The translations under genes were made by a program, and so were the position numbers. Under the pieces are notes generated by a model. The model made no database searches and had not been told where the DNA came from. It saw only the letters and a list, made by a program, of their open reading frames with translations. DNA of 64,000 nucleotides from an uncultured bacterium (GTDB lineage: Bacteria > Fidelibacterota > Marinisomatia > Marinisomatales > TCS55): assembly GCA_964539305.1 (NCBI GenBank), contig CAZIIM010000003.1, forward strand, positions 17,700-81,699, given 5' to 3'. This document shows, piece by piece, positions 1 through 64,000 of this stretch (the first letter of the stretch is position 1; the number at the start of each line of letters is the position of its first letter).

Positions 1-522
1 AACGAAGTCTCCCGGTACATTATTCCGCTCCTGCTGATCGGGATTCCCTTTTATGGCTTGGTGGTAAAAAAAGTAAAGGTGTACGAATCCTTTGTGGAGG
101 GGGCCAAGGACGGCTTTACCATTGCCGTCCGGATTATCCCCTACCTGGTGGCCATTCTGGTAGCGATTGGCATGTTCCGGGCTTCCGGGGCGCTGGATTT
201 GCTACTGCAGCTCCTGGCCCCTGTCTTAACAGCCATCGGATTTCCACCGGAAAACCTGCCCCTGGCTCTCATGCGACCCCTTTCCGGCAGCGGTTCCCTG
301 GGACTACTTACGGATTTAGTGAACCAGTACGGTGCTGACTCCCTGTTTGCCAAAATCGGCGCCACCATGTTCGGGTCCACCGAAACGACCTTTTATGTCC
401 TGGCAGTCTATTTTGGTTCCGTAGGCATCCGCCGCTCCCGCCATGCCCTGGCGGCGGGATTATTAGCCGATGCGGCGGGTATTCTGACAGCCGTGTATAT
501 CTGCCGGTTGTTGTTCGGGTAA
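1..522 (+). CDS. SpmB-like (nucleoside-recognition/GATE domain) membrane protein; 5' end lies outside the window
   Basis: Frame 1 is open from nt 1 (NEVSRYIIPLLLIGIPFYG...) into the listed 58..522 ORF. The protein is hydrophobic and multi-TM. Its YESFVEGAKDGF...IIPYLVAIL start is typical of spore-maturation-protein-B-like proteins. Confidence 0.55.
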   Translation, partial: NEVSRYIIPLLLIGIPFYGLVVKKVKVYESFVEGAKDGFTIAVRIIPYLVAILVAIGMFRASGALDLLLQLLAPVLTAIGFPPENLPLALMRPLSGSGSLGLLTDLVNQYGADSLFAKIGATMFGSTETTFYVLAVYFGSVGIRRSRHALAAGLLADAAGILTAVYICRLLFG

Positions 523-542
523 TTGAACCATTCGAGTGCTGG

Positions 543-2180
543 CTATTTCATCAGAATCATTTTCCGGACCTGCCGGAAATGACCCGTATCCAGTTGGTAG
601 AAATAAATTCCCGAGGGCATGGAAACGCCCCGTGCGTTTTTCCCGTCCCAGATAATCCGTTTTTCACCGGGGCTCTGGAGTTCCTGCACCAGACGCACCA
701 CCTCCCGACCCTGGAGATTAAAAATAGCAAGTTTCACCAAGGCGGATCGGTCCAAATGATATTGAATCACCGTGGAGGCATTGAAAGGGTTAGGGAAGTT
801 CGGGTCCAGGGAAATTTGGGGAAATTGTAGGTCGTCGTCCGCCACCGCCAGGAACCGTTCAATCGTCCCCATGGGGGTCAAGTCCTTATCTTTCAGACCG
901 GCATAATCGGGTCCGTACCGGTCAATGCGGTATACATCATTCTGATAGACGCTATCGCCCTGTACGATGGGGCCGTCCGGGGTAACCGGATTAATGTATT
1001 TCCAGACGATCTCCTTTTCAGGCGTCACTTCAAAGAAGATGCCACCCACACCGGAACAGATGAGTGTATTCCCGTTGGGCAGACGCTGGGCGCTGGAAAA
1101 GCGGGAGGCATAGAAATCTTCCGGATTGGGAGCCTTGTATTCCCATACAGGAGCCACGGGCCCATAGGTGGAATCATTTTCCAGATAATAAGTGCCGGTA
1201 GAATCTACGGGCGGAATGATTTCTTCCACTGTTGAGTAGGCTCCTTCGGGACGGTCCACGCCGTTATTAAAAACAGTAATATTTCCTGCCCCGGGCCGGT
1301 CCGGTAAAACCCAGGCGGCATCGTGTTGCCCAAATAGCTGCCGATCGGTGGAATCCCCCCGCTCATAGGCCGCCGGGTTCCCCCAGCGGTAGAGCAGATC
1401 ACCACCCCGTCCATACCTCCCACCCGAATGGGAAGCAGCTTCAGCCGTGGTGGTACTGTGGTCAATGATCCAGATTTCATTGAATTTCCGACTGCTGATT
1501 AACACCTGATCAAACTCAGGATGGTAATCCACTGAATTGGGGTGAATCCAGTTTTCAGCCGCATCCCGGGCATAGTTCAGATCCAATAATTCCGGATGAT
1601 CCTTTACTACACCATAATTGGCTTTGGTGGAGTCATAGTCCTGGATCAGATGATCCCATAATGTCCATTCCCAGACGATGGCTGTGCCCGTATCCGTATT
1701 GGCCACTTCAATCAGCTTGAGCGATCGAATGGCATTCCCCACCAGATCAGGATTCCGTCCGGCCGCAATAGCCTGGTTTGCGCTCCGGCGATCGTTGGTA
1801 ATCATGAGAACATTCCCATTGGGCATGGGTTCAATATCATGGTGCTGCCGCCCGTAGGCGTATTCCCAGAGGACGGTCCCGTCCCAGTCCAGGAGTTGAA
1901 AACCACCGTGCTGGGGACCATCGGGAAGCTGGGCCGAACGCAATAGGGTGCCGTCCTCCAACAGATAGGCCGATGCCCCCGGATTGTACTGACTTTCCCA
2001 CCTGTGAACCAGCAAACCCATATTGTCGATCAGATAGGTATTATGGGAAAATTTCGGCGTGAACAGGGTATACCCCACGTAAGAACTGGAATCGTTAATC
2101 ATAATCCCCACATTACGATACTGGGAATGAGCAAGGGTAAGGAGAACCAGGAAAGGAAATAAGATTTTAATTCGATTCAA
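543..2180 (-). CDS. Secreted arylsulfotransferase (ASST)-family protein with a T9SS-type C-terminal sorting domain
   Basis: Signal peptide MNRIKILFPFLVLLTLAHS. ASST-like body (HHDIEPMPNGNVLM, WEWTLWDHLIQDYD). The last ~80 aa (FPNPFNASTVIQYHL...SGIYFYQL...KMILMK) look like a Por/T9SS C-terminal domain. Confidence 0.6.
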   Translation of the reverse strand: MNRIKILFPFLVLLTLAHSQYRNVGIMINDSSSYVGYTLFTPKFSHNTYLIDNMGLLVHRWESQYNPGASAYLLEDGTLLRSAQLPDGPQHGGFQLLDWDGTVLWEYAYGRQHHDIEPMPNGNVLMITNDRRSANQAIAAGRNPDLVGNAIRSLKLIEVANTDTGTAIVWEWTLWDHLIQDYDSTKANYGVVKDHPELLDLNYARDAAENWIHPNSVDYHPEFDQVLISSRKFNEIWIIDHSTTTAEAASHSGGRYGRGGDLLYRWGNPAAYERGDSTDRQLFGQHDAAWVLPDRPGAGNITVFNNGVDRPEGAYSTVEEIIPPVDSTGTYYLENDSTYGPVAPVWEYKAPNPEDFYASRFSSAQRLPNGNTLICSGVGGIFFEVTPEKEIVWKYINPVTPDGPIVQGDSVYQNDVYRIDRYGPDYAGLKDKDLTPMGTIERFLAVADDDLQFPQISLDPNFPNPFNASTVIQYHLDRSALVKLAIFNLQGREVVRLVQELQSPGEKRIIWDGKNARGVSMPSGIYFYQLDTGHFRQVRKMILMK

Positions 2181-2321
2181 AACAGGCTCCTTTGATTTTT
2201 ATTTCTGACCAATAACCATTTTGAGGTTTTCTAGAATCACTTCGGAGACAGAACCAGGGAATAATTTAGGTTCCGATTCAGTGAAATGAAACGATTCCAA
2301 GAATCTGGTTGCCGGGCGATA

Positions 2322-4628
2322 TTACACCAGTGTTCCTTCCATTGAAGCCTCCAGACGGCGCGCTTCACGGAGAAAATCCTTCAGATTCAAGGTTCTTAAG
2401 AAGACCAGTCCGTGAGTAGCCCTCAGGCGAGGATGGTCATGCCGGTACCAGAAATCCCGCCCCAGAACCAGTTCCAGAAGGGCGTGTTGCTCCACCCAGA
2501 TTTTCTGGGCCAGATCGCAGAACGGTCCGTCTAATTCATAACTGGGGAAAGAAGCGTCTTTCTGGCTTAAATAACAGCTCAGGAACGTATCCCGCAGCAT
2601 GGCCAAAGAATTAAGAGAGACGGGCACAATCACATCCGCTTCCGCCGGGTCAAAGCGGTACCAGACATTCCGGTAGCCCCAAATCTGAAGGCGGGATAGA
2701 TCGGCTTCCTGCTGCCACTGGCGCAGGGCCTCTGCAATGGCCTGTAATACCTTGTAATGGGTATCAGGACCGCTGCCTTCCGGGTCCATGGCCAAAGAAA
2801 TGACGGTGGGCTTTATTTCCCGGAGTAACTCTAAAATTGGTTCCACATCCCGGGCCTGCTCTGGATTGGCCGTAAAAATGTCTCCCGTGTAGAAACCCAG
2901 TCTCAGGTGATGGACATCCCGGACCCTGACCCCGAAGTGAGCCCACACCAATTCCTCTTCAAATTCCCGGATCATGCCTTTTAACTTCTGAACCGGGGGT
3001 ATGTTCTTTTCACCGTCGTAACATCGCCCTAAATAGTCCAGAATTTCATCGATTTTCCGACTTAAATCTTCTTTAGAAGCCAGTTGGTAAATCTCCACCA
3101 GGGCGCGGACGACCCGGTGACTCAGACCCCGCTGCTGCCCCCGTTGATTCCGGGATGCAATCCGGTCCAGAAAATGGTACACATCCTTGTCCCACTTACG
3201 GCGGTACCCGGACTGGAAAAAATCCGGATAATCCACCATCTGAATTTCATTCCGGTCAAGAAAGGATTGGGTCGTCTTCAGAACATTGTAAAGAAAGCGG
3301 TTGGTGACGGAGGTAAAACCGGAAGTGAGAATGGCAAAGTGATGTTGATTTTTCGGGGACCGGACCAGGTGGGTGATGTGGGGTAAAAACCCCAGCATAA
3401 TATCATCATGATGGGGCCCCGTATGTAAAAAGGTCTCATTTTCAAGAAGTGTGATTCCCAAATCAAGCTTCTGTTTAAGGGATGCCAGGACCGATGGAAC
3501 CGTGGATTCACTTAACCCCGGAATCCGGGAACAAACCGGATCCTCCTGTAAATCTTTCAATGTGAGGCGGTGACCGAATTTATTTAGGCGCTGGCAGAGC
3601 TGAATGACAGCCCGTTCCACCCGTTTATTATCCCACGGGAGGTGATTCAGTTCAAAAGATTTCACATCCTCCAGAGTCTGGGCAGCGCTGTGGGTAAGAT
3701 AAAAACGGCTGTGTTTCAACCGCTGGAGAACAGTTCCCGGGTAGCGGTTGTCAGGCTCGCTTTCAAGAGTGGCTTTGACAATCTCCGCCTTGGCGGCACC
3801 AGCGGCAAAAATGATGGCTACTGTTTCCGGATGAAAGGTGATTGTGCCCAAACCAATCGTAATAACCAGGCGTCGCCTGGAAATTTCGATTCCTCCCAAA
3901 TCAACCGCTGCCGCCGCCTGGGTCTCAAAGTTGGTTTCCATCAGGCGGGTGGTGGAATTATGGTCCGAACCGCGTACATTAAAGGCAATATGCCCGTCAG
4001 GACCAATGCCCCCCAGGAAGAATCCAATACCCCCCTTTTCCCGAATCCGGTCCTCATACTCTGAGCACCATTGATCCACTAAAAATATGGTTTGTTGTTG
4101 TAGCTCTTCCAGTTTCGATTCCGGGTCCCGGAAGCGCAAACTCAGATCAACGACACTTTCAGGGAAAATCTCATTTAACGGTTTATTGTCAGGAGTGGGA
4201 ATCCGGTGGCAATTCATGAATAAACCCCGACGGGGATCCAGGCCGAAACCCTGGATATAAAATCGCTGGACATAATTGTAAAAACTATTGTGCTGCCGGG
4301 GGTCGATGGGATAAAACTCATCGATCTGGATAAACTGCAACCCTTTCAAATTTGGTTTTTGTTTGAGTTCCAGACCATGATCTTTCCGGAGTGCTTCCAT
4401 CCTGGAATCCTGCCAGTGTTCCAGAATATACTGGACCCATTTAATGAAATATTCCGGAGTTTTCCCCGTTGGCAGACTGATGGTGCCTTCCGGATGTTCC
4501 GCCGCCCATTCCAGAAAGCGAAGGGCCGTGAAAAAGCCCAACTGGGGGAAGGTCTTCACCACCTTGAAGGGCACCCTGGCAGTTGAAACGGGATAGGAAG
4601 TTGGAAAAGCCGCTTCAACCTTTGACAT
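2322..4628 (-). CDS. Long glucosamine-6-phosphate deaminase (NagB)-like protein fused to a PIG-L/LmbE-like deacetylase-like domain
   Basis: N-terminal NagB motifs LPTGKTPE and GIGPDGHIAFN. The central and C-terminal part carries HTGPHHDDIMLG (an AHPDD-like LmbE motif) and a later GPDTHY. Total length is 768 aa. Confidence 0.65.
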   Translation of the reverse strand: MSKVEAAFPTSYPVSTARVPFKVVKTFPQLGFFTALRFLEWAAEHPEGTISLPTGKTPEYFIKWVQYILEHWQDSRMEALRKDHGLELKQKPNLKGLQFIQIDEFYPIDPRQHNSFYNYVQRFYIQGFGLDPRRGLFMNCHRIPTPDNKPLNEIFPESVVDLSLRFRDPESKLEELQQQTIFLVDQWCSEYEDRIREKGGIGFFLGGIGPDGHIAFNVRGSDHNSTTRLMETNFETQAAAAVDLGGIEISRRRLVITIGLGTITFHPETVAIIFAAGAAKAEIVKATLESEPDNRYPGTVLQRLKHSRFYLTHSAAQTLEDVKSFELNHLPWDNKRVERAVIQLCQRLNKFGHRLTLKDLQEDPVCSRIPGLSESTVPSVLASLKQKLDLGITLLENETFLHTGPHHDDIMLGFLPHITHLVRSPKNQHHFAILTSGFTSVTNRFLYNVLKTTQSFLDRNEIQMVDYPDFFQSGYRRKWDKDVYHFLDRIASRNQRGQQRGLSHRVVRALVEIYQLASKEDLSRKIDEILDYLGRCYDGEKNIPPVQKLKGMIREFEEELVWAHFGVRVRDVHHLRLGFYTGDIFTANPEQARDVEPILELLREIKPTVISLAMDPEGSGPDTHYKVLQAIAEALRQWQQEADLSRLQIWGYRNVWYRFDPAEADVIVPVSLNSLAMLRDTFLSCYLSQKDASFPSYELDGPFCDLAQKIWVEQHALLELVLGRDFWYRHDHPRLRATHGLVFLRTLNLKDFLREARRLEASMEGTLV

Positions 4629-6018
4629 TGGAGCCCTTCATTTTTTTCAGGATTAATTCAACCATCAAAGCAATGATAATATTGGTGACGACCGAGATTC
4701 CAATAAACCAGGTCCAGGCCAGACCCTGGTGCTGCAAATAAAATACGATCAGAAGACTGGCAAGCAGTCCGGCGATCAAACTCTTGGAATGAAATGTCTG
4801 TTTCATCCGGCTCAACAGGAATAGCCCTAAAAGTCCACCGTAAGTGTAAGAAGCAATCTGTAATCCCACCACAATAATGGCAGAATCCTGTTCATTAAAG
4901 AGCAGAGCAATGGCAATAAGAACCAGAGCCCAGAGCAGACTGACAAACCGGGAAAATTTCAGTGTCGATTTCTTCTTGAACCAATCGGAGACGGTAGAAG
5001 AAGCGAGCGAATTAATAGAGGAACTTAACGTGGACATGGCTGCCGAGAGGACGCCTGCCAGCAGGAGCCCTTTCAATCCCACCGGAAGATAATTGACGAT
5101 AAAAGTGGAAAATTCGCGATCCTTCTCCAGGGGTTGGCCGCCGATGAAAGCATAAATCAGGGACCCGGCTAAGAGAAAAACGGCAAACTGGAAAAAAACG
5201 AATAAGCCGCTGCCAATCATGGCCTTACGGGCGGAGGAAAGATTTTTTGTACCCAGAACCCGCTGAACCATCATATAATCGGCCCCATGGGAAGCAAAGG
5301 ATAGAAAGGCCCCGCCCAACAGGGCACTGAAGAAGGCGTAAGGTTGATTCAGCAAATCCCAATCCCAGCGAAAAATATTCAGTTTTCCTTCCCGCCACAA
5401 GTTGGAAAATATTTCAGCCGTTGGTTGGTCCAGAGTCTGGAGAATAAAAACGATCGAAATCACCCCCCCTAGTATGTAGAGAACAAACTGGAAACTGTCT
5501 ACCCACACTACCGTCCGGATTCCTCCCAGTAACGTATAGGAAAGGGTGAATAATCCGATGATCAGAACAGCGGTGGGCAGTGACCAGCCCGTTACGACCT
5601 GAACGATGACGGCAGTGGCCAGGAAGCGGACTCCGTCGGCCAGAATCCGGGTCACCAGGAACACCGCCGACGCTACTTTCTGGATGTCCCGGCCAAAACG
5701 GGTACCCAACACTTCATAAATGGATGTAATGCCTGTTTTGAAATACTGGGGCAGTAAAAAAATACTTACCAGGATGCGCCCCAGGATATAGCCCATGGCC
5801 AGTTGGAGGAAAAACCAGTCCTGGCGGTATGCCAAACCCGGCACACTGATGAAGGTTAATACAGAAGTTTCAGTGGCAACGATAGAGAGCATGGCCACCG
5901 GCCAGGGCAAGGTCCGGCTGGCCAGGAAATAATCCTCGGAAGAACGGTTTAAACGGCTCTGCCAGATCCCAGAGGCCGCCAGCCCGACCAGGAATATGGC
6001 AATAATGGTCGTGTCAAT
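4615..6018 (-). CDS. Sodium:solute symporter (SSS family). The true N-terminus probably lies upstream of the first canonical start
   Basis: Multi-TM SSS-like protein. The ATG-defined ORF is 4615..5910. The same frame is open up to 6045 and encodes the family-typical TM1 plus the EDYFLASR motif (IDTTIIAIFLVGLAASGIWQSRLNRSSEDYFLASRTLPW). That stretch has no ATG, GTG or TTG. See findings. Confidence 0.75.
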   Translation of the reverse strand: MDTTIIAIFLVGLAASGIWQSRLNRSSEDYFLASRTLPWPVAMLSIVATETSVLTFISVPGLAYRQDWFFLQLAMGYILGRILVSIFLLPQYFKTGITSIYEVLGTRFGRDIQKVASAVFLVTRILADGVRFLATAVIVQVVTGWSLPTAVLIIGLFTLSYTLLGGIRTVVWVDSFQFVLYILGGVISIVFILQTLDQPTAEIFSNLWREGKLNIFRWDWDLLNQPYAFFSALLGGAFLSFASHGADYMMVQRVLGTKNLSSARKAMIGSGLFVFFQFAVFLLAGSLIYAFIGGQPLEKDREFSTFIVNYLPVGLKGLLLAGVLSAAMSTLSSSINSLASSTVSDWFKKKSTLKFSRFVSLLWALVLIAIALLFNEQDSAIIVVGLQIASYTYGGLLGLFLLSRMKQTFHSKSLIAGLLASLLIVFYLQHQGLAWTWFIGISVVTNIIIALMVELILKKMKGSNVKG

Positions 6019-6895
6019 CCAGTGAATGGGAGGAATCCTTCTGGTTCAGGGGCTCAAAAGCGTAAATCAAAATACCGTCAAAGACGGGTCCCGTATCCCG
6101 GAAATAATAATTCAGAAAATCTACATTGACTGTCCGCTTATATTCGGCAGAGGCATGGACCAGATTCTGCCCGTCGATCAACATGCCTTCATGGGCGATA
6201 ATCAGACCGGATTTAAATAATGTTTTACGTACGAAGGCGACTCCGCAAACGGGTGGTACTTTCTTCAACAGATTTTCATTTATCAAATGATTCGGAATGT
6301 AATAAACGGTCACCGGCTTTTCCCAGTCCAAAGGAAGAAAACGGGTACTGTCTGCTTTCCGGTTCAATACCAGGGTTACTTTTTCAAGCAGTTCCCGGGG
6401 GAATAAATCGGTGGTAATATCCACTGTGTAGGGATTCTCCTGCAGGCGGTCAGTGGTGTAGTGCCAGCGGGTCTGGTAGGAAGGCTGAATCACCCCTTCC
6501 CGGTTGGGTTTGTAATGAATCCGGATCATATTCTGACGAGCTTCTTCCCAGGAATGGCTCTGGGATACGGCCAGGGCCGTCAGCACATGCACGGTGCAAT
6601 CGGAAACATCCAGTCGCAGGAGGGGGTCAGGATCCGGTCCCTGCTCCTCCCCCAGGCTGAAAATTTCATAGGGTTTTCCTACCTGCCACAGGGCAAAGGC
6701 GCGCAAGCGCCCCAGAAAGTCGGGATAATGCTGGTAGAACCCGGGTAAAATCTTTGATATTTGATCCTGATTCAAGGTCCAGGGTTTGGGAAGGGAATCG
6801 ATCCAGTTATCCTGAGCATTCAGGCCTGAGGAAGGGGTTTCCAATCCAACCATTAATAAAATGACTGCCCCTAACATAAAGCGTTTATTTCTCAT
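6014..6895 (-). CDS. DUF1460 / AmiA-like NlpC-P60-fold N-acetylmuramoyl-L-alanine amidase (putative)
   Basis: Signal peptide, then a candidate catalytic Cys context (RLDVSDCTVHVLTA) and a His context (IIAHEGMLI). The gene sits inside a muropeptide-salvage neighbourhood. The family assignment is from memory of the DUF1460 architecture. Confidence 0.5.
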   Translation of the reverse strand: MRNKRFMLGAVILLMVGLETPSSGLNAQDNWIDSLPKPWTLNQDQISKILPGFYQHYPDFLGRLRAFALWQVGKPYEIFSLGEEQGPDPDPLLRLDVSDCTVHVLTALAVSQSHSWEEARQNMIRIHYKPNREGVIQPSYQTRWHYTTDRLQENPYTVDITTDLFPRELLEKVTLVLNRKADSTRFLPLDWEKPVTVYYIPNHLINENLLKKVPPVCGVAFVRKTLFKSGLIIAHEGMLIDGQNLVHASAEYKRTVNVDFLNYYFRDTGPVFDGILIYAFEPLNQKDSSHSLD

Positions 6896-6896
6896 T

Positions 6897-9836
6897 TTAA
6901 TTTGCCTGCTTCCAGCGGTGTTTCCATTGAAGGTCTGGGTTTTTCGTGGTCAGCCCTACCGATTCATAAACGGCAGAGTGAATACGTTGTCGCCATTCGT
7001 AATATTTCGGATGTTTACAGGAACGGTCGGGATGGACTGCATTGGTGAGAAGGATGACGAAGAGCTTGTTTTCCGGGTCAATCCAGAGCGAAGTACCGGT
7101 AAAGCCCGTGTGTCCAAAACTGGTACTGCTTAAATAGACACCGCCGGAGGCTTCACCGGAAGGGGTATCCCAGCCAAGACAGCGGGAGCTTCCGGGTATC
7201 ACATTCGCTCTGCGGGTAAATAAGGCAACTGTCTCAGGTTTGAAAATACGGGTCCAGCCATAAAGTCCGCCGTTCAGGAGCATCTGGGAAAATATAGCCA
7301 GATCCCGGGCAGTGGAAAAAAGTCCAGCATGACCCGAAACGCCGCCTAAACTGTAAGCATTCTCGTCATGAACATGGCCATGCACAAAGCCCCCTTCCCG
7401 CTGACTGAATTCCGTGGGGACAATCCGTTTCAACCGGCTGAACGGAGGATTAAAGTAGGTAGACTCCATTCCCAACGGTTTGAAAATGACCGAATCGGTC
7501 CACTCATCCAGGGGCAGACCACTGAGTCGCTCAGCCACTTTCCCCAGAATCATAAACCCGATATCAGAATAAACGGTCGTATCTCCCGGGGCGTACAGGG
7601 GCTCCGTATTGAAAATACTGTCCCAGCGTGTCTGAACCGTCCCCGGTAAGCGGTAATACGTTCTGAAAGGTTCCAATCCTGACGTATGGGTTAAAAGCTG
7701 TTTCACTGTAATGGCGGATTTCTGTGGGATATAGGCTGGTTGACGGCCCTTGAATTCAGGAAGGTAGGTTACAACGTTTTCCTCCAGATCCAGTTTTCCC
7801 TCATCATAAAGTTTCATGATGGCGGAGGTGGTGGCTACAACTTTGGTCAGGGAAGCCAGATCGAAGATATCCCCCCGATCGGTAGGGATACGCCGGTCAT
7901 ATGTATGATATCCGACCGCCGTATGAATAAATATTTTCCCGTCTTTAGCTGCCAAGAGGACAGCACCGGGCCAGGCGGAATCAGCCACAGCTGCTTCCAG
8001 CAGATGCTGCACAGGTTCAATTTTGGCGTTGGTTTCATAAGGCATGACCCGTTTCAACTCCTTCCCAGGCTTATTTGTGATCATAGGGCGGGTCCAGGGT
8101 TTTGCTTCCAGTTCAATACCATCCCACTGCCGGGCCACACCTGGAATGGAGACAGGAAGATGCCCGCCGATGGGATTTTGGCCCATAATCGCTCCAGCCA
8201 GGGCGCGGTTCATTAAGCCGCTATTCAGGTAAGCACACAGGTAGACGGGCGTTTCGGGAAACTGCTGAATAATATAGGGATTTCCAAAACTGCTTAACAC
8301 GACGCGGTTGGTTTTCAGATTGATTCGATGGAGAAATTCCGCCTCGGTCTCCGGGAGGAATATCTCATCCTTGTAGGCTACCGGATTTACAAAGGCATTA
8401 ATTACTACAGTCGCGCCGGGCGGGATTTTTTCGATTAAAGTCAAAATAACATCCAGACTGTCCGATTTGTCAATTTGAAAGGTACGGACATCGGGCCAGC
8501 CCCGTTTCAGGAGGCTTGTGGTTTGACTCTCACTATGATTGTTATCATAATCATACAGATCCACAATATAAAGCGTGTCCCCTTCCTGAGGGTTTAGGGG
8601 TAGAACATTCCCCTGATTTCTGACCAGGGTGATTGCCTGGGAAGCCATATCGGTTGCTGATTTACGGTGAGCCGCAGTCCCCAGATTTTCCCGGGCAAAT
8701 TCTACGCTGACTTGATTCAACTGATTCAAGCCGATTTTCTCTTTCAGTTCCAATGTTTTAAGGGCTGCTGCATCAATGCGCGACTCTGGTATCATACCCG
8801 ACTTGACAGCTCGTTCGACGATATCCACCGCTTTCTTGAAGTTATAATTTTGAATAATCACATCACAGCCCGCATTGATGGCATGGATAAGAGCATAGTC
8901 ATCGGAGTAATTCTTTGTAATCCCCCCCATTGCCATGGCGTCCGTCACCACGGCCCCTTTAAAATGGAGCCGGTCCTTGAGAATATCCTGAATCCAGAAC
9001 CGGGACATGGTAGCCGGTTCCTCGGCATAGGGCTGGTAATCCGGTGCGGTTAAATGGGCTACCATAATCAAATCGACCCCTGCCGTGACCGCTGCTTGAA
9101 ATGGTTGCAGTTCCACTGTCCACAGGCGTACAGAATCACTGGGTATTTCTGCCAGTGCCGTATGGGAGTCGGTTTCCGTGTCGCCGTGCCCGGGAAAATG
9201 TTTTGCTGTGCTGAGCATACCATTATCCTGAAGCCCGGCAATGAATCGGGTACCAAAACGAATGACCGTTTCAGGATCTTCCCCAAATGAACGGGTATTG
9301 ATAATAGGATTATTGGGATTATTATTCACGTCCATCACTGGAGAAAAATTGAGTTGAATTCCCACCGAGCGACCCTCCAGAGCAGCGATTTTTGCCGCTT
9401 CGTAGGCATTTTCAGGGTCACCGGTGGCGGCCAAAGCCATGAGAGGCGGTAATTGGGTTCCGGAGGCAAACCGGCGTCCAACCCCGTTTTCAATATCCGC
9501 ATTTACCAGAACCGGAACCTTGGAACGGGCCTGGATCTCATTGAGCAACGTCAGGGAGGAACCGACGTCACCGAACCAGACATGGATGTGACCAATACCA
9601 TCCGTAGCCAGCAACTCCTGGATTTCCTTCCATTGACGACTGTCTTCATTGAGAAAACGCATATTCATGTTATAGACCATCATTTGAGCAATTTTTTCCC
9701 TGAGAGTCAAATGCTGAAGGGTTCGCTCCGCCCAGGACTGCTGAAACCAGAATTGGCCCGGCCCGGCACAGCCGATGATAAAAATCAGGCAGAAGAATAT
9801 GAGTCTGGTTGTTCTTATCATGTGGTCCAATAACAA
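6897..9836 (-). CDS. Fusion of a GH3 beta-N-acetylhexosaminidase (NagZ-like) and a serine beta-lactamase/PBP-like hydrolase
   Basis: The N-terminal half has the GH3 motif KHFPGHGDTETDSH. The C-terminal half has SxxK (ASLTKV), YSD, and HTG in FGHTGFTG. A probable lipoprotein or signal sequence is present (LIFFCLIFIIGC). An alternative start at 9821 (MIRTTR...) is possible. Confidence 0.8.
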   Translation of the reverse strand: MLLDHMIRTTRLIFFCLIFIIGCAGPGQFWFQQSWAERTLQHLTLREKIAQMMVYNMNMRFLNEDSRQWKEIQELLATDGIGHIHVWFGDVGSSLTLLNEIQARSKVPVLVNADIENGVGRRFASGTQLPPLMALAATGDPENAYEAAKIAALEGRSVGIQLNFSPVMDVNNNPNNPIINTRSFGEDPETVIRFGTRFIAGLQDNGMLSTAKHFPGHGDTETDSHTALAEIPSDSVRLWTVELQPFQAAVTAGVDLIMVAHLTAPDYQPYAEEPATMSRFWIQDILKDRLHFKGAVVTDAMAMGGITKNYSDDYALIHAINAGCDVIIQNYNFKKAVDIVERAVKSGMIPESRIDAAALKTLELKEKIGLNQLNQVSVEFARENLGTAAHRKSATDMASQAITLVRNQGNVLPLNPQEGDTLYIVDLYDYDNNHSESQTTSLLKRGWPDVRTFQIDKSDSLDVILTLIEKIPPGATVVINAFVNPVAYKDEIFLPETEAEFLHRINLKTNRVVLSSFGNPYIIQQFPETPVYLCAYLNSGLMNRALAGAIMGQNPIGGHLPVSIPGVARQWDGIELEAKPWTRPMITNKPGKELKRVMPYETNAKIEPVQHLLEAAVADSAWPGAVLLAAKDGKIFIHTAVGYHTYDRRIPTDRGDIFDLASLTKVVATTSAIMKLYDEGKLDLEENVVTYLPEFKGRQPAYIPQKSAITVKQLLTHTSGLEPFRTYYRLPGTVQTRWDSIFNTEPLYAPGDTTVYSDIGFMILGKVAERLSGLPLDEWTDSVIFKPLGMESTYFNPPFSRLKRIVPTEFSQREGGFVHGHVHDENAYSLGGVSGHAGLFSTARDLAIFSQMLLNGGLYGWTRIFKPETVALFTRRANVIPGSSRCLGWDTPSGEASGGVYLSSTSFGHTGFTGTSLWIDPENKLFVILLTNAVHPDRSCKHPKYYEWRQRIHSAVYESVGLTTKNPDLQWKHRWKQAN

Positions 9837-9899
9837 TATAGGCTTTAAAAATTAACAGAACTTCTATTCAATAAGCTGTAATTTTTCTTTTAACTGGTA

Positions 9900-10961
9900 A
9901 TGAATAACGGTACACCCACCTCTTCTACCCCCCTGGAAACCATGATCGGACAGATGATTATGATCGGTTTTCAGGGCAGCACACCGACCCAGATCGGTCC
10001 CACGTTGGAACTCATCCGACAAGGCCTTATCGGGGGTGTCATCCTCTACGATGAAAATATGACGACCTATCCCCCCCAGCGCCACAATATCCGCTCCCCC
10101 CGTCAAATAGCTGCGCTGACGGCTGCCCTGCAGGAAGCAGCCTCCATCCCTTTATTCATTGCAATTGATCAGGAGGGTGGGCAAGTTAATCGTCTAAAGC
10201 CGGAGTATGGTTTCCCTCTGATCCCTGCTTGGGGGGAAATCGGAACAGAGCCGGACATTGGAAAAACGGGGGCATTTGCGGAACAAATTGCAAAAGAGTT
10301 ACACCACCTGGGGATCAACCTGAATCTGGCGCCGGTGCTGGATCTGGCAACAGATTCTAAAAGTTTCATGGTGAAACGACAGCGGTGTTTTTCAGATGAT
10401 CCGGAGATTGTAAGCCAGCATGCCGGAATATTTATCGAAATACACCAGCAATACGGTATATTGACGGCAGGAAAACATTTTCCAGGTCAGGGAAGTGCGC
10501 TGGGTGATACCCATAACGGGTTGGTGGATGTGACAGAAAAATGGTCAGAACAGGAAATGATTCCCTACCAATTCCTGGTTAAAGAAAATCGCCTGCCCTG
10601 CATCATGACTTCCCATATTATGAATCGGAAACTGGATCCTGATTACCCTGCCACCCTCTCGAAAAAAATTATTTCCGGTGTGCTGAGAGAAACCATCGGT
10701 TTTGAAGGTGTGGTCATCAGCGATGACCCCCAAATGAAAGCCCTGGCAAACCACTATTCTCTGGAGGAAATCCTGGCGCGTATGCTTCAGGTGGGGGTGG
10801 ATTGTTTCTGCTTCGGGAACAATTTAACCTACAACCCCCAAATTGGCAGACGTGTCCACAGGTTGATCACAAAACTGGTATCGGACGGACTGATAAGTGA
10901 GCGTCGGATTCGGTCCTCCTACCGGCGGATCATGACCTTAAAACAGGTATTGAAACCATGA
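9900..10961 (+). CDS. nagZ: Beta-N-acetylhexosaminidase (GH3, NagZ-like)
   Basis: KHFPGQGSALGDTH motif and a size of 353 aa. It is divergent from the GH3 fusion gene across a 63-bp spacer. Confidence 0.75.
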   Translation: MNNGTPTSSTPLETMIGQMIMIGFQGSTPTQIGPTLELIRQGLIGGVILYDENMTTYPPQRHNIRSPRQIAALTAALQEAASIPLFIAIDQEGGQVNRLKPEYGFPLIPAWGEIGTEPDIGKTGAFAEQIAKELHHLGINLNLAPVLDLATDSKSFMVKRQRCFSDDPEIVSQHAGIFIEIHQQYGILTAGKHFPGQGSALGDTHNGLVDVTEKWSEQEMIPYQFLVKENRLPCIMTSHIMNRKLDPDYPATLSKKIISGVLRETIGFEGVVISDDPQMKALANHYSLEEILARMLQVGVDCFCFGNNLTYNPQIGRRVHRLITKLVSDGLISERRIRSSYRRIMTLKQVLKP

Positions 10962-12121
10962 AAAGCGACCCCCGGTTCATTGGGCTGGATGGTGGTGCCT
11001 CCAAAGTACGAGGAGTCGTAATAAAAAGTCTGGGATCTGACACATTCATTGCGGATTCGGAGGCAGTAACGCGGTCCTATTCGGAATCGAAATATTATCT
11101 TCCTGAATTCCAACCGGTGAATCTCACCCAACAACTAGAAGATTTTGAAACGGGCTCCATTAACCCAACCCCAGATGAAACTCGCCAGGAGACAGCAATT
11201 GTCCAGTCATTCACAGCCGTGATCCAGCGCCTGGCCGAACAGCACCCGGTCCAGATTGGGATTGGTTTACCCGGCCTTAAGACAAAATCAGGGACCGGTA
11301 TCGCTGTCATGGTCAACGGACCGCGAATGCCCCATTTTATCCAACGATTAACTTCTGAATTAAACCGATCCGGAATTCTGTTAGACGGTCCCCCGGCTCC
11401 AATTGGTAATGACAGCGATTTGTGTGGATTGGGCGAAGAGTTCACCCGTGAAGGGAATTTCAGGAGCGTGGCGAATGCCTACTATTTGGGTGGTGGTACC
11501 GGAGCCGCGGAAGCATTGAAAATATCAGGAGTATTAGTACCCTTCACGGCCGCAGGAGACTGGATGCCTAAATTGTGGGAGTTAGAAGATGAAAACCGTA
11601 TTCCGCTGGAGCATTATGCCTCCATGGAAGGAATTCAATCCCTGTATGCGAAGGAAAAAAGGCAGGATCTACCAAACCCAACCGCTATTGCATCCTTGGC
11701 AATGGAGGGAGATGGTTTCGCCCAAAATTTGCTGGAACGCATTGCCAGACAGCTTGCCAGGATTATATATGAACGAATTGTGACCCTCTACTCCGGTTGG
11801 CAGAATCTTTTTTACCCGCGTTCCTTCGCCAGACGGAAGCTAATACAGGAACATCCTTACAGAAATTCCATCTTGAACCGTATTGTGATTGGGCAGCGTC
11901 TGGCCACCCTGTTTCAACAGTCACAAGGAACTGGAATTTTACATTCACCCCTATTGAAGGAATTGAAAAAATTGATTTCCGGCTGCCCATTTCTTCCGGA
12001 AAAAGCAAAACAATTCTACGAAACGAATCTGGAAAAGGATTTTATACGCTTCTCTGAACTCCACATCGCCCCCGCCCTGGGAGCCGGAATTCACGCCTGG
12101 CAACATTGGAAAAAATCATGA
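10958..12121 (+). CDS. BadF/BadG/BcrA/BcrD-type ATPase; putative GlcNAc/MurNAc kinase
   Basis: ASKHA phosphate motifs IGLDGGASKVRG and YLGGGTGAAE. The start overlaps the nagZ stop by 4 nt (ATGA). Confidence 0.6.
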   Translation: MKSDPRFIGLDGGASKVRGVVIKSLGSDTFIADSEAVTRSYSESKYYLPEFQPVNLTQQLEDFETGSINPTPDETRQETAIVQSFTAVIQRLAEQHPVQIGIGLPGLKTKSGTGIAVMVNGPRMPHFIQRLTSELNRSGILLDGPPAPIGNDSDLCGLGEEFTREGNFRSVANAYYLGGGTGAAEALKISGVLVPFTAAGDWMPKLWELEDENRIPLEHYASMEGIQSLYAKEKRQDLPNPTAIASLAMEGDGFAQNLLERIARQLARIIYERIVTLYSGWQNLFYPRSFARRKLIQEHPYRNSILNRIVIGQRLATLFQQSQGTGILHSPLLKELKKLISGCPFLPEKAKQFYETNLEKDFIRFSELHIAPALGAGIHAWQHWKKS

Positions 12122-13440
12122 CAGGACTGGTAACAGGAAAAATTCCTGCCTCAGAACCAATAATACGCGTAGGAGTAATTTTACCAGAGGACTCCCGTCG
12201 GGAATTAAACCTGCAATTGGCGTTACCCCCTGCCTTTACTTTACAAACAGAGACTACCCGTGTGAAGGGGAATTCCCTGCCGGAAAAATTGCATCTTACT
12301 ATTGAGAACCATGCTTTAAAGGTTGAAGGAATTAGCCTGCCTGAAACACAGGCACTCCGGGTTATCCCGGATAATCAAGCCTTGAACAAATCGGCCATCC
12401 ATATCGACTCTATTCCCGCCGGGAGGGAATTCCACTGGCAAAAATCAATTTCAGTCGCTTACCGGGGAGCGATTCATGTCAAAATTGTGGAGGATCAACT
12501 GGTAGTAATCAATGCCCTGCCTCTGGAAACCTACCTCCAGTGTGTGGCCACGTCGGAAATGAATGCTGCCTGTCCCAAAACACTGCTGGAAGTACAGACC
12601 ATTGTAGCCCGGTCCTGGATTCTGGCCAATGTTGAACAGAAACACGCCCACCTGGGAATGGAAGTGTGTAATGACGACTGCTGCCAGCGTTACCAGGGGA
12701 TTAACAACCAAACACTGGAGGCAATCGAAGCCAGCCGTAAAACAGCCGGAAAGGTTCTAATCTACGACAATAAAATCGTGGACGCCCGTTACTCCAAATC
12801 GTGCGGCGGTATGACCGAATGTTTTGAAAATGTCTGGCCCGGCCCCCCTCAACCCTATTTTAAAAATATACCTGATATACCGGGAAGTGAATCGTTCCCT
12901 GTCCCCGATTTAACCCAAGAAGAGGCTTTTCGAAAATGGATCCGGTTTCCCCCAAAAGCATTCTGTGGTCCTGATACCGTGCCTGATACAATGCTTAGCA
13001 CCTACCTGGGCAGTGTGGATGAACACGCTACTTATTACCGCTGGAACTATCAATGTACCAGCGAGGCGCTGGCTGAATTACTTCGGGAAAAAGGCCATTT
13101 GGACGTTAAACATGTGGATAATCTCACTCCTTTGGAACGGGGTGGGTCTGGTCGAATCAAAGCCTTAAAAGTTGAATTCGTTACGTCCCGGGATAACCGG
13201 GAGAATGTGATTATTGAAAGCGAGTACGAAATCAGGCGGGTTCTGCACCCGAAATTCCTATTCAGCTCTGCTTTCCTGGTGGAGCATCTTCCTGATGCGT
13301 TCCTTTTTCGAGGTGCAGGATGGGGACATGGAGTAGGCCTGTGTCAGATCGGGGCACTGGGAATGGCTTTGAAAGAATATTCCACCGGTGATATTTTGCG
13401 CCACTATTATCCTGGAACAGAACTGAAAAACATTTATTAA
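12118..13440 (+). CDS. SpoIID/LytB-domain protein (lytic transglycosylase-like)
   Basis: ARYSKSCGGMTE and WGHGVGLCQIGA motifs typical of SpoIID. The ATG at 12118 forms an ATGA overlap with the upstream stop. The TTG at 12106 is the alternative start. Confidence 0.7.
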   Translation: MTGLVTGKIPASEPIIRVGVILPEDSRRELNLQLALPPAFTLQTETTRVKGNSLPEKLHLTIENHALKVEGISLPETQALRVIPDNQALNKSAIHIDSIPAGREFHWQKSISVAYRGAIHVKIVEDQLVVINALPLETYLQCVATSEMNAACPKTLLEVQTIVARSWILANVEQKHAHLGMEVCNDDCCQRYQGINNQTLEAIEASRKTAGKVLIYDNKIVDARYSKSCGGMTECFENVWPGPPQPYFKNIPDIPGSESFPVPDLTQEEAFRKWIRFPPKAFCGPDTVPDTMLSTYLGSVDEHATYYRWNYQCTSEALAELLREKGHLDVKHVDNLTPLERGGSGRIKALKVEFVTSRDNRENVIIESEYEIRRVLHPKFLFSSAFLVEHLPDAFLFRGAGWGHGVGLCQIGALGMALKEYSTGDILRHYYPGTELKNIY

Positions 13441-13457
13441 GAACGGAACCGGAACGG

Positions 13458-15302
13458 ATGGAACTACAAGTTATTGATTGGGCGATTATTCTAATTTATA
13501 TCCTGTTCTCTTTGGGTATTGGAATCTTTTTTACCAAACGGGCCGGTGCCAGTACGGAAGAATATTTTCTCTCAGGCCGTTCCCTGCCCTGGTGGATTGT
13601 GGGGACCTCCATGGTGGCCACGACTTTTGCCGCCGATACGCCGTTAGCCATTACGGAATTTGTCCGTCAGGACGGCATTTGGAAAAACTGGTTTTGGTGG
13701 AATATTCTCCTATCCGGTCTGCTGGCCACGTTTCTGTTCTCAAGACTCTGGCGGCGGGCCAAAGTGCTTACGGATAACGAATTGCTGGAACTGCGGTATA
13801 CAGGAAAACCGGCCGCTTTTCTGAGAATGTTTAAAGCGGGTTACTTTGCCCTCTTATACAATTTTATTGTGATGGGATGGGTCATCAATGCCATGGCCTC
13901 TGTGGCCGCAGTGATGTTAAATATTGACCGTTGGACTGCTGTCTGGGGGTGCGTATTGATTGCCCTGCTCTACGCCCTCCTGTCTGGTTTCTGGGGGGTG
14001 GTTATTACCGACTTTGTCCAGTTTGGAATCGCCATGGCCGGGTCGATCATACTGGCAATCGTGGCCGTAAATTCCGTGGGAGGCATGGACACTGTCCTAG
14101 CTAAAATTAATGCCATGAGTGCCGCCGGGACCATTTCCGATGGCACCCTGAAATTCATCCCACCCCTGCCCGATGCCAATATTGTAACGCGCTCATTCTG
14201 GGAATCACCTTTCTCTAAATTTATGATTTTTCTAACCGTTATGTGGTGGTCTCACCACAATACGGACGGGGGCGGGTACATCATCCAGCGCATGTCTGCC
14301 GCTAAGGATGAACGGCATGCCCTTCTGGCTACCCTCTGGTTCAACCTGAGTAACTATGCCTTTCGCGTCTGGCCCTGGGTCGTGGTGGCCCTGGTTTCGA
14401 TTGTTGCCTTTCCCGACGTCTCCGGTTGGGAACTGGGAGACAAGGTGGGCTATCCTCTGGTCATGCAAAAATTTCTGGGTCCCGGGTTAAGAGGGCTGCT
14501 GGTAGTGAGTTTTCTGGCGGCCTTCATGTCCACTATCGATACCCACCTGAATTGGGGGGCCTCCTACCTGATTAATGACGTTTACAAACGCTTTATCCGG
14601 AAGAATGATTCTTTCACCAACCCCGATCAGGCCCAGAAGCATTATGTTCTGGTGAGCCGGATTATTACAGTTTTTCTCATGCTCTTCGCAGCTCTGGTAG
14701 CCATAAAAATGCAGAGCATCTCCCGTGCCTGGGAATTTATTTTCGCCATGGGTGCCGGGATTGGACTGGTCCTCATTCTCCGCTGGTTCTGGTGGCGAAT
14801 TAATGCCTGGACCGAAATTTCAGCCCTGCTCACTTCACTCACATTGACCGTCATGTTGGAAGTGATTGCCGCCTATCAAACACTCCAGGCCGGTGAAACC
14901 TATACCCTTTTTGGAAAGGCACCTGTATTATTTGGCCTCCCGCTCCAGATTCACCACAAGCTCCTGATTATTGTACCCATTTCTGTCCTCACTTGGCTGA
15001 TTGTCACCAAATTGACGCGGCCGGAACCGAAAGAAGTCCTGATGGCATTTTATGAGCGGGTTCAGCCGGGAGGCTGGTGGGAACCTGTCATTGGAGATTT
15101 CACTGCCACCAAGAAACCAGTTTCCAAGGGATTTGTTCAGAACTGGCTGGCAGGTATTTTAATGATTTACGGCGCCACATTTTCCATTGGACAGTTCGTT
15201 TTCGGCCATACCGGATATGGAATTACCCTGGCACTGGTGGCGGCAGCCGGCTTTTTCTGGGTCTGGAAATTCACCTTGAATCCAGAGAAAAAAGCAGCCT
15301 GA
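13458..15302 (+). CDS. Sodium:solute symporter family transporter
   Basis: 614 aa and multi-TM, with the N-terminal EEYFLSGRSLPWW motif typical of the SSS family. Confidence 0.8.
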   Translation: MELQVIDWAIILIYILFSLGIGIFFTKRAGASTEEYFLSGRSLPWWIVGTSMVATTFAADTPLAITEFVRQDGIWKNWFWWNILLSGLLATFLFSRLWRRAKVLTDNELLELRYTGKPAAFLRMFKAGYFALLYNFIVMGWVINAMASVAAVMLNIDRWTAVWGCVLIALLYALLSGFWGVVITDFVQFGIAMAGSIILAIVAVNSVGGMDTVLAKINAMSAAGTISDGTLKFIPPLPDANIVTRSFWESPFSKFMIFLTVMWWSHHNTDGGGYIIQRMSAAKDERHALLATLWFNLSNYAFRVWPWVVVALVSIVAFPDVSGWELGDKVGYPLVMQKFLGPGLRGLLVVSFLAAFMSTIDTHLNWGASYLINDVYKRFIRKNDSFTNPDQAQKHYVLVSRIITVFLMLFAALVAIKMQSISRAWEFIFAMGAGIGLVLILRWFWWRINAWTEISALLTSLTLTVMLEVIAAYQTLQAGETYTLFGKAPVLFGLPLQIHHKLLIIVPISVLTWLIVTKLTRPEPKEVLMAFYERVQPGGWWEPVIGDFTATKKPVSKGFVQNWLAGILMIYGATFSIGQFVFGHTGYGITLALVAAAGFFWVWKFTLNPEKKAA

Positions 15303-16426
15303 TGGTCGAAATGAAAGACCGACTTGTCTCCCTGGATGCTTTCAGGGGACTGACCATTGCTTTCATGATTCTGGTCAACACGCCCGGCAGCTGGGCCCAT
15401 GTCTACCCGCCTCTAAGGCATGCCCACTGGCACGGCTGCACCCTTACCGACCTGGTCTTTCCCTTTTTCCTGTTCATTGTGGGCGTCGCCATGCGCTTTT
15501 CACTCCCAAAGTACACAGCCCAATCCAAGGCAGCGGCGGTAAAGAAAATTCTGGGTCGCACGCTGACTATTTTTCTGATTGGACTCCTGCTGAACCTCTA
15601 TCCATTTATCCGGCAGGACTGGGACTGGTCTCATCTCCGGATTATGGGCGTTCTGCAACGCATTGCCCTGGCTTATGGCTTGGCGGCACTAACTGTTTTG
15701 CGCTTTAAACCAAAGCAGTTGGTCACTCTTATCTTCGGTCTGCTTCTGGGGTACTGGCTATTGTTACTGGTATATGGATGGATGACGGGGGTGGACCCCT
15801 ATGGTCTTGAAACCAACCCCTGCCGCTGGCTGGACCTTCGAATATTTGGCCCGGATCACCTCTGGCATGGAACCGGTATTTCCTTTGATCCGGAGGGACT
15901 TCTCAGTACCATTCCCTCCATCGCCACAGTCCTTTTTGGCTTTCTGGTGGGCAATCTGCTTTATCATGCCAATGATCGGGTAGCAAAAGCCCGGCAGATG
16001 GCACTTTTAGGTGCTGTTGCAACCATTATCGGATGGCTCTGGGGTCTCCTATTTCCAATCAACAAACAATTGTGGACCAGTTCCTACGTGCTCTTTACGG
16101 GTGGAATAGCCACCATGTTACTGGCCTGTTTTTATTGGCTGATCGATATTAAAGGTTGGAAAAAATGGGCGTTTCCTCTGGTGATCTTCGGGACCAATTC
16201 CCTGTTTATTTTTGCCGGTTCAGGTGTGTGGGTTAAAACGATCCTGAGAATACGCTTCACCCTGGACGGACATACGGTTTCAGGATACGCCTATCTATAT
16301 AAAACCGTATTTCAACCCCTGGCCGGGGATTTAAACGGTTCGCTCCTGTTTGCCCTTTTCCATGTTTTCATGTGGTGGTTGATTCTGGCCTGGATGTATC
16401 GGAAAAAAATCTTCGTCAAAATTTGA
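15302..16426 (+). CDS. HGSNAT-like (DUF1624/DUF5009) transmembrane acetyltransferase-family protein
   Basis: MVEMKDRLVSLDAFRGLTIAFMILVNTPGSW...HAHWHGCTLTDLVFPFFLFIVG matches the heparan-alpha-glucosaminide N-acetyltransferase-like family signature. The ATG at 15302 overlaps the upstream TGA. The listed 15077 start is only an in-frame extension inside the upstream gene. Confidence 0.65.
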   Translation: MVEMKDRLVSLDAFRGLTIAFMILVNTPGSWAHVYPPLRHAHWHGCTLTDLVFPFFLFIVGVAMRFSLPKYTAQSKAAAVKKILGRTLTIFLIGLLLNLYPFIRQDWDWSHLRIMGVLQRIALAYGLAALTVLRFKPKQLVTLIFGLLLGYWLLLLVYGWMTGVDPYGLETNPCRWLDLRIFGPDHLWHGTGISFDPEGLLSTIPSIATVLFGFLVGNLLYHANDRVAKARQMALLGAVATIIGWLWGLLFPINKQLWTSSYVLFTGGIATMLLACFYWLIDIKGWKKWAFPLVIFGTNSLFIFAGSGVWVKTILRIRFTLDGHTVSGYAYLYKTVFQPLAGDLNGSLLFALFHVFMWWLILAWMYRKKIFVKI

Positions 16427-16490
16427 CCACCCGTACCCGTTTTCAACAAATCGCCATTGTAACACCTCAGCCAGCAACTCTGCCAAAGGA

Positions 16491-17246
16491 ATGAAACGAT
16501 CACCCACCAGAATTTTCATCACCGGTGCTTCCACCGGAATTGGTAAAGCACTGGCCCTTTCCTATGCCGGAGAGGGGGTATCCCTGGGGCTTCTGGCCCG
16601 GAGAAAGGAATTACTAAGTTCAGTAGCCAGTCAATGCGAACAACAGGGAGCAGAAACCAAGTGTTATCCTCTGGATGTTCAAGATCAACAAGCGGTCGCT
16701 GAAACGGCAAAGGACTTCGTTAATCAATTTCAGGGAATCGATCTGGTGATTGCCAATGCGGGAATCGGGGGCCATGATGATATAATCCACGGGGATGCTA
16801 CGACCATTAACCGTATCATCGACATTAATCTGAAAGGAGTCATCAATACACTGGTTCCATTCATTCCAACCATGAAAAAACAATCGGGGGGAACTTTGGT
16901 GCTGATCAGTTCAGTAATGGCCTTTCTGACCATGCCCTACCACGGAGGATATTCAGCTGCTAAAACAGCACTGGTGCGGCTGGCGGACAGCTGGCGCCCC
17001 ACCTTGAAGCGATACCATATTCAGGTGACCACAATCTGTCCCGGTTTTGTCGATACTCCCATGATCGAAAAACAAAGCAACAAGGTTTTTCTCGTCCCAG
17101 TAAATGAAGCGGCGATAAAAATCAAACGAGCGATTCAGAGAAAAAGAAAAACGTTTATATTCCCCTGGCAGGTCAAATTCCTACTGCCCCTTCTCCGGAG
17201 GATTCCCCTAAGCCTTTTCGAGAGTAGGACAAATAAAAAGAAATAA
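16491..17246 (+). CDS. Short-chain dehydrogenase/reductase (SDR)
   Basis: TGASTGIGKALA cofactor motif and the YSAAK catalytic motif. Confidence 0.8.
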   Translation: MKRSPTRIFITGASTGIGKALALSYAGEGVSLGLLARRKELLSSVASQCEQQGAETKCYPLDVQDQQAVAETAKDFVNQFQGIDLVIANAGIGGHDDIIHGDATTINRIIDINLKGVINTLVPFIPTMKKQSGGTLVLISSVMAFLTMPYHGGYSAAKTALVRLADSWRPTLKRYHIQVTTICPGFVDTPMIEKQSNKVFLVPVNEAAIKIKRAIQRKRKTFIFPWQVKFLLPLLRRIPLSLFESRTNKKK

Positions 17247-17283
17247 ACGTCAGGGCTGCAAGGTCCCTTCACGATGCTAAAAC

Positions 17284-18264
17284 CTAGCGACGTTTAAACA
17301 CCAGAACGGATTCCGTCCAGAGATCCTCAAGCGTATTCGGTTCCAGACCCAGCGTCTGTTCCTGTTCCCGGTAACAGTCTGGAAAATCACCACAAATTCG
17401 GAATTGTTGCGTCAGCGAGAGTTCATTATCTATGAGAGTGTAATGATACCCATTGTCAAAACAATCCAGTTCAAAACATTCTGTAATGATAAGTGTTGTA
17501 TCGGTTGCCACCCACTCAATATCCCTGGTATAAGAACCTCCATAGGGGTTACGATTGGTCATTTTGCCGGTTCCATCCCGGTTCAAAACCAACGTTATTA
17601 AAAGTGGCTCTTGCCCGTCCCTGATAATGACCCCCGGTTGTTCGTCCAGAAGATAGGGTACACCGGCAGTAATTGCTTCTCCCTGTTTAGACAATGTCCC
17701 CGCAAGAACTACCATTCGGGAAGAATCAATAATGACATCAGAATCAATGGCTACCTCCCGATAAAGGGTGTCTTGATTAATTGTCACCGTCCGATTGTTA
17801 TTTGTCAAGATGTAATTAAACGTTCCTCCTGCATAGGGATAGATTTCATTCCGCACCCGCTTGGAGAGAGAGGAACGGTCAAACTGACTCAGGACCGGGC
17901 GGTAGTCCTGTATGTTGTAATTGTACTCCAGTTCCGGGCTCCGGTAGTCCACGTGGATGTTGGTAAAATCTTCATTTTGGAAGACAGAAAAATATTCCAT
18001 TGTAACCGAATCCAGAAAGGCGCCGTTATCAAACTCTGATAACCTTAAATCACCCTGGGCCGGAAGCCAGGGGAAATAAGCTAACTGGGACTGATTTACC
18101 AGCAGATAGGTGCCTCCGGAAGATTCTGTCAACTCCCAGGTCCCAACCAGTGGATCCGTTTTCTTCTTTTTATCCTCGCAACCGTAAAAAATAAGGAAAA
18201 GCAGAAGACTAAGGACCAATATGAAGCGTTGCGACAGATTTGGAATCGGGTTGTACCTTATCAT
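17284..18264 (-). CDS. Hypothetical lipoprotein
   Basis: Lipobox LFLIFYGC followed by a GTWEL lipocalin-like start. I recognise no family. Confidence 0.5.
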   Translation of the reverse strand: MIRYNPIPNLSQRFILVLSLLLFLIFYGCEDKKKKTDPLVGTWELTESSGGTYLLVNQSQLAYFPWLPAQGDLRLSEFDNGAFLDSVTMEYFSVFQNEDFTNIHVDYRSPELEYNYNIQDYRPVLSQFDRSSLSKRVRNEIYPYAGGTFNYILTNNNRTVTINQDTLYREVAIDSDVIIDSSRMVVLAGTLSKQGEAITAGVPYLLDEQPGVIIRDGQEPLLITLVLNRDGTGKMTNRNPYGGSYTRDIEWVATDTTLIITECFELDCFDNGYHYTLIDNELSLTQQFRICGDFPDCYREQEQTLGLEPNTLEDLWTESVLVFKRR

Positions 18265-18322
18265 GTGACTGATCAGAATTAAAGTCTAAATGGGAAAAAA
18301 TACAATGGTTACCACCGGCTTG

Positions 18323-19336
18323 TTAATCCATGAGACGATCCAGAGCCCGCCAAACCTCCTCTGTGGATATGGAATTCAGGCATAACAGTGGTTCCCGCCT
18401 GTTCCGGCATACGTTTTTTCGGCAGGGGTGACAATAAACCTGCTTGTTTATAACGGCTGTTTTGGCACCCTGGGGACCCGTTCGTTGCGGATCGCCGGCC
18501 CCGAAAAGAGAAACAGTAGGAACATCTAAATTTGCAGCAATATGTCCCAAGCCACTATCGGTGGCAATGGCTCCCCGGCAACAGCTGATGAGGGCAATCA
18601 CCTCTCTTAACGTATAATCACCACAAACCGATTTCACTTTTCCATTCCCATTGATCGCTTCAAGACGCTTCCCGGAGTCACGATCACTGGTGTTGCCAAA
18701 AATTAAAACGGGATCGGTTGCCGCCTCTAACAGCTCCCGAATCCTGGGGAAAGGAATATTGCGGGCCGACGCCACGCTAAACGGAAACAGTCCGATGGCG
18801 CGACTGAAACCTAAATGTTCCAGTTCCTCCCCAGCCCAGGCCAACTCTTCAGCTCTTAAATGGATACCCGAACGGTTCACCAATGGGGATTCGTCAAATT
18901 GATCCGGCTCTGGAAATCGTAAGAGCTCCAGATAGCGTTGAGAACGATGGAGATTCCCGGGCGGTACAGGCACCGCATGCGACAAGAACAGCGATCGTCC
19001 CTGGGCAGGGAATCCAATCCTGTGAGGGGTTTTGGATAACCAGGCGATATAGGCACTCCGGAACGAGCTGGAAAGGAGATAGATACGATCCAGTTCCAGA
19101 CTCTGCAAATCTTTTCCATATTGGGTAGTGAGTCGAAAGCCCTGTTGAAACTGTTTGTCCATTGTCAGGATTGAATTAATGGCAGGATGGGTTTCGTAAA
19201 CAGCGCCAACCCAGGTTTTGCTTAAGACAATAATTTTTGCTTCAGGATACAGGTGACGGCAGGTGTTTATAAACGGAAGCGCCATGACAGCATCTCCCAC
19301 CCAGTTGGGAGCAATGATTCCGATCCGCAGGCTCAT
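18323..19336 (-). CDS. Glycosyltransferase family 9 (LPS heptosyltransferase-like)
   Basis: N-terminal IIAPNWVGDAVMALPF and C-terminal TDSGLGHIAA motifs typical of WaaC/WaaF-type GT9 enzymes. Confidence 0.75.
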   Translation of the reverse strand: MSLRIGIIAPNWVGDAVMALPFINTCRHLYPEAKIIVLSKTWVGAVYETHPAINSILTMDKQFQQGFRLTTQYGKDLQSLELDRIYLLSSSFRSAYIAWLSKTPHRIGFPAQGRSLFLSHAVPVPPGNLHRSQRYLELLRFPEPDQFDESPLVNRSGIHLRAEELAWAGEELEHLGFSRAIGLFPFSVASARNIPFPRIRELLEAATDPVLIFGNTSDRDSGKRLEAINGNGKVKSVCGDYTLREVIALISCCRGAIATDSGLGHIAANLDVPTVSLFGAGDPQRTGPQGAKTAVINKQVYCHPCRKNVCRNRREPLLCLNSISTEEVWRALDRLMD

Positions 19337-20442
19337 GAATGCTCCAGCAGCTTTGCGATTGCATTCACCAGACGCCAGGAGGCTTTCCCATCTGCTTTGT
19401 ACAAATAGGTTTCCTGAGCTCGAAGGCGCTGAGATTGCATTTCCCCGGGGTGTTCTAGGGCATGATAGGTCAGGGACAAAACATCGGCTGGATTCTCCAA
19501 GCGGTAGGCAAAATCCACCGACTCCATCCGTTCCAGATCCAGTCTTTTGCTGAATCGTTTATAAAAAAGCCGGTGTTTCAGCCGGAGGGTAAAACATTCA
19601 GCCATGATAATGGGGCGGTCGAGCACCAGAAATTCATAGATTGTGGAAGAAATATCAGAAACCAGAACATCTGCCAGGTTGTAGTAGGGAATGATATTAA
19701 ACTCGTCCGGAGGAACCAAATATACATGCTTATAGGCCCGGGCCACCTGTTGCATTTTTTCACTCTGGTAGCGATAGCGCTGCTGGTGCCAGCTGAAACT
19801 GTGAAGTTTTATTACCAGGTTAAATTCATAGCTCAATTTTTCCAGATGCGGGATTAGCTTTTCCTGGGAGGAAGGATAAAAGGTAGGCGCAAACAGAACC
19901 GTTTTCCGTTGGGGGTCCAACCCCAGTTGGTTCAATAGATCTTCAGGAGACGTGGTTGATTGTATTAAAGGATCACACTTGGTAAAGCCAACTAGCACAA
20001 GGTTAGAATAGCCTGCCTGTTTTAATACCTCCATTCGTGACTGAGACTCCACCGCCCGTAAATCAATCCGGTCATCAATGTCACGGTAGTAGGTTTGTTT
20101 CATACCGATACCATGATAGACCATGACTGTAATAGTATTCTCGTGGGCGATCGAATGTAGTTTTCCGATATTGCCTACAACAATTACATCGAACTTCCTT
20201 CGATTCAGTTCCGCCAGCCGTTCCGCTTCATCCTCTCCGCTGACAGTGGCAATGCCCATTTCTGTACAAGCCTGCTGAAAAATGGTCTGCTCCCGCGGAT
20301 GAACAGATCGGGGAATGGAGGCGAAAATCTGGTAATCACCACGGCGACGCATTTCATCCATAATGGGAATAAAATTAGGCAGGTAGTACAAGTGGTGGCA
20401 TTCGAACAAAACCGAAATAGTTGCAGACTTTTTTAGCGTCAT
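19333..20442 (-). CDS. CDP-alcohol (TagB/TagF-type, Glyphos_transf) phosphotransferase-like protein
   Basis: VYHGIGMKQTY and VLVSDISSTIYEFLVLDRPII resemble conserved TagF-family blocks. The stop overlaps the GT9 start by 4 nt. Confidence 0.6.
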   Translation of the reverse strand: MTLKKSATISVLFECHHLYYLPNFIPIMDEMRRRGDYQIFASIPRSVHPREQTIFQQACTEMGIATVSGEDEAERLAELNRRKFDVIVVGNIGKLHSIAHENTITVMVYHGIGMKQTYYRDIDDRIDLRAVESQSRMEVLKQAGYSNLVLVGFTKCDPLIQSTTSPEDLLNQLGLDPQRKTVLFAPTFYPSSQEKLIPHLEKLSYEFNLVIKLHSFSWHQQRYRYQSEKMQQVARAYKHVYLVPPDEFNIIPYYNLADVLVSDISSTIYEFLVLDRPIIMAECFTLRLKHRLFYKRFSKRLDLERMESVDFAYRLENPADVLSLTYHALEHPGEMQSQRLRAQETYLYKADGKASWRLVNAIAKLLEHS

Positions 20443-20472
20443 GATTCCACCCGGGGTGAGGTTATCACGGCG

Positions 20473-21540
20473 TTACTTCTCCAACCCTTTCAGAAAGTCA
20501 TAAATCCGTTGTACCGATTTACCGTCGTTAAAATAGAAACAATTCTTCAGCATGGTATCATAAGGTTCAGGATCATGATCCAGCAATGCTTTGGCAACCC
20601 GGGAAGAAATAGCTGCCTTGCCGTCATAATGATTGGCAATGGTATTTACATCCAACTCTGGAGGCATAGTGTGGAGATCATCAAATTCATTGTCAATCAC
20701 CACAATCGGTTTCCGGACAATTAAATACTCATACAGGATGGAGGACGTGTCACTCAAGAGAAGGTCTGAAACGGCAAAGTCATACATGGTATCATTGGTA
20801 AGAATATTCGCCGGATTGGAAAAATAGAGGTGTTTAATTCCCTGGAACCGGGCCCAGGCTTTAAACCGTGGAATGTACTTCCGGTCAAAATAGTGAGGTC
20901 GAATAATCAAATTATAATCCCGTGTCAATTCACGGGCAAACTTTTTACCATATTTCAGTAAGGTGCCAGCTCCCCACTTCCAGGTGGGGGCATACAGGAC
21001 TGTTGGACGATCCGCGTCCTTAAACCCCAGATATTTCCGGTATTGTTCAACGTCGATATTCCCATTCACAATTTCATCAAACCGGCAGTTGCCGATTTTA
21101 ATTAACCGGTCTTCGGGAATAGAAACATTCAGGTCCTTCATTTTATGGAGGTGTTTCGGCCCGGAGATAAAATGGTAATCAAAGGTGGTTAAATCCGAAG
21201 CGTTACCTCCGTATTTTTTATCCCCCGTCCCGTGTCCCATAAAAATCGCAGTGCAAATACTTTTGTCGCGCCTGACAACCGTATTGCTGTTTGAGATTAG
21301 AATCCCGGGTAAATCAAAGGGTTCGTGATTCACGTCCTTAACCAGTATTTGGGGCGTCTGAGCGAAGAGGGGGCTGCTTGCCTGACGGCGTTGTTTCTTC
21401 CGGAGATACCATTGTAAACGCAGTTTCCGGTTCTGCTTCCGGACCACAAAACCGCCCCCCAGTTGACTATAGATCAAACGGGCAAACGAATATTCATATA
21501 CCTGGTTGGCGTAATAATAGATGGGCCTGTTCAGTTTCAT
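20473..21540 (-). CDS. TagF-type CDP-alcohol phosphotransferase-like protein (paralog A)
   Basis: FMGHGTGDKKYGG, LYAPTWKWG and LLLSDTSSILYEYLIVRKPIVVI. It is clearly paralogous to 21684..22724. Confidence 0.6.
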   Translation of the reverse strand: MKLNRPIYYYANQVYEYSFARLIYSQLGGGFVVRKQNRKLRLQWYLRKKQRRQASSPLFAQTPQILVKDVNHEPFDLPGILISNSNTVVRRDKSICTAIFMGHGTGDKKYGGNASDLTTFDYHFISGPKHLHKMKDLNVSIPEDRLIKIGNCRFDEIVNGNIDVEQYRKYLGFKDADRPTVLYAPTWKWGAGTLLKYGKKFARELTRDYNLIIRPHYFDRKYIPRFKAWARFQGIKHLYFSNPANILTNDTMYDFAVSDLLLSDTSSILYEYLIVRKPIVVIDNEFDDLHTMPPELDVNTIANHYDGKAAISSRVAKALLDHDPEPYDTMLKNCFYFNDGKSVQRIYDFLKGLEK

Positions 21541-21683
21541 GAAGCAATGGTTGGGAAATTGATATTGTTAATTTATTCCCATTCCTTCATAATTGGAAGC
21601 TATCTGCCGACCGACGTGAATAGAGAAACAGTTTTTCGGAAAAATCAATCTACCCTGACCAATGAAAAAATCGTTCTTTTAAG

Positions 21684-22724
21684 TCACGTGGTCTGAAATG
21701 TGGGCAGGGAGTGAATAAAATCAACAATACGGCCTGTACTCTTTCCATCATTAAAATAGTAACAATTATTCCGCAGCTGTTCATAATCAGCCCGGACATG
21801 CTGACTGATGGCATTTTGGACAACCGTTTCAATGGGAGGAGAAGTATTTTTTTCAAAACGGGTGGCGATCGAATGAATATTCAATTCCGGAGGCATGGGG
21901 TGCAGATCTTTAAACCCCGTTTCAACAATGACGACCGGATTCCCTGTAATCAGGTATTCATACGCCGTGGAAGAAGTATCACTGATCAGAAGATCCGAAA
22001 CGGCGAACGCCTCCATGGTATCATGCTGAAGAAAGGAAGCCGGGTTTGAGAAGTACACATTACGGATCTTATTTACCCATATCCAGGCCCTCATTTTAGG
22101 AATCAGGCGACGATCGTGAAAATGGGGTCGAATGATCAAATTATATTCGGGTGTCAATCTTTCACAGAACAGCTGATAATGAGAAAGCAGGGAACCGTTG
22201 CCCCACCTCCAGGTGGGAGCATATAAAATTGTTTTCCGGGTGGGATCTTTAATTCCAAGATATTGGGAGATAGCCTCCCGCTTTAATTCACCCTTCACGT
22301 ACGCATCAAACCGGGGATTACCCACCCTGACCAATTTTTCCTCCGGTATTTCCAGACCTTCATCCTTCAATTTCGCGATTTGCTTTTCGCCCGAAACGAA
22401 TAAAAAATCGTACGAAAGAAGATTTTCAACGGAACCGCCATAGCGTTTATCGCCGCTTCCGTGACCCAGGAAGAGGGTGGTACTCACCTGGGAATCATGG
22501 GGGATCTTGGTATTGCTCATGGAAATCAATACCCCTGCTAGCGGATCGGATTGGAAATCGTGAATGATTACCTGGCTTTCGGGCCAATGCCGGAAATACC
22601 ACTTAAAACGAAGGTAGTGTTTTGTATCCCTGGCAACAAAACGTCCGCCCAGTTCGGCATACACGGATTTACCGTGGGAATACTGGTACTCTTTATTGGC
22701 GAAATAATAAACCCCGTTCCCCAT
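21684..22724 (-). CDS. TagF-type CDP-alcohol phosphotransferase-like protein (paralog B)
   Basis: FLGHGSGDKRYGG, LYAPTWRWG, LLISDTSSTAYEYLITGNPVVIV and a YYFNDGKS tail shared with paralog A. Confidence 0.6.
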   Translation of the reverse strand: MGNGVYYFANKEYQYSHGKSVYAELGGRFVARDTKHYLRFKWYFRHWPESQVIIHDFQSDPLAGVLISMSNTKIPHDSQVSTTLFLGHGSGDKRYGGSVENLLSYDFLFVSGEKQIAKLKDEGLEIPEEKLVRVGNPRFDAYVKGELKREAISQYLGIKDPTRKTILYAPTWRWGNGSLLSHYQLFCERLTPEYNLIIRPHFHDRRLIPKMRAWIWVNKIRNVYFSNPASFLQHDTMEAFAVSDLLISDTSSTAYEYLITGNPVVIVETGFKDLHPMPPELNIHSIATRFEKNTSPPIETVVQNAISQHVRADYEQLRNNCYYFNDGKSTGRIVDFIHSLPTFQTT

Positions 22725-22778
22725 CTCAGTCTGTTCCCGAATCGACTATTCTTACTAAGGAAATGTCATGTCTGCGGA

Positions 22779-23492
22779 TTATCCGCGCTGTGTTAAGTGG
22801 TTCCAGGCAGCGGGTGTGTCCAAATCGAGCCAGAACGACTCGCCAATATCAATCCCCCCCATCTTACCGTTTTGAATCAAAAGATTACAGGCATCCGACA
22901 GGCTGCACCGGCCTAATTGCCGGGCGGACTCCAGGGCAGTGAAAAAATCAGGATGGCATTTGAAGACGCCACAGTCCACCGCATCAAATTGGTCTAGGTC
23001 CTTGGACATGGCGGTGATCTTCGTTCTGTTTTCAGGATCCACGGTCACTTTCATCGCATCCTCCAGGTCGAAGATTTGATCAATCTTAAAGTCCAGTGCC
23101 ACTTGGGATTGGTCTTCCCCCAAGTCCGATTGCACAACTTTTTCCAGAAAAGCGGCTTCATAGTAGTGATCACTCATGGAAAGGATGAAAGGGTCGTCCA
23201 GGGGGATAAACGCTTCCGCTGCCAGGACGCTGACGCCGTTCGCCAGATCCCAGCGGGGATTGTACACCGTTTCAATTGCAGACGTTTTGATGCTCTCCTC
23301 CAGGTATTTTTCCAGTTCATCGTGATGATAACCGGTGACCACCACAATATCATGAATCCCCACACTGACCGCATTCTCCACAAGATGACGGATCAGGGGT
23401 TTCCCCTTCACCGGCAGTAATGTTTTCGGCTTCCCTGAAGAGACGGATCGGGCACGGGATCCCTCCCCAGCGGCAATAATCACCAGCTTCAT
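22779..23492 (-). CDS. Sugar/polyol-phosphate nucleotidyltransferase; putative CTP:inositol-1-phosphate cytidylyltransferase by context
   Basis: N-terminal IIAAGEGSRARS...GKPKTLLPVKGKPLI (the GxGxR NTP-transferase signature) and a C-terminal WLDLDTP. The gene starts 6 bp after the MIPS stop. Confidence 0.55.
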   Translation of the reverse strand: MKLVIIAAGEGSRARSVSSGKPKTLLPVKGKPLIRHLVENAVSVGIHDIVVVTGYHHDELEKYLEESIKTSAIETVYNPRWDLANGVSVLAAEAFIPLDDPFILSMSDHYYEAAFLEKVVQSDLGEDQSQVALDFKIDQIFDLEDAMKVTVDPENRTKITAMSKDLDQFDAVDCGVFKCHPDFFTALESARQLGRCSLSDACNLLIQNGKMGGIDIGESFWLDLDTPAAWNHLTQRG

Positions 23493-23498
23493 TTGCAG

Positions 23499-24803
23499 TT
23501 ATTCGTCGTAATAATCCAGACCCAAATGGGTGATCAGCTCTTCTCCCATGATATGACGAAGGGTGTTTTTCAGTTTTGCCAGCTGAACGAACAAATCATT
23601 TTCAGGATACAATTCGGGCAGTGTCATGGGACTTTTAAAATAAAAGGATAGCCATTCCTGAATCCCTTTCATTTCCGCCCGTTTGGCTAAGTCCATAAAG
23701 AGTACCAGATCCAGGGCAATGGGGGCGGCCAGAATGCTGTCCCGACACAGGAAATCCACTTTAATCTGCATGGGATATCCCAGCCAGCCGAAAATGTCAA
23801 TATTGTCCCAGCCTTCTTTATTATCCCCCCGCGGTGGATAGTAATTGATTCTGACCTTGTGGTAAAAATCCTTATATAAATCAGGGTTCAAATCCGGTTG
23901 TAATATGTAATCCAGGACGCCCAATTTGCTCTCTTCCTTGGTTCGGAATGCCGCAGGGTCATCCAAGACCTCCCCATCCCTGTTGCCGAGAATGTTGGTG
24001 GAGAACCACCCCCGGATGCCGATCTGGCGGGCTTTCAGCCCCGGTGCCAGAATGGTTTTGATCAGGGTTTGACCCGTCTTGTAGTCTTTCCCGGCAATCG
24101 GTGTAGCTGTTTTCTGTGCCAGTTCCATCAGAGCGGGAATATCCACAGTCAAACTAGGCGAACCATTCACATAAGGAATCCCCCTTTTCAGGGCGGCATA
24201 GGCATAAATCATACTGGGGGAAATTCCGGGATCATTATTCTCGAGACCCACCTCGAATTTTTCCAGCGTCGAATGAACCTCCTGAGGCGTAATAAAAACT
24301 TCCGTACTCCCACACCAGATCATCACGTTGGCACGGGTTTGATTTTCCGTCGTAAAAGTATCGATATCAGCCCCGACCTGTTCTGCCAGTTCCATTTTAT
24401 TTTTTCCGGATTTCACAAAAGATCCCTCCAGCCGGCGGACGTACTGCTCATCAAAGACAGCTGGCAAGACTTCCAATCCCTGTAAAAAATCCTTTAACTC
24501 CTCGATCTGGGTTTTCTCCAATACCCCCGTCCGGAGGCAGATGTCATAGAGGGTTTCCTGATTAATATCCCACCCCATGAATACCAGATCTTCCAGACCG
24601 GCCAGGGGGACAAAATCCTTTACAAGAGGAACCCGGTTTTCGGTCCGTTTCCCCAGGCGAATCGTTCCCATCTGGGTCATGGATCCAATCGGTTTGGCCA
24701 GGTTGCGCTTAATGGCTTCCACCCCGGCGATGAAAGTACTGGCGACTGCTCCCATCCCGGGAATCAGTACACCCAGTTTACCTTTGGGTGTTTCATATTT
24801 CAT
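23499..24803 (-). CDS. myo-Inositol-1-phosphate synthase (inositol-3-phosphate synthase)
   Basis: 434 aa. Rossmann start GVLIPGMGAVASTFIAG, a SMTQMGTIRLG block and NILGNRDG, all characteristic of bacterial/archaeal MIPS. Confidence 0.8.
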   Translation of the reverse strand: MKYETPKGKLGVLIPGMGAVASTFIAGVEAIKRNLAKPIGSMTQMGTIRLGKRTENRVPLVKDFVPLAGLEDLVFMGWDINQETLYDICLRTGVLEKTQIEELKDFLQGLEVLPAVFDEQYVRRLEGSFVKSGKNKMELAEQVGADIDTFTTENQTRANVMIWCGSTEVFITPQEVHSTLEKFEVGLENNDPGISPSMIYAYAALKRGIPYVNGSPSLTVDIPALMELAQKTATPIAGKDYKTGQTLIKTILAPGLKARQIGIRGWFSTNILGNRDGEVLDDPAAFRTKEESKLGVLDYILQPDLNPDLYKDFYHKVRINYYPPRGDNKEGWDNIDIFGWLGYPMQIKVDFLCRDSILAAPIALDLVLFMDLAKRAEMKGIQEWLSFYFKSPMTLPELYPENDLFVQLAKLKNTLRHIMGEELITHLGLDYYDE

Positions 24804-24835
24804 TATTCAATGCTCCTAACTGGTATGATCAAGTT

Positions 24836-25909
24836 TTAATCATCCTGATCAATTTCGTGATTAAGTTGTTTAAATGCTTCAATAACGGTTTCAGGGGAAA
24901 TGGATTCCAGTGATAATCCGGTGGCCGCCAGGAGTCTTGCTCTGACCCCATAGGGTGCATAGCGCTGCTGGTTTCGTTGATCGCCCGAATACAACCCGAT
25001 TACCGGTGTCTTCACGGCTGCCGCTACATGAATCAGGGAGGTATCCGGTGAAATGAATAATCGGCACTGTCGCAGCAGGGCCCCAGCGGCTAAAAGATCA
25101 GGTGAAACCAATGGATACTCTATCTTACCCTGAAATTGTTCTTTTATCAGACTTGCTGTTTTCGCTTCACGATCCATGGCAAACACGGCTATCCTTATAT
25201 CACGCTGATATTTCAGGATCGTTTCCACCAGCGTGGTCCAATGTCCTGCCGGCCAATTCCGATAATGCCCCCCTGCTGAAAGGTTAATGGCTACAACTGA
25301 ATGAACCGAATCCTCTTTACACAAAGGGGGACCAGAGACCGGAGGGAAATAATTTGGCACCGGGAATTTAACCCCGTAGGGACGGAGCAATTCAGCATTC
25401 TTTTCAATAATATGGGCCCCTTCCCGGTTGACAAGCGCATGGTTGTAATACCGATCGGCACGGGGTTGTGAAAGGCAGACTTTCACCTCAGCATTCACCA
25501 ATGTTGCTAAACGGTAAGCAGTAATGGAAGGATGATCTTTTGGATTGTAAAAGAGATCATAATGCTGTTTGTCCAGGGATTCTTTTAACGACTTCTGATT
25601 GGTTCGGTAGGTCCAGGTATTTCGAATAAAAGGTAAGGATTTAAACAGGTATTGGTTATGCCGCGAGCATAAAATATCAATCTTGGTATCGGGGAAATGC
25701 TGGTGAAACCCGTGCAGGAAGGGCATTAACAAAACAGCATCTCCCAATTTTTCCTGGGCCTGGACCAGGAGGGTACCTGGATTGGGAGGCAGGTCTCTCA
25801 CCGGCAGTGGGACTCGCCAGGGCTGGTATAACCGCACCAGGAGTTTGCGGGGATAATGGCGGGGATTCTCCCGCAGGGAACGGGCCTGGTTAACGGAGGG
25901 ACTGGGCAT
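24836..25909 (-). CDS. Glycosyltransferase family 9 (heptosyltransferase-like)
   Basis: EKLGDAVLLMPFLHGF N-terminal motif and PDTSLIHVAAA C-terminal motif. Confidence 0.65.
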   Translation of the reverse strand: MPSPSVNQARSLRENPRHYPRKLLVRLYQPWRVPLPVRDLPPNPGTLLVQAQEKLGDAVLLMPFLHGFHQHFPDTKIDILCSRHNQYLFKSLPFIRNTWTYRTNQKSLKESLDKQHYDLFYNPKDHPSITAYRLATLVNAEVKVCLSQPRADRYYNHALVNREGAHIIEKNAELLRPYGVKFPVPNYFPPVSGPPLCKEDSVHSVVAINLSAGGHYRNWPAGHWTTLVETILKYQRDIRIAVFAMDREAKTASLIKEQFQGKIEYPLVSPDLLAAGALLRQCRLFISPDTSLIHVAAAVKTPVIGLYSGDQRNQQRYAPYGVRARLLAATGLSLESISPETVIEAFKQLNHEIDQDD

Positions 25910-27002
25910 ACTTTTCGAAAAAATAGTTTTCTAATTCATCCAGCATTTTTTCCACCGGGAAGCGGGTGCGGATGTGTTCCCGGGCGGCAGATCCCCAGGC
26001 TTGAATTTCCGGTTCCCTCTGGTGTTCCAGGGCATAGACCATGGCATTCCGGATCGCCTCAATATTAAAAGGTTCAAAAATAAATCCCGTTTTTCCATGA
26101 TCCATCAATTCCGGAACACCGTTCACCCGGGCTGCCAGGACCGGTTTACCCAGAGCCATACCCTCCATAACGACGTTGGGCATTCCCTCCTGCCGGGAGG
26201 TAATAATGATAAAATCAGCCGCTTTCAATATGGGTAATAAATTGCTCTGAAACCCGATGAACTTGACCTGGCCGTTAAGGCGTCTTTTTTGGGTCAGGCG
26301 CATCAATTGCTCCCGCTGTTTCCCCCGGCCGGCAATTAGTACCGTAAAAGGACGCGGCGGTTTCTTCATTCCTGCCACCGCCTCCACCAGCAAATCAAAC
26401 CCTTTTTGACCCGTGAGCCGACCGGCAGCCAAGAAAACGGTGTGATCCTCCGGGATATTCCACAGCGTCCGGATGTCAACCGACGGCAGACCATTGGGGA
26501 CGGAAATACCGTTGTAAATCACTTTGGTTTTATCTTTCGGCATCCAGGAGTAAGCATTATAGGCTGCCCGAATGGTCTCCGAATTGGTAATAATTCCATC
26601 CACCAGCCCCATTGTCTTTTTATGTTTCCACTTATCCGAAATGAGCTGGATGCCGTTCCGTGCCAGGATTACGGGAACCTTTGCCCAGCGGGCGGCCAAT
26701 CCTGCCACACGGATATCCTTATTCAGGTTCAAAACGATTACGTCCACCTGTTCCCGCTTCAAAATGCGTTTGGTGTACCAGATCTTGAAAGGACTGTAAT
26801 CCGCATAAATATTCAGGGGAATTACCTCCAAACCTGCTTCCCGGGCCCGCTGGAGCAGAACCGATTTGGCTTTCCCTGAAAGGATCACCCGGTGGCCGCG
26901 CTTCTTCAGGCCGGTGGCAGCTGTGATCATCCATTTTTCACCGCCTCCCCACTTCGGGGCGGAAATTGAATTACTGAAAAAAATCGTCAGTCTATTCTTC
27001 AT
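25890..27002 (-). CDS. Glycosyltransferase family 4 (GT-B fold)
   Basis: E-x7-E region SRQEGMPNVVMEGMALGKPVLAARVNGVPELM, with a GGGEKW N-terminal block. Confidence 0.8.
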   Translation of the reverse strand: MKNRLTIFFSNSISAPKWGGGEKWMITAATGLKKRGHRVILSGKAKSVLLQRAREAGLEVIPLNIYADYSPFKIWYTKRILKREQVDVIVLNLNKDIRVAGLAARWAKVPVILARNGIQLISDKWKHKKTMGLVDGIITNSETIRAAYNAYSWMPKDKTKVIYNGISVPNGLPSVDIRTLWNIPEDHTVFLAAGRLTGQKGFDLLVEAVAGMKKPPRPFTVLIAGRGKQREQLMRLTQKRRLNGQVKFIGFQSNLLPILKAADFIIITSRQEGMPNVVMEGMALGKPVLAARVNGVPELMDHGKTGFIFEPFNIEAIRNAMVYALEHQREPEIQAWGSAAREHIRTRFPVEKMLDELENYFFEKYAQSLR

Positions 27003-27016
27003 TCCAAATGAACAGA

Positions 27017-28870
27017 TTATGAGCCGGGAGAACCGGCGAACTGAATATCGTACAATCTCCGGTAAAGTCCCGCTTTCTGGTACAATTCATCGTGGGTCCC
27101 CATTTCAATAATCCGGCCCCGATCCAGAACGATAATCCGGGAGGCATTCTGAACCGTAGAGAGTCGGTGGGCGATAATCAGTGAGGTTCGGTCCCGCATC
27201 AGAATTTCAATTGCTTGCTGCACCATTTTTTCCGATTCCGTATCCAGAGCAGAGGTAGCTTCATCCAGAATCAAAATAGGCGGATTTTTCAGAATTGCCC
27301 TGGAAATGGCCAGGCGTTGTTTCTGGCCTCCGGAAAGCTTGACTCCCCGCTCCCCAATGATGGTATCGAAACCCTGAGGCATTTGTTCAATGAATTCCAG
27401 AGCATGGGCCGCCCGAGCCGCACTCCGAATTTGCTCATCATCCACTTCCTTCACCCCGTAGGCAATATTATTCCGGACCGTATCGTTGAACAAAATCACT
27501 TCCTGAGTTACAATTCCCATTTGACTCCGGAGCGATTTTAGTCGCACGGAACGGATATCATGACCATCAATCAAAATGGCACCGGAGGTTACGTCGAAAA
27601 AACGCGGAATCAGATCGGCAATGGTGGATTTTCCCGCGCCGGAAGGACCCACCAGGGCCACAGCCTCCCCTTTCTGAATGGTGAAATTAATATCCTGGAG
27701 GACCCGTTCATCCCCATCAGAATATTCGAAATAAACGTTTTTAAACTCGATTGAATGATTAAAACGTTCCAACTCAATAGCATCCGGCAGATCAACAATT
27801 TCGGGGGGGGTGTCCAGTAACTGGAAAACCCGCTCCGCTGAGGCCAGCCCCATTTGGATCCGCACATTAACATTACTGAGCATTTTAATGGGCCCTAACG
27901 TGGAGAACAGAATAAGAATGAAACGAATGAAATCCTCGGCTGAAATCCCCTTTTGCGAGAGAACCTCCATGCCACCGAACCATAATAAAACCACCCCGAT
28001 AATGACACCGAAACTTTCGGTAATCGGTCCCGCCAGCAAATCCAGGCGTGCCCGACGGTACAGTAGTTTAAAATAGTTACGACTTTCACGGGTAAACTTC
28101 TGGATTTCCTCCTGTTCCATTACGAAAGCCTTCACGATCCGAATCGAAGAAAGGGTTTCCGTCAGAATATCCATGATCTGGGCGATTTTACGTTGAGTCC
28201 GGTGAGATTTTCGTCGAATACTACGGCCGATATTGATGATTACCACCCCTGCAACCGGTATGATAATAACGGCAATCAGAGCCAGTTTCCAGCTGATGAT
28301 AAACAGGAGAATAACGAACATGAGGATATTGATGGGCTCCACGAACAGTTTTTGAAAGCTCACGGACAGGGTGCCCTGCATTTGTTGCACATCGTTAATG
28401 ATGATGGAGCTGATTTCACCGGTGCGCTTCTGGCTGAAATATCCCAGAGACAAGGTGTTGATATGCTGGTATAGCTTATCCCGTATTTCCGTGACCAGTT
28501 TTAGCTGCACATAGCGAAGGAGAATATTCTTCAGATATAAAAACAGATTTTTGGCAAAAAAGACCAGGAGAAGCGTAACACACAATATTTTCAACGACTC
28601 CAGGGGAGTATCACGCAGAATGAGCAGATTGGTCCAGTATTTCAGTTTGCCGTTCAGCGACAAGTTCGGCTCAGACATCCACTGGGTTTGCTGGGCAACA
28701 ATTTTATTGAAATCAGTGAGAATATTATTAATGAGGGAGGCGGTTAACCAAATAGAGGTACTGTTCAGGATGACATAGACGAAGGCAGACAAGGTGGAGG
28801 CCAGCAGGAAAAGCCAGTATTTAGAGAGAAGGCGGCCTAGTCGTTTATAAATGGAAGGGGGCATATTCAA
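27017..28870 (-). CDS. msbA: ABC transporter, fused permease/ATPase, MsbA-like lipid A/LPS-core flippase
   Basis: A six-TM N-terminal domain, then Walker A GPSGAGKST, signature LSGGQKQR and Walker B ILILDEATSALD. Confidence 0.75.
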   Translation of the reverse strand: MNMPPSIYKRLGRLLSKYWLFLLASTLSAFVYVILNSTSIWLTASLINNILTDFNKIVAQQTQWMSEPNLSLNGKLKYWTNLLILRDTPLESLKILCVTLLLVFFAKNLFLYLKNILLRYVQLKLVTEIRDKLYQHINTLSLGYFSQKRTGEISSIIINDVQQMQGTLSVSFQKLFVEPINILMFVILLFIISWKLALIAVIIIPVAGVVIINIGRSIRRKSHRTQRKIAQIMDILTETLSSIRIVKAFVMEQEEIQKFTRESRNYFKLLYRRARLDLLAGPITESFGVIIGVVLLWFGGMEVLSQKGISAEDFIRFILILFSTLGPIKMLSNVNVRIQMGLASAERVFQLLDTPPEIVDLPDAIELERFNHSIEFKNVYFEYSDGDERVLQDINFTIQKGEAVALVGPSGAGKSTIADLIPRFFDVTSGAILIDGHDIRSVRLKSLRSQMGIVTQEVILFNDTVRNNIAYGVKEVDDEQIRSAARAAHALEFIEQMPQGFDTIIGERGVKLSGGQKQRLAISRAILKNPPILILDEATSALDTESEKMVQQAIEILMRDRTSLIIAHRLSTVQNASRIIVLDRGRIIEMGTHDELYQKAGLYRRLYDIQFAGSPGS

Positions 28871-28939
28871 ATTCCGGTTGAACCGAGTTTACGTCTTTTC
28901 TGAGTGAATGTCATTCAAATTTAAAATGGAATCTAAGGG

Positions 28940-29374
28940 TCAGGAACCTTCTGCCGGAATGAAAACCATTTTTTTATGGGGAATACCAGCTTCATAAAAC
29001 TGGTCACCACGGACCTGGAATCCTAATCGCTCATAAAAGTGAATGACAGATTCCTGCGCATTCAGATAGATTTTCCCTTCGTCCTCCAACTCGTTTAAAA
29101 TATATTTTACCAGGGCTTTCCCCACACCCTTCCCCCGGTATTCTTTTAACACGGCGAAACGCTCCAGTTTCATTCCCTCATCAGTAAGACGCCAGCGGGC
29201 CGTTCCAACCGGTTTACCATTGATCAGCGCCAATATGTGGGAAGCCTCCCGGTCGTGCTCATCCAGTTCAATGCGCTGGTCCACCTTTTGCTCATCCACA
29301 AATACCCGGAGCCGGATTTCATGAGCCTGTTCCAGTTCCTTTTCAGTTTTAATCTTTATTATTTGGAGTTCCAT
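28940..29374 (-). CDS. GNAT-family N-acetyltransferase
   Basis: YRGKGVGKALV acetyl-CoA-binding motif; 144 aa. Confidence 0.8.
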   Translation of the reverse strand: MELQIIKIKTEKELEQAHEIRLRVFVDEQKVDQRIELDEHDREASHILALINGKPVGTARWRLTDEGMKLERFAVLKEYRGKGVGKALVKYILNELEDEGKIYLNAQESVIHFYERLGFQVRGDQFYEAGIPHKKMVFIPAEGS

Positions 29375-29465
29375 CTGGAATGCATCATTTTTCTTTCCTT
29401 AGGAGTCTATATCAAAATGGCATTGAATTGGAAACAATTTATCCTGATTTACAGTAAATTTTTCC

Positions 29466-29846
29466 ATGAAACGGGGTCATAAACAAATATTGGTCGTTGG
29501 AGATCGCATCCTCATCCGGCCGGATAAGGGGGAGAAGAAATCCAAAGCCGGTCTCTATTTACCCCCCAGTGTTATTGAAAAGCAGGAAGTCCGGAGCGGC
29601 GTGGTGGTGGAGGTGGGACCCGGCATACCAATGGGCAACCCGGGTGACCAGGCTGAGGAACCCTGGGAGCAGGAGGAAAAGACTCCCGTGAAATACATCC
29701 CTCCCCAGGCTGAAATTGGTGACCTGGCCCTTTTTCTGAATAAAGCTGCAATTGAAATCAAAATCGAAAATCAGGACTATTTAATTGTCCCCCAATCCGC
29801 CATTCTGATTCTCATCCCGGATGACCTGAATGAATTGGCAGAGTAG
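29466..29846 (+). CDS. GroES/Cpn10-like protein with an internal acidic insertion (orphan, no groEL nearby)
   Basis: ILVVGDRILIRP...KSKAGLYLPPSV...SGVVVEVGPG...GDLALF...DYLIVPQSAILILI follows the GroES pattern. About 25 extra residues (NPGDQAEEPWEQEEKTPVKYIPP) sit in the middle. Confidence 0.55.
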   Translation: MKRGHKQILVVGDRILIRPDKGEKKSKAGLYLPPSVIEKQEVRSGVVVEVGPGIPMGNPGDQAEEPWEQEEKTPVKYIPPQAEIGDLALFLNKAAIEIKIENQDYLIVPQSAILILIPDDLNELAE

Positions 29847-29852
29847 AACTTT

Positions 29853-30527
29853 TCAGGGCCGGGGTCCTTCCCAGACCATGGGATAAATCGCTTCACCAAA
29901 TAGACCCACCCCCTGACGATAGAATAGCTTTAGATCGTCCTGATTAAAAGGGGCTTCCGGCGTATTTCCTTTATTCAGGTTTCCAAAATAATTACTACCA
30001 TAGGCCTGGATCGAGCGCTGATCCCTAACCAGCCGGACCGGGTGAACATCCGCTTTCAGGGCTGCAATTATATCTGTGTCCGAGTCACCGTAATAGAGAT
30101 CCAGGGCCAACTTTTTCAAAACACGTTGCTTGGTTGTGTAACGTTTTCCATTGATGGTTTCCTTTGGTGAAAAAAACAAATTCTCACCTGCAACCACCGG
30201 AATATTGAATTTTTCCCCCAAAAAGGCAGCCAGTGTATCTCCATGATCCTGTTTTCGGGCAGTAATGAAGTAAACTTCATGCCCGTTGGCAATGAAATAA
30301 TTTACCAGGGTCACCGTTGGAGTAATCCATTCCGAATATTTCTTGTCATGAGTGTTGATCCAGCCATAGTCCAGATGTCCCTCCTGATCCCGCGGTGCCG
30401 CCTGAAACATGGGCTCGGAATAAAGCAGGGAATCGTCAATATCAAAACCTACTTTTAAAATGCCGTCCTGGGCTAAAGCGGGAATCAGTAAAAAGCTGTA
30501 AAAAAGGGTTAACATCAGTTTATGCAT
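29853..30527 (-). CDS. Class B acid phosphatase (AphA-like, HAD superfamily), secreted
   Basis: Signal peptide, then the GFDIDDSLLYS and YGDSDTDI motifs of the DDDD class B phosphatases. Confidence 0.7.
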   Translation of the reverse strand: MHKLMLTLFYSFLLIPALAQDGILKVGFDIDDSLLYSEPMFQAAPRDQEGHLDYGWINTHDKKYSEWITPTVTLVNYFIANGHEVYFITARKQDHGDTLAAFLGEKFNIPVVAGENLFFSPKETINGKRYTTKQRVLKKLALDLYYGDSDTDIIAALKADVHPVRLVRDQRSIQAYGSNYFGNLNKGNTPEAPFNQDDLKLFYRQGVGLFGEAIYPMVWEGPRP

Positions 30528-30594
30528 CTTATTTTCCTTTGATTGGTTCCACCATGGAATTTACCGATGACAAGATTCCAATGTAAGTTCCCAT

Positions 30595-31725
30595 ATGAAC
30601 CGGGCCGGTATTTACCTCCACATCCCCTTCTGTAAAGCTAAATGTAACTACTGCGATTTTTACTCCGTCGCCGGTCAGGAGGCACTCATCCCCTCCTTCG
30701 TGAATGCCTTGATTCAGGAAATCAAACTCTGCGATATCGATCCAAGCGGATGGATTCTGGATTCACTGTTTTTGGGGGGCGGAACTCCCAGTATCCTGGA
30801 TCCGGACCAACTGGAAGCGATTCTAAATACGCTGGAGGCTGTTTTCGGTCTTTCGGCGGTGGAGGAAATGACATTGGAAGCCAATCCGGGAGAAATCAAC
30901 CTTGACAAATTGCGCGCTTTCCACTCCATAGGGGTAAATCGGCTCTCCCTGGGCGGGCAATCCCTGGAACCGGATCTCCTGAACTTTTTAACGCGAATTC
31001 ATTCGGCAGATCAGGTCTTGGCATCCATCGAGGACGCCCGGAAAGCGGGCTTCACCAATGTGAACTGCGATCTCATATTCAATATACCGGGGCAATCCTT
31101 CAATACCTGGAAACGGGACCTGGAAACCTTAATCCGGATGGATTTGGAGCATCTCTCCTGTTACTCCCTCACCGTAGAGGCTGGAACCCCACTCTATCAG
31201 CAGGTGAAAACCGGGACGGTTACCATGCCCGATAGCGACCGGAGCGCCGCCTGGTATTACTGGACTCAACAGCGACTGGAGGCTGCCGGTTTCGAACAGT
31301 ATGAAATATCCAACTGGGCGAAACCGGGGTTCAGATGTCGGCAAAATCTTCACTACTGGCGGATTGAACCCTATCTTGGGTTTGGCCCTTCTGCCCACGG
31401 GTTCGATGGAAAACGACGTTACAGTAACGACCGAAGCGTCAACCAGTATATTGAAGTGATCAACCAGGGCAAACTCCCCAGAGAGGCCATTCAGACCAAT
31501 TCAGAGCTGGATTACACGAATGAACTGGTTGGATTCGGCTTACGAACTGCCGATGGGATCCAACTTCAAAAAATCCCCAGACCCTTTCAATCCAGGATCA
31601 GACATTTGTACCAAACGAAAGAAGAGAAATGGGGCTCCTACTGTAAAATGAATGCCGAGCGGATCTGGCTTACACCGGAGGGGTTTGCCTTTGCGGATGA
31701 AATAGCCGTGGACTTGATAGTTTAG
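30595..31725 (+). CDS. hemW: Radical SAM family haem chaperone HemW (HemN-like, oxygen-independent coproporphyrinogen oxidase-like)
   Basis: YLHIPFCKAKCNYCDF CX3CX2C cluster motif; 376 aa. Confidence 0.8.
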   Translation: MNRAGIYLHIPFCKAKCNYCDFYSVAGQEALIPSFVNALIQEIKLCDIDPSGWILDSLFLGGGTPSILDPDQLEAILNTLEAVFGLSAVEEMTLEANPGEINLDKLRAFHSIGVNRLSLGGQSLEPDLLNFLTRIHSADQVLASIEDARKAGFTNVNCDLIFNIPGQSFNTWKRDLETLIRMDLEHLSCYSLTVEAGTPLYQQVKTGTVTMPDSDRSAAWYYWTQQRLEAAGFEQYEISNWAKPGFRCRQNLHYWRIEPYLGFGPSAHGFDGKRRYSNDRSVNQYIEVINQGKLPREAIQTNSELDYTNELVGFGLRTADGIQLQKIPRPFQSRIRHLYQTKEEKWGSYCKMNAERIWLTPEGFAFADEIAVDLIV

Positions 31726-31743
31726 TTCCGGTCCGCAGGCCAA

Positions 31744-32514
31744 TCAATAGGTAAAGTGCTTGATGGGCTCTCCCTCTTCACCGATCCCCGTCATGGCTTC
31801 AATACCAAGGCTCAGGTGCAGATCCACATATTTCCGGGTGACATCCTTATCCGATTCCTCCGTCTTCACTCCTTCCGGCGTCATGGGTGTATCAGATACA
31901 AGCAGAAGAGCTCCGCGGTCGATCCCATTGGCAAATCCAACAATAAACAGAGTGGCCGTTTCCATATCGATGCCGATGGCACGAATCTGTCGTAAATACT
32001 GCTTAAAGGATTCATCGTATTCCCATACCCGGCGATTCGTGGTGTAGATAACCCCCGTCCGATACTCCAGACCATGATTCACCAGTAAATGTGAAACATA
32101 TTTGTGTAACTTAAATGAAGGCATGGCAGGCACTTCTTTCGGAAAATAATCGTCACTGGTTCCCTCTCCCCGGATGGCAGCAATCGGCAGGATGAAGTGA
32201 CCGAGCTCGGTCGATTTTTTCAATCCACCGCATTTCCCCAGAAAAAGGACACCTTTGGGCTGGACACCCGACAGGAGATCCATAATCGTGGCCGCATTAG
32301 AACTCCCCATTCCGAAATTAATGATACTCAGATTATCCTTGTTCGTGGCGGAAGTCATGGGTCCCCCGACTCCTTTGATGGGGACGTTAAACCGTTTGGC
32401 AAATTTCTCTACATAATTCTGGAAGTTGGTTAACAGAATCCATTCCCCGAATTCCTCCACTGCCGTCCCGGTATACCGTTTAATCCAGTGCTGAACAATA
32501 TCGACCTTTTCCAT
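31744..32514 (-). CDS. Short AMP nucleosidase-like / PNP-UDP family phosphorylase
   Basis: PNP_UDP_1-like core (GKCGGL, IGIDMETAT). The start MEKVDIVQHWIKRYTG at 32514 overlaps the xth stop by 1 nt (TAATG). The 32553 start is the longer alternative. Confidence 0.6.
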   Translation of the reverse strand: MEKVDIVQHWIKRYTGTAVEEFGEWILLTNFQNYVEKFAKRFNVPIKGVGGPMTSATNKDNLSIINFGMGSSNAATIMDLLSGVQPKGVLFLGKCGGLKKSTELGHFILPIAAIRGEGTSDDYFPKEVPAMPSFKLHKYVSHLLVNHGLEYRTGVIYTTNRRVWEYDESFKQYLRQIRAIGIDMETATLFIVGFANGIDRGALLLVSDTPMTPEGVKTEESDKDVTRKYVDLHLSLGIEAMTGIGEEGEPIKHFTY

Positions 32515-33287
32515 TAAAGTGTCTCCTCTTTCAGGGTCAGAGATATGGGACAATGATCTGAACCCATCACATCATCGTGAATGTCCGCATCCTCGACCTG
32601 ATCTAAAAAAGCTTCATTCACAAAAAAGTAGTCAATCCGCCACCCCACATTTCTGGAGCGGGCTCCGAATCGGTACGTCCACCAGGAGTACCGTTCCGGT
32701 TCGGGATGAAAATAACGAAAGGTGTCCACCCAGCCGTTTGCCACATAGCGGTCCAGTTTTTCCCGCTCAACCGGCATGAATCCGGAGGTATTCACGTTTT
32801 CCTTGGGTCGGGCCAGGTCAATCTCATGATGCGCCGTATTCCAGTCCCCGGCCACGATCACATTCTGACCCGATTCCACCTGCTCATTGATGATGGGTAA
32901 CAGGGCATCGTAAAAATCCAGTTTATATTTCAAACGGTGTTCATCTTTCTGGCCGTTTGGGAAATAAATATTGTAGAGCAGGAATTGATCGTGTTCCGTA
33001 ATCAAAACGCGGCCTTCTTCATCAAACTGTTCAATTCCGATCCCCTTTTGAACGAAATGGGGTTCTTCACGGCAGAAGGTGGCCACACCACTGTAACCGG
33101 GGCGTTGGGCTGAGTTCCAGTAGGCATAATACCCATGGTCTTTGAGAAGAGCAGGAGAAAGCTGGTTTTCCTGGGCTTTTGTCTCTTGCAGGCAGAGAAT
33201 ATCCGGCTGTGTCTCTTCCAGCCAGGTGAGAAAACCTTTTTTCTCTGCCGCCCGGATCCCGTTCACATTCCACGAATAAAGCTTCAT
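32514..33287 (-). CDS. xth: Exodeoxyribonuclease III
   Basis: MKLYSWNVNGIRAA...LCLQETK...SDHCPI motifs. The ATG at 33287 is preceded by GGAG. A GTG at 33293 is the alternative start. Confidence 0.85.
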   Translation of the reverse strand: MKLYSWNVNGIRAAEKKGFLTWLEETQPDILCLQETKAQENQLSPALLKDHGYYAYWNSAQRPGYSGVATFCREEPHFVQKGIGIEQFDEEGRVLITEHDQFLLYNIYFPNGQKDEHRLKYKLDFYDALLPIINEQVESGQNVIVAGDWNTAHHEIDLARPKENVNTSGFMPVEREKLDRYVANGWVDTFRYFHPEPERYSWWTYRFGARSRNVGWRIDYFFVNEAFLDQVEDADIHDDVMGSDHCPISLTLKEETL

Positions 33288-33486
33288 ATTCACTCCAAAT
33301 GATAACGTTGAAATTGGGGAAAAATGTAGACATTCAAAAGGATCACCTCCGAGTGAAGTTTAAAAAGTATCTTGAACATCCGATGACGCGCCCTTCAAAA
33401 TAAAGAATATTAAATTGTGCCCCTAAGCTCCCACTCCGTAAATTTCGGTCAAAGTTCATTCTAAGAAAGCTGAACCAACCAATTCA

Positions 33487-34512
33487 ATGAAGGCCCTTGT
33501 CAAAACCGTTCCCGAACCTGGCTTATGGATGGAAGATATGCCTGTTCCTGAATTGGGGACGAATGACGTCAAAATCAGAATCTCCAAAACAGCAATTTGT
33601 GGGACCGATCTGCACATTTACACCTGGGACGATTGGGCTCAAAGCACAATCCAGACCCCGTTGATCATTGGCCACGAATTTATGGGGAAAGTGGTTGCGG
33701 TTGGTCCTGGTGTTTCCCATTTCAAGCCGGGAGACCGGGTTTCAGGTGAAGGGCATATCACCTGCGGATACTGTCGGAACTGCCGGGCGGGAAAACGTCA
33801 CCTTTGTCACAAGGCCAGGGGAATTGGTGTCAACCGGGACGGAGCCTTCGCAGAATACCTGATCCTGCCGGAGCGGAACGTATGGCCGGTTCACCCCCAT
33901 ATTCCGGATGAAATTGCCGCTTTTTTCGATCCCCTGGGTAACGCCACCCATTGTGCCCTCAGTTTTGAAATGGTGGCAGAGGATGTCCTCATTACCGGCG
34001 CGGGACCCATCGGCTTGATGGCCATCCCTATTTGTAATTTCGTAGGTGCCCGGCACGTGGTCATTACCGACGTAAACGACTACCGCCTGAACCTGGCCCT
34101 TAAAATGGGTGCAACCCGCACCGTGAATGTTTCCAAGGAAAAAATTAAGGACGTATTTCCAGAACTGAACATGTCTAATGGCTTTGACCGGGGACTGGAA
34201 ATGTCGGGGAATCCCCAAGCCTTTAATGAAATGATCCAGGTCATGTACCACGGGGGTCACATTGCCCTGTTAGGTTTGCTGCCACAGGAGACCCTGATTG
34301 ATTGGAACCAGGTCATTTTTAAAGGCTTGCACATTAAAGGCATCTATGGCCGGGAGATGTTCGAAACCTGGTACAAGATGAGTCAAATGCTTCAAAGCGG
34401 TCTGGATGTAAGTCCGGTGATTACACACCGCTTTAAGGTGGATGAATTCAAACAGGCTTTCGACGTAATGGAATCGGGACAATGTGGAAAAGTCATTCTG
34501 GAGTGGGACTGA
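33487..34512 (+). CDS. tdh: L-threonine 3-dehydrogenase
   Basis: Zn-ADH motifs CGTDLH and [12 protein letters not shown], the structural-Zn cysteines CGYCRNC, and adjacency to kbl. Confidence 0.85.
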
Positions 34513-34570
34513 AATCCCGATCTCACCACTTCCTGAATATCGCTGTTCAATCCAATTGATGAGATGAATC

Positions 34571-35758
34571 ATGACTAAAGCAGTTTCCATTTATCAAAAG
34601 ACATTGAAAGAAATTGAGGCCGAAGGTCTTTTAAAACAGGAACGCACCATTACCACTCCTCAAGGGGTGGCTATTTCCACCCTGGAGGGCGGAGAAGTCC
34701 TGAATTTCTGTGCCAACAATTACCTGGGTTTGGCCAATGATCCACGGATCAAAGCCGCTGCCCAGGAAGCGCTGGAGCACTACGGATTCGGGATGGCTTC
34801 CGTCCGGTTCATTTGCGGAACCCAGGACCTCCATAAACAACTGGAGGAAAAAATCGCCCGTTTCTTCGGAACAGACGACGCTATCCTCTACACCTCCTGT
34901 TTTGATGCCAATGGAGGATTATTTGAAACCCTGTTAGGCCCAGAGGACGCCATAATTTCAGATGCCTTAAATCATGCCTCCATCATTGATGGAGTGCGCC
35001 TTTGTAAAGCGCGACGTTATCGATTTGCCAACAGTGACATGGAAGATCTGGAAAAACAACTGCAACAGGCTCAGGATGCACGCCTTCGGCTGATTGCCAC
35101 CGATGGGGTATTCTCCATGGATGGGTTTATTGCCAAGCTGGATCACATTACGAAGCTGGCGCAACAATACGATGCCCTGGTGATGGTGGATGATTCACAC
35201 GCCACAGGCTTTGTGGGAGCCACCGGTCGCGGTTCCGGGGAATACCATGGCGTCCTGGATAAAATCGATATTATTACTTCCACCCTGGGCAAGGCTTTGG
35301 GCGGCGCTTCTGGAGGCTTTACCACCGGTCGCCAGGAAATTATTGATCTTCTCCGGCAGCGTTCCCGCCCTTATCTGTTTTCCAACACCCTGGCGCCTGC
35401 CATCGTGGCAGCCGGGATTAAGGTATTTGACATCCTTTCCTCCACGACTGAATTGCGGGATAAACTGGAGCAGAATACAACCTACTTCCGGGAACAAATG
35501 ACCCGTGCAGGGTTTGACATTAAACCGGGGGATCATCCCATCGTTCCCATTATGCTTTACGATGCTGTCCTGGCTCAGAAAATGGCGGCGGCCCTGTTAA
35601 AAGAAGGCATCTACGTGATTGGTTTCTTTTATCCCGTTGTCCCGAAAGGGGCGGCCCGTATCCGGGTTCAAATTTCGGCTGCCATGTTCCGGGAACACCT
35701 GGACCGTGCCATTGAAGCATTCACAAAAGTCGGAAAACAACTGGGCGTTATTGCCTAG
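34571..35758 (+). CDS. kbl: 2-amino-3-ketobutyrate CoA ligase (glycine C-acetyltransferase)
   Basis: PLP-lysine context [17 protein letters not shown], and a tdh-kbl operon arrangement. Confidence 0.85.
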
Positions 35759-35798
35759 TTACCTGAAATCATCCAACTGTAAAAACAAGGAGTCCCTC

Positions 35799-36395
35799 TT
35801 GAAAGCTTCCCTTATTAAACCATCCATCATTGCCATATTGGCCTTTTTATTCCTGAAACCGATATCGGCCCAAACCACCGGCCCCCATGCCGGTGTATTC
35901 ATCCACGAAAATATGATTAATGCTTTCCTCCAGTCGATCGGCCCCGTATCCGGCGAAGGGAAAAAGAAAAAGACCCATTACAAGTGGACCGTCATGAATC
36001 CGCGGGTAGATATTGAACCGGGCGAGGCGATTTTTCTGGCCAAAGTCCATATTAAGGCAGGCGCTTTTGAAGCAGACCGGCAGGCCCGCGGGAATATGGA
36101 AATCCGTTATCTCCAGGAAGAAAATAAAATCAAAATCACGGTCAAAGAAGCCAAGGTGAAACTTTATTTTAAACTCCTGGGGAAGAAGATCCCCATTGGC
36201 ACGATCAATGTAGCTGCTTTTTATCGTCCTTCTTTTGAATTCCCAGGACCCCAACCGATCCAGAAGACAATTGATGTGGATTTACCCGACGGCACTAAAA
36301 AAACCATTGCACTCACCACCAAGGAAGAAAATCTGGTCATCGAAAAAGACCGTATTTCTGTTTATTCCAATCTGGAATTCACGCCTCAAAGCTAG
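35799..36395 (+). CDS. Secreted hypothetical protein
   Basis: A TTG start 6 nt after AGGAG gives a signal peptide (KASLIKPSIIAILAFLFLKPISAQ). The listed 35619 start lies inside kbl. Confidence 0.45.
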   Translation: MKASLIKPSIIAILAFLFLKPISAQTTGPHAGVFIHENMINAFLQSIGPVSGEGKKKKTHYKWTVMNPRVDIEPGEAIFLAKVHIKAGAFEADRQARGNMEIRYLQEENKIKITVKEAKVKLYFKLLGKKIPIGTINVAAFYRPSFEFPGPQPIQKTIDVDLPDGTKKTIALTTKEENLVIEKDRISVYSNLEFTPQS

Positions 36396-36532
36396 AATAA
36401 AACAAGCTTCCCATGATTCCTGAACGATTCGAAGATAATTTTCAGGTCCAATGGTTCAGGTTTCAATTGCCTGCCTTTCGAACAGCAGGGTATATTCCTC
36501 GGCTTTTTTAACCGCATTAATTTTGAATATCA

Positions 36533-38449
36533 ATGAAAAATAAACTCACCCCGCGTTTTTTAATTATCGCCCTGGTCATCATCTGGGCGATTTATGCTCT
36601 CTGGCCCACCGTTCGGTTCCAGACCCTTTCTGAAGCAGAAAAGGAAACGTTACGAACCGAAGGGAAACTGGACAAACTGGAAGCCCGGACCATCAAACAG
36701 GGTCTGGACCTTAAGGGCGGTATGTTTATTGTTCTGGAAGTGAACCTGCCGACTCTAATGAGTAATCTGGCGGTCAACAAGGATCTCAAATTCGAGCGTG
36801 CCCTGCGGACTGTCCAGGATCAGTTAAAAGCCGATCCAAAAGCAGATTTCTTTTCCCTCTTCGCCCAGACGGTGGAAAACCAGCATTTAAAACTTTCCCG
36901 TTACTATTATGAATTGGGTTCCGACAGTAAACAGATCCTCTCCAGCCTGAAGAAGGAAGCCGATGACGCCATAGACCGGGTGCTGGAAATTCTCCAGAAT
37001 CGAGTCGACCAGTTTGGTGTCTCGGAACCGACCATTCAGAAACAGGGGAATCAGCGCATTATTGTGGAGCTGGCTGGTGTCCAGGATCCTGAACGGGCCC
37101 GGGCTCTTTTGGAAAGCACGGCCCTGCTTGAATTCTATATTGTAAAAGATCCGGAGGTGACCAACAGCATGCTCCTGCGGATTGACCAGGTATTAAAAGG
37201 GAATGATGATCTGGCAGAGGTTACGAAAGACACGACATTGGAAGTTCAGACACCGGAAGAAGAAGCTCCTGTCAGTGAAGATAAAACCGTTTCTGTCAGT
37301 GAACTGTTCGGCGAAACGGAAGCGGAAGCAGTTCCGGCTGAAGCGGATACGGCAGTAGTGGACGAGCGTCTGTTTAAAGAACGACCGTTTTCCTCCCTGT
37401 TGCGCAATCTGGGACAGAATATTGGTGTACCGGAAAAGAATGTTTATGCCGTGAAAAAAATCCTGGAGCTGCCGGAAGTTCAGGAACGACTTGTGGCTGA
37501 CAATGGACAATTTCTTTTTAGCGACAAGGCCCAGGAATATTCACTGGTCGACGGGGGAACGGAAAAACTCTACATTCTCTATTACCTGGAGCGGAAAGCT
37601 GAGATTACGGGAGGTGTGATTGAGGATGCCACCGCCAATCTTGGTCAGCAGGGTTCCAGTGCTCTGGGTCAGCCGGTGGTGAACCTTTCCATGAATTCGG
37701 AAGGAGCCCGCAAGTGGGCCATTGTGACTGGCGCCAACGTGGGGAAAAAGGTGGCCATTGTGCTGGACAAGAAGGTCCACATGGCCCCCAACATCAAGGA
37801 AAAGATTCGTGGAGGCGGTACCTTGATTGAAGGGTTCGCCAATATGAACGAGGCGAAGGATATTGCCATTGTTCTACGGGCAGGTGCTCTCCCGGCCCCG
37901 GTAGACATCATTGAGGAACGGATCGTAGGTCCTTCTCTGGGAGCCGACTCGGTACGGAAAGGAACCTATTCGGTGGTGGTGGGTCTGGCCATGGTACTTC
38001 TGTTTATGCTGGTGTATTACAAGTGGTCCGGACTGGTGGCTGATTTTGCCCTGATCTGGAATATTGTCCTGGTGCTGGCGATTCTGGCTTCCCTCAGTGC
38101 CACCCTGACCCTGCCGGGCATTGCCGGACTGATTTTAACTGTTGGAATGTCCATCGATGCGAATGTAATCATTTTTGAGCGTATCCGGGAGGAACTGAAG
38201 AAAGGGAAAACACCGCGAGCGGCCGTAAATGCCGGGTATGACCGAGCCCTCACCACCATTGTGGATGCCAACATTACGACCGTAATTGCCGCTCTGGTTC
38301 TCTGGCAGTTTGGAACCGGACCGATCCGCGGTTTTGCCACTGTTTTGTTCTGGGGTATCGTGATTTCCATGTTCACTGCCATCTTTGTTACCAGAACCAT
38401 TTTTGCCTATTTCACGGGACGACAAACTTCAACCAAGCTGAGCATATGA
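36533..38449 (+). CDS. secD: Protein translocase subunit SecD
   Basis: 638 aa with a large periplasmic domain and a C-terminal 6-TM region. Overlaps secF by 4 nt. Confidence 0.85.
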   Translation: MKNKLTPRFLIIALVIIWAIYALWPTVRFQTLSEAEKETLRTEGKLDKLEARTIKQGLDLKGGMFIVLEVNLPTLMSNLAVNKDLKFERALRTVQDQLKADPKADFFSLFAQTVENQHLKLSRYYYELGSDSKQILSSLKKEADDAIDRVLEILQNRVDQFGVSEPTIQKQGNQRIIVELAGVQDPERARALLESTALLEFYIVKDPEVTNSMLLRIDQVLKGNDDLAEVTKDTTLEVQTPEEEAPVSEDKTVSVSELFGETEAEAVPAEADTAVVDERLFKERPFSSLLRNLGQNIGVPEKNVYAVKKILELPEVQERLVADNGQFLFSDKAQEYSLVDGGTEKLYILYYLERKAEITGGVIEDATANLGQQGSSALGQPVVNLSMNSEGARKWAIVTGANVGKKVAIVLDKKVHMAPNIKEKIRGGGTLIEGFANMNEAKDIAIVLRAGALPAPVDIIEERIVGPSLGADSVRKGTYSVVVGLAMVLLFMLVYYKWSGLVADFALIWNIVLVLAILASLSATLTLPGIAGLILTVGMSIDANVIIFERIREELKKGKTPRAAVNAGYDRALTTIVDANITTVIAALVLWQFGTGPIRGFATVLFWGIVISMFTAIFVTRTIFAYFTGRQTSTKLSI

Positions 38450-39378
38450 GACTTATTAAAGAAACACACATTAATTTTATGGGTCAGCGGACAACCGCAT
38501 TCATCCTTTCCGGATTATTGATCCTGGCCGGTGTCATTTCCCTGATTGTCAACGGTGGACCTAAACTGAGCATTGATTTTAAAGGGGGTACCCTGGTAGC
38601 GGTCCGCTTTACGGAACCGGTGGAGATCAACGACATTCGCCAGGCCCTGACCAACGTGGACCTGGAGGGTCAAACTTTCGATTTCAGCCGTGAAGAGATC
38701 AAACATTTTGGTGATCCTACCGAAATTTCGGTTCGGATTCCCCATCAGGAGGATGAACCGGAGAACTTTGCCAACAAAATCGTGGAGCACCTCTTTAAAT
38801 CCTTCCCGGGAAAAGTCCCGGAATCCACCTCCGATTTTATTCTCGATATTGAGCGGGTAGGACCAAAAATCGGTTCAGAGCTCAGCGGCAAGGCCTTCAT
38901 GGCCATCCTCTCTTCCCTCCTGCTGATTCTCCTGTATATTTCGGTGCGATTTGAATTCCGATTTGCCGTTGGCGCTATCGCCGCCCTAGTTCACGACGTC
39001 ATTATTACGCTGGGGATTTTTTCACTCCTGGGTTATGAAATCTCCCTCTCCATCATTGCCGCTTTTCTCACCATTGTGGGATATTCTCTCAACGACACCA
39101 TCGTCATTTTTGACCGGATCCGGGAGGACATGAAAATCAGTCGCCGATCATCCTTCGTGGAGGTGGTGAATAAAAGTATTAACGAATCTTTAAGCCGAAC
39201 CATTATTACGTCTCTCACCACCTTCCTGGTTGTGCTGGTCCTCTGGCTGGCAGGGGGAGAAGTGATCCACAACTTCGCCTTTGCCATGATCGTGGGAGTC
39301 ATTGTGGGAACGTATTCTTCCATTTTTATTGCCAGTCCCATCGTGGTGCAGTTTCAGAAATCGCTCCGTAAAAAATAA
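38446..39378 (+). CDS. secF: Protein translocase subunit SecF
   Basis: 310 aa with YSLNDTIVIFDRIRE and a TM-rich C-terminus, directly after secD. Confidence 0.85.
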   Translation: MRLIKETHINFMGQRTTAFILSGLLILAGVISLIVNGGPKLSIDFKGGTLVAVRFTEPVEINDIRQALTNVDLEGQTFDFSREEIKHFGDPTEISVRIPHQEDEPENFANKIVEHLFKSFPGKVPESTSDFILDIERVGPKIGSELSGKAFMAILSSLLLILLYISVRFEFRFAVGAIAALVHDVIITLGIFSLLGYEISLSIIAAFLTIVGYSLNDTIVIFDRIREDMKISRRSSFVEVVNKSINESLSRTIITSLTTFLVVLVLWLAGGEVIHNFAFAMIVGVIVGTYSSIFIASPIVVQFQKSLRKK

Positions 39379-39400
39379 CCGGGCTTATAATGCATATAAT

Positions 39401-39428
39401 AAAAAAGCCCCTGGACAGGGGCTTTTTT
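39401..39428. terminator. Bidirectional rho-independent terminator between convergent secF and the ABC-2 permease gene
   Basis: aaaaaaGCCCCTggacAGGGGCtttttt: a 6-bp GC stem flanked by an A-run and a T-run. Confidence 0.7.
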
Positions 39429-39433
39429 AAAAC

Positions 39434-40624
39434 TCAGCTCCGGAAAATCGTTTCTTCCCGGTTAAACCATTTTACGCAGAACCAGATAGATAAACCTGCC
39501 AGGAGGAACAAGGAACAGTACACTTCCACCATGTAAAACAGATCCACCGTCCCCGCCACCACATCTTTGGCTGCCAGGGAGACATTCAGGACGGGTACGA
39601 GGGCGGTAACGGCATTGAGTTCCATTCCGGGCATGGCCCCGATCAGGGCGGGAAATATAATAACAATGTTCAGGGGGGCAACCATGCTCTGGGCTTCCTT
39701 GAAAGAACGGGCATAAATGGACAGACTCAGAATCATGGCACTGAAAAAGGCGGATATGGGCAAAACTAGAGACATGATCATGAGAATCATTTTCCCGGTA
39801 AGCAATGCTTTGATTGCCGTAAGGAATTCCTGGGGAATATCAGGTATGCTCTGGACGGCATAAAACAGGCCTGCCATGGCCAGGAAAGCGGTCATGACCG
39901 CTGCCAGCAGGACTACTAGGAATTTTCCAAAGACAATATCCAAACGGGAAGCAGGCGATGACAAGAGTGTTTCCAGGGTACCCCGTTCTTTCTCCCCGGC
40001 CCCCAGATCCAGTCCCGGGTACATGGCCCCCATGAATCCAAAAATGATGAACAGGTAAGGCAGATACCCACCGGCAATCTTCCCAATCATTTCCTGCTTG
40101 GAGGTAATATCCTGGTATTGCACTTGATAGGCTTTTACCACATTCCAGTCCAGACCCATTTCTTTCAGGCGCACCTGGACGATCTCCTGCTCCTGCTTAT
40201 CCACAAGTTTCTGGATCCGGTCCTTGGTAATCCCCAGGGATTCACTGCCTTTGTACACCACCCGGATGTGGGGTCGTTCCACTCCGTGCTGATCCACCGA
40301 ATCATCAGGAGAAATGATAATGGCTGCATCCAGGTATTCCTGCTGGATGTAGGCTTCGATACTGTCTTCAGGAATCATGTCCAGCAGGATGACTCTATCG
40401 GCCGTTTTAAAGGTTTCATACAGGTCAGGGGCAAATTCCTGCCCCACGAACTTGATTTTCAGCTGTTTCTCTTCTGCTTTCTGGACCTGGCTCATTTGGA
40501 CCTTGGTTACAATACTGATCATTCCCGGTACCAGCAATAGAGGCATGACAACCATCATCAGGATGGTACGGCGATCCCGTAATACGTCCTTCAAATCTTT
40601 TCGAAATATGGTAAAGATGCGCAT
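39434..40624 (-). CDS. ABC-2 type transporter permease (NatB-like)
   Basis: A multi-TM ABC-2 permease immediately downstream of the ATPase gene. The ATG at 40624 (MRIFTIFRKDLKD) is preceded by GGGGAGG. The longer listed ORF start at 40663 lies inside the ATPase gene. Confidence 0.7.
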   Translation of the reverse strand: MRIFTIFRKDLKDVLRDRRTILMMVVMPLLLVPGMISIVTKVQMSQVQKAEEKQLKIKFVGQEFAPDLYETFKTADRVILLDMIPEDSIEAYIQQEYLDAAIIISPDDSVDQHGVERPHIRVVYKGSESLGITKDRIQKLVDKQEQEIVQVRLKEMGLDWNVVKAYQVQYQDITSKQEMIGKIAGGYLPYLFIIFGFMGAMYPGLDLGAGEKERGTLETLLSSPASRLDIVFGKFLVVLLAAVMTAFLAMAGLFYAVQSIPDIPQEFLTAIKALLTGKMILMIMSLVLPISAFFSAMILSLSIYARSFKEAQSMVAPLNIVIIFPALIGAMPGMELNAVTALVPVLNVSLAAKDVVAGTVDLFYMVEVYCSLFLLAGLSIWFCVKWFNREETIFRS

Positions 40625-40625
40625 C

Positions 40626-41396
40626 TCAAGCCTCCCCGATCCGGTGAATGAATTCATCTTCAAAGGTGGGTTGGGTCATTTCCGCCTTGAATTTCTCCAT
40701 CGTATCGTTGAAATACAGTTTCCCCCGGTAAATGATGGCAATGTCATCACAGACCTGGTTTACTTCACCCATGCGGTGGGTGGAAAAAATGACCGTTTTC
40801 TGCTCTTCCCGGCAGGACCGGATCAAATCCATGATTGCCCTAGAGGTCATTACATCCAGTCCGGACGTGGGTTCGTCGAAGATCATGACTTCGGGGTCAT
40901 GAATGATTGTCCGGGCGATGGAAATCTTCTGTTTCATGCCGGAACTCAAACGGGCGATCCGGCGGTTGGCAAAACTTTCCATTCCCAGTAAATCAAAAAT
41001 CTGGTCACGCCGCTGCTTAAAGGTAGCTTCATCCTGGCCGTGGAGATCCGAAATATATTTGACCATTTCATAGGGTGTCAGGCGGTCGTAAAGGGCGGTT
41101 TGACCGGTCATAAAACCAATCCGTTCCCGCACTTTCTGGCCATCTTTCACCGTGTCAAATCCTGCGACCGTTATTTTTCCGGCGGTTGGTTTGAGCATGG
41201 TGGCAATCATCCGGAGGGTGGTGGTTTTACCAGCTCCGTTGGGACCAATTAAACCGAATATTCTGCCCGGGCGGCATTCAAAACTGATTCCATCTACGGC
41301 CCGCAGCATTTTCGCGTCCTTGTACTCCTCACCCAGCTCCCGGCGATGACGCCGGTTCAATTTAAAATCCTTACCCAGGTTTTCGACTGTAATCAT
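40626..41396 (-). CDS. ABC transporter ATP-binding protein (NatA-like)
   Basis: Walker A GPNGAGKTT, signature LSSGMKQK, Walker B VMIFDEPTSGLD. Confidence 0.85.
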   Translation of the reverse strand: MITVENLGKDFKLNRRHRRELGEEYKDAKMLRAVDGISFECRPGRIFGLIGPNGAGKTTTLRMIATMLKPTAGKITVAGFDTVKDGQKVRERIGFMTGQTALYDRLTPYEMVKYISDLHGQDEATFKQRRDQIFDLLGMESFANRRIARLSSGMKQKISIARTIIHDPEVMIFDEPTSGLDVMTSRAIMDLIRSCREEQKTVIFSTHRMGEVNQVCDDIAIIYRGKLYFNDTMEKFKAEMTQPTFEDEFIHRIGEA

Positions 41397-41571
41397 GGAT
41401 CCTTCTCAATAATTTGTCATGAAATTAACGGTTTCAAAATTCTTAAACTAATATTCATACCATGTGGAAAAAGAATTGATCGTCACAGACCGGTGCTGAT
41501 TTTTTCTTCGATATAAAATCAATTAAACTGATCCCCATGTGTATGACTAAATTCCCGGTCGAATCGTTCGT

Positions 41572-42462
41572 ATGAAACTGAAAGTATATACCCTTTACGC
41601 CCTACTCTGTTTTATATGGGGAACGACCTGGATCGTTTTAAAAACCAGCCTCCAGGGGACACCGCCCTTCCTGGCTATCGGGTTGCGATTTCTCATCTCC
41701 GCTCTGATTCTTTGGGTTATCTTTTTCCTGAGGAAAGAAAAACTGCCCGTAAACCGGATCGCCCTGAATATTTATTTACTCTTCGCCGGCTTGAATTTCA
41801 CCGTTGGCTATGCACTTACTTACTGGTCCACCCAGTTCATCTATTCCAACCTGGGAGCCATTCTCTGGTCCGGATTCCCCCTGGTGGTAGCCATCATGGC
41901 TCATTTTGCCTTGCCCGATGATCATCTGACACCCCGGAAGGTCTTCAGCATTTTCATCGGACTGGCCGGAACAATCATGATTATTTACAATGGGAAGGCC
42001 CTGGGAACAGAAAAAGCACTTTACGGTATTCTTGGTATCGTGGTGGCCGTAGTGGCGGCCGCCTGGCCCAATGTGTATCTGAAAAAACACCGACAGGTCG
42101 TCAATCCCATCCATCTTAATGTTGTGTCACAAAGTATTGCCGCTATCCTTCTCTTATGTCTGTCATTGCTAGTGGAACAGGACCGGAGCATGGTTGTGAA
42201 CTGGTTCAACGTGGGAGCCCTGTTTTATCTGGCTATTTTCGGCACCGTCATCGCCTGGCTGATCAATATCTGGTTATTCGACCATATTTCCGTCACCCAG
42301 ATCAGTTACATTGCTTTTTTCCCGCCCATGATTGCCGCCATTCTGGGCTGGATTATTCTGGACGAACATCTGTCCCCGCTGGCATTGATCGGCGCTGTTC
42401 TGGTCCTGACAGGAGCCACCATGATCAACTTTAAATTCCGACGCCGGGTTCTGGAACCTTGA
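41572..42462 (+). CDS. EamA/DMT-family transporter
   Basis: About 10 TM segments in two EamA-like halves; 296 aa. Confidence 0.7.
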   Translation: MKLKVYTLYALLCFIWGTTWIVLKTSLQGTPPFLAIGLRFLISALILWVIFFLRKEKLPVNRIALNIYLLFAGLNFTVGYALTYWSTQFIYSNLGAILWSGFPLVVAIMAHFALPDDHLTPRKVFSIFIGLAGTIMIIYNGKALGTEKALYGILGIVVAVVAAAWPNVYLKKHRQVVNPIHLNVVSQSIAAILLLCLSLLVEQDRSMVVNWFNVGALFYLAIFGTVIAWLINIWLFDHISVTQISYIAFFPPMIAAILGWIILDEHLSPLALIGAVLVLTGATMINFKFRRRVLEP

Positions 42463-42561
42463 TCCAGAGAACCCTTCCAGCGAAAGGAAAGAAAAAATCG
42501 GAATAAAGATTAATCCGGGACGACTTTTTAAATTAATCGGTACTAAAATTCCACTGGATAA

Positions 42562-43056
42562 ATGATTCATTACACCACCCTAGACACACCCATTGGCACT
42601 CTGGCCCTGGTCCAAAGCCAGGGGGGGCTCTGCCGGATTCTGTTTGAAGAAGATATTTCCCACCTGGAGGATCTTGTTCATGGGGAATACCCTACTGAAA
42701 CGCTGGAAGAAGAACCGGATACCCTGGGGGAAGCGGTGAAACAACTCCAGGAGTATTTCAATGGCCAACGGACCAGCTTTACACTTAAACTGGATCTGAC
42801 GGCACCACCTTTTTATAAGAAAGTTCTGACAGAGGTCGCCAAGATTCCCTACGGTAAAGTGGCTTCCTACAAGGAGATTGCGCATCGGACCGGAAATCCT
42901 CGTGCCGTTCGGGCGGTGGGCGGGGCCAATGCCCATAACCCGCTCCCCATTGTGATTCCCTGTCATCGCGTTCTTGCTCATAATGGGGGCTTAGGCGGGT
43001 ACGGTGGTGGACTGGATCGAAAACAATATTTACTGAAACTGGAAGGTGCCCTGTGA
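42562..43056 (+). CDS. ogt: Methylated-DNA--protein-cysteine methyltransferase
   Basis: Active-site IPCHRV, plus YKEIAHRTGNPRAVRAVGGANAHNP. Confidence 0.85.
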   Translation: MIHYTTLDTPIGTLALVQSQGGLCRILFEEDISHLEDLVHGEYPTETLEEEPDTLGEAVKQLQEYFNGQRTSFTLKLDLTAPPFYKKVLTEVAKIPYGKVASYKEIAHRTGNPRAVRAVGGANAHNPLPIVIPCHRVLAHNGGLGGYGGGLDRKQYLLKLEGAL

Positions 43057-43102
43057 ACGGCAGAAAACTATTCTTTCAAGCAAACTTTTGGGGTTTTGAA
43101 CC

Positions 43103-43717
43103 ATGTGGCAATCCTTAAAACGTATTATTCTTACCGGTCTGTTTGCTGTGGTTCCTATTGCAGCTACGGTATGGATCCTTCAGATTATTTTTTCTTTCCT
43201 GGAAGGATTGACGGCCCCCATATTGAAACAGTTGAACCTGGAAATACCCGGGCTGGGGCTCCTCCTGACTCTCATCATGGTTTTCTTCCTGGGCCTGTTC
43301 ATCACCAACGTGGTCGGACGGCGGTTATTTCACTGGGGGGAGCAAATTATCCGCAGTATTCCGCTGGTGAACACCATTTACTCCACCGTAAAACAGATTA
43401 CGACAGCCTTTACGGGAGCAGCAGCCCGTTCCTTCCAGCAGGTCATCTTTATTCAGTACCCCCGAGAAGGATTGTGGACCATGTGTTTTGTTACCAATCA
43501 GTCCAAGAATGAAAACGGGACCGAATTTTACCACGTTTTTGTTCCCACCACGCCGAACCCCACCTCCGGCGTGTTTACAATCGTCCCCAAATCGGACGTG
43601 ATTCACGCCGATCTGACGGTCGAACAGGGTCTGAAAGCCATCATTTCCGGCGGTATCCTGGATCCCGGTGATAAACCCATCAGCTCCTTTTTACCGGACA
43701 ACACCACCAAGGAGTAA
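43103..43717 (+). CDS. DUF502-family membrane protein
   Basis: The pattern of two N-terminal TM segments followed by RSIPLVNTIYSTVKQI is typical of DUF502. Confidence 0.55.
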   Translation: MWQSLKRIILTGLFAVVPIAATVWILQIIFSFLEGLTAPILKQLNLEIPGLGLLLTLIMVFFLGLFITNVVGRRLFHWGEQIIRSIPLVNTIYSTVKQITTAFTGAAARSFQQVIFIQYPREGLWTMCFVTNQSKNENGTEFYHVFVPTTPNPTSGVFTIVPKSDVIHADLTVEQGLKAIISGGILDPGDKPISSFLPDNTTKE

Positions 43718-43729
43718 TCTCCCCTTTTC

Positions 43730-45520
43730 ATGGCCATTGAATACCTGGATGGCATTCGCCTCTACCGCTCGATTACGGCTGGGCTGAAACGGGTCGTTTC
43801 CCGCCAGGATTATTTGAATCATATTAACGTCTATCCCGTGCCTGACAGCGATACGGGCACCAACATGGCCTACACGCTTCTGGCCATTGAGGAGGGCATC
43901 CAGGACCGAATCCATTCCCACATTCACTGTATGAGTATGGCCATTGCCGACAGTGCTCTGGATGGCGCCCGGGGAAATTCCGGTGCAATCCTAGCCCAGT
44001 TTTTTGTGGGTTTTGCCGATGCCCTTCAGGATTTACCGGCGATCGACACCCGCCAGTTTGCCCAGGCGGTAAAAACGGCCAAGGATTATGCCTACGAAGC
44101 CCTGGTTCATCCCCAGGAGGGGACCATTCTCACGGTCATGTCCGACTGGGCTGAAATCCTTCAATCCCTGAGTAATAAAGTGGATGACTTCCGTTCCCTG
44201 ACACTCACCGCCCTGGAACAGGCGCGAACTTCCCTGGCCGAAACCCCCCGGAAACTGGAAATCCTGGCCAAGGCGGGCGTGGTTGACGCCGGCGCCCAGG
44301 GATTTGTGGATATGCTGGAAGGGATTCAGGATTATATTAACGATGGCACCCTGACTCCCGCCTCCATCGCCCGGCACCGGGAGCAGGAAAAGAAATCGGC
44401 GGGCACAAACGACCGGTATCGTTTCTGTACCGAATGCATGATTACAGGACCTGCCATCCCCCGCCGCGCTCTCCAGGAACGATTAATTACACACGGTGGC
44501 AGTCTCGTTCTGGCGGGCACGAAGACAAAAGTCAAGGTTCACATCCACACCAATGATCCCAAGGGCATTTTTGCCCTGTGCCGGGAGTTTGGGCATGTGA
44601 CGGGAGAAAAGGCGGACGATATGCGCCAGCAACAGCGGGATGCCCGTCAGGAGGACGGTTCCATCGCCGTTATTGTGGATTCAGGTTGCGATCTTCCGGA
44701 AGAGATTCTGGAATCACTCAATATTCATGTTATTCCTGTCCGTTTGAATTTCGGGGATGCCCATTACGTGGATAAAGTCACCTTGACGATTGATGAATTC
44801 TGGGAGGAGCTGGCTACCAATCCCATTCATCCCAAAACCTCCCAACCGACACCGGGGGATTTCAGGCGACAATACCAATTTCTTTCCACCCATTACCAGT
44901 CAGCCGTCTCCCTTCATTTACCGGCAAACCTGAGTGGAACCATGCAATCGGCCCTGGCAGCCGCCCGGAATCTGAATGATTTTCCCATTCAGGTTCTGGA
45001 TTCCAAAAACGGTTCCATCGGTATGGGTCTGATTGCCATGCGGGCTGCGGAAGCAATCCGGGCGGGAAAGGATTTCGAAACGGTTATCAGGATCACCCGT
45101 CAGGCCATTGCCAACACCACGATTTACATCGGGCTGGATACACTGGAGTACGTGGTAAAAGGTGGACGGGTTGCCCCTTCCAAACGGAAAATTGCCGATT
45201 TTCTACACATTAATCCCATCCTGACTTTTTCAGAGGGAGGGGTTACGACCCTGGCCAAAACCTTCGGAAGGAAGCGGAAGGTTCAAAAATTCAAATCCTT
45301 TGTGGAAAGCCGGTTCCCCAAGGACCGACCTTTCCGGGTAGGGCTGGCCCACACCCTGGTGGAACCTCTGGCCCGGCAGTGGGAGACGGAATTGGTTGAA
45401 CAACTGGGACGGGAGAGAGTAATTTTCACGGAGGTCAGTCCGGCTCTCGGTGTCCATGCCGGTCCCGGCGCTCTGGTGGCTGCCCTTCAAATACTTGAGG
45501 ATGATCTTTCCAATGAATGA
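43730..45520 (+). CDS. Fusion of a Dak2 (FakA-like kinase) domain and a DegV (FakB-like fatty-acid-binding) domain
   Basis: N-terminal DhaL/Dak2 motifs DSDTGTNM and GARGNSGAILAQ. Central CTEC...VHIHTNDP element as in YloV/FakA. The C-terminal 290 aa are DegV-like (IAVIVDSGCDLPEE...KTSQPTPGDF). Confidence 0.7.
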   Translation: MAIEYLDGIRLYRSITAGLKRVVSRQDYLNHINVYPVPDSDTGTNMAYTLLAIEEGIQDRIHSHIHCMSMAIADSALDGARGNSGAILAQFFVGFADALQDLPAIDTRQFAQAVKTAKDYAYEALVHPQEGTILTVMSDWAEILQSLSNKVDDFRSLTLTALEQARTSLAETPRKLEILAKAGVVDAGAQGFVDMLEGIQDYINDGTLTPASIARHREQEKKSAGTNDRYRFCTECMITGPAIPRRALQERLITHGGSLVLAGTKTKVKVHIHTNDPKGIFALCREFGHVTGEKADDMRQQQRDARQEDGSIAVIVDSGCDLPEEILESLNIHVIPVRLNFGDAHYVDKVTLTIDEFWEELATNPIHPKTSQPTPGDFRRQYQFLSTHYQSAVSLHLPANLSGTMQSALAAARNLNDFPIQVLDSKNGSIGMGLIAMRAAEAIRAGKDFETVIRITRQAIANTTIYIGLDTLEYVVKGGRVAPSKRKIADFLHINPILTFSEGGVTTLAKTFGRKRKVQKFKSFVESRFPKDRPFRVGLAHTLVEPLARQWETELVEQLGRERVIFTEVSPALGVHAGPGALVAALQILEDDLSNE

Positions 45521-46199
45521 ATATTTACAACTGATTCTGCTGTTAGTTCTGAGTTACCTGGCCGGTTCCGTACCCACCAGTATTATCGTCGGAAAACTGA
45601 CCCAGGGGATTGACATCCGGGACTACGGCAGCGGCAATGCGGGGGGAACCAATACTTTCCGGGTGCTGGGCTGGAAACCGGCCCTGGTGGTGGCCGTGGT
45701 GGATATTTTCAAGGGCTGGCTGGCAGCCGGCTGGTTTGCCACCCACCTGTTTCAGGGCCAGCCTATTCAGGATACGGGAGTGATTCAAATCCTGTGCGGC
45801 TTTGCAGCTGTACTGGGGCACACTTACACCATTTTTGCCGGATTCAAGGGCGGCAAGGGCGTCGGTACCCTGGCGGGGATGCTGATTGCCCTCTTCCCAC
45901 TGGCCCTGCCCCTGTGTCTGCTGGTGTTTGTCCTCACATTGATGTTGACAGGCTACGTTTCACTCAGCTCCATTCTGGCCTCCGTCTCCCTGCCCCTATT
46001 CCTCTTTTTACTCCCTCCCCTGACGGGTGTGGCTCCCGCCTCCCTCTCCCTCATGATCTTCAGTCTGCTCATCCCCTGGTTTATCATTTACACCCACCGC
46101 AGCAATATTGTCCGGCTCCGGGCCGGGGAGGAAAATCGCTTTGAAAAAGCCATGGTCCTCCGGCGGAAAAAGCCCAAACCGTCTCAGGGGAAAGACTGA
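45513..46199 (+). CDS. plsY: Glycerol-3-phosphate acyltransferase PlsY (acyl-phosphate dependent)
   Basis: MNEYLQLILLLVLSYLAGSVPTS, GSGNAGGTN and GGKGVGT motifs. The ATG at 45513 overlaps the upstream gene by 8 nt. The listed 45450 start is an in-gene extension. Confidence 0.85.
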   Translation: MNEYLQLILLLVLSYLAGSVPTSIIVGKLTQGIDIRDYGSGNAGGTNTFRVLGWKPALVVAVVDIFKGWLAAGWFATHLFQGQPIQDTGVIQILCGFAAVLGHTYTIFAGFKGGKGVGTLAGMLIALFPLALPLCLLVFVLTLMLTGYVSLSSILASVSLPLFLFLLPPLTGVAPASLSLMIFSLLIPWFIIYTHRSNIVRLRAGEENRFEKAMVLRRKKPKPSQGKD

Positions 46200-46621
46200 A
46201 AACAGGCTGAAAAAGGGTATTCCACCACCGTGGAGTCCCCGCAGTTTCGGAAGGCCACGGCCGGACGGTTCGCCAAACTGACAACCGTATCGGCCTGGAC
46301 GAACTTTATGATGACCCCATCTTCGTAATGGAAACGACCGTGGACAAAAATACTGTCCAGTCCAATTTCAATCGGAAAGGTGAATATCCGGCTTTCACCG
46401 GTGGGAATTTTTGGACGATTGGATCCTTCATACTGCCAAAGCCAGTTGTCTGATTCCAGCCGGAAATTGATTTCCACATACCCCTGGTAATTATCCCGGC
46501 CATAGGACTGGTACCCGTTATGAATCAGGATGGACCGTTCCACATATTTCTGTTTCACACAGCCGGTGAAGATCAGCAGTACCAGGGTCAACCAGACACA
46601 ATATTTCAGCTTCAATGGCAT
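46184..46621 (-). CDS. Hypothetical lipoprotein
   Basis: Lipobox LLIFTGC. Last gene of a four-gene minus-strand string. Its 3' end overlaps the 3' end of plsY convergently by 16 bp. Confidence 0.45.
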   Translation of the reverse strand: MPLKLKYCVWLTLVLLIFTGCVKQKYVERSILIHNGYQSYGRDNYQGYVEINFRLESDNWLWQYEGSNRPKIPTGESRIFTFPIEIGLDSIFVHGRFHYEDGVIIKFVQADTVVSLANRPAVAFRNCGDSTVVEYPFSACFQSFP

Positions 46622-46622
46622 T

Positions 46623-47651
46623 TCAGAGGGTTGGCCTCACGGAGGGAAAGCGATCCGGACCGGTGGTATCGGTAATCCGGCGGAATTCACCTGTTTTCAG
46701 ATAAAGGGTGTACACGGCCGAAGGGCTGTCACCAATCCCGGCGGAAAAAACCAATACTTCACCATCCGGTGAAAGGCTCAGATCCAATGCTTTGGCAAAG
46801 TCAAAGATCCGTTCCGAAGTGGAATGCTTTTCAGTCGAAGCCTGGTAGATATCCCCATTGGTGATGTTGTAAAAATAAATTTTGGTACCATCAGGGGACC
46901 AGACAGGGCTGTATTCATCTGAATTGGGCGTATCCAGGGAAAACAGGGTGCCCGTTTCCAAATCCAGGATATAGACATGTTCATCAGTCGCGTTCCGGTG
47001 GGAGGTGAAGGCCAGACGATTTCCATCGGGTGACCAGGTCGGTTCCAGATCCACCCGGGGGTCATTGGTCAGGCGGGTCTGGTGACTTCCGTCCGAATCC
47101 ATGACGTAAATTTCCCCGTTCCCATCCCGGTGGCTGACGAAGGCGATCCGAGTCCCATCGGGAGACCAGGCAGGAGCAATATCCGCTGCCGGGTGATTTG
47201 TCAGTCGCACCCTTTCATTTGTAACCAGATCCAGGATAAAGATGTCCCCCAGTCCGGCAGAATCACGCCTGAAAACAATTTGGCTGCCGTCCGGGGACCA
47301 GTCCGGTTCTGTACAGGGATAGGACCCCGTTGTCAGCTGTCGGACCGTATCCGTTGCAAATTCGTACAGGAAAAGGTGCCACCGCCCCTCCCGGTTGGAG
47401 ACAAACACCACACTCTGGCCATCCGGAGACCAGCGGGGATGCTCGTCCCGGCCCGGGTCCGTTGTAAGCTGCCGGAGATGACTGCCGTCGGAATCGATCA
47501 GGAAAAGATCGGCGGCCTGGCCTTGGGTCTGGGAAGAAAAAACAATTTGGAACGAGGGAAATGCCGAATCTTCGGACTGATCCTGACAACCGGTGAAAAC
47601 CAGACCCAGGATTAAAATACACGCTTGAATTAAGCAAGAAGGCACTTTCAT
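46623..47651 (-). CDS. TolB-like PD40/WD40 beta-propeller repeat lipoprotein
   Basis: Lipobox LVFTGC. At least six repeats of the P.WSPDG..I.F pattern. Confidence 0.7.
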   Translation of the reverse strand: MKVPSCLIQACILILGLVFTGCQDQSEDSAFPSFQIVFSSQTQGQAADLFLIDSDGSHLRQLTTDPGRDEHPRWSPDGQSVVFVSNREGRWHLFLYEFATDTVRQLTTGSYPCTEPDWSPDGSQIVFRRDSAGLGDIFILDLVTNERVRLTNHPAADIAPAWSPDGTRIAFVSHRDGNGEIYVMDSDGSHQTRLTNDPRVDLEPTWSPDGNRLAFTSHRNATDEHVYILDLETGTLFSLDTPNSDEYSPVWSPDGTKIYFYNITNGDIYQASTEKHSTSERIFDFAKALDLSLSPDGEVLVFSAGIGDSPSAVYTLYLKTGEFRRITDTTGPDRFPSVRPTL

Positions 47652-47692
47652 TTCCCCTTCCCTTAAAATTAGCGGGAATTCACAATGAAAGG

Positions 47693-48964
47693 CTAGAATT
47701 TCTGCTGAAAGGCAAAATGGAAGGAACGGTCCACCTGCCGGCCCTTCCGGAAGCCCCAGCCGTAATCCAGCCGGATGAGATCAAAGAAGGGGTAAGGAAT
47801 CTGAATGGAAATGCCTGTCCCCAGAATGGGGGATTGTCGAAACAGGCGATTAGATTCGTAGGTGGCCAGTCCTGCGTCCAGGAACCAGGCCAGGGTAAGG
47901 CCGAATTCGGTCTTGAAACGGGTCACATGCCGGGGAATCAGGGTCTGGCGCAACTCCACTGACCCAGTTAGGTAATGATGCCCGAATCGGTAGGCCTGGG
48001 ACCCGTTGGCAAACAGGGCCTGATCCGGGAAGGACCATCCACGAACCGAGAAGGAACCACCAATGGATTCCTGCCAGATGGGATCCTTGTCTCCCACGGT
48101 AAACCGGGACGCCAGATTCAAGGCAATGATCAGGTGTTTTTTCTGGAGATCCCCCTGCACCAGCCTGAAATAGCTGTAAGACTGACGCCAGAACAGGGTG
48201 GCTGGACGGTTGCCATCCAAGTCCAGAATGCTGTAGAAGGACTGGACGATATGAATTCCACGGGTCGGTTCAATGTAAATATCCCGCGTATCGAACTGGA
48301 AACTGCCCTGGGGGGCAAAATAGCGGTACACCAATGTCACCGAATCATTCACAAAGTCCTTCTCCTCCAGCTCAAATCCCAGACTCGCTTTCCGGGTGTA
48401 GCCGAAATAAAGGCCCACGTTACTTTCGAAAGAATTGGTTTGGATTTCATAGGGCAGGAAAGGATGATTTTCCACGTTCCGGCCTGTTTCAATATTTAAG
48501 GAAAGGTGATCTCCCATAATCCAGGGATCGGTGAAATTCAGACCATAGTTCCGGCGTCCCCCGAAGGTGGCTCCCCCCATGAGGGTCTCGTCCCGCCCGC
48601 GGAAATTTTTCCAGATCAGTCCCACCACCAGGGACCAGCCCGTATCCTCATCGTACACTGGCATGGGTCCACCAATAAACCGGGGGGATTCCACCACCTC
48701 GTATTCCAGAATCACCGAATCACTGGCCACGGGGATGGCTCGCCAGTACACATCGGCAAAGATACCCAGGTTCAGCAGCCGGTTCCGGTCTTCCAGAGCA
48801 AGGGCACTGTCCAGGGGCGCATTCAGCGGATGCTGAACTTCCCGCTGTAAAATGTAAGGCTTGGTCACCTTTACACCTTTGAAAGTGACCTGGGATACAA
48901 CCGGTGCCTGGGCCTGAACCAGGCTCAACCATAACAGCACCAGTCCGGTCCGGCGAAGGGTCAT
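47693..48964 (-). CDS. Omp85/BamA-family outer-membrane protein with a single POTRA-like domain
   Basis: Signal peptide, then one POTRA-like module (VSQVTFKGVKVTKPYILQREV...), then a surface-antigen beta-barrel ending in FAFQQKF. Confidence 0.65.
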   Translation of the reverse strand: MTLRRTGLVLLWLSLVQAQAPVVSQVTFKGVKVTKPYILQREVQHPLNAPLDSALALEDRNRLLNLGIFADVYWRAIPVASDSVILEYEVVESPRFIGGPMPVYDEDTGWSLVVGLIWKNFRGRDETLMGGATFGGRRNYGLNFTDPWIMGDHLSLNIETGRNVENHPFLPYEIQTNSFESNVGLYFGYTRKASLGFELEEKDFVNDSVTLVYRYFAPQGSFQFDTRDIYIEPTRGIHIVQSFYSILDLDGNRPATLFWRQSYSYFRLVQGDLQKKHLIIALNLASRFTVGDKDPIWQESIGGSFSVRGWSFPDQALFANGSQAYRFGHHYLTGSVELRQTLIPRHVTRFKTEFGLTLAWFLDAGLATYESNRLFRQSPILGTGISIQIPYPFFDLIRLDYGWGFRKGRQVDRSFHFAFQQKF

Positions 48965-48998
48965 GAATGTACGCGCGGGATTAAGAACGTTTCAGATC

Positions 48999-49790
48999 CT
49001 AGAGATCAATGCCTTGGAGAAGTTGTTTTTTCTGATACTCAATTCCTTCTTCAGAATACATCTCTTCAATGGCCTGCTGCATCTGTTTCTCCACTTTCTT
49101 GCTGTGGAGCTGAACCTGGATGTGCAGATCGTCAATCACCCGGACCTTCATTTCAGTCTTGGAATCGGAATAATGGTGGTACACCCCGTCAAATTCCTTG
49201 GGGGTGCCGTACTCCATGAGGATTTTGTATTTCAGGACATCATCCGCCGTCAGTTGGGGAAAGCCGGTTGGTTTTAGTTCCGTCGTACGTATGACGTCTT
49301 CCAGAATGTAGTGAGAGGGCTCATGGTTGGAAGGGCTGTAGATATAATTCACATTCACAAATTTCAGTTCGATGGTTTCAATGGTCAGGCGGGTAATGAC
49401 CTGGTAAACCACTTTGGCCCGTTTGATGCCCAAGCGGACTCCAATGGGAAGGGTTTGGATATCATCCCAGTACTCCACCGATTGGGCAGAATCGGGGACG
49501 GTGGAAAGGACGGTGGGCAGACTCATGCCCCACTTGGCGATGGGTTGCCGGTCCAGGATCCAACCGGTGGGAAGGGACTTCAACTGAACACGGGATGGAG
49601 TCGTGTCTTTAGTGGGACTATCTGAAGCGGTCGGTTCTGTGAAAACGGGCTCCGGCGCCACTGATGGCGGGGCGGTGCAGGCCACCAATCCCGCCAGTAG
49701 AACGCCAGAGAGCAAACGCAACCGGCCTCCAGCCCCCGTCTTATTGAGGCTTACGAATTTCGGTATCGGTAAAAGATGTTTTCTGTCCAT
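48999..49790 (-). CDS. Hypothetical lipoprotein
   Basis: Lipobox LLAGLVAC followed by a Pro/Thr/Ser-rich linker. First gene of the Omp85 string. Confidence 0.45.
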   Translation of the reverse strand: MDRKHLLPIPKFVSLNKTGAGGRLRLLSGVLLAGLVACTAPPSVAPEPVFTEPTASDSPTKDTTPSRVQLKSLPTGWILDRQPIAKWGMSLPTVLSTVPDSAQSVEYWDDIQTLPIGVRLGIKRAKVVYQVITRLTIETIELKFVNVNYIYSPSNHEPSHYILEDVIRTTELKPTGFPQLTADDVLKYKILMEYGTPKEFDGVYHHYSDSKTEMKVRVIDDLHIQVQLHSKKVEKQMQQAIEEMYSEEGIEYQKKQLLQGIDL

Positions 49791-49896
49791 GGGTCTTTTT
49801 TACTCCAGAAGAGGATAATTACGAAAGGGAAAGCTACATAATCCCGTGGAAAAGTAGAATCAGGAAATCCACGAGTGGGGAAAGGGATTCAGGGCA

Positions 49897-49931
49897 ATAA
49901 AAAAGCCCTCGCCGTTTGGGGAGGGCTTTTT
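49897..49931 (-). terminator. Rho-independent terminator of the small basic protein gene
   Basis: On the minus strand: AAAAGCCCTC-cccaaacggc-GAGGGCTTTT followed by TTATT. The stem is 10 bp and lies 20 nt after the stop codon. Confidence 0.7.
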
Positions 49932-49950
49932 CAGCGAAATGAAATGGTGG

Positions 49951-50178
49951 TTATTTACGACCCCGGGCCATTTTCGCACGGGCGACATTGCCACTTTTAT
50001 CGATAAAATAAAGATAGCCCTGTTCGCGCTGTACACCAGCATCAGCCACTTTTTCAGCATTCCCGCCGCCCTTACCGGCACGAGCCATTTTGGAACGCCA
50101 GACATTGCCATCTTTGCCGAGGTAGTAAAGATAACCTGATTCTTTTCTTACGCCTGTTGATTTCACAACTTCAGCCAT
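49951..50178 (-). CDS. Small (75 aa) highly basic protein made of two tandem ~35-aa repeats
   Basis: Strong RBS (AAAGGAGG, 7 nt before the ATG) and its own terminator. Repeat 1 is GVRKESGYLYYLGKDGNVWRSKMARAGKG and repeat 2 is GVQREQGYLYFIDKSGNVARAKMARGRK. Confidence 0.6.
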   Translation of the reverse strand: MAEVVKSTGVRKESGYLYYLGKDGNVWRSKMARAGKGGGNAEKVADAGVQREQGYLYFIDKSGNVARAKMARGRK

Positions 50179-50456
50179 TAAAGACCTCCTTTGTATGTGG
50201 TTAGGATAATTTAGATTTATTCTTTCGACGAGAAGTGTACATTCCTTCCTCGGTAAGAGTCAAGATTTTTCTCGACGAGCCCCCGACGAGAAAAAATCCC
50301 CTTTTTCCCCTGATTTCCATTGGACTGGAGCTGTAATTTCCCGGCACTGTTTCAACACCTTCTGCCCCGGTAGCTTCCCGCCCCCGACACAATGTGCCGT
50401 GTGCGGGACAGGCAGCTTGCTTCGCTACCGGTTCAATATTGTTACTATTTGATAAT

Positions 50457-50530
<74 letters not shown>

Positions 50531-50669
50531 CTAAATCGTGAGTTCCCTGCCCGACTGACTGTGTCAACGGTCAGGCGGGGAATCTCGCCCGGGGGACACT
50601 CCAGATATTTCTTACGTCACGCAGATAATGACTGACTAGAGAATAGGGGAAAAAAGTTAATAGAATCGC

Positions 50670-51359
50670 TTATTTGTACTTGGTTATGTAATTATCAATA
50701 AGCTCGATCAACTCCCCCGTTTTTTCTTCAGCATAATTAATTTTATCCGCCAGAACGGAATGGTACACCTGATAGGTTCGGATAATATTGTATATCTCCG
50801 GTGAATTCAGATCAGAGGAATTAATAAAAGAGGGATCGCGGCCAGCCCGATGATCATTATAATAGGGTATTAGTTTGTTCGACTTATAATTATCGAGGCG
50901 GGTGAACACACGTTCAGTCTCGGGGAACCAGCGTGAATAAAGCGTGGATAATTGATTCTTTAATTGTACGTCTCGAATCAACCGGAGACCGCTGCTGGCT
51001 TTGGTGGTTTCCCAGGCACTGGAATAGACCTTGACGGAATTACTCGCCATGATGATATCTCTATATTTAATGGCGGCAGCCAGGGAGGAATCCTCCCATT
51101 GCTGTAACCGATAAAAGTCCTCAAATAAGCCCGTTAATTCCTTGAAATAATTTTCCCACGAATGAAACAGATCCAGATTTAAGGTCAGTTCATCCTGGAT
51201 ATTATCCAGGAATTCAATTTCGTATTTATGATCCCTTCTCTTTTCTGCCCAGTCGTCAACCATGAAGGCGATGGTCACCCCGAAAACCACCACCGTCAAC
51301 TCGGCAATATACCTGCCCAGGGATTTTCTTATGGTGGGTCCTGGCATTGTTCTCCTCAT
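50670..51359 (-). CDS. Hypothetical single-pass membrane protein
   Basis: N-terminal TM segment (YIAELTVVVFGVTIAFMV) followed by a helical soluble domain. The gene is AT-richer than its surroundings. Confidence 0.45.
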   Translation of the reverse strand: MRRTMPGPTIRKSLGRYIAELTVVVFGVTIAFMVDDWAEKRRDHKYEIEFLDNIQDELTLNLDLFHSWENYFKELTGLFEDFYRLQQWEDSSLAAAIKYRDIIMASNSVKVYSSAWETTKASSGLRLIRDVQLKNQLSTLYSRWFPETERVFTRLDNYKSNKLIPYYNDHRAGRDPSFINSSDLNSPEIYNIIRTYQVYHSVLADKINYAEEKTGELIELIDNYITKYK

Positions 51360-51528
51360 GACCAGTCAGGGACTAGCCCTGTTCCGGCTGCAGGAACTTA
51401 CAACGAAACGATTGAAAGTTTCAAAAAGTGGGCTCCCCTACCCTATAAAATTGAGACTAACAGTTAATAACCGGTTTTGCCCTATTCCCAGAATTTTATT
51501 CCAGGTCATGGGATAAATCGGGGCAGTT

Positions 51529-52827
51529 TTAGAGAATAAAAAAGTATTCGTTCAGCAGGTAGAGACCGCTGGCAATCATTACAATTCCGGCCACAACTTC
51601 GATACGTTTCTGGTAATTCACCAGAAGATTCAAGGACTCCAGCCAGCCTACACTCCAGGCACCGATCATGACGGGAATGCTCCGTCCCAGAGCAAAAGAA
51701 AGTAACAGTACAAAGCCAAACGGAATGGAACCGATGGCGGCACTGGTGGTCACCATCACCAGAAGGGCCGGAGAACAGAACGGACAAACGGCAACGGAAA
51801 AGGGAATCCCCAGCAGAAAAGCACCCCACAGGCTGGTAACTTCCCGGCCTTTCATCCCAAACCAGGGTAACCGTAGTTTAATCCACCCGGGCCAGATTAA
51901 TCCCAGCAGAATGAGTATTGGCCCCAGAATGACGCCCCAGAAACGTCCCATGATGCCCTGGACCCACTGACCCCCTGCCGCAGCGGCCACTCCCAGAATG
52001 ACATGAATCAGAATCATGCCAGTGACGAAGGCCAGCCCCATGACCAGGGCCCGGCGCTTCCCCTGAGCCTTGGTAACATAGGCCAGCATGACGGGAATGG
52101 AGGTAAAGGTCACGGGATTAAAACTGAACACCAGACCGGCCAGAAATCCGATGGCGACCCCAGCCAGGGTTGGTTCCTGCAACACCAGCTTTAAATGGGG
52201 GAGGCTCAGGTCAACTCCCGGCAGAAAGAAATAGATTGCACCGCCACTAAAAAGAGCCGCTGTAAGAAACGGAGTCACGAAAGCAGACCGTTCCAACAGG
52301 ACCTGGCCCCGACGAGTCACACCCGTGAGACTCAGCAGAATCGTCGGCAGGGTGAACAGTCCCGTGAACAGGACCCCCGCTCCCACCGCAAAAGGAATCG
52401 AATCAACTGTTACTGCCAGCCCCATGATTACGGCAAAAAGCGGTATGGTGCAGGCCGGCAGGGTAAACCCAAGTTGTAAGCCGGGATTTCTGGATAATGT
52501 TCGCGGCAGCAGTTTGAAAAATTCCAGATGGGGAATGGGCACATAGGTGAAACGGGAAACAATGTAAACGACCGCCAGGAAAAAGAGCAGGCTTCCGGCC
52601 AGGATGGGGTTCCAGTCCGGCGGTGAGGTCACACTCACGGCCAGCACCAACAATCCGATGGTCAATGCCAACCGGGACAAAAGCAACGTGAACAGGGCGT
52701 CAAACCGGCCCCTGGTTTCCCTCTGGTGAGCCCGGACGGCAAACAGGGTGTGGGTGGCGATGGTGCAGGGTTCGAAAAAGGCCAGAAAACCCAGGATAGC
52801 GGCACTCAGCAACAGGATTTCAGACAC
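51529..52827 (-). CDS. Tandem-duplicated CcdA/DsbD-like thiol-disulfide transmembrane electron-transfer protein
   Basis: About 12 TM segments. The first half has membrane-embedded FFEPCTIA and LPACTIP. The second half has FNPVTF (Cys lost) and VCPFCSP. The start overlaps the thioredoxin-like gene by 8 nt. Confidence 0.5.
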   Translation of the reverse strand: MSEILLLSAAILGFLAFFEPCTIATHTLFAVRAHQRETRGRFDALFTLLLSRLALTIGLLVLAVSVTSPPDWNPILAGSLLFFLAVVYIVSRFTYVPIPHLEFFKLLPRTLSRNPGLQLGFTLPACTIPLFAVIMGLAVTVDSIPFAVGAGVLFTGLFTLPTILLSLTGVTRRGQVLLERSAFVTPFLTAALFSGGAIYFFLPGVDLSLPHLKLVLQEPTLAGVAIGFLAGLVFSFNPVTFTSIPVMLAYVTKAQGKRRALVMGLAFVTGMILIHVILGVAAAAGGQWVQGIMGRFWGVILGPILILLGLIWPGWIKLRLPWFGMKGREVTSLWGAFLLGIPFSVAVCPFCSPALLVMVTTSAAIGSIPFGFVLLLSFALGRSIPVMIGAWSVGWLESLNLLVNYQKRIEVVAGIVMIASGLYLLNEYFFIL

Positions 52828-53098
52828 GTGATTGGCCCGCGAGCAACCTTTCTGTCAGGAAGTTTTTTAACTTGTCAGCAGAAGGGAGTCCCACAAATAC
52901 CAGCTCCCCATCTATGGCAATGGCTGGCGTTGACAAGACCCCCATTTTCACGGCGTAATCCAGTTCCTGGAGGATATTTACCTCCCGCCATTCGATGCGG
53001 TCATCGCCCAGTTCCTGCACCATGCTGAGTAACATATCTTTGGCATGGCCACATTTGCTACAACCGGGCGAGGAAAATACTTCCACTTTCACTGTCAT
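52820..53098 (-). CDS. Small thioredoxin-fold protein (redox-active disulfide protein 2-like)
   Basis: 92 aa. N-terminal VEVFSSPGCSKCGHA CxxC motif and no signal peptide. Confidence 0.65.
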   Translation of the reverse strand: MTVKVEVFSSPGCSKCGHAKDMLLSMVQELGDDRIEWREVNILQELDYAVKMGVLSTPAIAIDGELVFVGLPSADKLKNFLTERLLAGQSRV

Positions 53099-53829
53099 GC
53101 TGATGCTCCATGCAAAAAGGATCCCAGCCAGCTTTCATCTTCTTTTTTCAGCCAGTAGAAGGTCAGACTTCCCAGAATCGTACCATGAACCACATGGGCC
53201 ACGAAGGTCAGGATGAACAACTGGGGCCACAGGTATTTCACACCAAATAAACCTACCATGGGCCCCATGGGGGGTCCCACCATCATCCCCAGTTCCATGA
53301 CCAGCAGCCAGCCGATGGCGACCAGGACGGTTTTCCGGTAAGTGGCAAACCGGCCAAAAACAAGGGTAAATACCAACCCGAAATCTGCGCCATTAAAAAA
53401 GTGGGCCAATTGACCCACCCAGTAGTAGTAAATGAAGGAATGACTCCCTGTGATCATTTTCCCGAACATCTCCGGTGTATCGGCCGGTAGCCAACCCGTA
53501 ATGACGCCCATTTGCCTGATCCAGTCCAGACCGATGGTGGCAATGGCACCGGCTCCCAAACCGACAATAATTCTACGATGTAAGTCAGGGAAGTTTTTCT
53601 TCGTGTAAACGATGACACCAATCAGAAACAAAATGGCAGGAATGTAGAGCAGAAACAGGTAGGGAACGGCAAATTCATGGGCCACGCGAATAATTTTAGG
53701 CCCAATCGCCTGATTCCGGTAATACTCTGAATAACCGAAAGATAATACAATCAAATGGATGGGGACAAACCCTCCGGCAAACAAGGTGACGAGCGTCAGG
53801 ATTGCTTTTTTATTTAATAGGTTTTTCAT
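53095..53829 (-). CDS. Hypothetical polytopic membrane protein (no cysteines)
   Basis: About 7 TM segments, no recognisable family and no Cys residues. Its stop forms a 4-nt overlap with the downstream gene. Confidence 0.45.
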   Translation of the reverse strand: MKNLLNKKAILTLVTLFAGGFVPIHLIVLSFGYSEYYRNQAIGPKIIRVAHEFAVPYLFLLYIPAILFLIGVIVYTKKNFPDLHRRIIVGLGAGAIATIGLDWIRQMGVITGWLPADTPEMFGKMITGSHSFIYYYWVGQLAHFFNGADFGLVFTLVFGRFATYRKTVLVAIGWLLVMELGMMVGPPMGPMVGLFGVKYLWPQLFILTFVAHVVHGTILGSLTFYWLKKEDESWLGSFLHGASA

Positions 53830-53841
53830 GAAGAGAAATTC

Positions 53842-54324
53842 CTAACTGGTGATTTCACTTATGATGGCAGCTACTACCTGATCCAGCTCGGCGGCGATCG
53901 CCTTTTCACCAGGATAACTATTGAGAAGTTGGAAGGGCATAAAGTAGCGGACGACGGTATTACCATTCGGCTTTTCCATGACGATAAATTTCAAAGGGAT
54001 TCGGATAGTAGCAGCTTGGTTAGCTTCCATCACGCGACGCATGTATTGAGGATGGAAATAGAAAATCTGTTTCATTCCCGGAACTTTTTTCCCGGCCATA
54101 CGGAGCATTTTCTGAGCATCAATCTCGTAAATCACCATCAGGTTCTGCTCTTCAATGGCCCCTTTCAAAATATCAACCGTTTCCTGAAACGAGTACTGGG
54201 ACATCTTTATTATCGATCCATCTTTCGGCATCATTTTACCATTCTGCGCGGCGGCAATTTGAAATACAGTAAAAACCGCTATAACCACGAATCCTTTAAT
54301 TCTGTTTTTGAACAGTTTATTCAT
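53842..54324 (-). CDS. DUF302-domain protein with signal peptide
   Basis: Signal peptide, then a ~130-aa domain with SFQETVDILKGAIEEQNLMVIYEID and a layout typical of DUF302. Confidence 0.5.
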   Translation of the reverse strand: MNKLFKNRIKGFVVIAVFTVFQIAAAQNGKMMPKDGSIIKMSQYSFQETVDILKGAIEEQNLMVIYEIDAQKMLRMAGKKVPGMKQIFYFHPQYMRRVMEANQAATIRIPLKFIVMEKPNGNTVVRYFMPFQLLNSYPGEKAIAAELDQVVAAIISEITS

Positions 54325-54376
54325 TTTTGTTCACCTTTTAAGTTTATTCGTTAAATCGGTCAGGACGGTCCCTGCT

Positions 54377-56020
54377 TCAGGTCGCACAGCAACTCAACTG
54401 TTTCACATTCTTACCAAAGGTAATAGCAGCCAGTTTAATGCCTTCCGAGAGGGTCAGGTAAGGATGAAACATTCCTACCAGTTCTTTCACGGTAATGCCG
54501 TACCTGATGGCCAGACTCACTTCCATGATCAGTTCCGAGCCTTCCGGAGCCAGAATGCGGGCGCCCACCAGTTTATCGGTAGCGCGGTCGCGGATCAGTT
54601 TTATGAAGCCCCGTGTATCCCGGGCGGCGATGGAGCGGGGCACCTGATCGAGGGTAATCGTGGAAGACTCCACATCGATTCCCCGAGCCTGGGCCTGAAC
54701 CTCATCCAGACCCACACCTGTCACCTGGGGATCGGTGAAAATGACCCACGGCAGCACGGAATAATCGGTTTTGTTTTTCTCCCCTTTTAGGGCATTCCGG
54801 GCAGCCAGTTTCCCTTCGTAGGCAGCTGTGTAAACAAACATATTCTTCCCGGTGACATCTCCCGCTGCATATACCGTGGAAACAGAAGTTTTCAGATCCT
54901 CATCGGTGACGATTCCTCCGTCTGCTCCTAATTCAACGCCGGCCTTTTCCAATCCCATCCGGTCAGCGTTGGGTGTCCGCCCCGCAGCCACAATGAGTTT
55001 CTCAGCCTGAAACGTTTTTATTTCACTCTTGACTCTGGATTCAACCACTATGTGCCCCTCCCGTTCGTAGACTTTAAGGAACTCATTTCCGGTGATAATG
55101 CACATATTTTCCTGTTCCAGGTAATTGGTAAGGGCATCGGTGAGGTCAGCCGTTTCGGTCGGTAAAATGCGGTCTGAACGTTGCAAAAGGGTGACCCGGC
55201 TTCCCAGGCGGGAAAACATCTGACCAATTTCCAGGGCAATGTAGCGTCCCCCCAGTACCAGGATAGATTCCGGGAGCTGTTCCAGTTCAAACGCGCTTTT
55301 ATTGGTGAGATAAGGGACATCGGACAAGCCCGGGATTTCTGGAATGTGAGGACGGGCGCCCGTGGCAATCAGGATCCGGTCCCCTTTCAGGGTTTTGCCG
55401 TTGACGCTCACGGTGGTTCCATTCACCAGTTCGGCCCGACCCTGAATCAGTTCAAACCCCTCCATTCCGGCTACAATATCCAGGTATTTTTTCTGGCGCA
55501 GGTCCTCCACCAGCGTCTGCTTCTGGTTCATGACAGCCTGAAAATCCCGGACTGACCCGCCGGTTTCTATGCCGGGGAAAGGGTTATTTCTGGAACGGTG
55601 GAGAGATTCCGCTGCCCGGATCAGATTCTTGGAGGGGACGCAGCCCACATTCACGCACGTACCGCCGATGGGCAGTCCGTCGTTGATCATGGTCACCCGG
55701 GCCCCTAGTTCCCGGGCTTCCAGCGTGGCTGCAAAGGCAGCGGAACCACCACCAATAATAATCAGGTGTTTTTGCGTTCCGTTGCTGGTGGTGTTTTTTT
55801 CTTGAAGGCCGGTGACTTTATAGTGGTCGGTGCCGTTGATTTTCCCCGCGATTACCTGCGCCGAAGTTTTTTCAGCGTCAAATTTTACTTCCGCGGAATG
55901 GTTGGGGAAACTGACCTGCTTAGCTAAAATGCCATCTGTTTCTAATAAATTACTTATGGTTTTGGCACAATGTTCGCAGGTCATGCCTTTAATGTTCATT
56001 TTAACCGTTTTTATATTCAT
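54377..56020 (-). CDS. merA: Mercuric reductase MerA with an N-terminal HMA (NmerA) domain
   Basis: GMTCEHCAKTI HMA motif, redox-active GGTCVNVGCVPSK, and a C-terminal CC pair (LSCCAT). The ATG at 56020 follows the merTP stop. The listed 56062 start overlaps merTP. Confidence 0.85.
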   Translation of the reverse strand: MNIKTVKMNIKGMTCEHCAKTISNLLETDGILAKQVSFPNHSAEVKFDAEKTSAQVIAGKINGTDHYKVTGLQEKNTTSNGTQKHLIIIGGGSAAFAATLEARELGARVTMINDGLPIGGTCVNVGCVPSKNLIRAAESLHRSRNNPFPGIETGGSVRDFQAVMNQKQTLVEDLRQKKYLDIVAGMEGFELIQGRAELVNGTTVSVNGKTLKGDRILIATGARPHIPEIPGLSDVPYLTNKSAFELEQLPESILVLGGRYIALEIGQMFSRLGSRVTLLQRSDRILPTETADLTDALTNYLEQENMCIITGNEFLKVYEREGHIVVESRVKSEIKTFQAEKLIVAAGRTPNADRMGLEKAGVELGADGGIVTDEDLKTSVSTVYAAGDVTGKNMFVYTAAYEGKLAARNALKGEKNKTDYSVLPWVIFTDPQVTGVGLDEVQAQARGIDVESSTITLDQVPRSIAARDTRGFIKLIRDRATDKLVGARILAPEGSELIMEVSLAIRYGITVKELVGMFHPYLTLSEGIKLAAITFGKNVKQLSCCAT

Positions 56021-56033
56021 CTTTATTTCTTTT

Positions 56034-56648
56034 TTAATGGACCGTGGATTCGTACCCGGCATTACGAGTGGCCTCTAACAGGTCTTTGGTGGAAATTTTA
56101 GTAGGATCGTATTTCACAACAGCAATCTTTTTTTCAAAACTGGCGGAGGCCTCGATGACACCGTCCACTTTTTTCAGGCTTTTTTGAATGGTCACGGGGC
56201 AGGAAGAACAGGTCATTCCCGGCACATCCAGAACCACTTCCCGCACCTGGGTATTAATCTGAATCGGTTCCTGGCTCTCGGAGTACACCATGGGCGTTAC
56301 ATAGGGAACCGCCAACAGACCACCGACAAAAAGAGTGACAACCCAGAGGGATATTTTGTTAATGCGGTCAGAGCGGGGGTTGGCACAATAGGAACCGGGA
56401 GCGCATTCCTCCGGTTTGGGTTTACTGTAAATCTTGTAGAAGGCATAACCAAGAAACAGGACTGTAAGCGCCATGAGGTAGGGGCGGAATGGTTCAAAAG
56501 CAGTCAGGGTGCCCACCCAGGCGCCACCGATACCCAGTCCCAGCAGGACCAGGGGTCCCACACAGCAAACAGACGCGGCCACCGCCGCCAGTACGGCACC
56601 AATGAGTCCCTTCCGGGAAGCTTTGGTTGGTTCAGTTTCAGAATTCAT
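56034..56648 (-). CDS. merTP: MerT-MerP fusion mercury transport protein
   Basis: The N-terminus matches MerT (AASVCCVGPLVLLGLGIGGAW...FEPFRPY...CAPGSYCA). The C-terminal ~70 aa form a MerP-like HMA domain (VPGMTCSSCPVTIQKSL). Confidence 0.8.
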   Translation of the reverse strand: MNSETEPTKASRKGLIGAVLAAVAASVCCVGPLVLLGLGIGGAWVGTLTAFEPFRPYLMALTVLFLGYAFYKIYSKPKPEECAPGSYCANPRSDRINKISLWVVTLFVGGLLAVPYVTPMVYSESQEPIQINTQVREVVLDVPGMTCSSCPVTIQKSLKKVDGVIEASASFEKKIAVVKYDPTKISTKDLLEATRNAGYESTVH

Positions 56649-56706
56649 ACAGGCTCCAAATTTTAGGGGTTGCTATTCATTAGATACCCTGTACCAAAGT
56701 ACCGGG

Positions 56707-57123
56707 TTACAAATTTTTTCCATTATTTTTTTCAAAAGCATCCAGAATCGGGCATTCTCCCACGGGACCCACCCCGACGCAGCTGGCTACCAGATCCTTT
56801 AATGCCCGCCTCATTTGATCCAGTTCCTGAATTTTCTCCTCAATAACCTGAATCTTGTGCTCCGCCCGGCGTCGCACATCATCACAGGTACAATCAGGGT
56901 CCACCCGCAGGTGGAGCAGTTCCTTAATCTCATTCAGGGAAAAACCGTGCTTTTTGGCCATTTGAATAAAGCGTAATCTCCGTAGGTCCTCTTCCGTGTA
57001 AGAGCGGTACCCGGAAGGTAAGCGCGTTGGTTGGGGCAGAATGCCTTTCCGTTCGTAAAACCGGATTGTCTCCAGATTTACATGGGCCTGTTTGGCCAGG
57101 GTTCCAATGGTAAAACCATTCAT
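56707..57123 (-). CDS. merR: MerR-family Hg(II)-responsive transcriptional regulator
   Basis: MNGFTIGTLAKQAHVNLETIRFYERKGILP HTH motif and conserved Cys residues (CTCDD, ...ASCVGVGPVGECP). RBS AAGGAG lies 5 nt before the ATG at 57123. The listed 260-aa ORF is an unsupported N-terminal extension. Confidence 0.8.
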   Translation of the reverse strand: MNGFTIGTLAKQAHVNLETIRFYERKGILPQPTRLPSGYRSYTEEDLRRLRFIQMAKKHGFSLNEIKELLHLRVDPDCTCDDVRRRAEHKIQVIEEKIQELDQMRRALKDLVASCVGVGPVGECPILDAFEKNNGKNL

Positions 57124-57152
57124 TTTTCTCCTTTCCATGAATGAATATACTA

Positions 57153-57172
57153 CCCTGTACTTAACTACAGGG
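57153..57172 (-). promoter_or_regulatory. Putative mer operator dyad inside the merR-merTP-merA promoter
   Basis: On the minus strand: TTGCCC-TGTAGTTAAGTACAGGG-TAGTATATT. The dyad CCCTGTA-N6-TACAGGG sits between a -35-like TTGCCC and a -10-like TAGTAT (17-bp spacer) or TATATT (20-bp spacer). It lies about 30 bp upstream of the merR ATG. Confidence 0.55.
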
Positions 57173-57280
57173 CAAGGATTATTTTGATCATCCACAGTGG
57201 AGGCTGATTTGCTTATTAGAAACATTCGGCCTAAATTTTTCATGGTTTGTAACTTTCTTTGGTCTGATCGGATAGTAATC

Positions 57281-58702
57281 ATGAAAAAAATAACCTTACT
57301 TTTTATGATCTTTAATTTATTGCTGACTTTTTCCTGCGAGGATAAATCATCTGATACAACTCCTCCTGAGATTAAAGTGTCAAACCTTGAAAGTGGGACA
57401 CATATGTATGGAACTATCCTGGTTGAAGCGGATTCTTGGGATAAGGAGGGCGTTGAATATGTTGAATTAATCATTGATAATGCTCCCACAGGCGTTACCG
57501 ATAGTGTAGAGCCCTTTATTTTAGTCTGGAACTCAGATGATTATGAACTAGGCACTACCCACACCGTCCAGTGTAAGGCTTATGATATCCACGGTAATTA
57601 TCAAATGAGCGATCCGGTGGAAATTTTTATTGACGTTACCTTCAGGAGATCCTTCCCCATCGGTTCAGGGTATTGGGAACTCAAGAACACAGTCCAGCAA
57701 ACCGCAGATGGAGGCTATATCCTCACGGGTATAAAGAATGAGGACGTCTGGTTATTAAAACTGGATCAATTTGGGAATAAGCAGTGGGAAAAAACACTAG
57801 GTGGTTCGGCATCGGATTGGGGATCCTCTATTCAACAGACAACTGATGGGGGTTATATTATTGTTGGCAGAACCTACTCCTACGGTAACGGTCAATTTGA
57901 TGTCTGGCTGATTAAGACCGATAACACTGGATCGGAGGAATGGAATAAAACTTACGGTGGCAATGACGATGATTGGGGATACGTCGTACAGGAAACTATG
58001 GATGGGGGCTTTATTCTTTCGGCTGGTTCTAAATCCTTCAGTACCAACAAGGCTGCTGACATTTGGTTGATAAAAACTGATAAAAGTGGGAATGAAGTTT
58101 GGAACAAAGTTTTAGGTACCAATTATTTAAACGCCTGGCGGAACTCCGTCCAGCAGACGAAGGATGGCGGTTACATTACTTATATGGGAATTTTTAGTCT
58201 GACTGGAAATATGGATGATGTCCAGCTTGTCAAGTTAAATGCCGATGGTCAGGAAGAATGGAGTACTATTTTAGGGGAGTCAGAAGATGAATGGTTCTTT
58301 GACATTCACAGGGTAATTAATGGAGGCTTAATCGCCACTGGAGCAAGAGCTAACGGAATGAACCGCGCTTGGTTAGTTAAGATCAGTAACGACAGCACTG
58401 TGGAATGGGAGCAAACGTTCGATTATTCAACAGGCCTATCCGTAGCTCAGACGGAAGACGAAGGTTACATTATGTCCGGATATTACCTTGATCCGTTGTT
58501 AGACTTTAAAATTATTTTATTAAAAACAGATACTTACGGTAACATGCAATGGACAAAAACATTCCCCGGGAAAGAAGGCAACGCCGTTCAACAAACAACC
58601 GATGGGGGCTATATTATTGCCGGTTTAGATGAATCAGGAATTGTCCTAATCAAGACCAATGCGGAGGGAAATGCAACCGATCATATTGAAGTTATAGAAT
58701 AA
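57281..58702 (+). CDS. Lipoprotein with an Ig-like domain followed by seven DGGY-motif repeats (probable beta-propeller)
   Basis: The ATG at 57281 gives MKKITLLFMIFNLLLTFSC (lipobox). Seven repeats of roughly W.KT.GG...D.G..VQQT.DGGYI..G......D.WL.K.D..GN follow. Confidence 0.6.
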   Translation: MKKITLLFMIFNLLLTFSCEDKSSDTTPPEIKVSNLESGTHMYGTILVEADSWDKEGVEYVELIIDNAPTGVTDSVEPFILVWNSDDYELGTTHTVQCKAYDIHGNYQMSDPVEIFIDVTFRRSFPIGSGYWELKNTVQQTADGGYILTGIKNEDVWLLKLDQFGNKQWEKTLGGSASDWGSSIQQTTDGGYIIVGRTYSYGNGQFDVWLIKTDNTGSEEWNKTYGGNDDDWGYVVQETMDGGFILSAGSKSFSTNKAADIWLIKTDKSGNEVWNKVLGTNYLNAWRNSVQQTKDGGYITYMGIFSLTGNMDDVQLVKLNADGQEEWSTILGESEDEWFFDIHRVINGGLIATGARANGMNRAWLVKISNDSTVEWEQTFDYSTGLSVAQTEDEGYIMSGYYLDPLLDFKIILLKTDTYGNMQWTKTFPGKEGNAVQQTTDGGYIIAGLDESGIVLIKTNAEGNATDHIEVIE

Positions 58703-58874
58703 GCGATGAATATCAATTAATGGGGGGCGTGTCTGTTATTTTGTGTAAATAGCATTTCTTAACCATAATAAAACATGTTTTCAAAGAGAATGGCAAAATG
58801 ATTTATCTGTCGGCTGACTAATTAAATATGTGGAGGAGCCAATTTGACACATCCACATCATACAAGATGTAACT

Positions 58875-59306
58875 ATGAAACGCCTACCTGAACTTCGTCA
58901 ACTTTCAGAAGATCATCATCATGGACTGGTGCTGGCCCGGAAGGCCCGCAGGGCAGGAACGGTTTCAAAAACACCTTCTATCACCGCCATCTGGGAAGAA
59001 GTTTTAGAGAAATTCAGGCTGGAACTGGAACCCCACTTTCTAATTGAAGAGCAGTACCTGGCGCCACCGCTGCTGGACTTAGGTGAAACTGAATTGATTC
59101 AGCGCTTTAACTTGGAGCACCGGCAATTACGGGCGTTAGTGAATCATCAAAATAACTGGTCTTTGACAGCTTTACACGCGTTTGGGAAACTGCTCGAAAA
59201 ACACATTCGTTTTGAGGAACGGGAGTTGTTTGAGGTCGCTCAGCGCCGTTTATCGGCGAATCACCTAAAAGCCATTCAGGAGGCGTACCGACCTCCAGAG
59301 AACTAG
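58875..59306 (+). CDS. Hemerythrin-like (HHE cation-binding) domain protein
   Basis: LSEDHHHGL...EPHFLIEEQYL...LEKHIRFEERELF pattern of His/Glu ligands; 143 aa. Confidence 0.5.
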   Translation: MKRLPELRQLSEDHHHGLVLARKARRAGTVSKTPSITAIWEEVLEKFRLELEPHFLIEEQYLAPPLLDLGETELIQRFNLEHRQLRALVNHQNNWSLTALHAFGKLLEKHIRFEERELFEVAQRRLSANHLKAIQEAYRPPEN

Positions 59307-59475
59307 AACCTTTTATACAGGTTGTCGATCCTTTAAATTTCAAATATGTATTATTAACGGTTTTCTTGGGAAGCCGGGAATAAAAACGTGGTAAAACTGA
59401 AACTCTCCAAATGATGTAATCGGCTGAATTTACTTTATTACCAGACTTCCTTAATTAGTTTCACGGGAGGTGAAA

Positions 59476-59616
59476 ATGAAACAGATTGGTTTTATTCTGT
59501 TGATAGGGGGAATTGTGTTAATGATGATGGACTATTTAAGCGGAGGTTTTCTGATCATTGCCGGTATTGTTTTGATGATCATCGCCTTAAAACCGGAACA
59601 GCACGGCACGGGTTAG
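59476..59616 (+). CDS. Small (46 aa) two-TM membrane peptide, absent from the ORF track
   Basis: GGGAGGTG lies 4 nt before the ATG. Translation: MKQIGFILLIGGIVLMMMDYLSGGFLIIAGIVLMIIALKPEQHGTG. Confidence 0.4.
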   Translation: MKQIGFILLIGGIVLMMMDYLSGGFLIIAGIVLMIIALKPEQHGTG

Positions 59617-59641
59617 ATTAAACAGAAAAAATTTGGGGAAC

Positions 59642-61183
59642 TTATAACCTGTAATTCACGCTGGCATAGAGATACATAATCTGATAGGCCTTGTCATAGG
59701 TGTAATCACCTGAGAGAGAAAGATTCAAGCGTGAGAAAAAGCGCCGATTCACCCCCACGGAAAGGTGGTGTTGAATATAATCCGCCAGTTTATTCCCGTA
59801 ACCGTAACTGTAAAGATCATAATTGGCATTGTAATAAAATCCAGGGGTAAACTGTTTCCAGTATCCGATTTCCGCCCTGAGACCGGTTAACAGATCGTTC
59901 CGGAGAAAACTGGTACCGATCGAATAGGAAGACAGATTGGTTTTCTGGGGCGAACGGTAATCCAGTGAGACAAGAATCGCCGGACGGTACTCCGATTTCT
60001 GGGTACGAATGTTGGCCCCCAGGCGAAACGACCCCACATTGGAGCCGGTCCACCGAATGGAGGTGTATAATCCTGAACGGAGTTCATCCCGGAAAAGTGA
60101 ATCGGGTATGACCGCCCCTGTTTTCTGGTAAACCACCTGCCGTCTTCCCGTATAGCGGGTCTGGAGGATTAAACTTCTAAACGGCCGGTAAGAAACGGAC
60201 AACTGGGTGGAAGTGGGTGTGAATTGACTGCGGTTCCGGACCTGGCCATGGCGATACATGTCCACCGTCTGATTCAGGGAAAGGGCTAATTTACTTTTCC
60301 GATCCCGGCGCAAGGACCAGTACATGAATTCCCGGTCGGTTTTTCCACTGGCATACTGTCCCACCAGGGCCAGACTGGCCGTAGTCCGAACCTGGTCTTT
60401 TCGCCGGTTCAGGTGGAAATATCCACCAATTTTTTTCAGGTTGGGGTCAAAGGCCAGTGTTTTGGGATCCGGCTGAACCCCCGCCAGAACGCCTACAGAG
60501 AGGGAGGAAACAACCCGGGAACTGACCAAGAGGCCGTCTGTCGAACCAATACCGGGCATTTCCGGAGCAAAGACACGGCCGGCCTGGAGGTAAAAACGGC
60601 TTCCAACTCGGCCCAATGTCACCCGGGCCTGGTAAAGGCTAAAACTATTGTCCAGCGTATTACTGCGGCCGTAAAGCCATAAAGTTGTCCGCAGGGGCCC
60701 TCCGGATCGAAGACGATAGTTGATACTCCCGATACCCCGCGTGTCGGAGGTTTTATTAGAAAACTGACCACTGGTATAACGGAAACTGACGTTCCCGGTA
60801 CTGCTCCAGCGGGGCAGGCGTCGTTTGGTCCTTTTTTTAGGCGGTTCCACCACCGCTTCCGGTGGAGCCGATACTTCCAGTTCCGGGGCACTGGTTTTAT
60901 CTAGAACAACCCGGTCCCCCAGCTGAAAAGTGGAGGTGGGTACGAGTGACAGACAAACGGATGATTTCCGGGCTACATTGGTCACCACCACCAAGCCCAG
61001 TTCCTGGTCCCGCCGAAAGACCGTCATGGTATCCCCCACGGTGGCACCATTGTTACTCCCCAGATCACAATAAACCCGGTCCGCTGTCAGATAGGTGATT
61101 TTCCCCTCGGAGTGGACCCCGGTCTGACCCACCGCAGCAGCGATCAACACCAGACTCATCAGGAAATATAATCGTCTAATCAC
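59642..61183 (-). CDS. Predicted outer-membrane beta-barrel protein; putative porin partner of the upstream multihaem cytochromes
   Basis: A GTG start at 61183 gives the signal peptide VIRRLYFLMSLVLIAAAVGQ and overlaps the upstream stop (GTGATTAG). A soluble ~100-aa N-domain is followed by long runs of alternating-polarity strands. The protein ends ASVNYRL. Confidence 0.55.
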   Translation of the reverse strand: MIRRLYFLMSLVLIAAAVGQTGVHSEGKITYLTADRVYCDLGSNNGATVGDTMTVFRRDQELGLVVVTNVARKSSVCLSLVPTSTFQLGDRVVLDKTSAPELEVSAPPEAVVEPPKKRTKRRLPRWSSTGNVSFRYTSGQFSNKTSDTRGIGSINYRLRSGGPLRTTLWLYGRSNTLDNSFSLYQARVTLGRVGSRFYLQAGRVFAPEMPGIGSTDGLLVSSRVVSSLSVGVLAGVQPDPKTLAFDPNLKKIGGYFHLNRRKDQVRTTASLALVGQYASGKTDREFMYWSLRRDRKSKLALSLNQTVDMYRHGQVRNRSQFTPTSTQLSVSYRPFRSLILQTRYTGRRQVVYQKTGAVIPDSLFRDELRSGLYTSIRWTGSNVGSFRLGANIRTQKSEYRPAILVSLDYRSPQKTNLSSYSIGTSFLRNDLLTGLRAEIGYWKQFTPGFYYNANYDLYSYGYGNKLADYIQHHLSVGVNRRFFSRLNLSLSGDYTYDKAYQIMYLYASVNYRL

Positions 61184-61982
61184 CACCGGACCCCCCTGCA
61201 TGACAGTTGTAGCATCTTCGGCTTTCATATTTGTAATTACTCACTTCTCCACTGTGTTTCCGATCCATTTTGGACTGATCATGTTCGTGGCAGACGCCGT
61301 TTAAGCCGCAGGAAAAGTCGGTATAATCATCCGGATTGATATGACACTCCGCTTCACAGCTGCTCCAGGTTCCCCGGTGACTGCCGGTATATATAGGAAA
61401 GAGCAGATCATGATGGGACATGTCTGCCGGAACAAAGGCCCGGGTGTTATGACAGAGAATACAATTGTCATTGCTCCCGTGTTCTGCTTCATCCACCGCC
61501 CGGCTGAAGGCCTGATAATGACAGGCAGCACATTCGGTTGTCAGTACCCCCGAGAAAGCGGTGGTCTTCACCCCGTGACAATCTTCACAAGCTAGTTGGG
61601 CATGAACCCCCTCCAGGGGAAACATGGTGCGACTATGATTTCCCCGCCAGTTGGCCATGTCCCAGGTCTGGCTATTGTGACAGGTGGAACAGTCCAGATT
61701 AAAATCTCCGGAATGAATGTCCATATGGCAGGCCTGACAATCCTTGCTGATGCGGTCAAATTTATGAATATCTTCCACCCGGGGGCCTTCGTGGCACTGA
61801 ATACATTCGGCAGACTGGTGACGGCCTTTCAGGGGGAAGTCGGTGGCGTCGTGATTAAACGCCATGGGAGCAGCCAGGGGCATCCAGGCCTGGGGAGAAT
61901 GGCACTGTTCACAGGGAATCTCCGTTAAAGTATCCGATACGGCCAGCGTGAGAAACCCGGCCAGCAGTGTACTCAACATCAT
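61176..61982 (-). CDS. Multihaem cytochrome c (8 CXXCH plus 1 CX3CH motifs)
   Basis: Signal peptide MMLSTLLAGFLTLAVS. Haem motifs: CEQCH, CIQCH, CQACH, CSTCH, CEDCH, CAACH, CILCH, CEAECH, CYNCH. The ATG at 61982 overlaps the upstream stop (ATGA). Confidence 0.8.
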   Translation of the reverse strand: MMLSTLLAGFLTLAVSDTLTEIPCEQCHSPQAWMPLAAPMAFNHDATDFPLKGRHQSAECIQCHEGPRVEDIHKFDRISKDCQACHMDIHSGDFNLDCSTCHNSQTWDMANWRGNHSRTMFPLEGVHAQLACEDCHGVKTTAFSGVLTTECAACHYQAFSRAVDEAEHGSNDNCILCHNTRAFVPADMSHHDLLFPIYTGSHRGTWSSCEAECHINPDDYTDFSCGLNGVCHEHDQSKMDRKHSGEVSNYKYESRRCYNCHAGGSGGD

Positions 61983-63724
61983 GGCTGACTCCAACGCGGA
62001 CCGATTTTAAGATGTTCCCGCCAGTCAAACTGCTGAATCCGGTCTTCCCCTCCTTCACCTCCGCCACAATCATTTTCATTGCCGTTGGGATGGCACTGGA
62101 CACATTGAGGGTCGTCAGCAGCATTGGGATTGAAAGTAACGGTCACCCCATTGATGGTACAGGATTTCCAGGTGCCCCCTTCCGAATGTTCGTTGGCAAC
62201 ACCCTGGTGACAAGGACTGAGGGTGCAGGAGAAGGTGGGCGGTCCATAGGGGTTGAGATGACAACTGGTGCAGGTTTCAGACCGGTCATTCTGATGGGGG
62301 CTGGGACTTATGGGGAACTGATGGCTGAAATTTACGTCGGTCCAGTCGGTCGTGGAAACATGACAGGTTTCACAGTTGGTATCGAGACTGATGGCCTGGT
62401 GATCCGGATCTGTAGTGGCGTTGTAATTCCCCAAGTGGCAGTTTACGCAGTCAGAGACAATTCCCTGGTGATCAAAACTGGCCCCCTGCCAGGTGTCAGT
62501 GCGGGTGTGGCAGGATTCACAAGTCTGGGTAAACCCGAAATTGGGATCATGGACCGGATCGGTGGCATTCGTGTAATCACTCAAATGACAATTGACACAG
62601 CCCGAAACGATGCCCTCGTGGTCAAAACTGGCGCCCTGCCAGGAATCAAACGTGTGATGACAGGATTCGCAGGTCTGGGTAAAACCAAGGTTGGGATCAT
62701 GGACCGGATCAGTAGCGTTGGTATAATCCTGAAGGTGACAACTGATACAGTCGGTCACAATGCCCTGGTGATCAAAAGCAGCCCCTTCCCATGTATCGGT
62801 GGCGGTGTGGCACCGTTCACAGTCTTGTGAATAGCCGATCGTACTATCGTGGACCGGTTTCGTGGCATTCACATAATCCGGTAAATGACAACTGACACAA
62901 CTCAGGACCAGGTCGTGCTGGTAGATGTGAGGTTCCCAGCCGAATTCGGAATGGCAAGCAGCGCACTCCTCTGCCGGGTAACCGTAATATTTATGATCCG
63001 GTTCATCGGTAGTATCGTAGACCTCCAGATGACAGTCCTGACAATCCGTAGGTAGATCGTATTGATTATCCACGTGACAATCGGCGCAGAGAACCGGCTT
63101 GTGGAGCCCGATCAAAGGGAAAGCGGTCAAATTGTGGTCGAAATTGGAAACCCAGGCCGGTGTCTTGTCTTCGTGGCAGCCTTGACAGTCCAGACTGAAG
63201 CCGGAGGCCACGTGATCCGGATTTTCTGCTCTCTCGTAATCGGCCCGGTGACAAGCGTAACATTCTGTCGGAGTGTAATCAAACCGGATCATGGGCTTTT
63301 CGGTATGGCACGCCTGGCAAGGGGCAAACCGGTGAGAGCCTTGGAGTGGAAAGACCGTTTTTTCATGGTTAAACGATTCCAGAATGACGGTCCAGGATTC
63401 AGGTTGATGACAGGCGGCACAATCGTTTCCCAGTGTTGTTTCATGGACGTCCAGATGACAATCGGCACACGATCCGGGTGTTTGAGAAAATTGATGCTTT
63501 TCCGCCAGGGTTGTTCCCTGATGACAGGCGGTACAGTTTTGAACCGTATGAGCTCCTACCAGTGGAAAGGCTGTTTTACTGTGATCAAAATCCCCCAGTT
63601 TTAAATCCCGCCAGTCCGACGAGCGGTGGCAGTCGCTACAGTCATATCCGCGGACTTGGAAAGATTCATTCTGCATGGCGGTGGGAAAGGACATGAATAC
63701 AATGAATAGCAAGAGGGGAATCAT
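61979..63724 (-). CDS. Multihaem cytochrome c with 20 CXXCH motifs
   Basis: Signal peptide MIPLLLFIVFMSFPTAMQ. I counted 20 CXXCH motifs in the 581-aa translation. The start overlaps the upstream stop (ATGA). Confidence 0.85.
   Translation of the reverse strand: MIPLLLFIVFMSFPTAMQNESFQVRGYDCSDCHRSSDWRDLKLGDFDHSKTAFPLVGAHTVQNCTACHQGTTLAEKHQFSQTPGSCADCHLDVHETTLGNDCAACHQPESWTVILESFNHEKTVFPLQGSHRFAPCQACHTEKPMIRFDYTPTECYACHRADYERAENPDHVASGFSLDCQGCHEDKTPAWVSNFDHNLTAFPLIGLHKPVLCADCHVDNQYDLPTDCQDCHLEVYDTTDEPDHKYYGYPAEECAACHSEFGWEPHIYQHDLVLSCVSCHLPDYVNATKPVHDSTIGYSQDCERCHTATDTWEGAAFDHQGIVTDCISCHLQDYTNATDPVHDPNLGFTQTCESCHHTFDSWQGASFDHEGIVSGCVNCHLSDYTNATDPVHDPNFGFTQTCESCHTRTDTWQGASFDHQGIVSDCVNCHLGNYNATTDPDHQAISLDTNCETCHVSTTDWTDVNFSHQFPISPSPHQNDRSETCTSCHLNPYGPPTFSCTLSPCHQGVANEHSEGGTWKSCTINGVTVTFNPNAADDPQCVQCHPNGNENDCGGGEGGEDRIQQFDWREHLKIGPRWSQP
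62327..62926 (-). repeat. Four tandem ~150-bp (50-aa) dihaem-module repeats inside the 20-haem cytochrome gene
   Basis: The protein units FDH.GIV.DC..CHL.DY.NATDPVHDP..GFTQTCESCH...D.WQGAS recur with a 50-aa period. At DNA level, caggattcac (62511) recurs as caggattcgc (62661), which is a 150-bp period. The two central copies (62477..62776) are the most similar. Confidence 0.8.
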
Positions 63725-64000
63725 CGAATATCACCCGTCAGTGTATGGCAGTCCACACAGCGATGGGGAACAGGTCGGTAACGGGTGAAAGTACTGACGC
63801 GGTCCATTTCTTTTCGATGGCATTTATCGCAGGCCACATTTCGATGCTTGCCGTCCAGGGGGAATTTGCTCTGGGCATGGTCGAAGTTTACGGCGGTAAA
63901 GGCTGAAGCGTTGTGACACTTTTCACACCGATTCCTAAAATGGAGCTTGAACTGACCCCGATGCACATCCTCATGGCAGAGGCTGCATACCGGGTCCCTC
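63721..64000 (-). CDS. Multihaem cytochrome c; 5' end outside the window
   Basis: The frame is open to the window edge (...RDPVCSLCHEDVHRGQF...). CSLCH, CEKCH, CDKCH and CVDCH are visible in 93 aa. Confidence 0.75.
   Translation of the reverse strand, partial: RDPVCSLCHEDVHRGQFKLHFRNRCEKCHNASAFTAVNFDHAQSKFPLDGKHRNVACDKCHRKEMDRVSTFTRYRPVPHRCVDCHTLTGDIR

What the first reader, a model, noticed from the sequence alone, without database searches (positions are those of the whole stretch)
18323..28870. MIPS + cytidylyltransferase + three TagF-like phosphotransferases embedded in an LPS-core/MsbA string: candidate CDP-inositol-dependent phospho-inositol glycopolymer pathway
Seen in the sequence:
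- Nine co-directional, tightly spaced or overlapping minus-strand genes run in the order msbA-like, GT4, GT9, myo-inositol-1-phosphate synthase, a GxGxR nucleotidyltransferase, three TagB/TagF-type (Glyphos_transf-like) proteins, and a second GT9.
- The nucleotidyltransferase starts 6 bp after the MIPS stop.
- The last TagF-like gene overlaps the final GT9 by 4 nt.

Established knowledge:
- MIPS makes inositol-3-phosphate.
- CTP:inositol-1-phosphate cytidylyltransferases make CDP-inositol, known from di-myo-inositol-phosphate solute synthesis.
- TagF-family enzymes transfer polyol-phosphates from CDP-polyols (CDP-glycerol, CDP-ribitol) onto glycans in teichoic acids and teichoic-acid-like Gram-negative capsules.
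- GT9 enzymes and MsbA act on the lipid A core.

Inference:
- The locus lacks a TagD/TarI-type gene, a CDP-alcohol phosphatidyltransferase and a DIPP synthase.
- The simplest reading is therefore that CDP-inositol is the donor for the TagF-like enzymes, which would give inositol-phosphate decoration or an oligomer on the LPS core or a related glycolipid.
- I know of no characterised TagF-family enzyme that uses CDP-inositol, so this would be a new donor specificity and a new envelope modification.
Basis: partly seen in the sequence, partly recalled or inferred. Interest (0 to 1): 0.8.

Follow-up and report, generated by a model that had tools for sequence, protein, structure and literature searches.

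The report
Inositol-phosphate envelope pathway using TagF-like enzymes
A marine Fidelibacterota (SAR406) genome carries a conserved gene set that most likely makes CDP-inositol and passes it to teichoic-acid-type (TagF-like) transferases sitting among LPS-core genes, which would attach inositol phosphate to the cell envelope, a modification not reported in the literature I could search.

Summary
Nine co-directional minus-strand genes (18323-28870) encode an MsbA-like exporter, GT4, GT9, myo-inositol-1-phosphate synthase (MIPS), a 237-aa nucleotidyltransferase, three Glyphos_transf (TagF-family) proteins and a WaaF-like GT9.

The nucleotidyltransferase is closest, in sequence and predicted fold, to the two crystallised CTP:inositol-1-phosphate cytidylyltransferases (IPCT). 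It shares their C-terminal signature residues.

Its family has two context types that almost never mix:
- Fused or adjacent to a CDP-alcohol phosphotransferase, the classical IPCT/DIPPS type.
- Followed by TagF-like genes, in Fidelibacterota, Cloacimonadota, Fermentibacteraceae and a few other MAGs.

Across 95 TagF-linked loci, a TagF-like gene lies directly downstream in 83. MIPS lies upstream in 72 of the 84 loci with enough flank. MsbA-like, GT9, GT4 or GT2 genes often accompany the trio.

No TagD-type gene, second nucleotidyltransferase or CDP-alcohol phosphotransferase occurs in the 64 kb.

The best reading is MIPS -> IPCT -> CDP-inositol -> TagF-like transfer of inositol phosphate to an envelope glycolipid, probably the LPS core. 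The donor inference is well supported. The acceptor, and the donor of the divergent third paralog, are uncertain. No biochemistry exists, and I found no published precedent.

The parts
27017..28870 (-). MsbA-like ABC exporter (617 aa); first gene of the string
   Evidence: Pfam ABC_membrane 142 bits plus ABC_tran 121 bits. The best NCBIfam hit is TIGR02203 MsbA_lipidA at 526 bits, below its 602 cut-off. An MsbA-like gene lies near the triad in 22 of 45 loci of at least 12 kb. In complete genome CP070787.1 it follows an LpxL-type Lip_A_acyltrans gene.
25890..27002 (-). GT4 glycosyltransferase (370 aa)
   Evidence: Glycos_transf_1 121 bits and Glyco_transf_4 63 bits. No transmembrane segment; net charge +24. 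Orthologs occur in 19 triad loci.
24836..25909 (-). GT9-family glycosyltransferase (357 aa); overlaps the GT4 gene by 20 nt
   Evidence: Glyco_transf_9 79 bits. Heptosyltransferase I/II/III NCBIfam models score 47-58 bits, all below cut-off.
23499..24803 (-). myo-inositol-1-phosphate (inositol-3-phosphate) synthase (434 aa)
   Evidence: NAD_binding_5 318 bits and Inos-1-P_synth 108 bits. Top PDB hit is 7NWR inositol-3-phosphate synthase, E 2e-147, followed by yeast and A. fulgidus MIPS. MIPS lies upstream on the same strand as the NTase in 72 of 84 informative loci, within 400 nt in 70.
22779..23492 (-). Predicted CTP:inositol-1-phosphate cytidylyltransferase (IPCT-like, 237 aa); stand-alone, no DIPPS domain
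   Evidence: NTP_transf_3 and NTP_transferase. Best NCBIfam hit is IPCT/DIPPS, 96 bits over its N-terminal half. PDB sequence hits: 2XME E 3e-16 and 4JD0 E 1e-15. AF2 model pLDDT 94; Foldseek top hits 4JD0 (TM 0.85) and 2XME. IPCT signature residues are conserved.
21684..22724 (-). TagF-like phosphotransferase 1 (346 aa); recent paralog of TagF-like 2 (46% identity)
   Evidence: Glyphos_transf 71 bits. Weak TarL, TarF and TarB hits. Carries the family invariants H, APT, H, SDxSS, E, DG and R.
20473..21540 (-). TagF-like phosphotransferase 2 (355 aa); ortholog of the transferase found directly after the IPCT-like gene in most related loci
   Evidence: Glyphos_transf 68 bits spanning profile positions 50-365. 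AF2 pLDDT 90; Foldseek top hit TagF 3L7K, E 5e-15, TM 0.65. The family profile hits only TarL, Cps3D and TagF in the PDB. No transmembrane segment; net charge +13. A TagF-like gene, nearly always of this type, sits directly downstream of the NTase in 83 of 95 loci.
19333..20442 (-). TagF-like phosphotransferase 3 (369 aa; divergent, 19% identity to TagF-like 2); donor uncertain
   Evidence: Glyphos_transf 58 bits. Shares the invariant His, SDxSS and DG..R motifs. In relatives its orthologs travel with GT9b and a second nucleotidyltransferase that is absent from this window.
18323..19336 (-). WaaF-like GT9 (heptosyltransferase II type, 337 aa); 4-nt overlap with TagF-like 3
   Evidence: Glyco_transf_9 112 bits. 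TIGR02195 heptsyl_trn_II scores 157.5 bits, above its 134.6 cut-off. Orthologs occur in 29 triad loci.

Best explanation
The locus encodes a cytoplasmic pathway that installs phospho-myo-inositol on an envelope glycolipid.

Proposed steps:
1. MIPS cyclises glucose-6-phosphate to L-myo-inositol-1-phosphate.
2. The stand-alone IPCT-like nucleotidyltransferase condenses it with CTP to give CDP-inositol.
3. The soluble, probably membrane-peripheral TagF-like enzymes transfer inositol phosphate from CDP-inositol to hydroxyl groups of a lipid-linked glycan and release CMP. TagF-like 1 and 2 are the confident candidates; TagF-like 3 is possible.
4. The glycan is built at the inner face of the inner membrane by the co-encoded GT4 and GT9 enzymes. 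It is most likely the lipid A-core.
5. The MsbA-like exporter then flips the product.

At about 350 aa the TagF-like proteins are the size of TagB/TarF single-addition enzymes, not the long polymerases. I therefore favour one to a few phosphodiester-linked inositol residues over a long polymer.

Shown here: family membership of every protein, operon-like organisation, and conserved linkage of MIPS, IPCT-like and TagF-like genes.

Inferred: the identity of the donor, the phosphotransfer reaction, the acceptor, and the export route.
For: Donor side:
- MIPS is unambiguous.
- The NTase is nearest to characterised IPCTs by HMM, sequence and predicted structure.
- Residues D142, K148, D173, F177 and W221 match both IPCT crystal structures. 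They are invariant in 23 TagF-linked and 62 CDP-alcohol-phosphotransferase-linked homologs (K148 is R in two of the 62), and mostly differ in a co-resident paralog.
- In an NJ tree the ingroup containing both crystallised IPCTs separates from that paralog in 98% of bootstraps. The core TagF-linked clade has 100% support.

Transferase side:
- All three proteins pass the Pfam gathering threshold for Glyphos_transf.
- A profile of the clade hits only TarL, Cps3D and TagF in the PDB.
- The TagF-like 2 model matches TagF best.
- Two His residues, APT, SDxSS, E and DG..R are invariant.

Linkage:
- The homologs closest outside the TagF-linked clade (37-42% identity to the query profile) are fused or adjacent to PF01066, the IPCT/DIPPS architecture.
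- In the TagF-linked clade that position is occupied by a TagF-like gene in 83 of 95 loci.
- MIPS lies upstream in 72 of 84 loci, or in 12 of 16 lineages when dereplicated at 60% identity.
- The reciprocal search seeded with TagF-like 2 recovered the same NTase neighbour in essentially every locus with enough flank.
- The 64-kb window contains no alternative CDP-alcohol supplier and no other consumer of CDP-inositol.

Envelope context:
- MsbA-like, GT4, two GT9 (one above the WaaF equivalog cut-off), GT2 in 14 relatives and an LpxL-type gene in CP070787.1.
Against: - There is no biochemical or chemical evidence.
- An IPCT-like fold does not determine substrate. CpgD has the same nearest structure and makes CDP-glycerate (PMC12275187).
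- The NTase scores only slightly better against IPCT than against archaeal GlmU-type models (96 vs 91 bits).
- The position of the crystallised IPCTs inside the ingroup is unresolved (35% bootstrap). LicC, TarI, GlmU and CpgD sequences were not included in the tree.
- Twelve of 84 loci lack an adjacent MIPS.
- Many pelagic loci carry only MIPS-NTase-TagF2 plus a PF18723-like ORF, with no glycosyltransferase or MsbA-like gene nearby. The LPS-core acceptor is therefore not a conserved feature of the triad.
- TagF-like 3 orthologs co-occur with a second nucleotidyltransferase of unknown substrate in every informative relative outside the window's own lineage.
- The MsbA-like protein falls below the MsbA equivalog cut-off.
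Confidence: 0.58

Rival explanations
1. Same donor, different acceptor. TagF-like 2 uses CDP-inositol but transfers inositol phosphate to a lipid (diacylglycerol or ceramide, giving an inositol phospholipid) or to inositol-1-phosphate (giving di-myo-inositol phosphate phosphate, a solute precursor). It would then be a non-homologous replacement for the membrane CDP-alcohol phosphotransferase, not an LPS-decorating enzyme.
For: - In the sister group the gene at the same position is a CDP-alcohol phosphotransferase, which does exactly these reactions (PMC9246714).
- Many marine loci are bare MIPS-NTase-TagF2 triads with unrelated flanks.
- IPCT/DIPPS genes have been noted in deep-sea Thaumarchaeota genome papers (listed; I did not read these papers).
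Against: - As far as I know, all characterised TagF-family enzymes act on glycan or polyol hydroxyls of lipid-linked polymers.
- In many lineages GT2, GT4, GT9 and MsbA-like genes are interleaved with the triad. A GT2 gene sits between the NTase and TagF-like 2 in 14 loci.
- The window has three TagF paralogs, which a single head-group or solute reaction would not need.
Confidence: 0.2
2. Two unrelated pathways lie side by side. MIPS and the NTase supply CDP-inositol to a CDP-alcohol phosphotransferase encoded elsewhere, for inositol lipids. The TagF-like enzymes use CDP-glycerol or CDP-ribitol made by a TagD/TarI-type enzyme encoded elsewhere.
For: - Only 64 kb of the genome was visible, so remote genes cannot be excluded.
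- One relative, Cloacimonadales locus L015, has a PF01066 gene beside the cluster.
- Public annotations call these proteins CDP-glycerol glycerophosphotransferases, but that is only a family name.
Against: - The NTase->TagF adjacency holds in 83 of 95 loci across several phyla, often with overlapping or near-abutting genes. It survives rearrangements of everything else.
- TagF-linked and PF01066-linked NTases almost never share a context.
- No TagD motif, TarI/IspD-type gene or second NTase occurs in the window.
Confidence: 0.1
3. The nucleotidyltransferase activates something other than inositol phosphate, for example phosphoglycerate as CpgD does, or another polyol or sugar phosphate. The TagF-like enzymes transfer that group, and MIPS serves another purpose.
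For: - CpgD shows that IPCT-like enzymes can have other substrates.
- 12 of 84 loci have no adjacent MIPS.
- The NCBIfam margin of IPCT over archaeal GlmU-type models is small.
Against: - MIPS sits upstream on the same strand in 72 of 84 loci, 6 nt away in the window.
- C-terminal signature residues are shared with both crystallised IPCTs and are identical to those of the PF01066-fused homologs.
- Some PF01066-linked loci also carry MIPS (L020, L033, L064).
Confidence: 0.08
4. The three PF04464 proteins are not phosphotransferases. They would be GT-B glycosyltransferases or epimerase-like enzymes that merely resemble TagF.
For: - Secondary weak Pfam hits to Epimerase_2.
- UDP-GlcNAc 2-epimerases appear among the Foldseek hits.
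Against: - PF04464 scores are 2.6-3.2 times the gathering cut-off, while Epimerase_2 is below its own.
- The clade profile matches only TarL, Cps3D and TagF in the PDB.
- TagF is the top structural match by about five orders of magnitude in E-value.
- The TagF-family His, SDxSS and DG..R motifs are invariant.
Confidence: 0.04

Closest known systems
Wall teichoic acid and teichoic-acid-like capsule synthesis: TagD/TarI cytidylyltransferase plus TagB/TagF/TarF/TarL or Cps3D-type TagF-like enzymes
   Same: - The logic is the same: a cytidylyltransferase makes a CDP-polyol, and a GT-B-like PF04464 enzyme transfers polyol phosphate to a lipid-linked glycan at the cytoplasmic membrane face.
- The proteins here are PF04464 members. 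TagF, TarL and Cps3D are their only PDB relatives.
   Different: - The predicted donor is CDP-inositol, a cyclitol, rather than CDP-glycerol or CDP-ribitol.
- The cytidylyltransferase is of the IPCT/LicC-type NTP_transferase fold, not TagD (and differs from TarI/IspD).
- The host is a diderm FCB-group bacterium, and the neighbours are LPS-core-type genes rather than TagO/TagA/TagGH or KpsMT genes.
- The enzymes are minimal, about 350 aa, with no N-terminal membrane or oligomerisation domain.
Di-myo-inositol-phosphate synthesis: IPCT/DIPPS of Archaeoglobus, Thermotoga and Thermococcales
   Same: - MIPS plus IPCT producing CDP-inositol.
- The NTase here is closest to these IPCTs in sequence and fold.
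   Different: - No DIPPS (PF01066) domain or gene. A TagF-like gene takes its place.
- The hosts are marine Fidelibacterota and related uncultured lineages rather than hyperthermophiles, judging from the record and sample names.
- The context is glycosyltransferases and an MsbA-like exporter, not a solute pathway.
Putative alternative inositol-lipid cluster of Bacteroides vulgatus / Prevotella (Heaver et al. 2022, PMC9246714)
   Same: MIPS clustered with an NTP-transferase proposed to make CDP-inositol for an envelope component.
   Different: That cluster pairs the NTase with a CDP-alcohol phosphatidyltransferase and a HAD hydrolase to make inositol (sphingo)lipids, and it is itself unconfirmed. 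Here the partner is TagF-like and no PF01066 gene is present in the window.
lic1 phosphocholine decoration of Haemophilus/Neisseria LOS (LicA-D). Named from general knowledge; not tested here beyond the weak LicC structure hit.
   Same: It works alike: a LicC-type cytidylyltransferase from the same superfamily makes a CDP-alcohol, and a soluble transferase adds the phospho-alcohol to LPS core sugars before export.
   Different: The transferase family is different (LicD versus PF04464), the substituent is different, and no LicA/LicB/LicD homologs appeared in the Pfam scans of the window.
Caulobacter ceramide diphosphoglycerate pathway (CpgA-D; PMC12275187, PMC13228409)
   Same: An IPCT-like cytidylyltransferase (CpgD) makes an unusual CDP-activated donor for an anionic outer-membrane lipid. 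This shows that the fold supports new envelope donors.
   Different: The donor is CDP-glycerate and the acceptor is a sphingolipid head group. The papers I read do not state the family of the transferase CpgA. No ceramide genes were seen here.

Membership tests
TagF / Glyphos_transf (PF04464) polyol-phosphate transferases | Match to the family HMM above the curated threshold | tested here: met
   71, 68 and 58 bits against a cut-off of 22.1 for the three proteins.
TagF / Glyphos_transf (PF04464) polyol-phosphate transferases | GT-B-like two-domain fold closest to solved TagF-family structures | tested here: met
   TagF-like 2 AF2 model, pLDDT 90. Foldseek top hits are TagF 3L7I-M (E 5e-15, TM 0.65), then Cps3D. 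Epimerases follow at E of about 2e-10. TagF-like 1 and 3 were not modelled.
TagF / Glyphos_transf (PF04464) polyol-phosphate transferases | Second active-site histidine (the His mutated to Ala in 3L7M) and the SD(Y/T)SS and DG..R motifs | tested here: met
   H216, S263-D264-x-S266-S267, E271, D339-G340 and R345 are invariant in 26 clade members. H216 aligns with the His of TarL 'KMHPF'. It lies beside TagF 'LRMHY', where the 3L7M variant has Ala.
TagF / Glyphos_transf (PF04464) polyol-phosphate transferases | First catalytic histidine (TagF H444 / TarL H300) | tested here: inconclusive
   An invariant His sits in a GHGxGxK motif (H103) at the expected distance upstream. The HMMER alignments to TagF and TarL start just downstream of it, and Foldseek gives no residue-level alignment.
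TagF / Glyphos_transf (PF04464) polyol-phosphate transferases | Uses a CDP-activated polyol donor and releases CMP | not testable with these tools
   Needs an enzyme assay. The only support is context: a cytidylyltransferase gene lies immediately upstream in 83 of 95 loci.
CTP:inositol-1-phosphate cytidylyltransferase (IPCT) | NTP_transferase fold with GxGxR...K and closest similarity to characterised IPCTs | tested here: met
   - G9, G11, R13 and K23 are conserved.
- Top PDB sequence hits are 2XME, 4JD0 and 4MND.
- Foldseek top hits are 4JD0 (TM 0.85) and 2XME.
- Full-length alignment at comparable scores is seen only with the IPCTs and, slightly weaker, the archaeal ST0452-type enzymes; RmlA aligns full length at E about 1e-5.
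CTP:inositol-1-phosphate cytidylyltransferase (IPCT) | Passes the NCBIfam equivalog model NF041135 (bifunctional IPCT/DIPPS) | tested here: not met
   96 bits against a cut-off of 580. Only the N-terminal IPCT half of the model (positions 1-208 of 419) is matched, because the DIPPS domain is absent.
CTP:inositol-1-phosphate cytidylyltransferase (IPCT) | Genomic coupling to inositol-1-phosphate supply (MIPS) | tested here: met
   The gap is 6 nt in the window. MIPS lies upstream on the same strand in 72 of 84 loci, and in 12 of 16 lineages at 60% identity.
CTP:inositol-1-phosphate cytidylyltransferase (IPCT) | Catalyses CTP + L-myo-inositol-1-P -> CDP-inositol + PPi | not testable with these tools
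   Needs an enzyme assay. CpgD shows that the fold alone is not decisive.
DIP solute pathway / Bacteroides-type inositol-lipid cluster | CDP-alcohol phosphotransferase (PF01066) fused or adjacent to the NTase | tested here: not met
   No PF01066 hit or DGxxAR...GxxxDxxxD motif in the 64 kb. PF01066 is present in the sister group of NTases.
myo-inositol-1-phosphate synthase | Both MIPS Pfam domains and strong similarity to solved MIPS structures | tested here: met
   PF07994 318 bits and PF01658 108 bits. 7NWR E 2e-147, 1JKF E 2e-52, 1U1I E 5e-46.
MsbA lipid A flippase | Passes the MsbA equivalog models | tested here: not met
   TIGR02203 scores 526 bits, below its 602 cut-off. NF008381 scores 444, below 867. 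The architecture (six-helix ABC_membrane plus ABC_tran) fits, and the best hit is MsbA, so I call it 'MsbA-like' only.
LPS heptosyltransferase II (WaaF, GT9) | Passes the TIGR02195 equivalog model | tested here: met
   The 18323-19336 product scores 157.5 bits against a cut-off of 134.6. The other GT9 (24836-25909) does not pass any heptosyltransferase equivalog.

The most novel reading that the evidence does not exclude
In Fidelibacterota and related FCB-group phyla, TagF-family enzymes have replaced the membrane CDP-alcohol phosphotransferase as the consumer of CDP-inositol. Working in series, the paralogs would build an inositol-phosphate oligomer or polymer on the lipid A-core. That would be a cyclitol-based 'teichoic acid' on the outer membrane of one of the most abundant deep-ocean bacterial lineages, made from glucose-6-phosphate by a dedicated three-gene module.
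Probability: 0.2. Interest if true: 0.85.

Novelty: new variant of a known kind. Interest (0 to 1): 0.66.

Why it matters
If the prediction holds, it has four consequences.

1. It adds a third class of donor, a CDP-cyclitol, to the TagF family. So far the family is known only for CDP-glycerol and CDP-ribitol. That matters for chemo-enzymatic glycopolymer synthesis.

2. It defines a new anionic envelope modification in diderm bacteria. It also gives CDP-inositol a new fate, beyond thermophile solutes and the inositol-lipid route proposed but unconfirmed in Bacteroidetes.

3. It assigns a function to genes that are very common in marine metagenomes. Single 90%-identity clusters hold up to about 1,200 member sequences. 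They are currently annotated only as 'CDP-glycerol glycerophosphotransferase family' or 'choline kinase'.

4. It shows a clear case of non-homologous displacement, with a PF01066 partner replaced by a PF04464 partner downstream of the same activating enzyme.

The pathway is directly testable with three or four recombinant soluble proteins.

Tried and rejected
1. **HAD-IIIB phosphatase (29853-30527).** I tested whether it belongs to the pathway, by analogy with the HAD in the Bacteroides cluster or a DIPP phosphatase. It has a signal peptide and is AphA-like, hence periplasmic. Rejected.

2. **The 326-aa ORF after the last GT9 (17284-18264).** I tested whether it replaces the second nucleotidyltransferase seen in relatives. 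It has no Pfam or NCBIfam hit, and its N-terminus looks like a lipoprotein signal. It is not a cytoplasmic enzyme, so I left it out.

3. **Promoter and terminator scan of 16400-30700.** Counts were at shuffle expectation, so it says nothing about operon boundaries.

4. **Rfam scan of the window.** Only a tRNA was found and no riboswitch.

5. **Single-sequence PDB search with TagF-like 2.** It gave only a marginal TarL hit. A clade profile was needed.

6. **Structure prediction with locus-derived sequences.** I rebuilt the alignment from database hits.

7. **CpgA as a TagF-family precedent.** The two CpgD papers do not state its family, so I make no such claim.

8. **Phylogeny.** I could not include LicC, TarI, GlmU or CpgD sequences because none were available offline. 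The tree uses only a co-resident paralog as outgroup, and the position of the crystallised IPCTs within the ingroup is unresolved.

9. **Literature searches.** Searches combining CDP-inositol, IPCT, TagF/glycerophosphotransferase, LPS core and Marinimicrobia found no report of this pairing. Papers from subscription journals are not covered.

Full report
**Observation.** Spacings are 14, -20, 32, 6, 54, 143, 30 and -4 nt. This includes the 6-nt MIPS-NTase gap and the 4-nt overlap between the third TagF-like gene and the last GT9. Pfam confirms every family assignment:
- ABC_membrane + ABC_tran
- GT4
- GT9
- both MIPS domains (318 and 108 bits)
- NTP_transf_3 / NTP_transferase with a GxGxR N-terminus
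- three Glyphos_transf proteins (71, 68 and 58 bits; cut-off 22.1)
- a second GT9

NCBIfam adds three points. The last GT9 passes the heptosyltransferase II equivalog (157.5 vs 134.6). The ABC protein is best matched by MsbA but falls below its cut-off (526 vs 602). The NTase's best model is the Thermococcales IPCT/DIPPS bifunctional enzyme, matched only over its IPCT half (96 bits), just ahead of archaeal GlmU-type models (91 bits). Source names on the homologs place the window in Fidelibacterota, also called Marinimicrobia or SAR406, in the FCB group.

**The donor half.** MIPS is unambiguous: its top PDB hit is an inositol-3-phosphate synthase at E 2e-147.

The evidence on the NTase is as follows.
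- The three best PDB sequence matches are the A. fulgidus IPCT (2XME), the T. maritima IPCT (4JD0) and the A. fulgidus IPCT-DIPPS (4MND). They align over the full length.
- Next come the archaeal ST0452-type enzymes, also full length, at E 2e-14. RmlA aligns full length only at E about 1e-5.
- LicC, GalU, GlmU and most others align only over the N-terminal nucleotide-binding part.
- An AF2 model (pLDDT 94) has 4JD0 (TM 0.85, rmsd 2.7) and 2XME (TM 0.78/0.89) as best Foldseek hits.

There is a caveat. Caulobacter CpgD also has 4JD0 as its nearest structure, yet it makes CDP-glycerate (PMC12275187). Fold similarity therefore cannot fix the substrate.

**Comparative genomics, forward direction.** A scan of one genome per species with an NTase alignment returned 80 loci from more than 585 relatives. 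A context census, Pfam checks and an NJ tree split the family into two context types.
- *PF01066-linked.* In Acidobacteriota, Verrucomicrobiota, Latescibacterota, Gemmatimonadota, Nitrospirota and others, the NTase is fused to or adjacent to a CDP-alcohol phosphotransferase. Sometimes an LPG_synthase_TM domain is present as well. This is the IPCT/DIPPS architecture and that of the putative Bacteroides alternative inositol-lipid cluster (PMC9246714).
- *TagF-linked.* In Fidelibacterota, Cloacimonadota, Fermentibacteraceae, a KSB1-labelled MAG and one Desulfobacterales MAG, the NTase is followed (or in a few loci preceded) by one to four PF04464 genes and never fused to PF01066. One locus, L015, has a separate PF01066 gene nearby.

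Bootstrapped NJ gives 100% support for the core TagF-linked clade. It gives 98% for the ingroup that contains both crystallised IPCTs against a co-resident paralog, NTase2. The exact position of the IPCTs inside the ingroup is unresolved.

Seven positions (M106, H109, D142, K148, D173, F177, W221) are conserved in the 23 TagF-linked and 62 PF01066-linked sequences; K148 is R in two of the 62. Five of them match both crystal IPCTs, and most are different in NTase2. The two context types therefore very probably make the same product and differ in which enzyme consumes it.

**Comparative genomics, reciprocal direction.** A metagenome scan seeded with the TagF-like 1/2 clade gave 80 further loci, mostly marine (TARA, JGI). 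Essentially every locus with sufficient flank has the IPCT-like NTase next to the TagF-like gene.

| Measure over the 95 TagF-linked loci | Count |
|---|---|
| TagF-like gene within 400 nt downstream of the NTase | 83 of 95 |
| MIPS upstream on the same strand (loci with at least 1.4 kb of upstream flank) | 72 of 84 |
| MIPS within 400 nt | 70 of 84 |
| MIPS-adjacent, dereplicated at 95% NTase identity | 49 of 62 |
| MIPS-adjacent, dereplicated at 80% | 34 of 43 |
| MIPS-adjacent, dereplicated at 60% | 12 of 16 |

The complete genome CP070787.1 has LpxL-type acyltransferase - Sua5 - MsbA-like - MIPS - NTase - TagF-like - GT4. A closer relative (67% NTase identity) has the same nine-gene string as the window.

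**The transferase half.** An alignment of 26 clade members shows the following invariants, in TagF-like 2 numbering:
- His in a GHGxGxK motif (H103)
- APT
- a second His after a beta-strand (H216)
- S263-D264-x-S266-S267
- E271
- D339-G340
- R345

A profile of this alignment hits only TarL (3e-22), the TagF-like capsule polymerase Cps3D (7e-22) and TagF (1e-15) in the whole PDB. H216 aligns with the TarL histidine. It lies beside the TagF histidine that is Ala in the 3L7M variant. The equivalence of H103 with TagF H444 / TarL H300 is likely but was not shown residue by residue.

The TagF-like 2 AF2 model (pLDDT 90) matches TagF best (E 5e-15, TM 0.65). Cps3D comes next, and UDP-GlcNAc 2-epimerases, which share the fold, follow about five orders of magnitude weaker in E-value than TagF. 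None of the three proteins has a transmembrane segment. TagF-like 2 has net charge +13, which is compatible with peripheral membrane binding.

TagF-like 1 and 2 are 46% identical. TagF-like 3 is only 19% identical to TagF-like 2.

**What the product is attached to.** The window places the triad between an MsbA-like exporter, GT4 and GT9 on one side and a WaaF-like GT9 on the other. Among loci of at least 12 kb, 22 of 45 have an MsbA-like gene and 17 of 45 a GT9. A GT2 gene is inserted between the NTase and TagF-like 2 in 14 loci. This favours a lipid-linked glycan assembled on the cytoplasmic face, most simply lipid A-core.

The support is not universal. Many pelagic loci contain only MIPS-NTase-TagF2 plus a 297-aa PF18723-like ORF, flanked by unrelated genes. 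The acceptor is therefore the weakest part of the model. A lipid or soluble acceptor, which would make TagF-like 2 a functional replacement of the CDP-alcohol phosphotransferase, remains a serious alternative.

**Caveat on the third paralog.** Orthologs of TagF-like 3 travel with the WaaF-like GT9 and with NTase2. That holds in every informative relative outside the window's own lineage. A HAD (PF12710) gene follows in eight loci. NTase2 is a generic sugar/alcohol-phosphate nucleotidyltransferase that lacks the IPCT signature. It could serve the GT9, for example in nucleotide-heptose supply, or it could serve TagF-like 3. The window and its closest relatives lack NTase2 in the locus. TagF-like 3 therefore uses either CDP-inositol or a donor made elsewhere.

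**Absences.** Within the 64 kb there is no PF01066 gene or motif, no second NTase of this type and no TagD-type motif. Pfam was run on 50 ORFs, nearly all of those of 150 aa or more. The nearby HAD-IIIB phosphatase is a secreted AphA-like enzyme. The ORF after the last GT9 looks like a lipoprotein. Neither belongs to the pathway.

**Mechanism proposed.**
1. Glucose-6-P is cyclised to Ins-1-P by MIPS.
2. Ins-1-P plus CTP gives CDP-inositol (NTase).
3. TagF-like 1/2, and possibly 3, transfer inositol phosphate to sugar hydroxyls of a core glycolipid built by GT4 and the GT9s, releasing CMP.
4. The MsbA-like exporter flips the product.

The small size of the TagF-like proteins resembles single-addition TagB/TarF enzymes. 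I therefore expect decoration or a short oligomer rather than a long polymer. Only family membership and conserved linkage are shown; each chemical step is inferred.

**Novelty.** Full-text searches found CDP-inositol only in three contexts: thermophile solutes, the proposed Bacteroides lipid route, and comparisons with CpgD. Nothing links it to TagF-family enzymes, LPS or Marinimicrobia. Public annotations are generic: 'CDP-glycerol glycerophosphotransferase family', 'choline kinase', 'sugar phosphate nucleotidyltransferase'.

I classify the finding as a new variant of a known kind. The known kind is the pairing of a cytidylyltransferase with a TagF-like transferase. What is new is the predicted donor, the host group and the envelope context. 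My confidence is about 0.7 that CDP-inositol is the donor for the TagF-like 1/2 clade, and about 0.58 for the full statement including an envelope glycolipid acceptor.

Noticed in passing
L005:11814-12590, L009:14193-14930, L085-L100, L125, L127, L133, L165 (relatives); absent from the window: A second module recurs in relatives: TagF-like 3 ortholog, WaaF-like GT9 and a second nucleotidyltransferase ('NTase2'). NTase2 lacks the IPCT signature, and its best NCBIfam hit is archaeal GlmU-type. A HAD (PF12710) gene often follows. Its substrate is unknown. In the window's lineage a lipoprotein-like ORF sits in its place.
   Followed up: partly
L008:3837-4727, L101:9044-9916 and 19 other loci: In 'minimal' marine loci a 290-297-aa ORF matching PF18723 (5-hmdU DNA kinase helical domain, about 77 bits) directly follows TagF-like 2 and overlaps it in L101. 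It may be an uncharacterised fourth component of the triad. No homolog occurs in the window.
   Followed up: partly
L020-L084 (genome loci): IPCT-like NTases fused or adjacent to CDP-alcohol phosphotransferases are widespread in MAGs of Acidobacteriota, Verrucomicrobiota, Latescibacterota, Gemmatimonadota and Nitrospirota. Some carry an 820-aa LPG_synthase_TM + PF01066 protein. This suggests CDP-inositol-based lipids or solutes well beyond thermophiles and Bacteroidetes.
   Followed up: partly
window 54377-57489 (minus strand): A mercury-resistance operon: MerR-like regulator (56707-57489), MerT-HMA fusion (56034-56648) and MerA-like pyridine-nucleotide disulphide oxidoreductase with an N-terminal HMA domain (54377-56062). 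It lies next to a low-GC stretch (42-46% at 56-60 kb), so it may have been acquired horizontally.
   Followed up: no
window 4615-16426: A cluster that looks like peptidoglycan or amino-sugar scavenging. It holds an AmiA-like amidase, a 979-aa GH3 + beta-lactamase-domain fusion, a second GH3 (NagZ-like), a ROK-like protein, SpoIID, two SSF symporters and a NagX-like transmembrane glucosamine N-acetyltransferase (189 bits, below cut-off).
   Followed up: no
window 19333-20442: The public gene call for TagF-like 3 is 342 aa (100% identical over 93% of the ORF), starting 27 codons downstream of the ATG used here. That shorter start would remove the conserved N-terminal 'VLFExHHLYYLPNF' segment present in orthologs.
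   Followed up: partly
window 43730-46199: A FakA-like (Dak2 + FakA_M) protein fused to DegV (596 aa) is followed by PlsY. This would be a fused fatty-acid kinase and binding protein next to the acyl-phosphate acyltransferase.
   Followed up: no
window 543-2180 and 61979-63724: An arylsulfotransferase (ASST) family protein with a C-terminal FlgD-Ig domain, and a 581-aa multihaem cytochrome (c7 / MtrC-like domains) at the other end of the window.
   Followed up: no
L015 (Cloacimonadales MAG) 1-13675: This is the only TagF-linked locus that also has a PF01066 gene beside the cluster. It additionally carries four TagF-like genes, MIPS, the IPCT-like NTase and NTase2. It may be a lineage where CDP-inositol feeds both kinds of transferase.
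   Followed up: no

Follow-up and report, generated by a model that had tools for sequence, protein, structure and literature searches.

The routes by which Gram-negative bacteria export electrons are known almost entirely from Shewanella, Geobacter, and their relatives, and these routes start at quinol dehydrogenases. The closest described systems are the MtrCAB complex of Shewanella, the Pcc complexes of Geobacter, and a "Giant PCC cluster" in a Lentimicrobium MAG (Nat Commun 2026, PMC13013709). The latter is the one passing mention of such a cluster that we found in the literature: in the sections of that paper bearing on it, the cluster is mentioned briefly, without input genes, family distribution, or experiments. 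Fermentative Marinilabiliales reduce Mn/Fe oxides via unknown genes (PMC5760507), and Bacteroidota of anaerobic digesters express multihaem cytochromes (PMC7382037). For Marinimicrobia (SAR406), the literature we searched has no description of multihaem cytochromes or extracellular electron transfer (EET). Here, we analyzed a window (the whole stretch of 64,000 nucleotides) from an uncultured bacterium and found an operon with multihaem cytochromes. On balance, we favor the interpretation that it encodes a trans-envelope porin-cytochrome electron conduit of a new family. This remains an inference, without experimental data and without a model of the complex.

Four genes on the minus strand of the window are joined by overlapping stop and start signals. 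A preliminary description made from the sequence alone had claimed as much, and this held in full when ORFs and junctions were rechecked. The first gene, cytA, is partial (63721..>64000): its last 92 codons are open and include four CXXCH motifs (CSLCH, CEKCH, CDKCH, and CVDCH). An ATGA at 63721-63724 joins it to cytB (61979..63724), which encodes a protein of 581 aa with a signal peptide, 20 CXXCH motifs, and one CX4CH motif (CTLSPCH) missing from the list in the preliminary description. Tandem di-haem repeats of ~50 aa each (62300..62965) occupy its residues ~254-475. A second ATGA, at 61979-61982, leads to cytC (61176..61982), encoding 268 aa from its ATG, with a signal peptide, eight CXXCH motifs, and one CEAECH. 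The third junction, GTGATTAG, contains the TAG stop of cytC and the GTG start of the last gene, which encodes a barrel protein (59642..61183/61186) of 513/514 aa from GTG, without haem motifs. This ORF would have 528 aa if begun at an upstream ATG (61228). We favor the GTG at 61183 (MIRRL...) because homologues begin with MIRK or MIKK. The overlap with the stop of cytC, the starts of the homologues, and a helix at residues 2-19 of the AlphaFold2 model all fit this start and its signal peptide (61121..61183). Neither cytB nor cytC has a lipobox, as had been claimed, nor does the barrel protein, and there is no Cys in their signal peptides. Plus-strand ORFs over the same DNA (e.g., 61967..62830) were rejected as shadow ORFs of the cytochrome genes.

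The preliminary description also proposed that the operon continues beyond the window and that the genome is FCB-like. Both claims held: in loci of the same lineage there are two further genes upstream of cytA, and the homologues are labelled Marinimicrobia/Fidelibacterota. Once the gene set is completed from these loci, the window contains the distal two-thirds of a six-gene operon, which starts with a membrane protein of 289 aa and an FeS flavoprotein of 435 aa and continues with cytA, cytB, cytC, and the barrel. The complete cytA of the same lineage (L002:4357-5763) encodes 468 aa, with a signal peptide and 17 CXXCH motifs. Together with the 20+1 motifs of cytB and the 8+1 of cytC, this gives a total of ~47 for the operon. 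In three loci (L001, L003, and L005), cytA seemed from the JGI gene calls to be missing or to have minus-strand genes in its place. Our own ORF scan, with an intact 468-aa, 17-haem ORF in all three, shows this to be an artefact of gene calling. We searched for a terminator 3' of the barrel gene and found none. A mer operon adjoins the operon of the window, and a gene of the YbjQ family (putative heavy-metal-binding) lies upstream.

The module is not a one-off: it represents a large conserved family, shared by Marinimicrobia, including those of the ocean, and by hundreds of species of Bacteroidota. A word-indexed search, with 26 barrel homologues, had suggested a family exclusive to Marinimicrobia. 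This was overturned by an exhaustive profile search, where the A1 barrel profile matched 1732 cluster representatives (clusters at 50% identity). A scan of species genomes then confirmed at least 535 matching stretches, and we surveyed 95 loci, i.e., those of Marinimicrobia and 80 of these stretches, almost all from Bacteroidota. The sample should be interpreted with caution, since the scan used an alignment of the Lentimicrobium-type subgroup (A4) and the 80 listed loci are biased toward it. Wherever there is sufficient upstream DNA, the gene for the membrane protein in these 95 loci is followed by those for the flavoprotein, a cytochrome of 17-20 haems, a variable cytochrome of 13-70 haems, and the barrel. 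This order is kept in Lentimicrobium sp. S6 and, at 37-49% barrel identity, in the Marinimicrobia loci L007, L009, L012, and L013. The number of haems per operon ranges from 33 to 90 across the surveyed loci. Every locus with at least ~350 bp of sequence upstream of the barrel gene has a multihaem ORF immediately before that gene (93/93); among these informative loci, the barrel family is never seen without such cytochromes. The family also turns up in Tara Oceans and in numerous metagenome assemblies from the ocean, and two of its carriers (Mariniphaga sediminis SY21 and Lentimicrobium sp. S6) lack a MAG label.

The AlphaFold2 model of the barrel protein (mean pLDDT 79) has a signal peptide, a small beta-rich N-terminal domain, a disordered linker, and a 22-strand barrel. 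The N-terminal domain (60893..61120, residues ~23-98) has predicted strands at residues 23-33, 37-40, 53-58, 61-71, 76-80, and 92-98. It is conserved throughout the barrel family (G-x-I-T-Y...GDTL-x-V), with invariant and near-invariant columns, and has no match in Pfam or NCBIfam. We infer that it is likely periplasmic; its role is undetermined. The linker (60809..60892) is variable and rich in Pro, Glu, and Lys; it aligns poorly in A1, and pLDDT is below 50 at residues 101-122. The predicted outer-membrane barrel (59642..60808, including the stop codon; residues ~127-514) has 22 DSSP strands between residues 127 and 513 and ends in VNYRL, the family consensus being GLNYRF (NYRF-type). The structures matched by Foldseek are all outer-membrane barrels (FimD usher, MOMP, and OprD/Occ porins, TM <=0.46). 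These are generic barrels without a specific relative among them, and MtrB is not in the top 50 matches. There was no Pfam or NCBIfam family for the 528-aa protein at E values up to 1, nor for the Lentimicrobium homologue, and a single chance match (E 1.1) for the A1 profile against all PDB sequences. Both the family libraries and the PDB contain MtrB/PioB. We suggest that the barrel, whose fold is predicted by a model, likely forms a new, uncharacterized family distinct from MtrB/PioB.

The three cytochromes, co-translated with the 22-strand barrel, are Sec-exported electron-transfer wires of the c7 type rather than enzymes, as shown by computation and without experimental data. This assignment rests on their c7-type haem modules and on His residues numerous enough for all-bis-His ligation (37, 45, and 22 for the 17, 21, and 9 haems of cytA, cytB, and cytC). 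All exceed the gathering cut-off of Cytochrome_C7 (24.8 bits): complete cytA at 66.6 bits (it also matches Cytochrom_CIII and Cytochrom_c3_2), cytB at 74.6, and cytC at 38.3. The second match of cytB above its cut-off is to Mtrc-MtrF_II-IV_dom (70.7 bits). Against PDB sequences, cytB has a weak match to the pentahaem domain of MtrC (E 2.5e-5), cytA has nothing, and cytC has one chance match. By our own estimate from ordinary Cys and His frequencies, chance would produce ~0.001 CXXCH motifs in 581 aa, to be compared with the 20 observed in cytB. A catalytic role in nitrite, sulfite, or hydroxylamine reduction was rejected on family scans and motifs. The Pfam and NCBIfam models of NrfA, HAO, MccA, and octahaem or sulfite reductases are unmatched, with only NrfH appearing at E 0.02-0.1, and the motif scan found no CXXCK in the cytochromes of the window.

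Variation in length is a feature of cytB, the "wire" cytochrome. In its repeats, the spacing of haem motifs alternates between 26 and 24 residues, with the near-exact unit ...CxxCHLxDYTNATDPVHDPNxGFTQTCESCH.... This block is the segment that grows or shrinks between species. There are 16-37 haems in the cytB orthologues of Marinimicrobia and 13-70 in the equivalent variable cytochrome of Bacteroidota. A 70-haem homologue matches TIGR04257 (nanowire_3heme) above the cut-off. Along its full length, cytA is 37-40% identical to the 20-haem cytochrome of Bacteroidota loci (40% for L015). The first seven haem motifs of cytC have spacing identical to those of cytB, and in Bacteroidota loci the last cytochrome aligns with cytC over its own C-terminal ~240 aa. 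The CX3CH motif of cytC is conserved in L007 and L009, and both atypical motifs, CX3CH and CX4CH, are retained in homologues at ~40% identity. Family scans, signal peptides, and homologues (including the 70-haem one) revealed neither a lipobox nor a T9SS C-terminal sorting domain on the cytochromes. Hence, their exposure at the cell surface is unproven.

The preliminary description had inferred a porin-cytochrome module of non-canonical composition, which would be refuted if the 514-aa protein were soluble, if it belonged to an outer-membrane family that never co-occurs with cytochromes, or if the cytochromes belonged to a nitrite, sulfite, or hydroxylamine reductase system. All three came out negative. 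The model shows a barrel, with a strand number, left to prediction in that description, of 22, and its structural matches are outer-membrane barrels only; multihaem ORFs precede the barrel gene in all informative loci; and the cytochromes match only c7-type, class III, and MtrC/MtrF-domain families. "Non-canonical" held as well, given the lack of matches to the MtrB/PioB models. The porin-cytochrome interpretation is supported, with its function still inferred.

The two genes upstream of cytA in loci of the same lineage suggest how electrons could enter the chain. The flavoprotein begins with a membrane helix and a basic stretch, beyond which come a 2x[4Fe-4S] domain and a YpdA/TrxR-like domain for FAD/NAD(P)H (Pyr_redox_3, 162 bits). 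Its gene is found in nearly every locus with enough upstream sequence. In L002, L007, L012, and L013, the stop of this gene overlaps with the start of the one that follows, which is cytA in this lineage; in L009, a short gap separates the two. In the same slot, L009 has an additional FNR-like NAD-binding gene and L013 a Haem_bd gene. Some proteins show weak NCBIfam similarity to the selenite/tellurite proteins ExtN and ExtO (~20-42 bits, for a cut-off of 200). The 289-aa protein has five predicted helices and a cytoplasmic helical insert of ~120 aa. Two pairs of His, His93/His107 and His262/His276, are invariant among 40 sequences. Within each pair, 14 residues separate the two His, and both hydropathy and the AlphaFold2 model place the pairs on the third and last membrane helices. 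Matches of the 40 family members are below threshold: DUF4405 in 30, Ferric_reduct in 15, and cytochrome b561 in 15 (best E 2.5e-6), with none reaching a Pfam gathering threshold. The model has no structural relative in the PDB by Foldseek (best E 0.66), and the profile finds nothing among PDB sequences. We did not adopt an assignment to the ferric-reductase domain, since Foldseek gave no match. From the His-pair signature, it is possible that this protein is a two-haem transmembrane cytochrome b, but haem binding is inferred from sequence and the family is uncharacterized.

How could these parts work together? By analogy with MtrA in MtrB, cytC would sit inside the barrel; in Bacteroidota, the last cytochrome would occupy this place with its C-terminal module. 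This placement is an analogy with MtrAB only, because there is no model of the complex. The variable cytochrome (16-70 haems) would prolong the haem chain into the periplasm and/or past the cell surface, and electrons would flow outward, with Fe(III)/Mn(IV) oxides, humics, particles, or partner cells as acceptors. Several observations speak against a conduit: with 22 strands, the barrel is narrower than MtrB with its 26; the carriers include many pelagic Marinimicrobia, in whose surroundings insoluble acceptors are scarce; and metal-resistance genes adjoin several loci (the mer operon of the window, MerR and CzcCBA in L009, and RND efflux in L011), hinting at detoxification rather than energy metabolism. 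That the input is cytoplasmic NAD(P)H, and not a quinol dehydrogenase of the CymA/ImcH/CbcL type, is an inference to which we give slightly less than even odds. Electrons would pass from the membrane-anchored FAD/2x[4Fe-4S] protein to two stacked b haems of the 289-aa protein and then to cytA, following the logic of NADPH oxidases and ferric reductases. Fermentative hosts may thereby gain a sink for the re-oxidation of NAD(P)H rather than a proton-pumping respiration. Against this input, the 289-aa protein could be a quinol-oxidizing cytochrome b, and its di-haem assignment is below Pfam gathering thresholds.

The best surviving alternative, which we still consider unlikely, is a quinol-fed conduit. 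Here, the 289-aa protein would be a quinol-oxidizing cytochrome b, in the role of CbcL, ImcH, or CymA, and the flavoprotein would be an accessory for redox sensing, repair, or side input. All characterized EET chains begin at a quinol dehydrogenase (PMC6295460), and the 289-aa protein weakly matches prokaryotic cytochrome b561 (Ni_hydr_CYTB), whose members are quinone-reactive subunits. However, the flavoprotein gene is almost always present and overlaps the next gene in four loci, its membrane anchor and cytoplasmic FAD/NAD(P)H and FeS domains fit a donor to a transmembrane haem pair, and L009 has a further FNR-like gene in the same slot.

Two other alternatives are very unlikely. The first is an inward conduit that, in the manner of MtoAB and PioAB, would draw its electrons from Fe(II), reduced minerals, cathodes, or partner cells. 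In principle, porin-cytochrome complexes can run in either direction, and MtoAB and PioAB share the parts list of MtrAB (PMC4245776; PMC5566968). Yet the identified carriers are heterotrophic and largely fermentative (Lentimicrobium, Marinilabiliales, and Prolixibacteraceae; PMC13013709; PMC5760507), the reduction of NAD(P)+ from bis-His haems across an inside-negative membrane would be uphill, and there are no carbon-fixation or Cyc2-type genes within the surveyed flanks. The second is detoxification or stress response: with NAD(P)H as the donor, soluble toxic metals, metalloids, or oxidants would be reduced either within the periplasm or on the cell surface, and the barrel would be mainly a pore for substrates and products. 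In favor are the mer operon and YbjQ-family gene of the window, the MerR-family regulator directly upstream and CzcCBA directly downstream in L009, the RND efflux system adjoining the input genes in L011, and the similarity to ExtN/ExtO. However, metal genes are not a conserved neighborhood (L007, L012, L013, L014, and L015), the ExtN/ExtO scores are far below the cut-off, and 33-90 haems per operon are hard to justify for solutes. Finally, a periplasmic electron store or "capacitor" merely followed by an unrelated porin gene, for which one could invoke the periplasmic c7-repeat cytochromes such as the GSU1996 family and the lack of lipobox or secretion tag, is all but excluded by the overlap of the barrel start with the cytochrome stop, the exclusive association of the barrel family with such cytochromes (93/93 informative loci), and a 70-haem chain longer than the width of the periplasm (our own estimate from MtrA, where 10 haems span ~8 nm).

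The outward conduit that we favor would be a separate and very widespread solution to electron export, in lineages usually regarded as plain fermenters or heterotrophs. If true, it could explain at the level of genes why "fermentative" Fe/Mn reduction occurs and why Bacteroidota become enriched on electrodes and conductive particles, and the ecology of Marinimicrobia would gain a redox interaction with particles. A bolder reading, toward which we remain slightly skeptical, is a quinone-independent, NADPH-oxidase-like EET, from NAD(P)H through the FeS flavoprotein, the new di-haem protein, and c7-repeat nanowires of up to 70 haems to the new barrel family. In this case, fermentative and pelagic FCB bacteria would be a large overlooked class of electroactive organisms. 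In a single orthologous gene, the number of haems runs from 13 to 70, which amounts to a natural experiment on the length of the wire. The conduit idea could be tested directly in Mariniphaga sediminis SY21 and Lentimicrobium sp. S6, provided that cultures of these are available.

Compared with known systems, the operon combines familiar and unfamiliar parts. Like MtrCAB of Shewanella (and MtoAB/PioAB), it has the cytochromes first and the barrel after, with a haem wire threaded through a barrel as the proposed logic, and cytB matches the pentahaem domain model of MtrC/MtrF and, weakly, MtrC. Unlike MtrCAB, its barrel matches neither the MtrB_PioB models nor the MtrB sequence in the PDB and is predicted to have 22 strands instead of the 26-28 of MtrB/PioB, there is no decahaem member of the MtrA/DmsE family (TIGR03508 at 40, 21, and 35 bits for a cut-off of 192), and there is no lipoprotein MtrC. 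The Pcc systems of Geobacter (OmbB-OmaB-OmcB, ExtABCD, etc.) resemble it in that a porin-like barrel of 18-22 strands is encoded next to multihaem cytochromes, a partner with ~8 haems is present, and atypical CX3-4CH motifs occur (PMC4245776). They differ in their order (porin, periplasmic cytochrome, and outer-membrane cytochrome), whereas the operon of the window has the porin last, lacks a lipoprotein cytochrome, and has an additional N-terminal domain in the barrel. Its family also has cytochromes of 17-70 haems made of c7-type repeats, an FeS flavoprotein, and a di-haem-type membrane protein. The c7-repeat "nanowire" cytochromes of Geobacter (GSU1996 family, TIGR04257) share the principle of tandem c7-type modules forming a long single-chain wire, but those of the window family are much longer, more variable (13-70 haems), and always encoded with a barrel.

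On the input side, the closest parallel would be NADPH oxidases, ferric reductases, and MsrQ-type proteins, with two membrane helices that bear two His pairs, a flavin/NAD(P)H partner on the cytoplasmic side, and a proposed export of electrons across the inner membrane. The 289-aa protein differs from these in its five helices and ~120-aa cytoplasmic insert, with subthreshold HMM matches and no fold match, and the flavoprotein is TrxR/YpdA-like with 2x[4Fe-4S] instead of FNR-like, an FNR-like protein being present only as an extra in L009. The "Giant PCC cluster" of the Lentimicrobium MAG very probably belongs to the same family. The Bacteroidota loci that we compared (including Lentimicrobium, but not that MAG itself) follow this pattern, and homology connects them with the operon of the window. 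The cluster representative P0198 of Lentimicrobium is matched by the A1 profile along its full length (E 3e-43). What sets Marinimicrobia apart from this Lentimicrobium type is a distal part split into cytB and cytC, and a first cytochrome with 17 haems.

The four minus-strand genes that the preliminary description had placed at the window's right edge were confirmed by ORF listing and direct translation. They encode a partial multihaem cytochrome, cytA (63721..>64000, 92 open codons, 4 CXXCH), two complete ones, cytB (61979..63724, 581 aa, 20 CXXCH plus CTLSPCH) and cytC (61176..61982, 268 aa, 8 CXXCH plus CEAECH), and a last protein without haem motifs (59642..61183, about 513 aa), hereafter the barrel protein. 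Both ATGA overlaps, and the overlap of start and stop in GTGATTAG, also held as first described, and our only additions are cytB's CX4CH motif and the precise start of the barrel gene, which is likely the GTG at 61183 because its homologues start with MIRK or MIKK. cytB, cytC and the barrel protein have signal peptides without a cysteine, and therefore none of the three is a lipoprotein. A gap of 335 bp separates the barrel gene from a convergent hemerythrin-domain gene (143 aa, window 58875-59306, plus strand), and no terminator-like hairpin was found in it.

What is the last protein? It had no match in Pfam and NCBIfam at E-values up to 1, and a profile of 26 homologues retrieved nothing meaningful from the PDB sequences. 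An AlphaFold2 model built on the same 26-homologue alignment (mean pLDDT 79) has four parts: a signal-peptide helix, an N-domain of six strands (residues 23-98), a disordered linker (101-122), and 22 beta strands that span residues 127-513. In the family consensus the C terminus reads GLNYRF, which we take to be a typical outer-membrane insertion signal. Foldseek matched the model only to outer-membrane barrels (the FimD usher, MOMP, OprD/Occ porins), with TM-scores of 0.46 or less, and MtrB was absent from the top 50 matches. Together, the family scans, the PDB profile search, the model, the C terminus and the Foldseek matches indicate a barrel, but not one of the MtrB/PioB type. We thus predict a barrel of the outer membrane that belongs to a family not described before, its relation to Geobacter OmbB left open.

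The cytochromes are, by inference from sequence, wires. Their matches above Pfam cut-offs are to Cytochrome_C7, class III and the MtrC/MtrF pentahaem domain, and cytB has a weak PDB match to MtrC. Family scans gave no match to nitrite, hydroxylamine or sulfite reductases, and no CXXCK motif is present. The histidine counts of cytA, cytB and cytC (37, 45 and 22, for 17, 21 and 9 haems) suffice for bis-His ligation of every haem. It is from these matches, absences and counts that we infer the role of wires. Internal repetition is evident in cytB, where a di-haem unit of about 50 aa occurs four times in near-identical form; the spacing of its first seven haems recurs in cytC. The latter is the counterpart of the C-terminal ~240 aa of the last Bacteroidota cytochrome. 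At the second cytochrome position there is extreme length polymorphism: four loci (L023, L024, L047, L083) have 55-70 CXXCH in single ORFs of 1337-1738 aa, and orthologues elsewhere go down to 13. A 70-haem homologue scores above the cut-off of the "nanowire" c7 triheme domain model.

Six metagenome contigs with an identical cytB allowed us to read the operon further upstream, past the window end, where a 289-aa membrane protein is followed, after 65 bp, by a 435-aa protein; the stop of its gene overlaps the cytA start, and the complete cytA has 468 aa and 17 haems. The 435-aa protein has an N-terminal membrane helix and then a strongly basic stretch, so its remainder should be cytoplasmic; this part combines a 2x[4Fe-4S] domain with an FAD/NAD(P)H domain that resembles YpdA and thioredoxin reductase. 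We count about five membrane helices in the 289-aa protein, together with a helical insert of ~120 aa on the cytoplasmic side. Its invariant His93/His107 and His262/His276, 14 residues apart within each pair, lie on the third and the last of these helices, and if the N terminus is assumed to be inside, each pair has one histidine near each membrane face. Such placement is classical for two stacked b haems, as in cytochrome b and NOX/FRE proteins. Among 40 family members, weak matches to DUF4405 (30/40), Ferric_reduct (15/40) and cytochrome b561 (15/40) were found, none at threshold, and no structural relative of its AlphaFold2 model was found. A di-haem transmembrane protein is hence likely, if unproven. 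In three loci (L001:8194-9594, L003:3582-4982, L005:1123-2523), the intact 468-aa, 17-haem cytA is missing from the deposited gene calls, which give three or four short ORFs in its place, most of them on the other strand; the same appears to be true of the intact ORF in L011. Automated annotation may therefore under-report such cytochromes.

The barrel homologues from a word-indexed search carry the labels Marinimicrobia, Fidelibacterota or FCB. An exhaustive barrel-profile search gave 1732 cluster representatives, among which the Marinimicrobia clade is set off by a sharp step from a larger family, whose ~535-aa proteins span N-domain and barrel. Members of this larger family occur in Lentimicrobium sp. 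S6 and in another Marinimicrobia lineage, each of which has the full module. A species-genome scan confirmed at least 535 matching stretches; its profile came from the Lentimicrobium-type subgroup, which biases the listing, and the best 80 matches are nearly all Bacteroidota (Bacteroidales, Marinilabiliales, Prolixibacteraceae, Draconibacterium, Lentimicrobium, Mariniphaga sediminis SY21). We surveyed all 95 loci with ORFs and HMMs. Wherever upstream DNA suffices, the genes run from the membrane protein through the flavoprotein, a 20-haem cytochrome and a variable cytochrome (13-70 haems, up to 1738 aa) to the barrel; this survey did not detect the flavoprotein in one locus (L044), and a few loci have a split ORF for the membrane protein. 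Divergent Marinimicrobia keep this order, with 16 to 37 haems in cytB. In some of them, a small additional gene separates the membrane protein from cytA and encodes a four-helix membrane protein of 161 aa (L007:4544-5029), a 170-aa protein (L012:11192-11704), a 163-aa Haem_bd (PF14376) protein (L013:9867-10358) or a 272-aa FNR-like NAD-binding protein (L009:4208-5026). By the preliminary description's own criterion, the porin-cytochrome reading would have failed had the barrel family never co-occurred with cytochromes, and this is not the case: a multihaem ORF lies directly upstream of the barrel in 93/93 loci with at least ~350 bp of upstream sequence. In 24 Bacteroidota loci among L031-L095, there is also a conserved protein, anchored in the membrane by its N terminus and about 245-275 aa long (246 aa in L031); its gene follows the barrel directly on the same strand in 19/24, and the window lineage lacks it. 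It is possibly a further component.

The surroundings of the module are varied. A mercury-resistance cluster (MerR, a MerT-HMA fusion, a 561-aa MerA, DUF302, a 244-aa unknown, a thioredoxin-like protein and DsbD) adjoins the operon in the window (53842-57489, minus strand, and beyond) and in L001 (16180-21339). On its upstream side, outside the window, the operon adjoins a gene of the YbjQ family (putative heavy-metal-binding). In two unrelated lineages, an efflux operon of the CzcCBA/RND type is the module's direct neighbour (L009:11625-16939, L011:2331-8298), and L009 has a MerR-family regulator directly upstream of the module. A 501-aa ORF (window 57197-58702, plus strand; called 465-473 aa in related contigs) has many copies of the motif QQT.DGGYI...G....D.WL.K.D..G., the appearance of a beta-propeller-type repeat protein and no Pfam match in deposited calls.

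The porin-cytochrome reading holds as far as computation reaches, and an outer-membrane conduit is the best-supported and likely mechanism. Less certain, at slightly below even odds, is that electrons would enter from NAD(P)H via the flavoprotein and then the di-haem protein, bypassing quinones. If true, such input would suit fermenters in need of an electron sink. A quinol-fed version, which keeps the conduit and changes only its input, seems unlikely to us. Inward electron flow through the conduit is much less credible, as is metal or oxidant detoxification, an idea that arises from nearby genes (the window's mer cluster, MerR with CzcCBA in L009, RND efflux in L011). A role confined to the periplasm, for a module with a predicted outer-membrane barrel, is all but excluded.

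How does the conduit compare with known systems? The genes with which fermentative Marinilabiliales reduce Mn/Fe oxides are unknown (PMC5760507), and Bacteroidota express multihaem cytochromes in anaerobic digesters (PMC7382037); in the literature searched, no paper linked Marinimicrobia with multihaem cytochromes or EET. The "giant PCC cluster" briefly mentioned for a Lentimicrobium MAG (PMC13013709) is very likely the Bacteroidota form of the window module, although that MAG itself was not examined. The Pcc ranges taken for comparison are those of Shi et al. (PMC4245776). We regard the module as a new variant of the porin-cytochrome kind, from a large and essentially uncharacterised FCB family, whose conserved input module would, if working as proposed, be its most surprising part.
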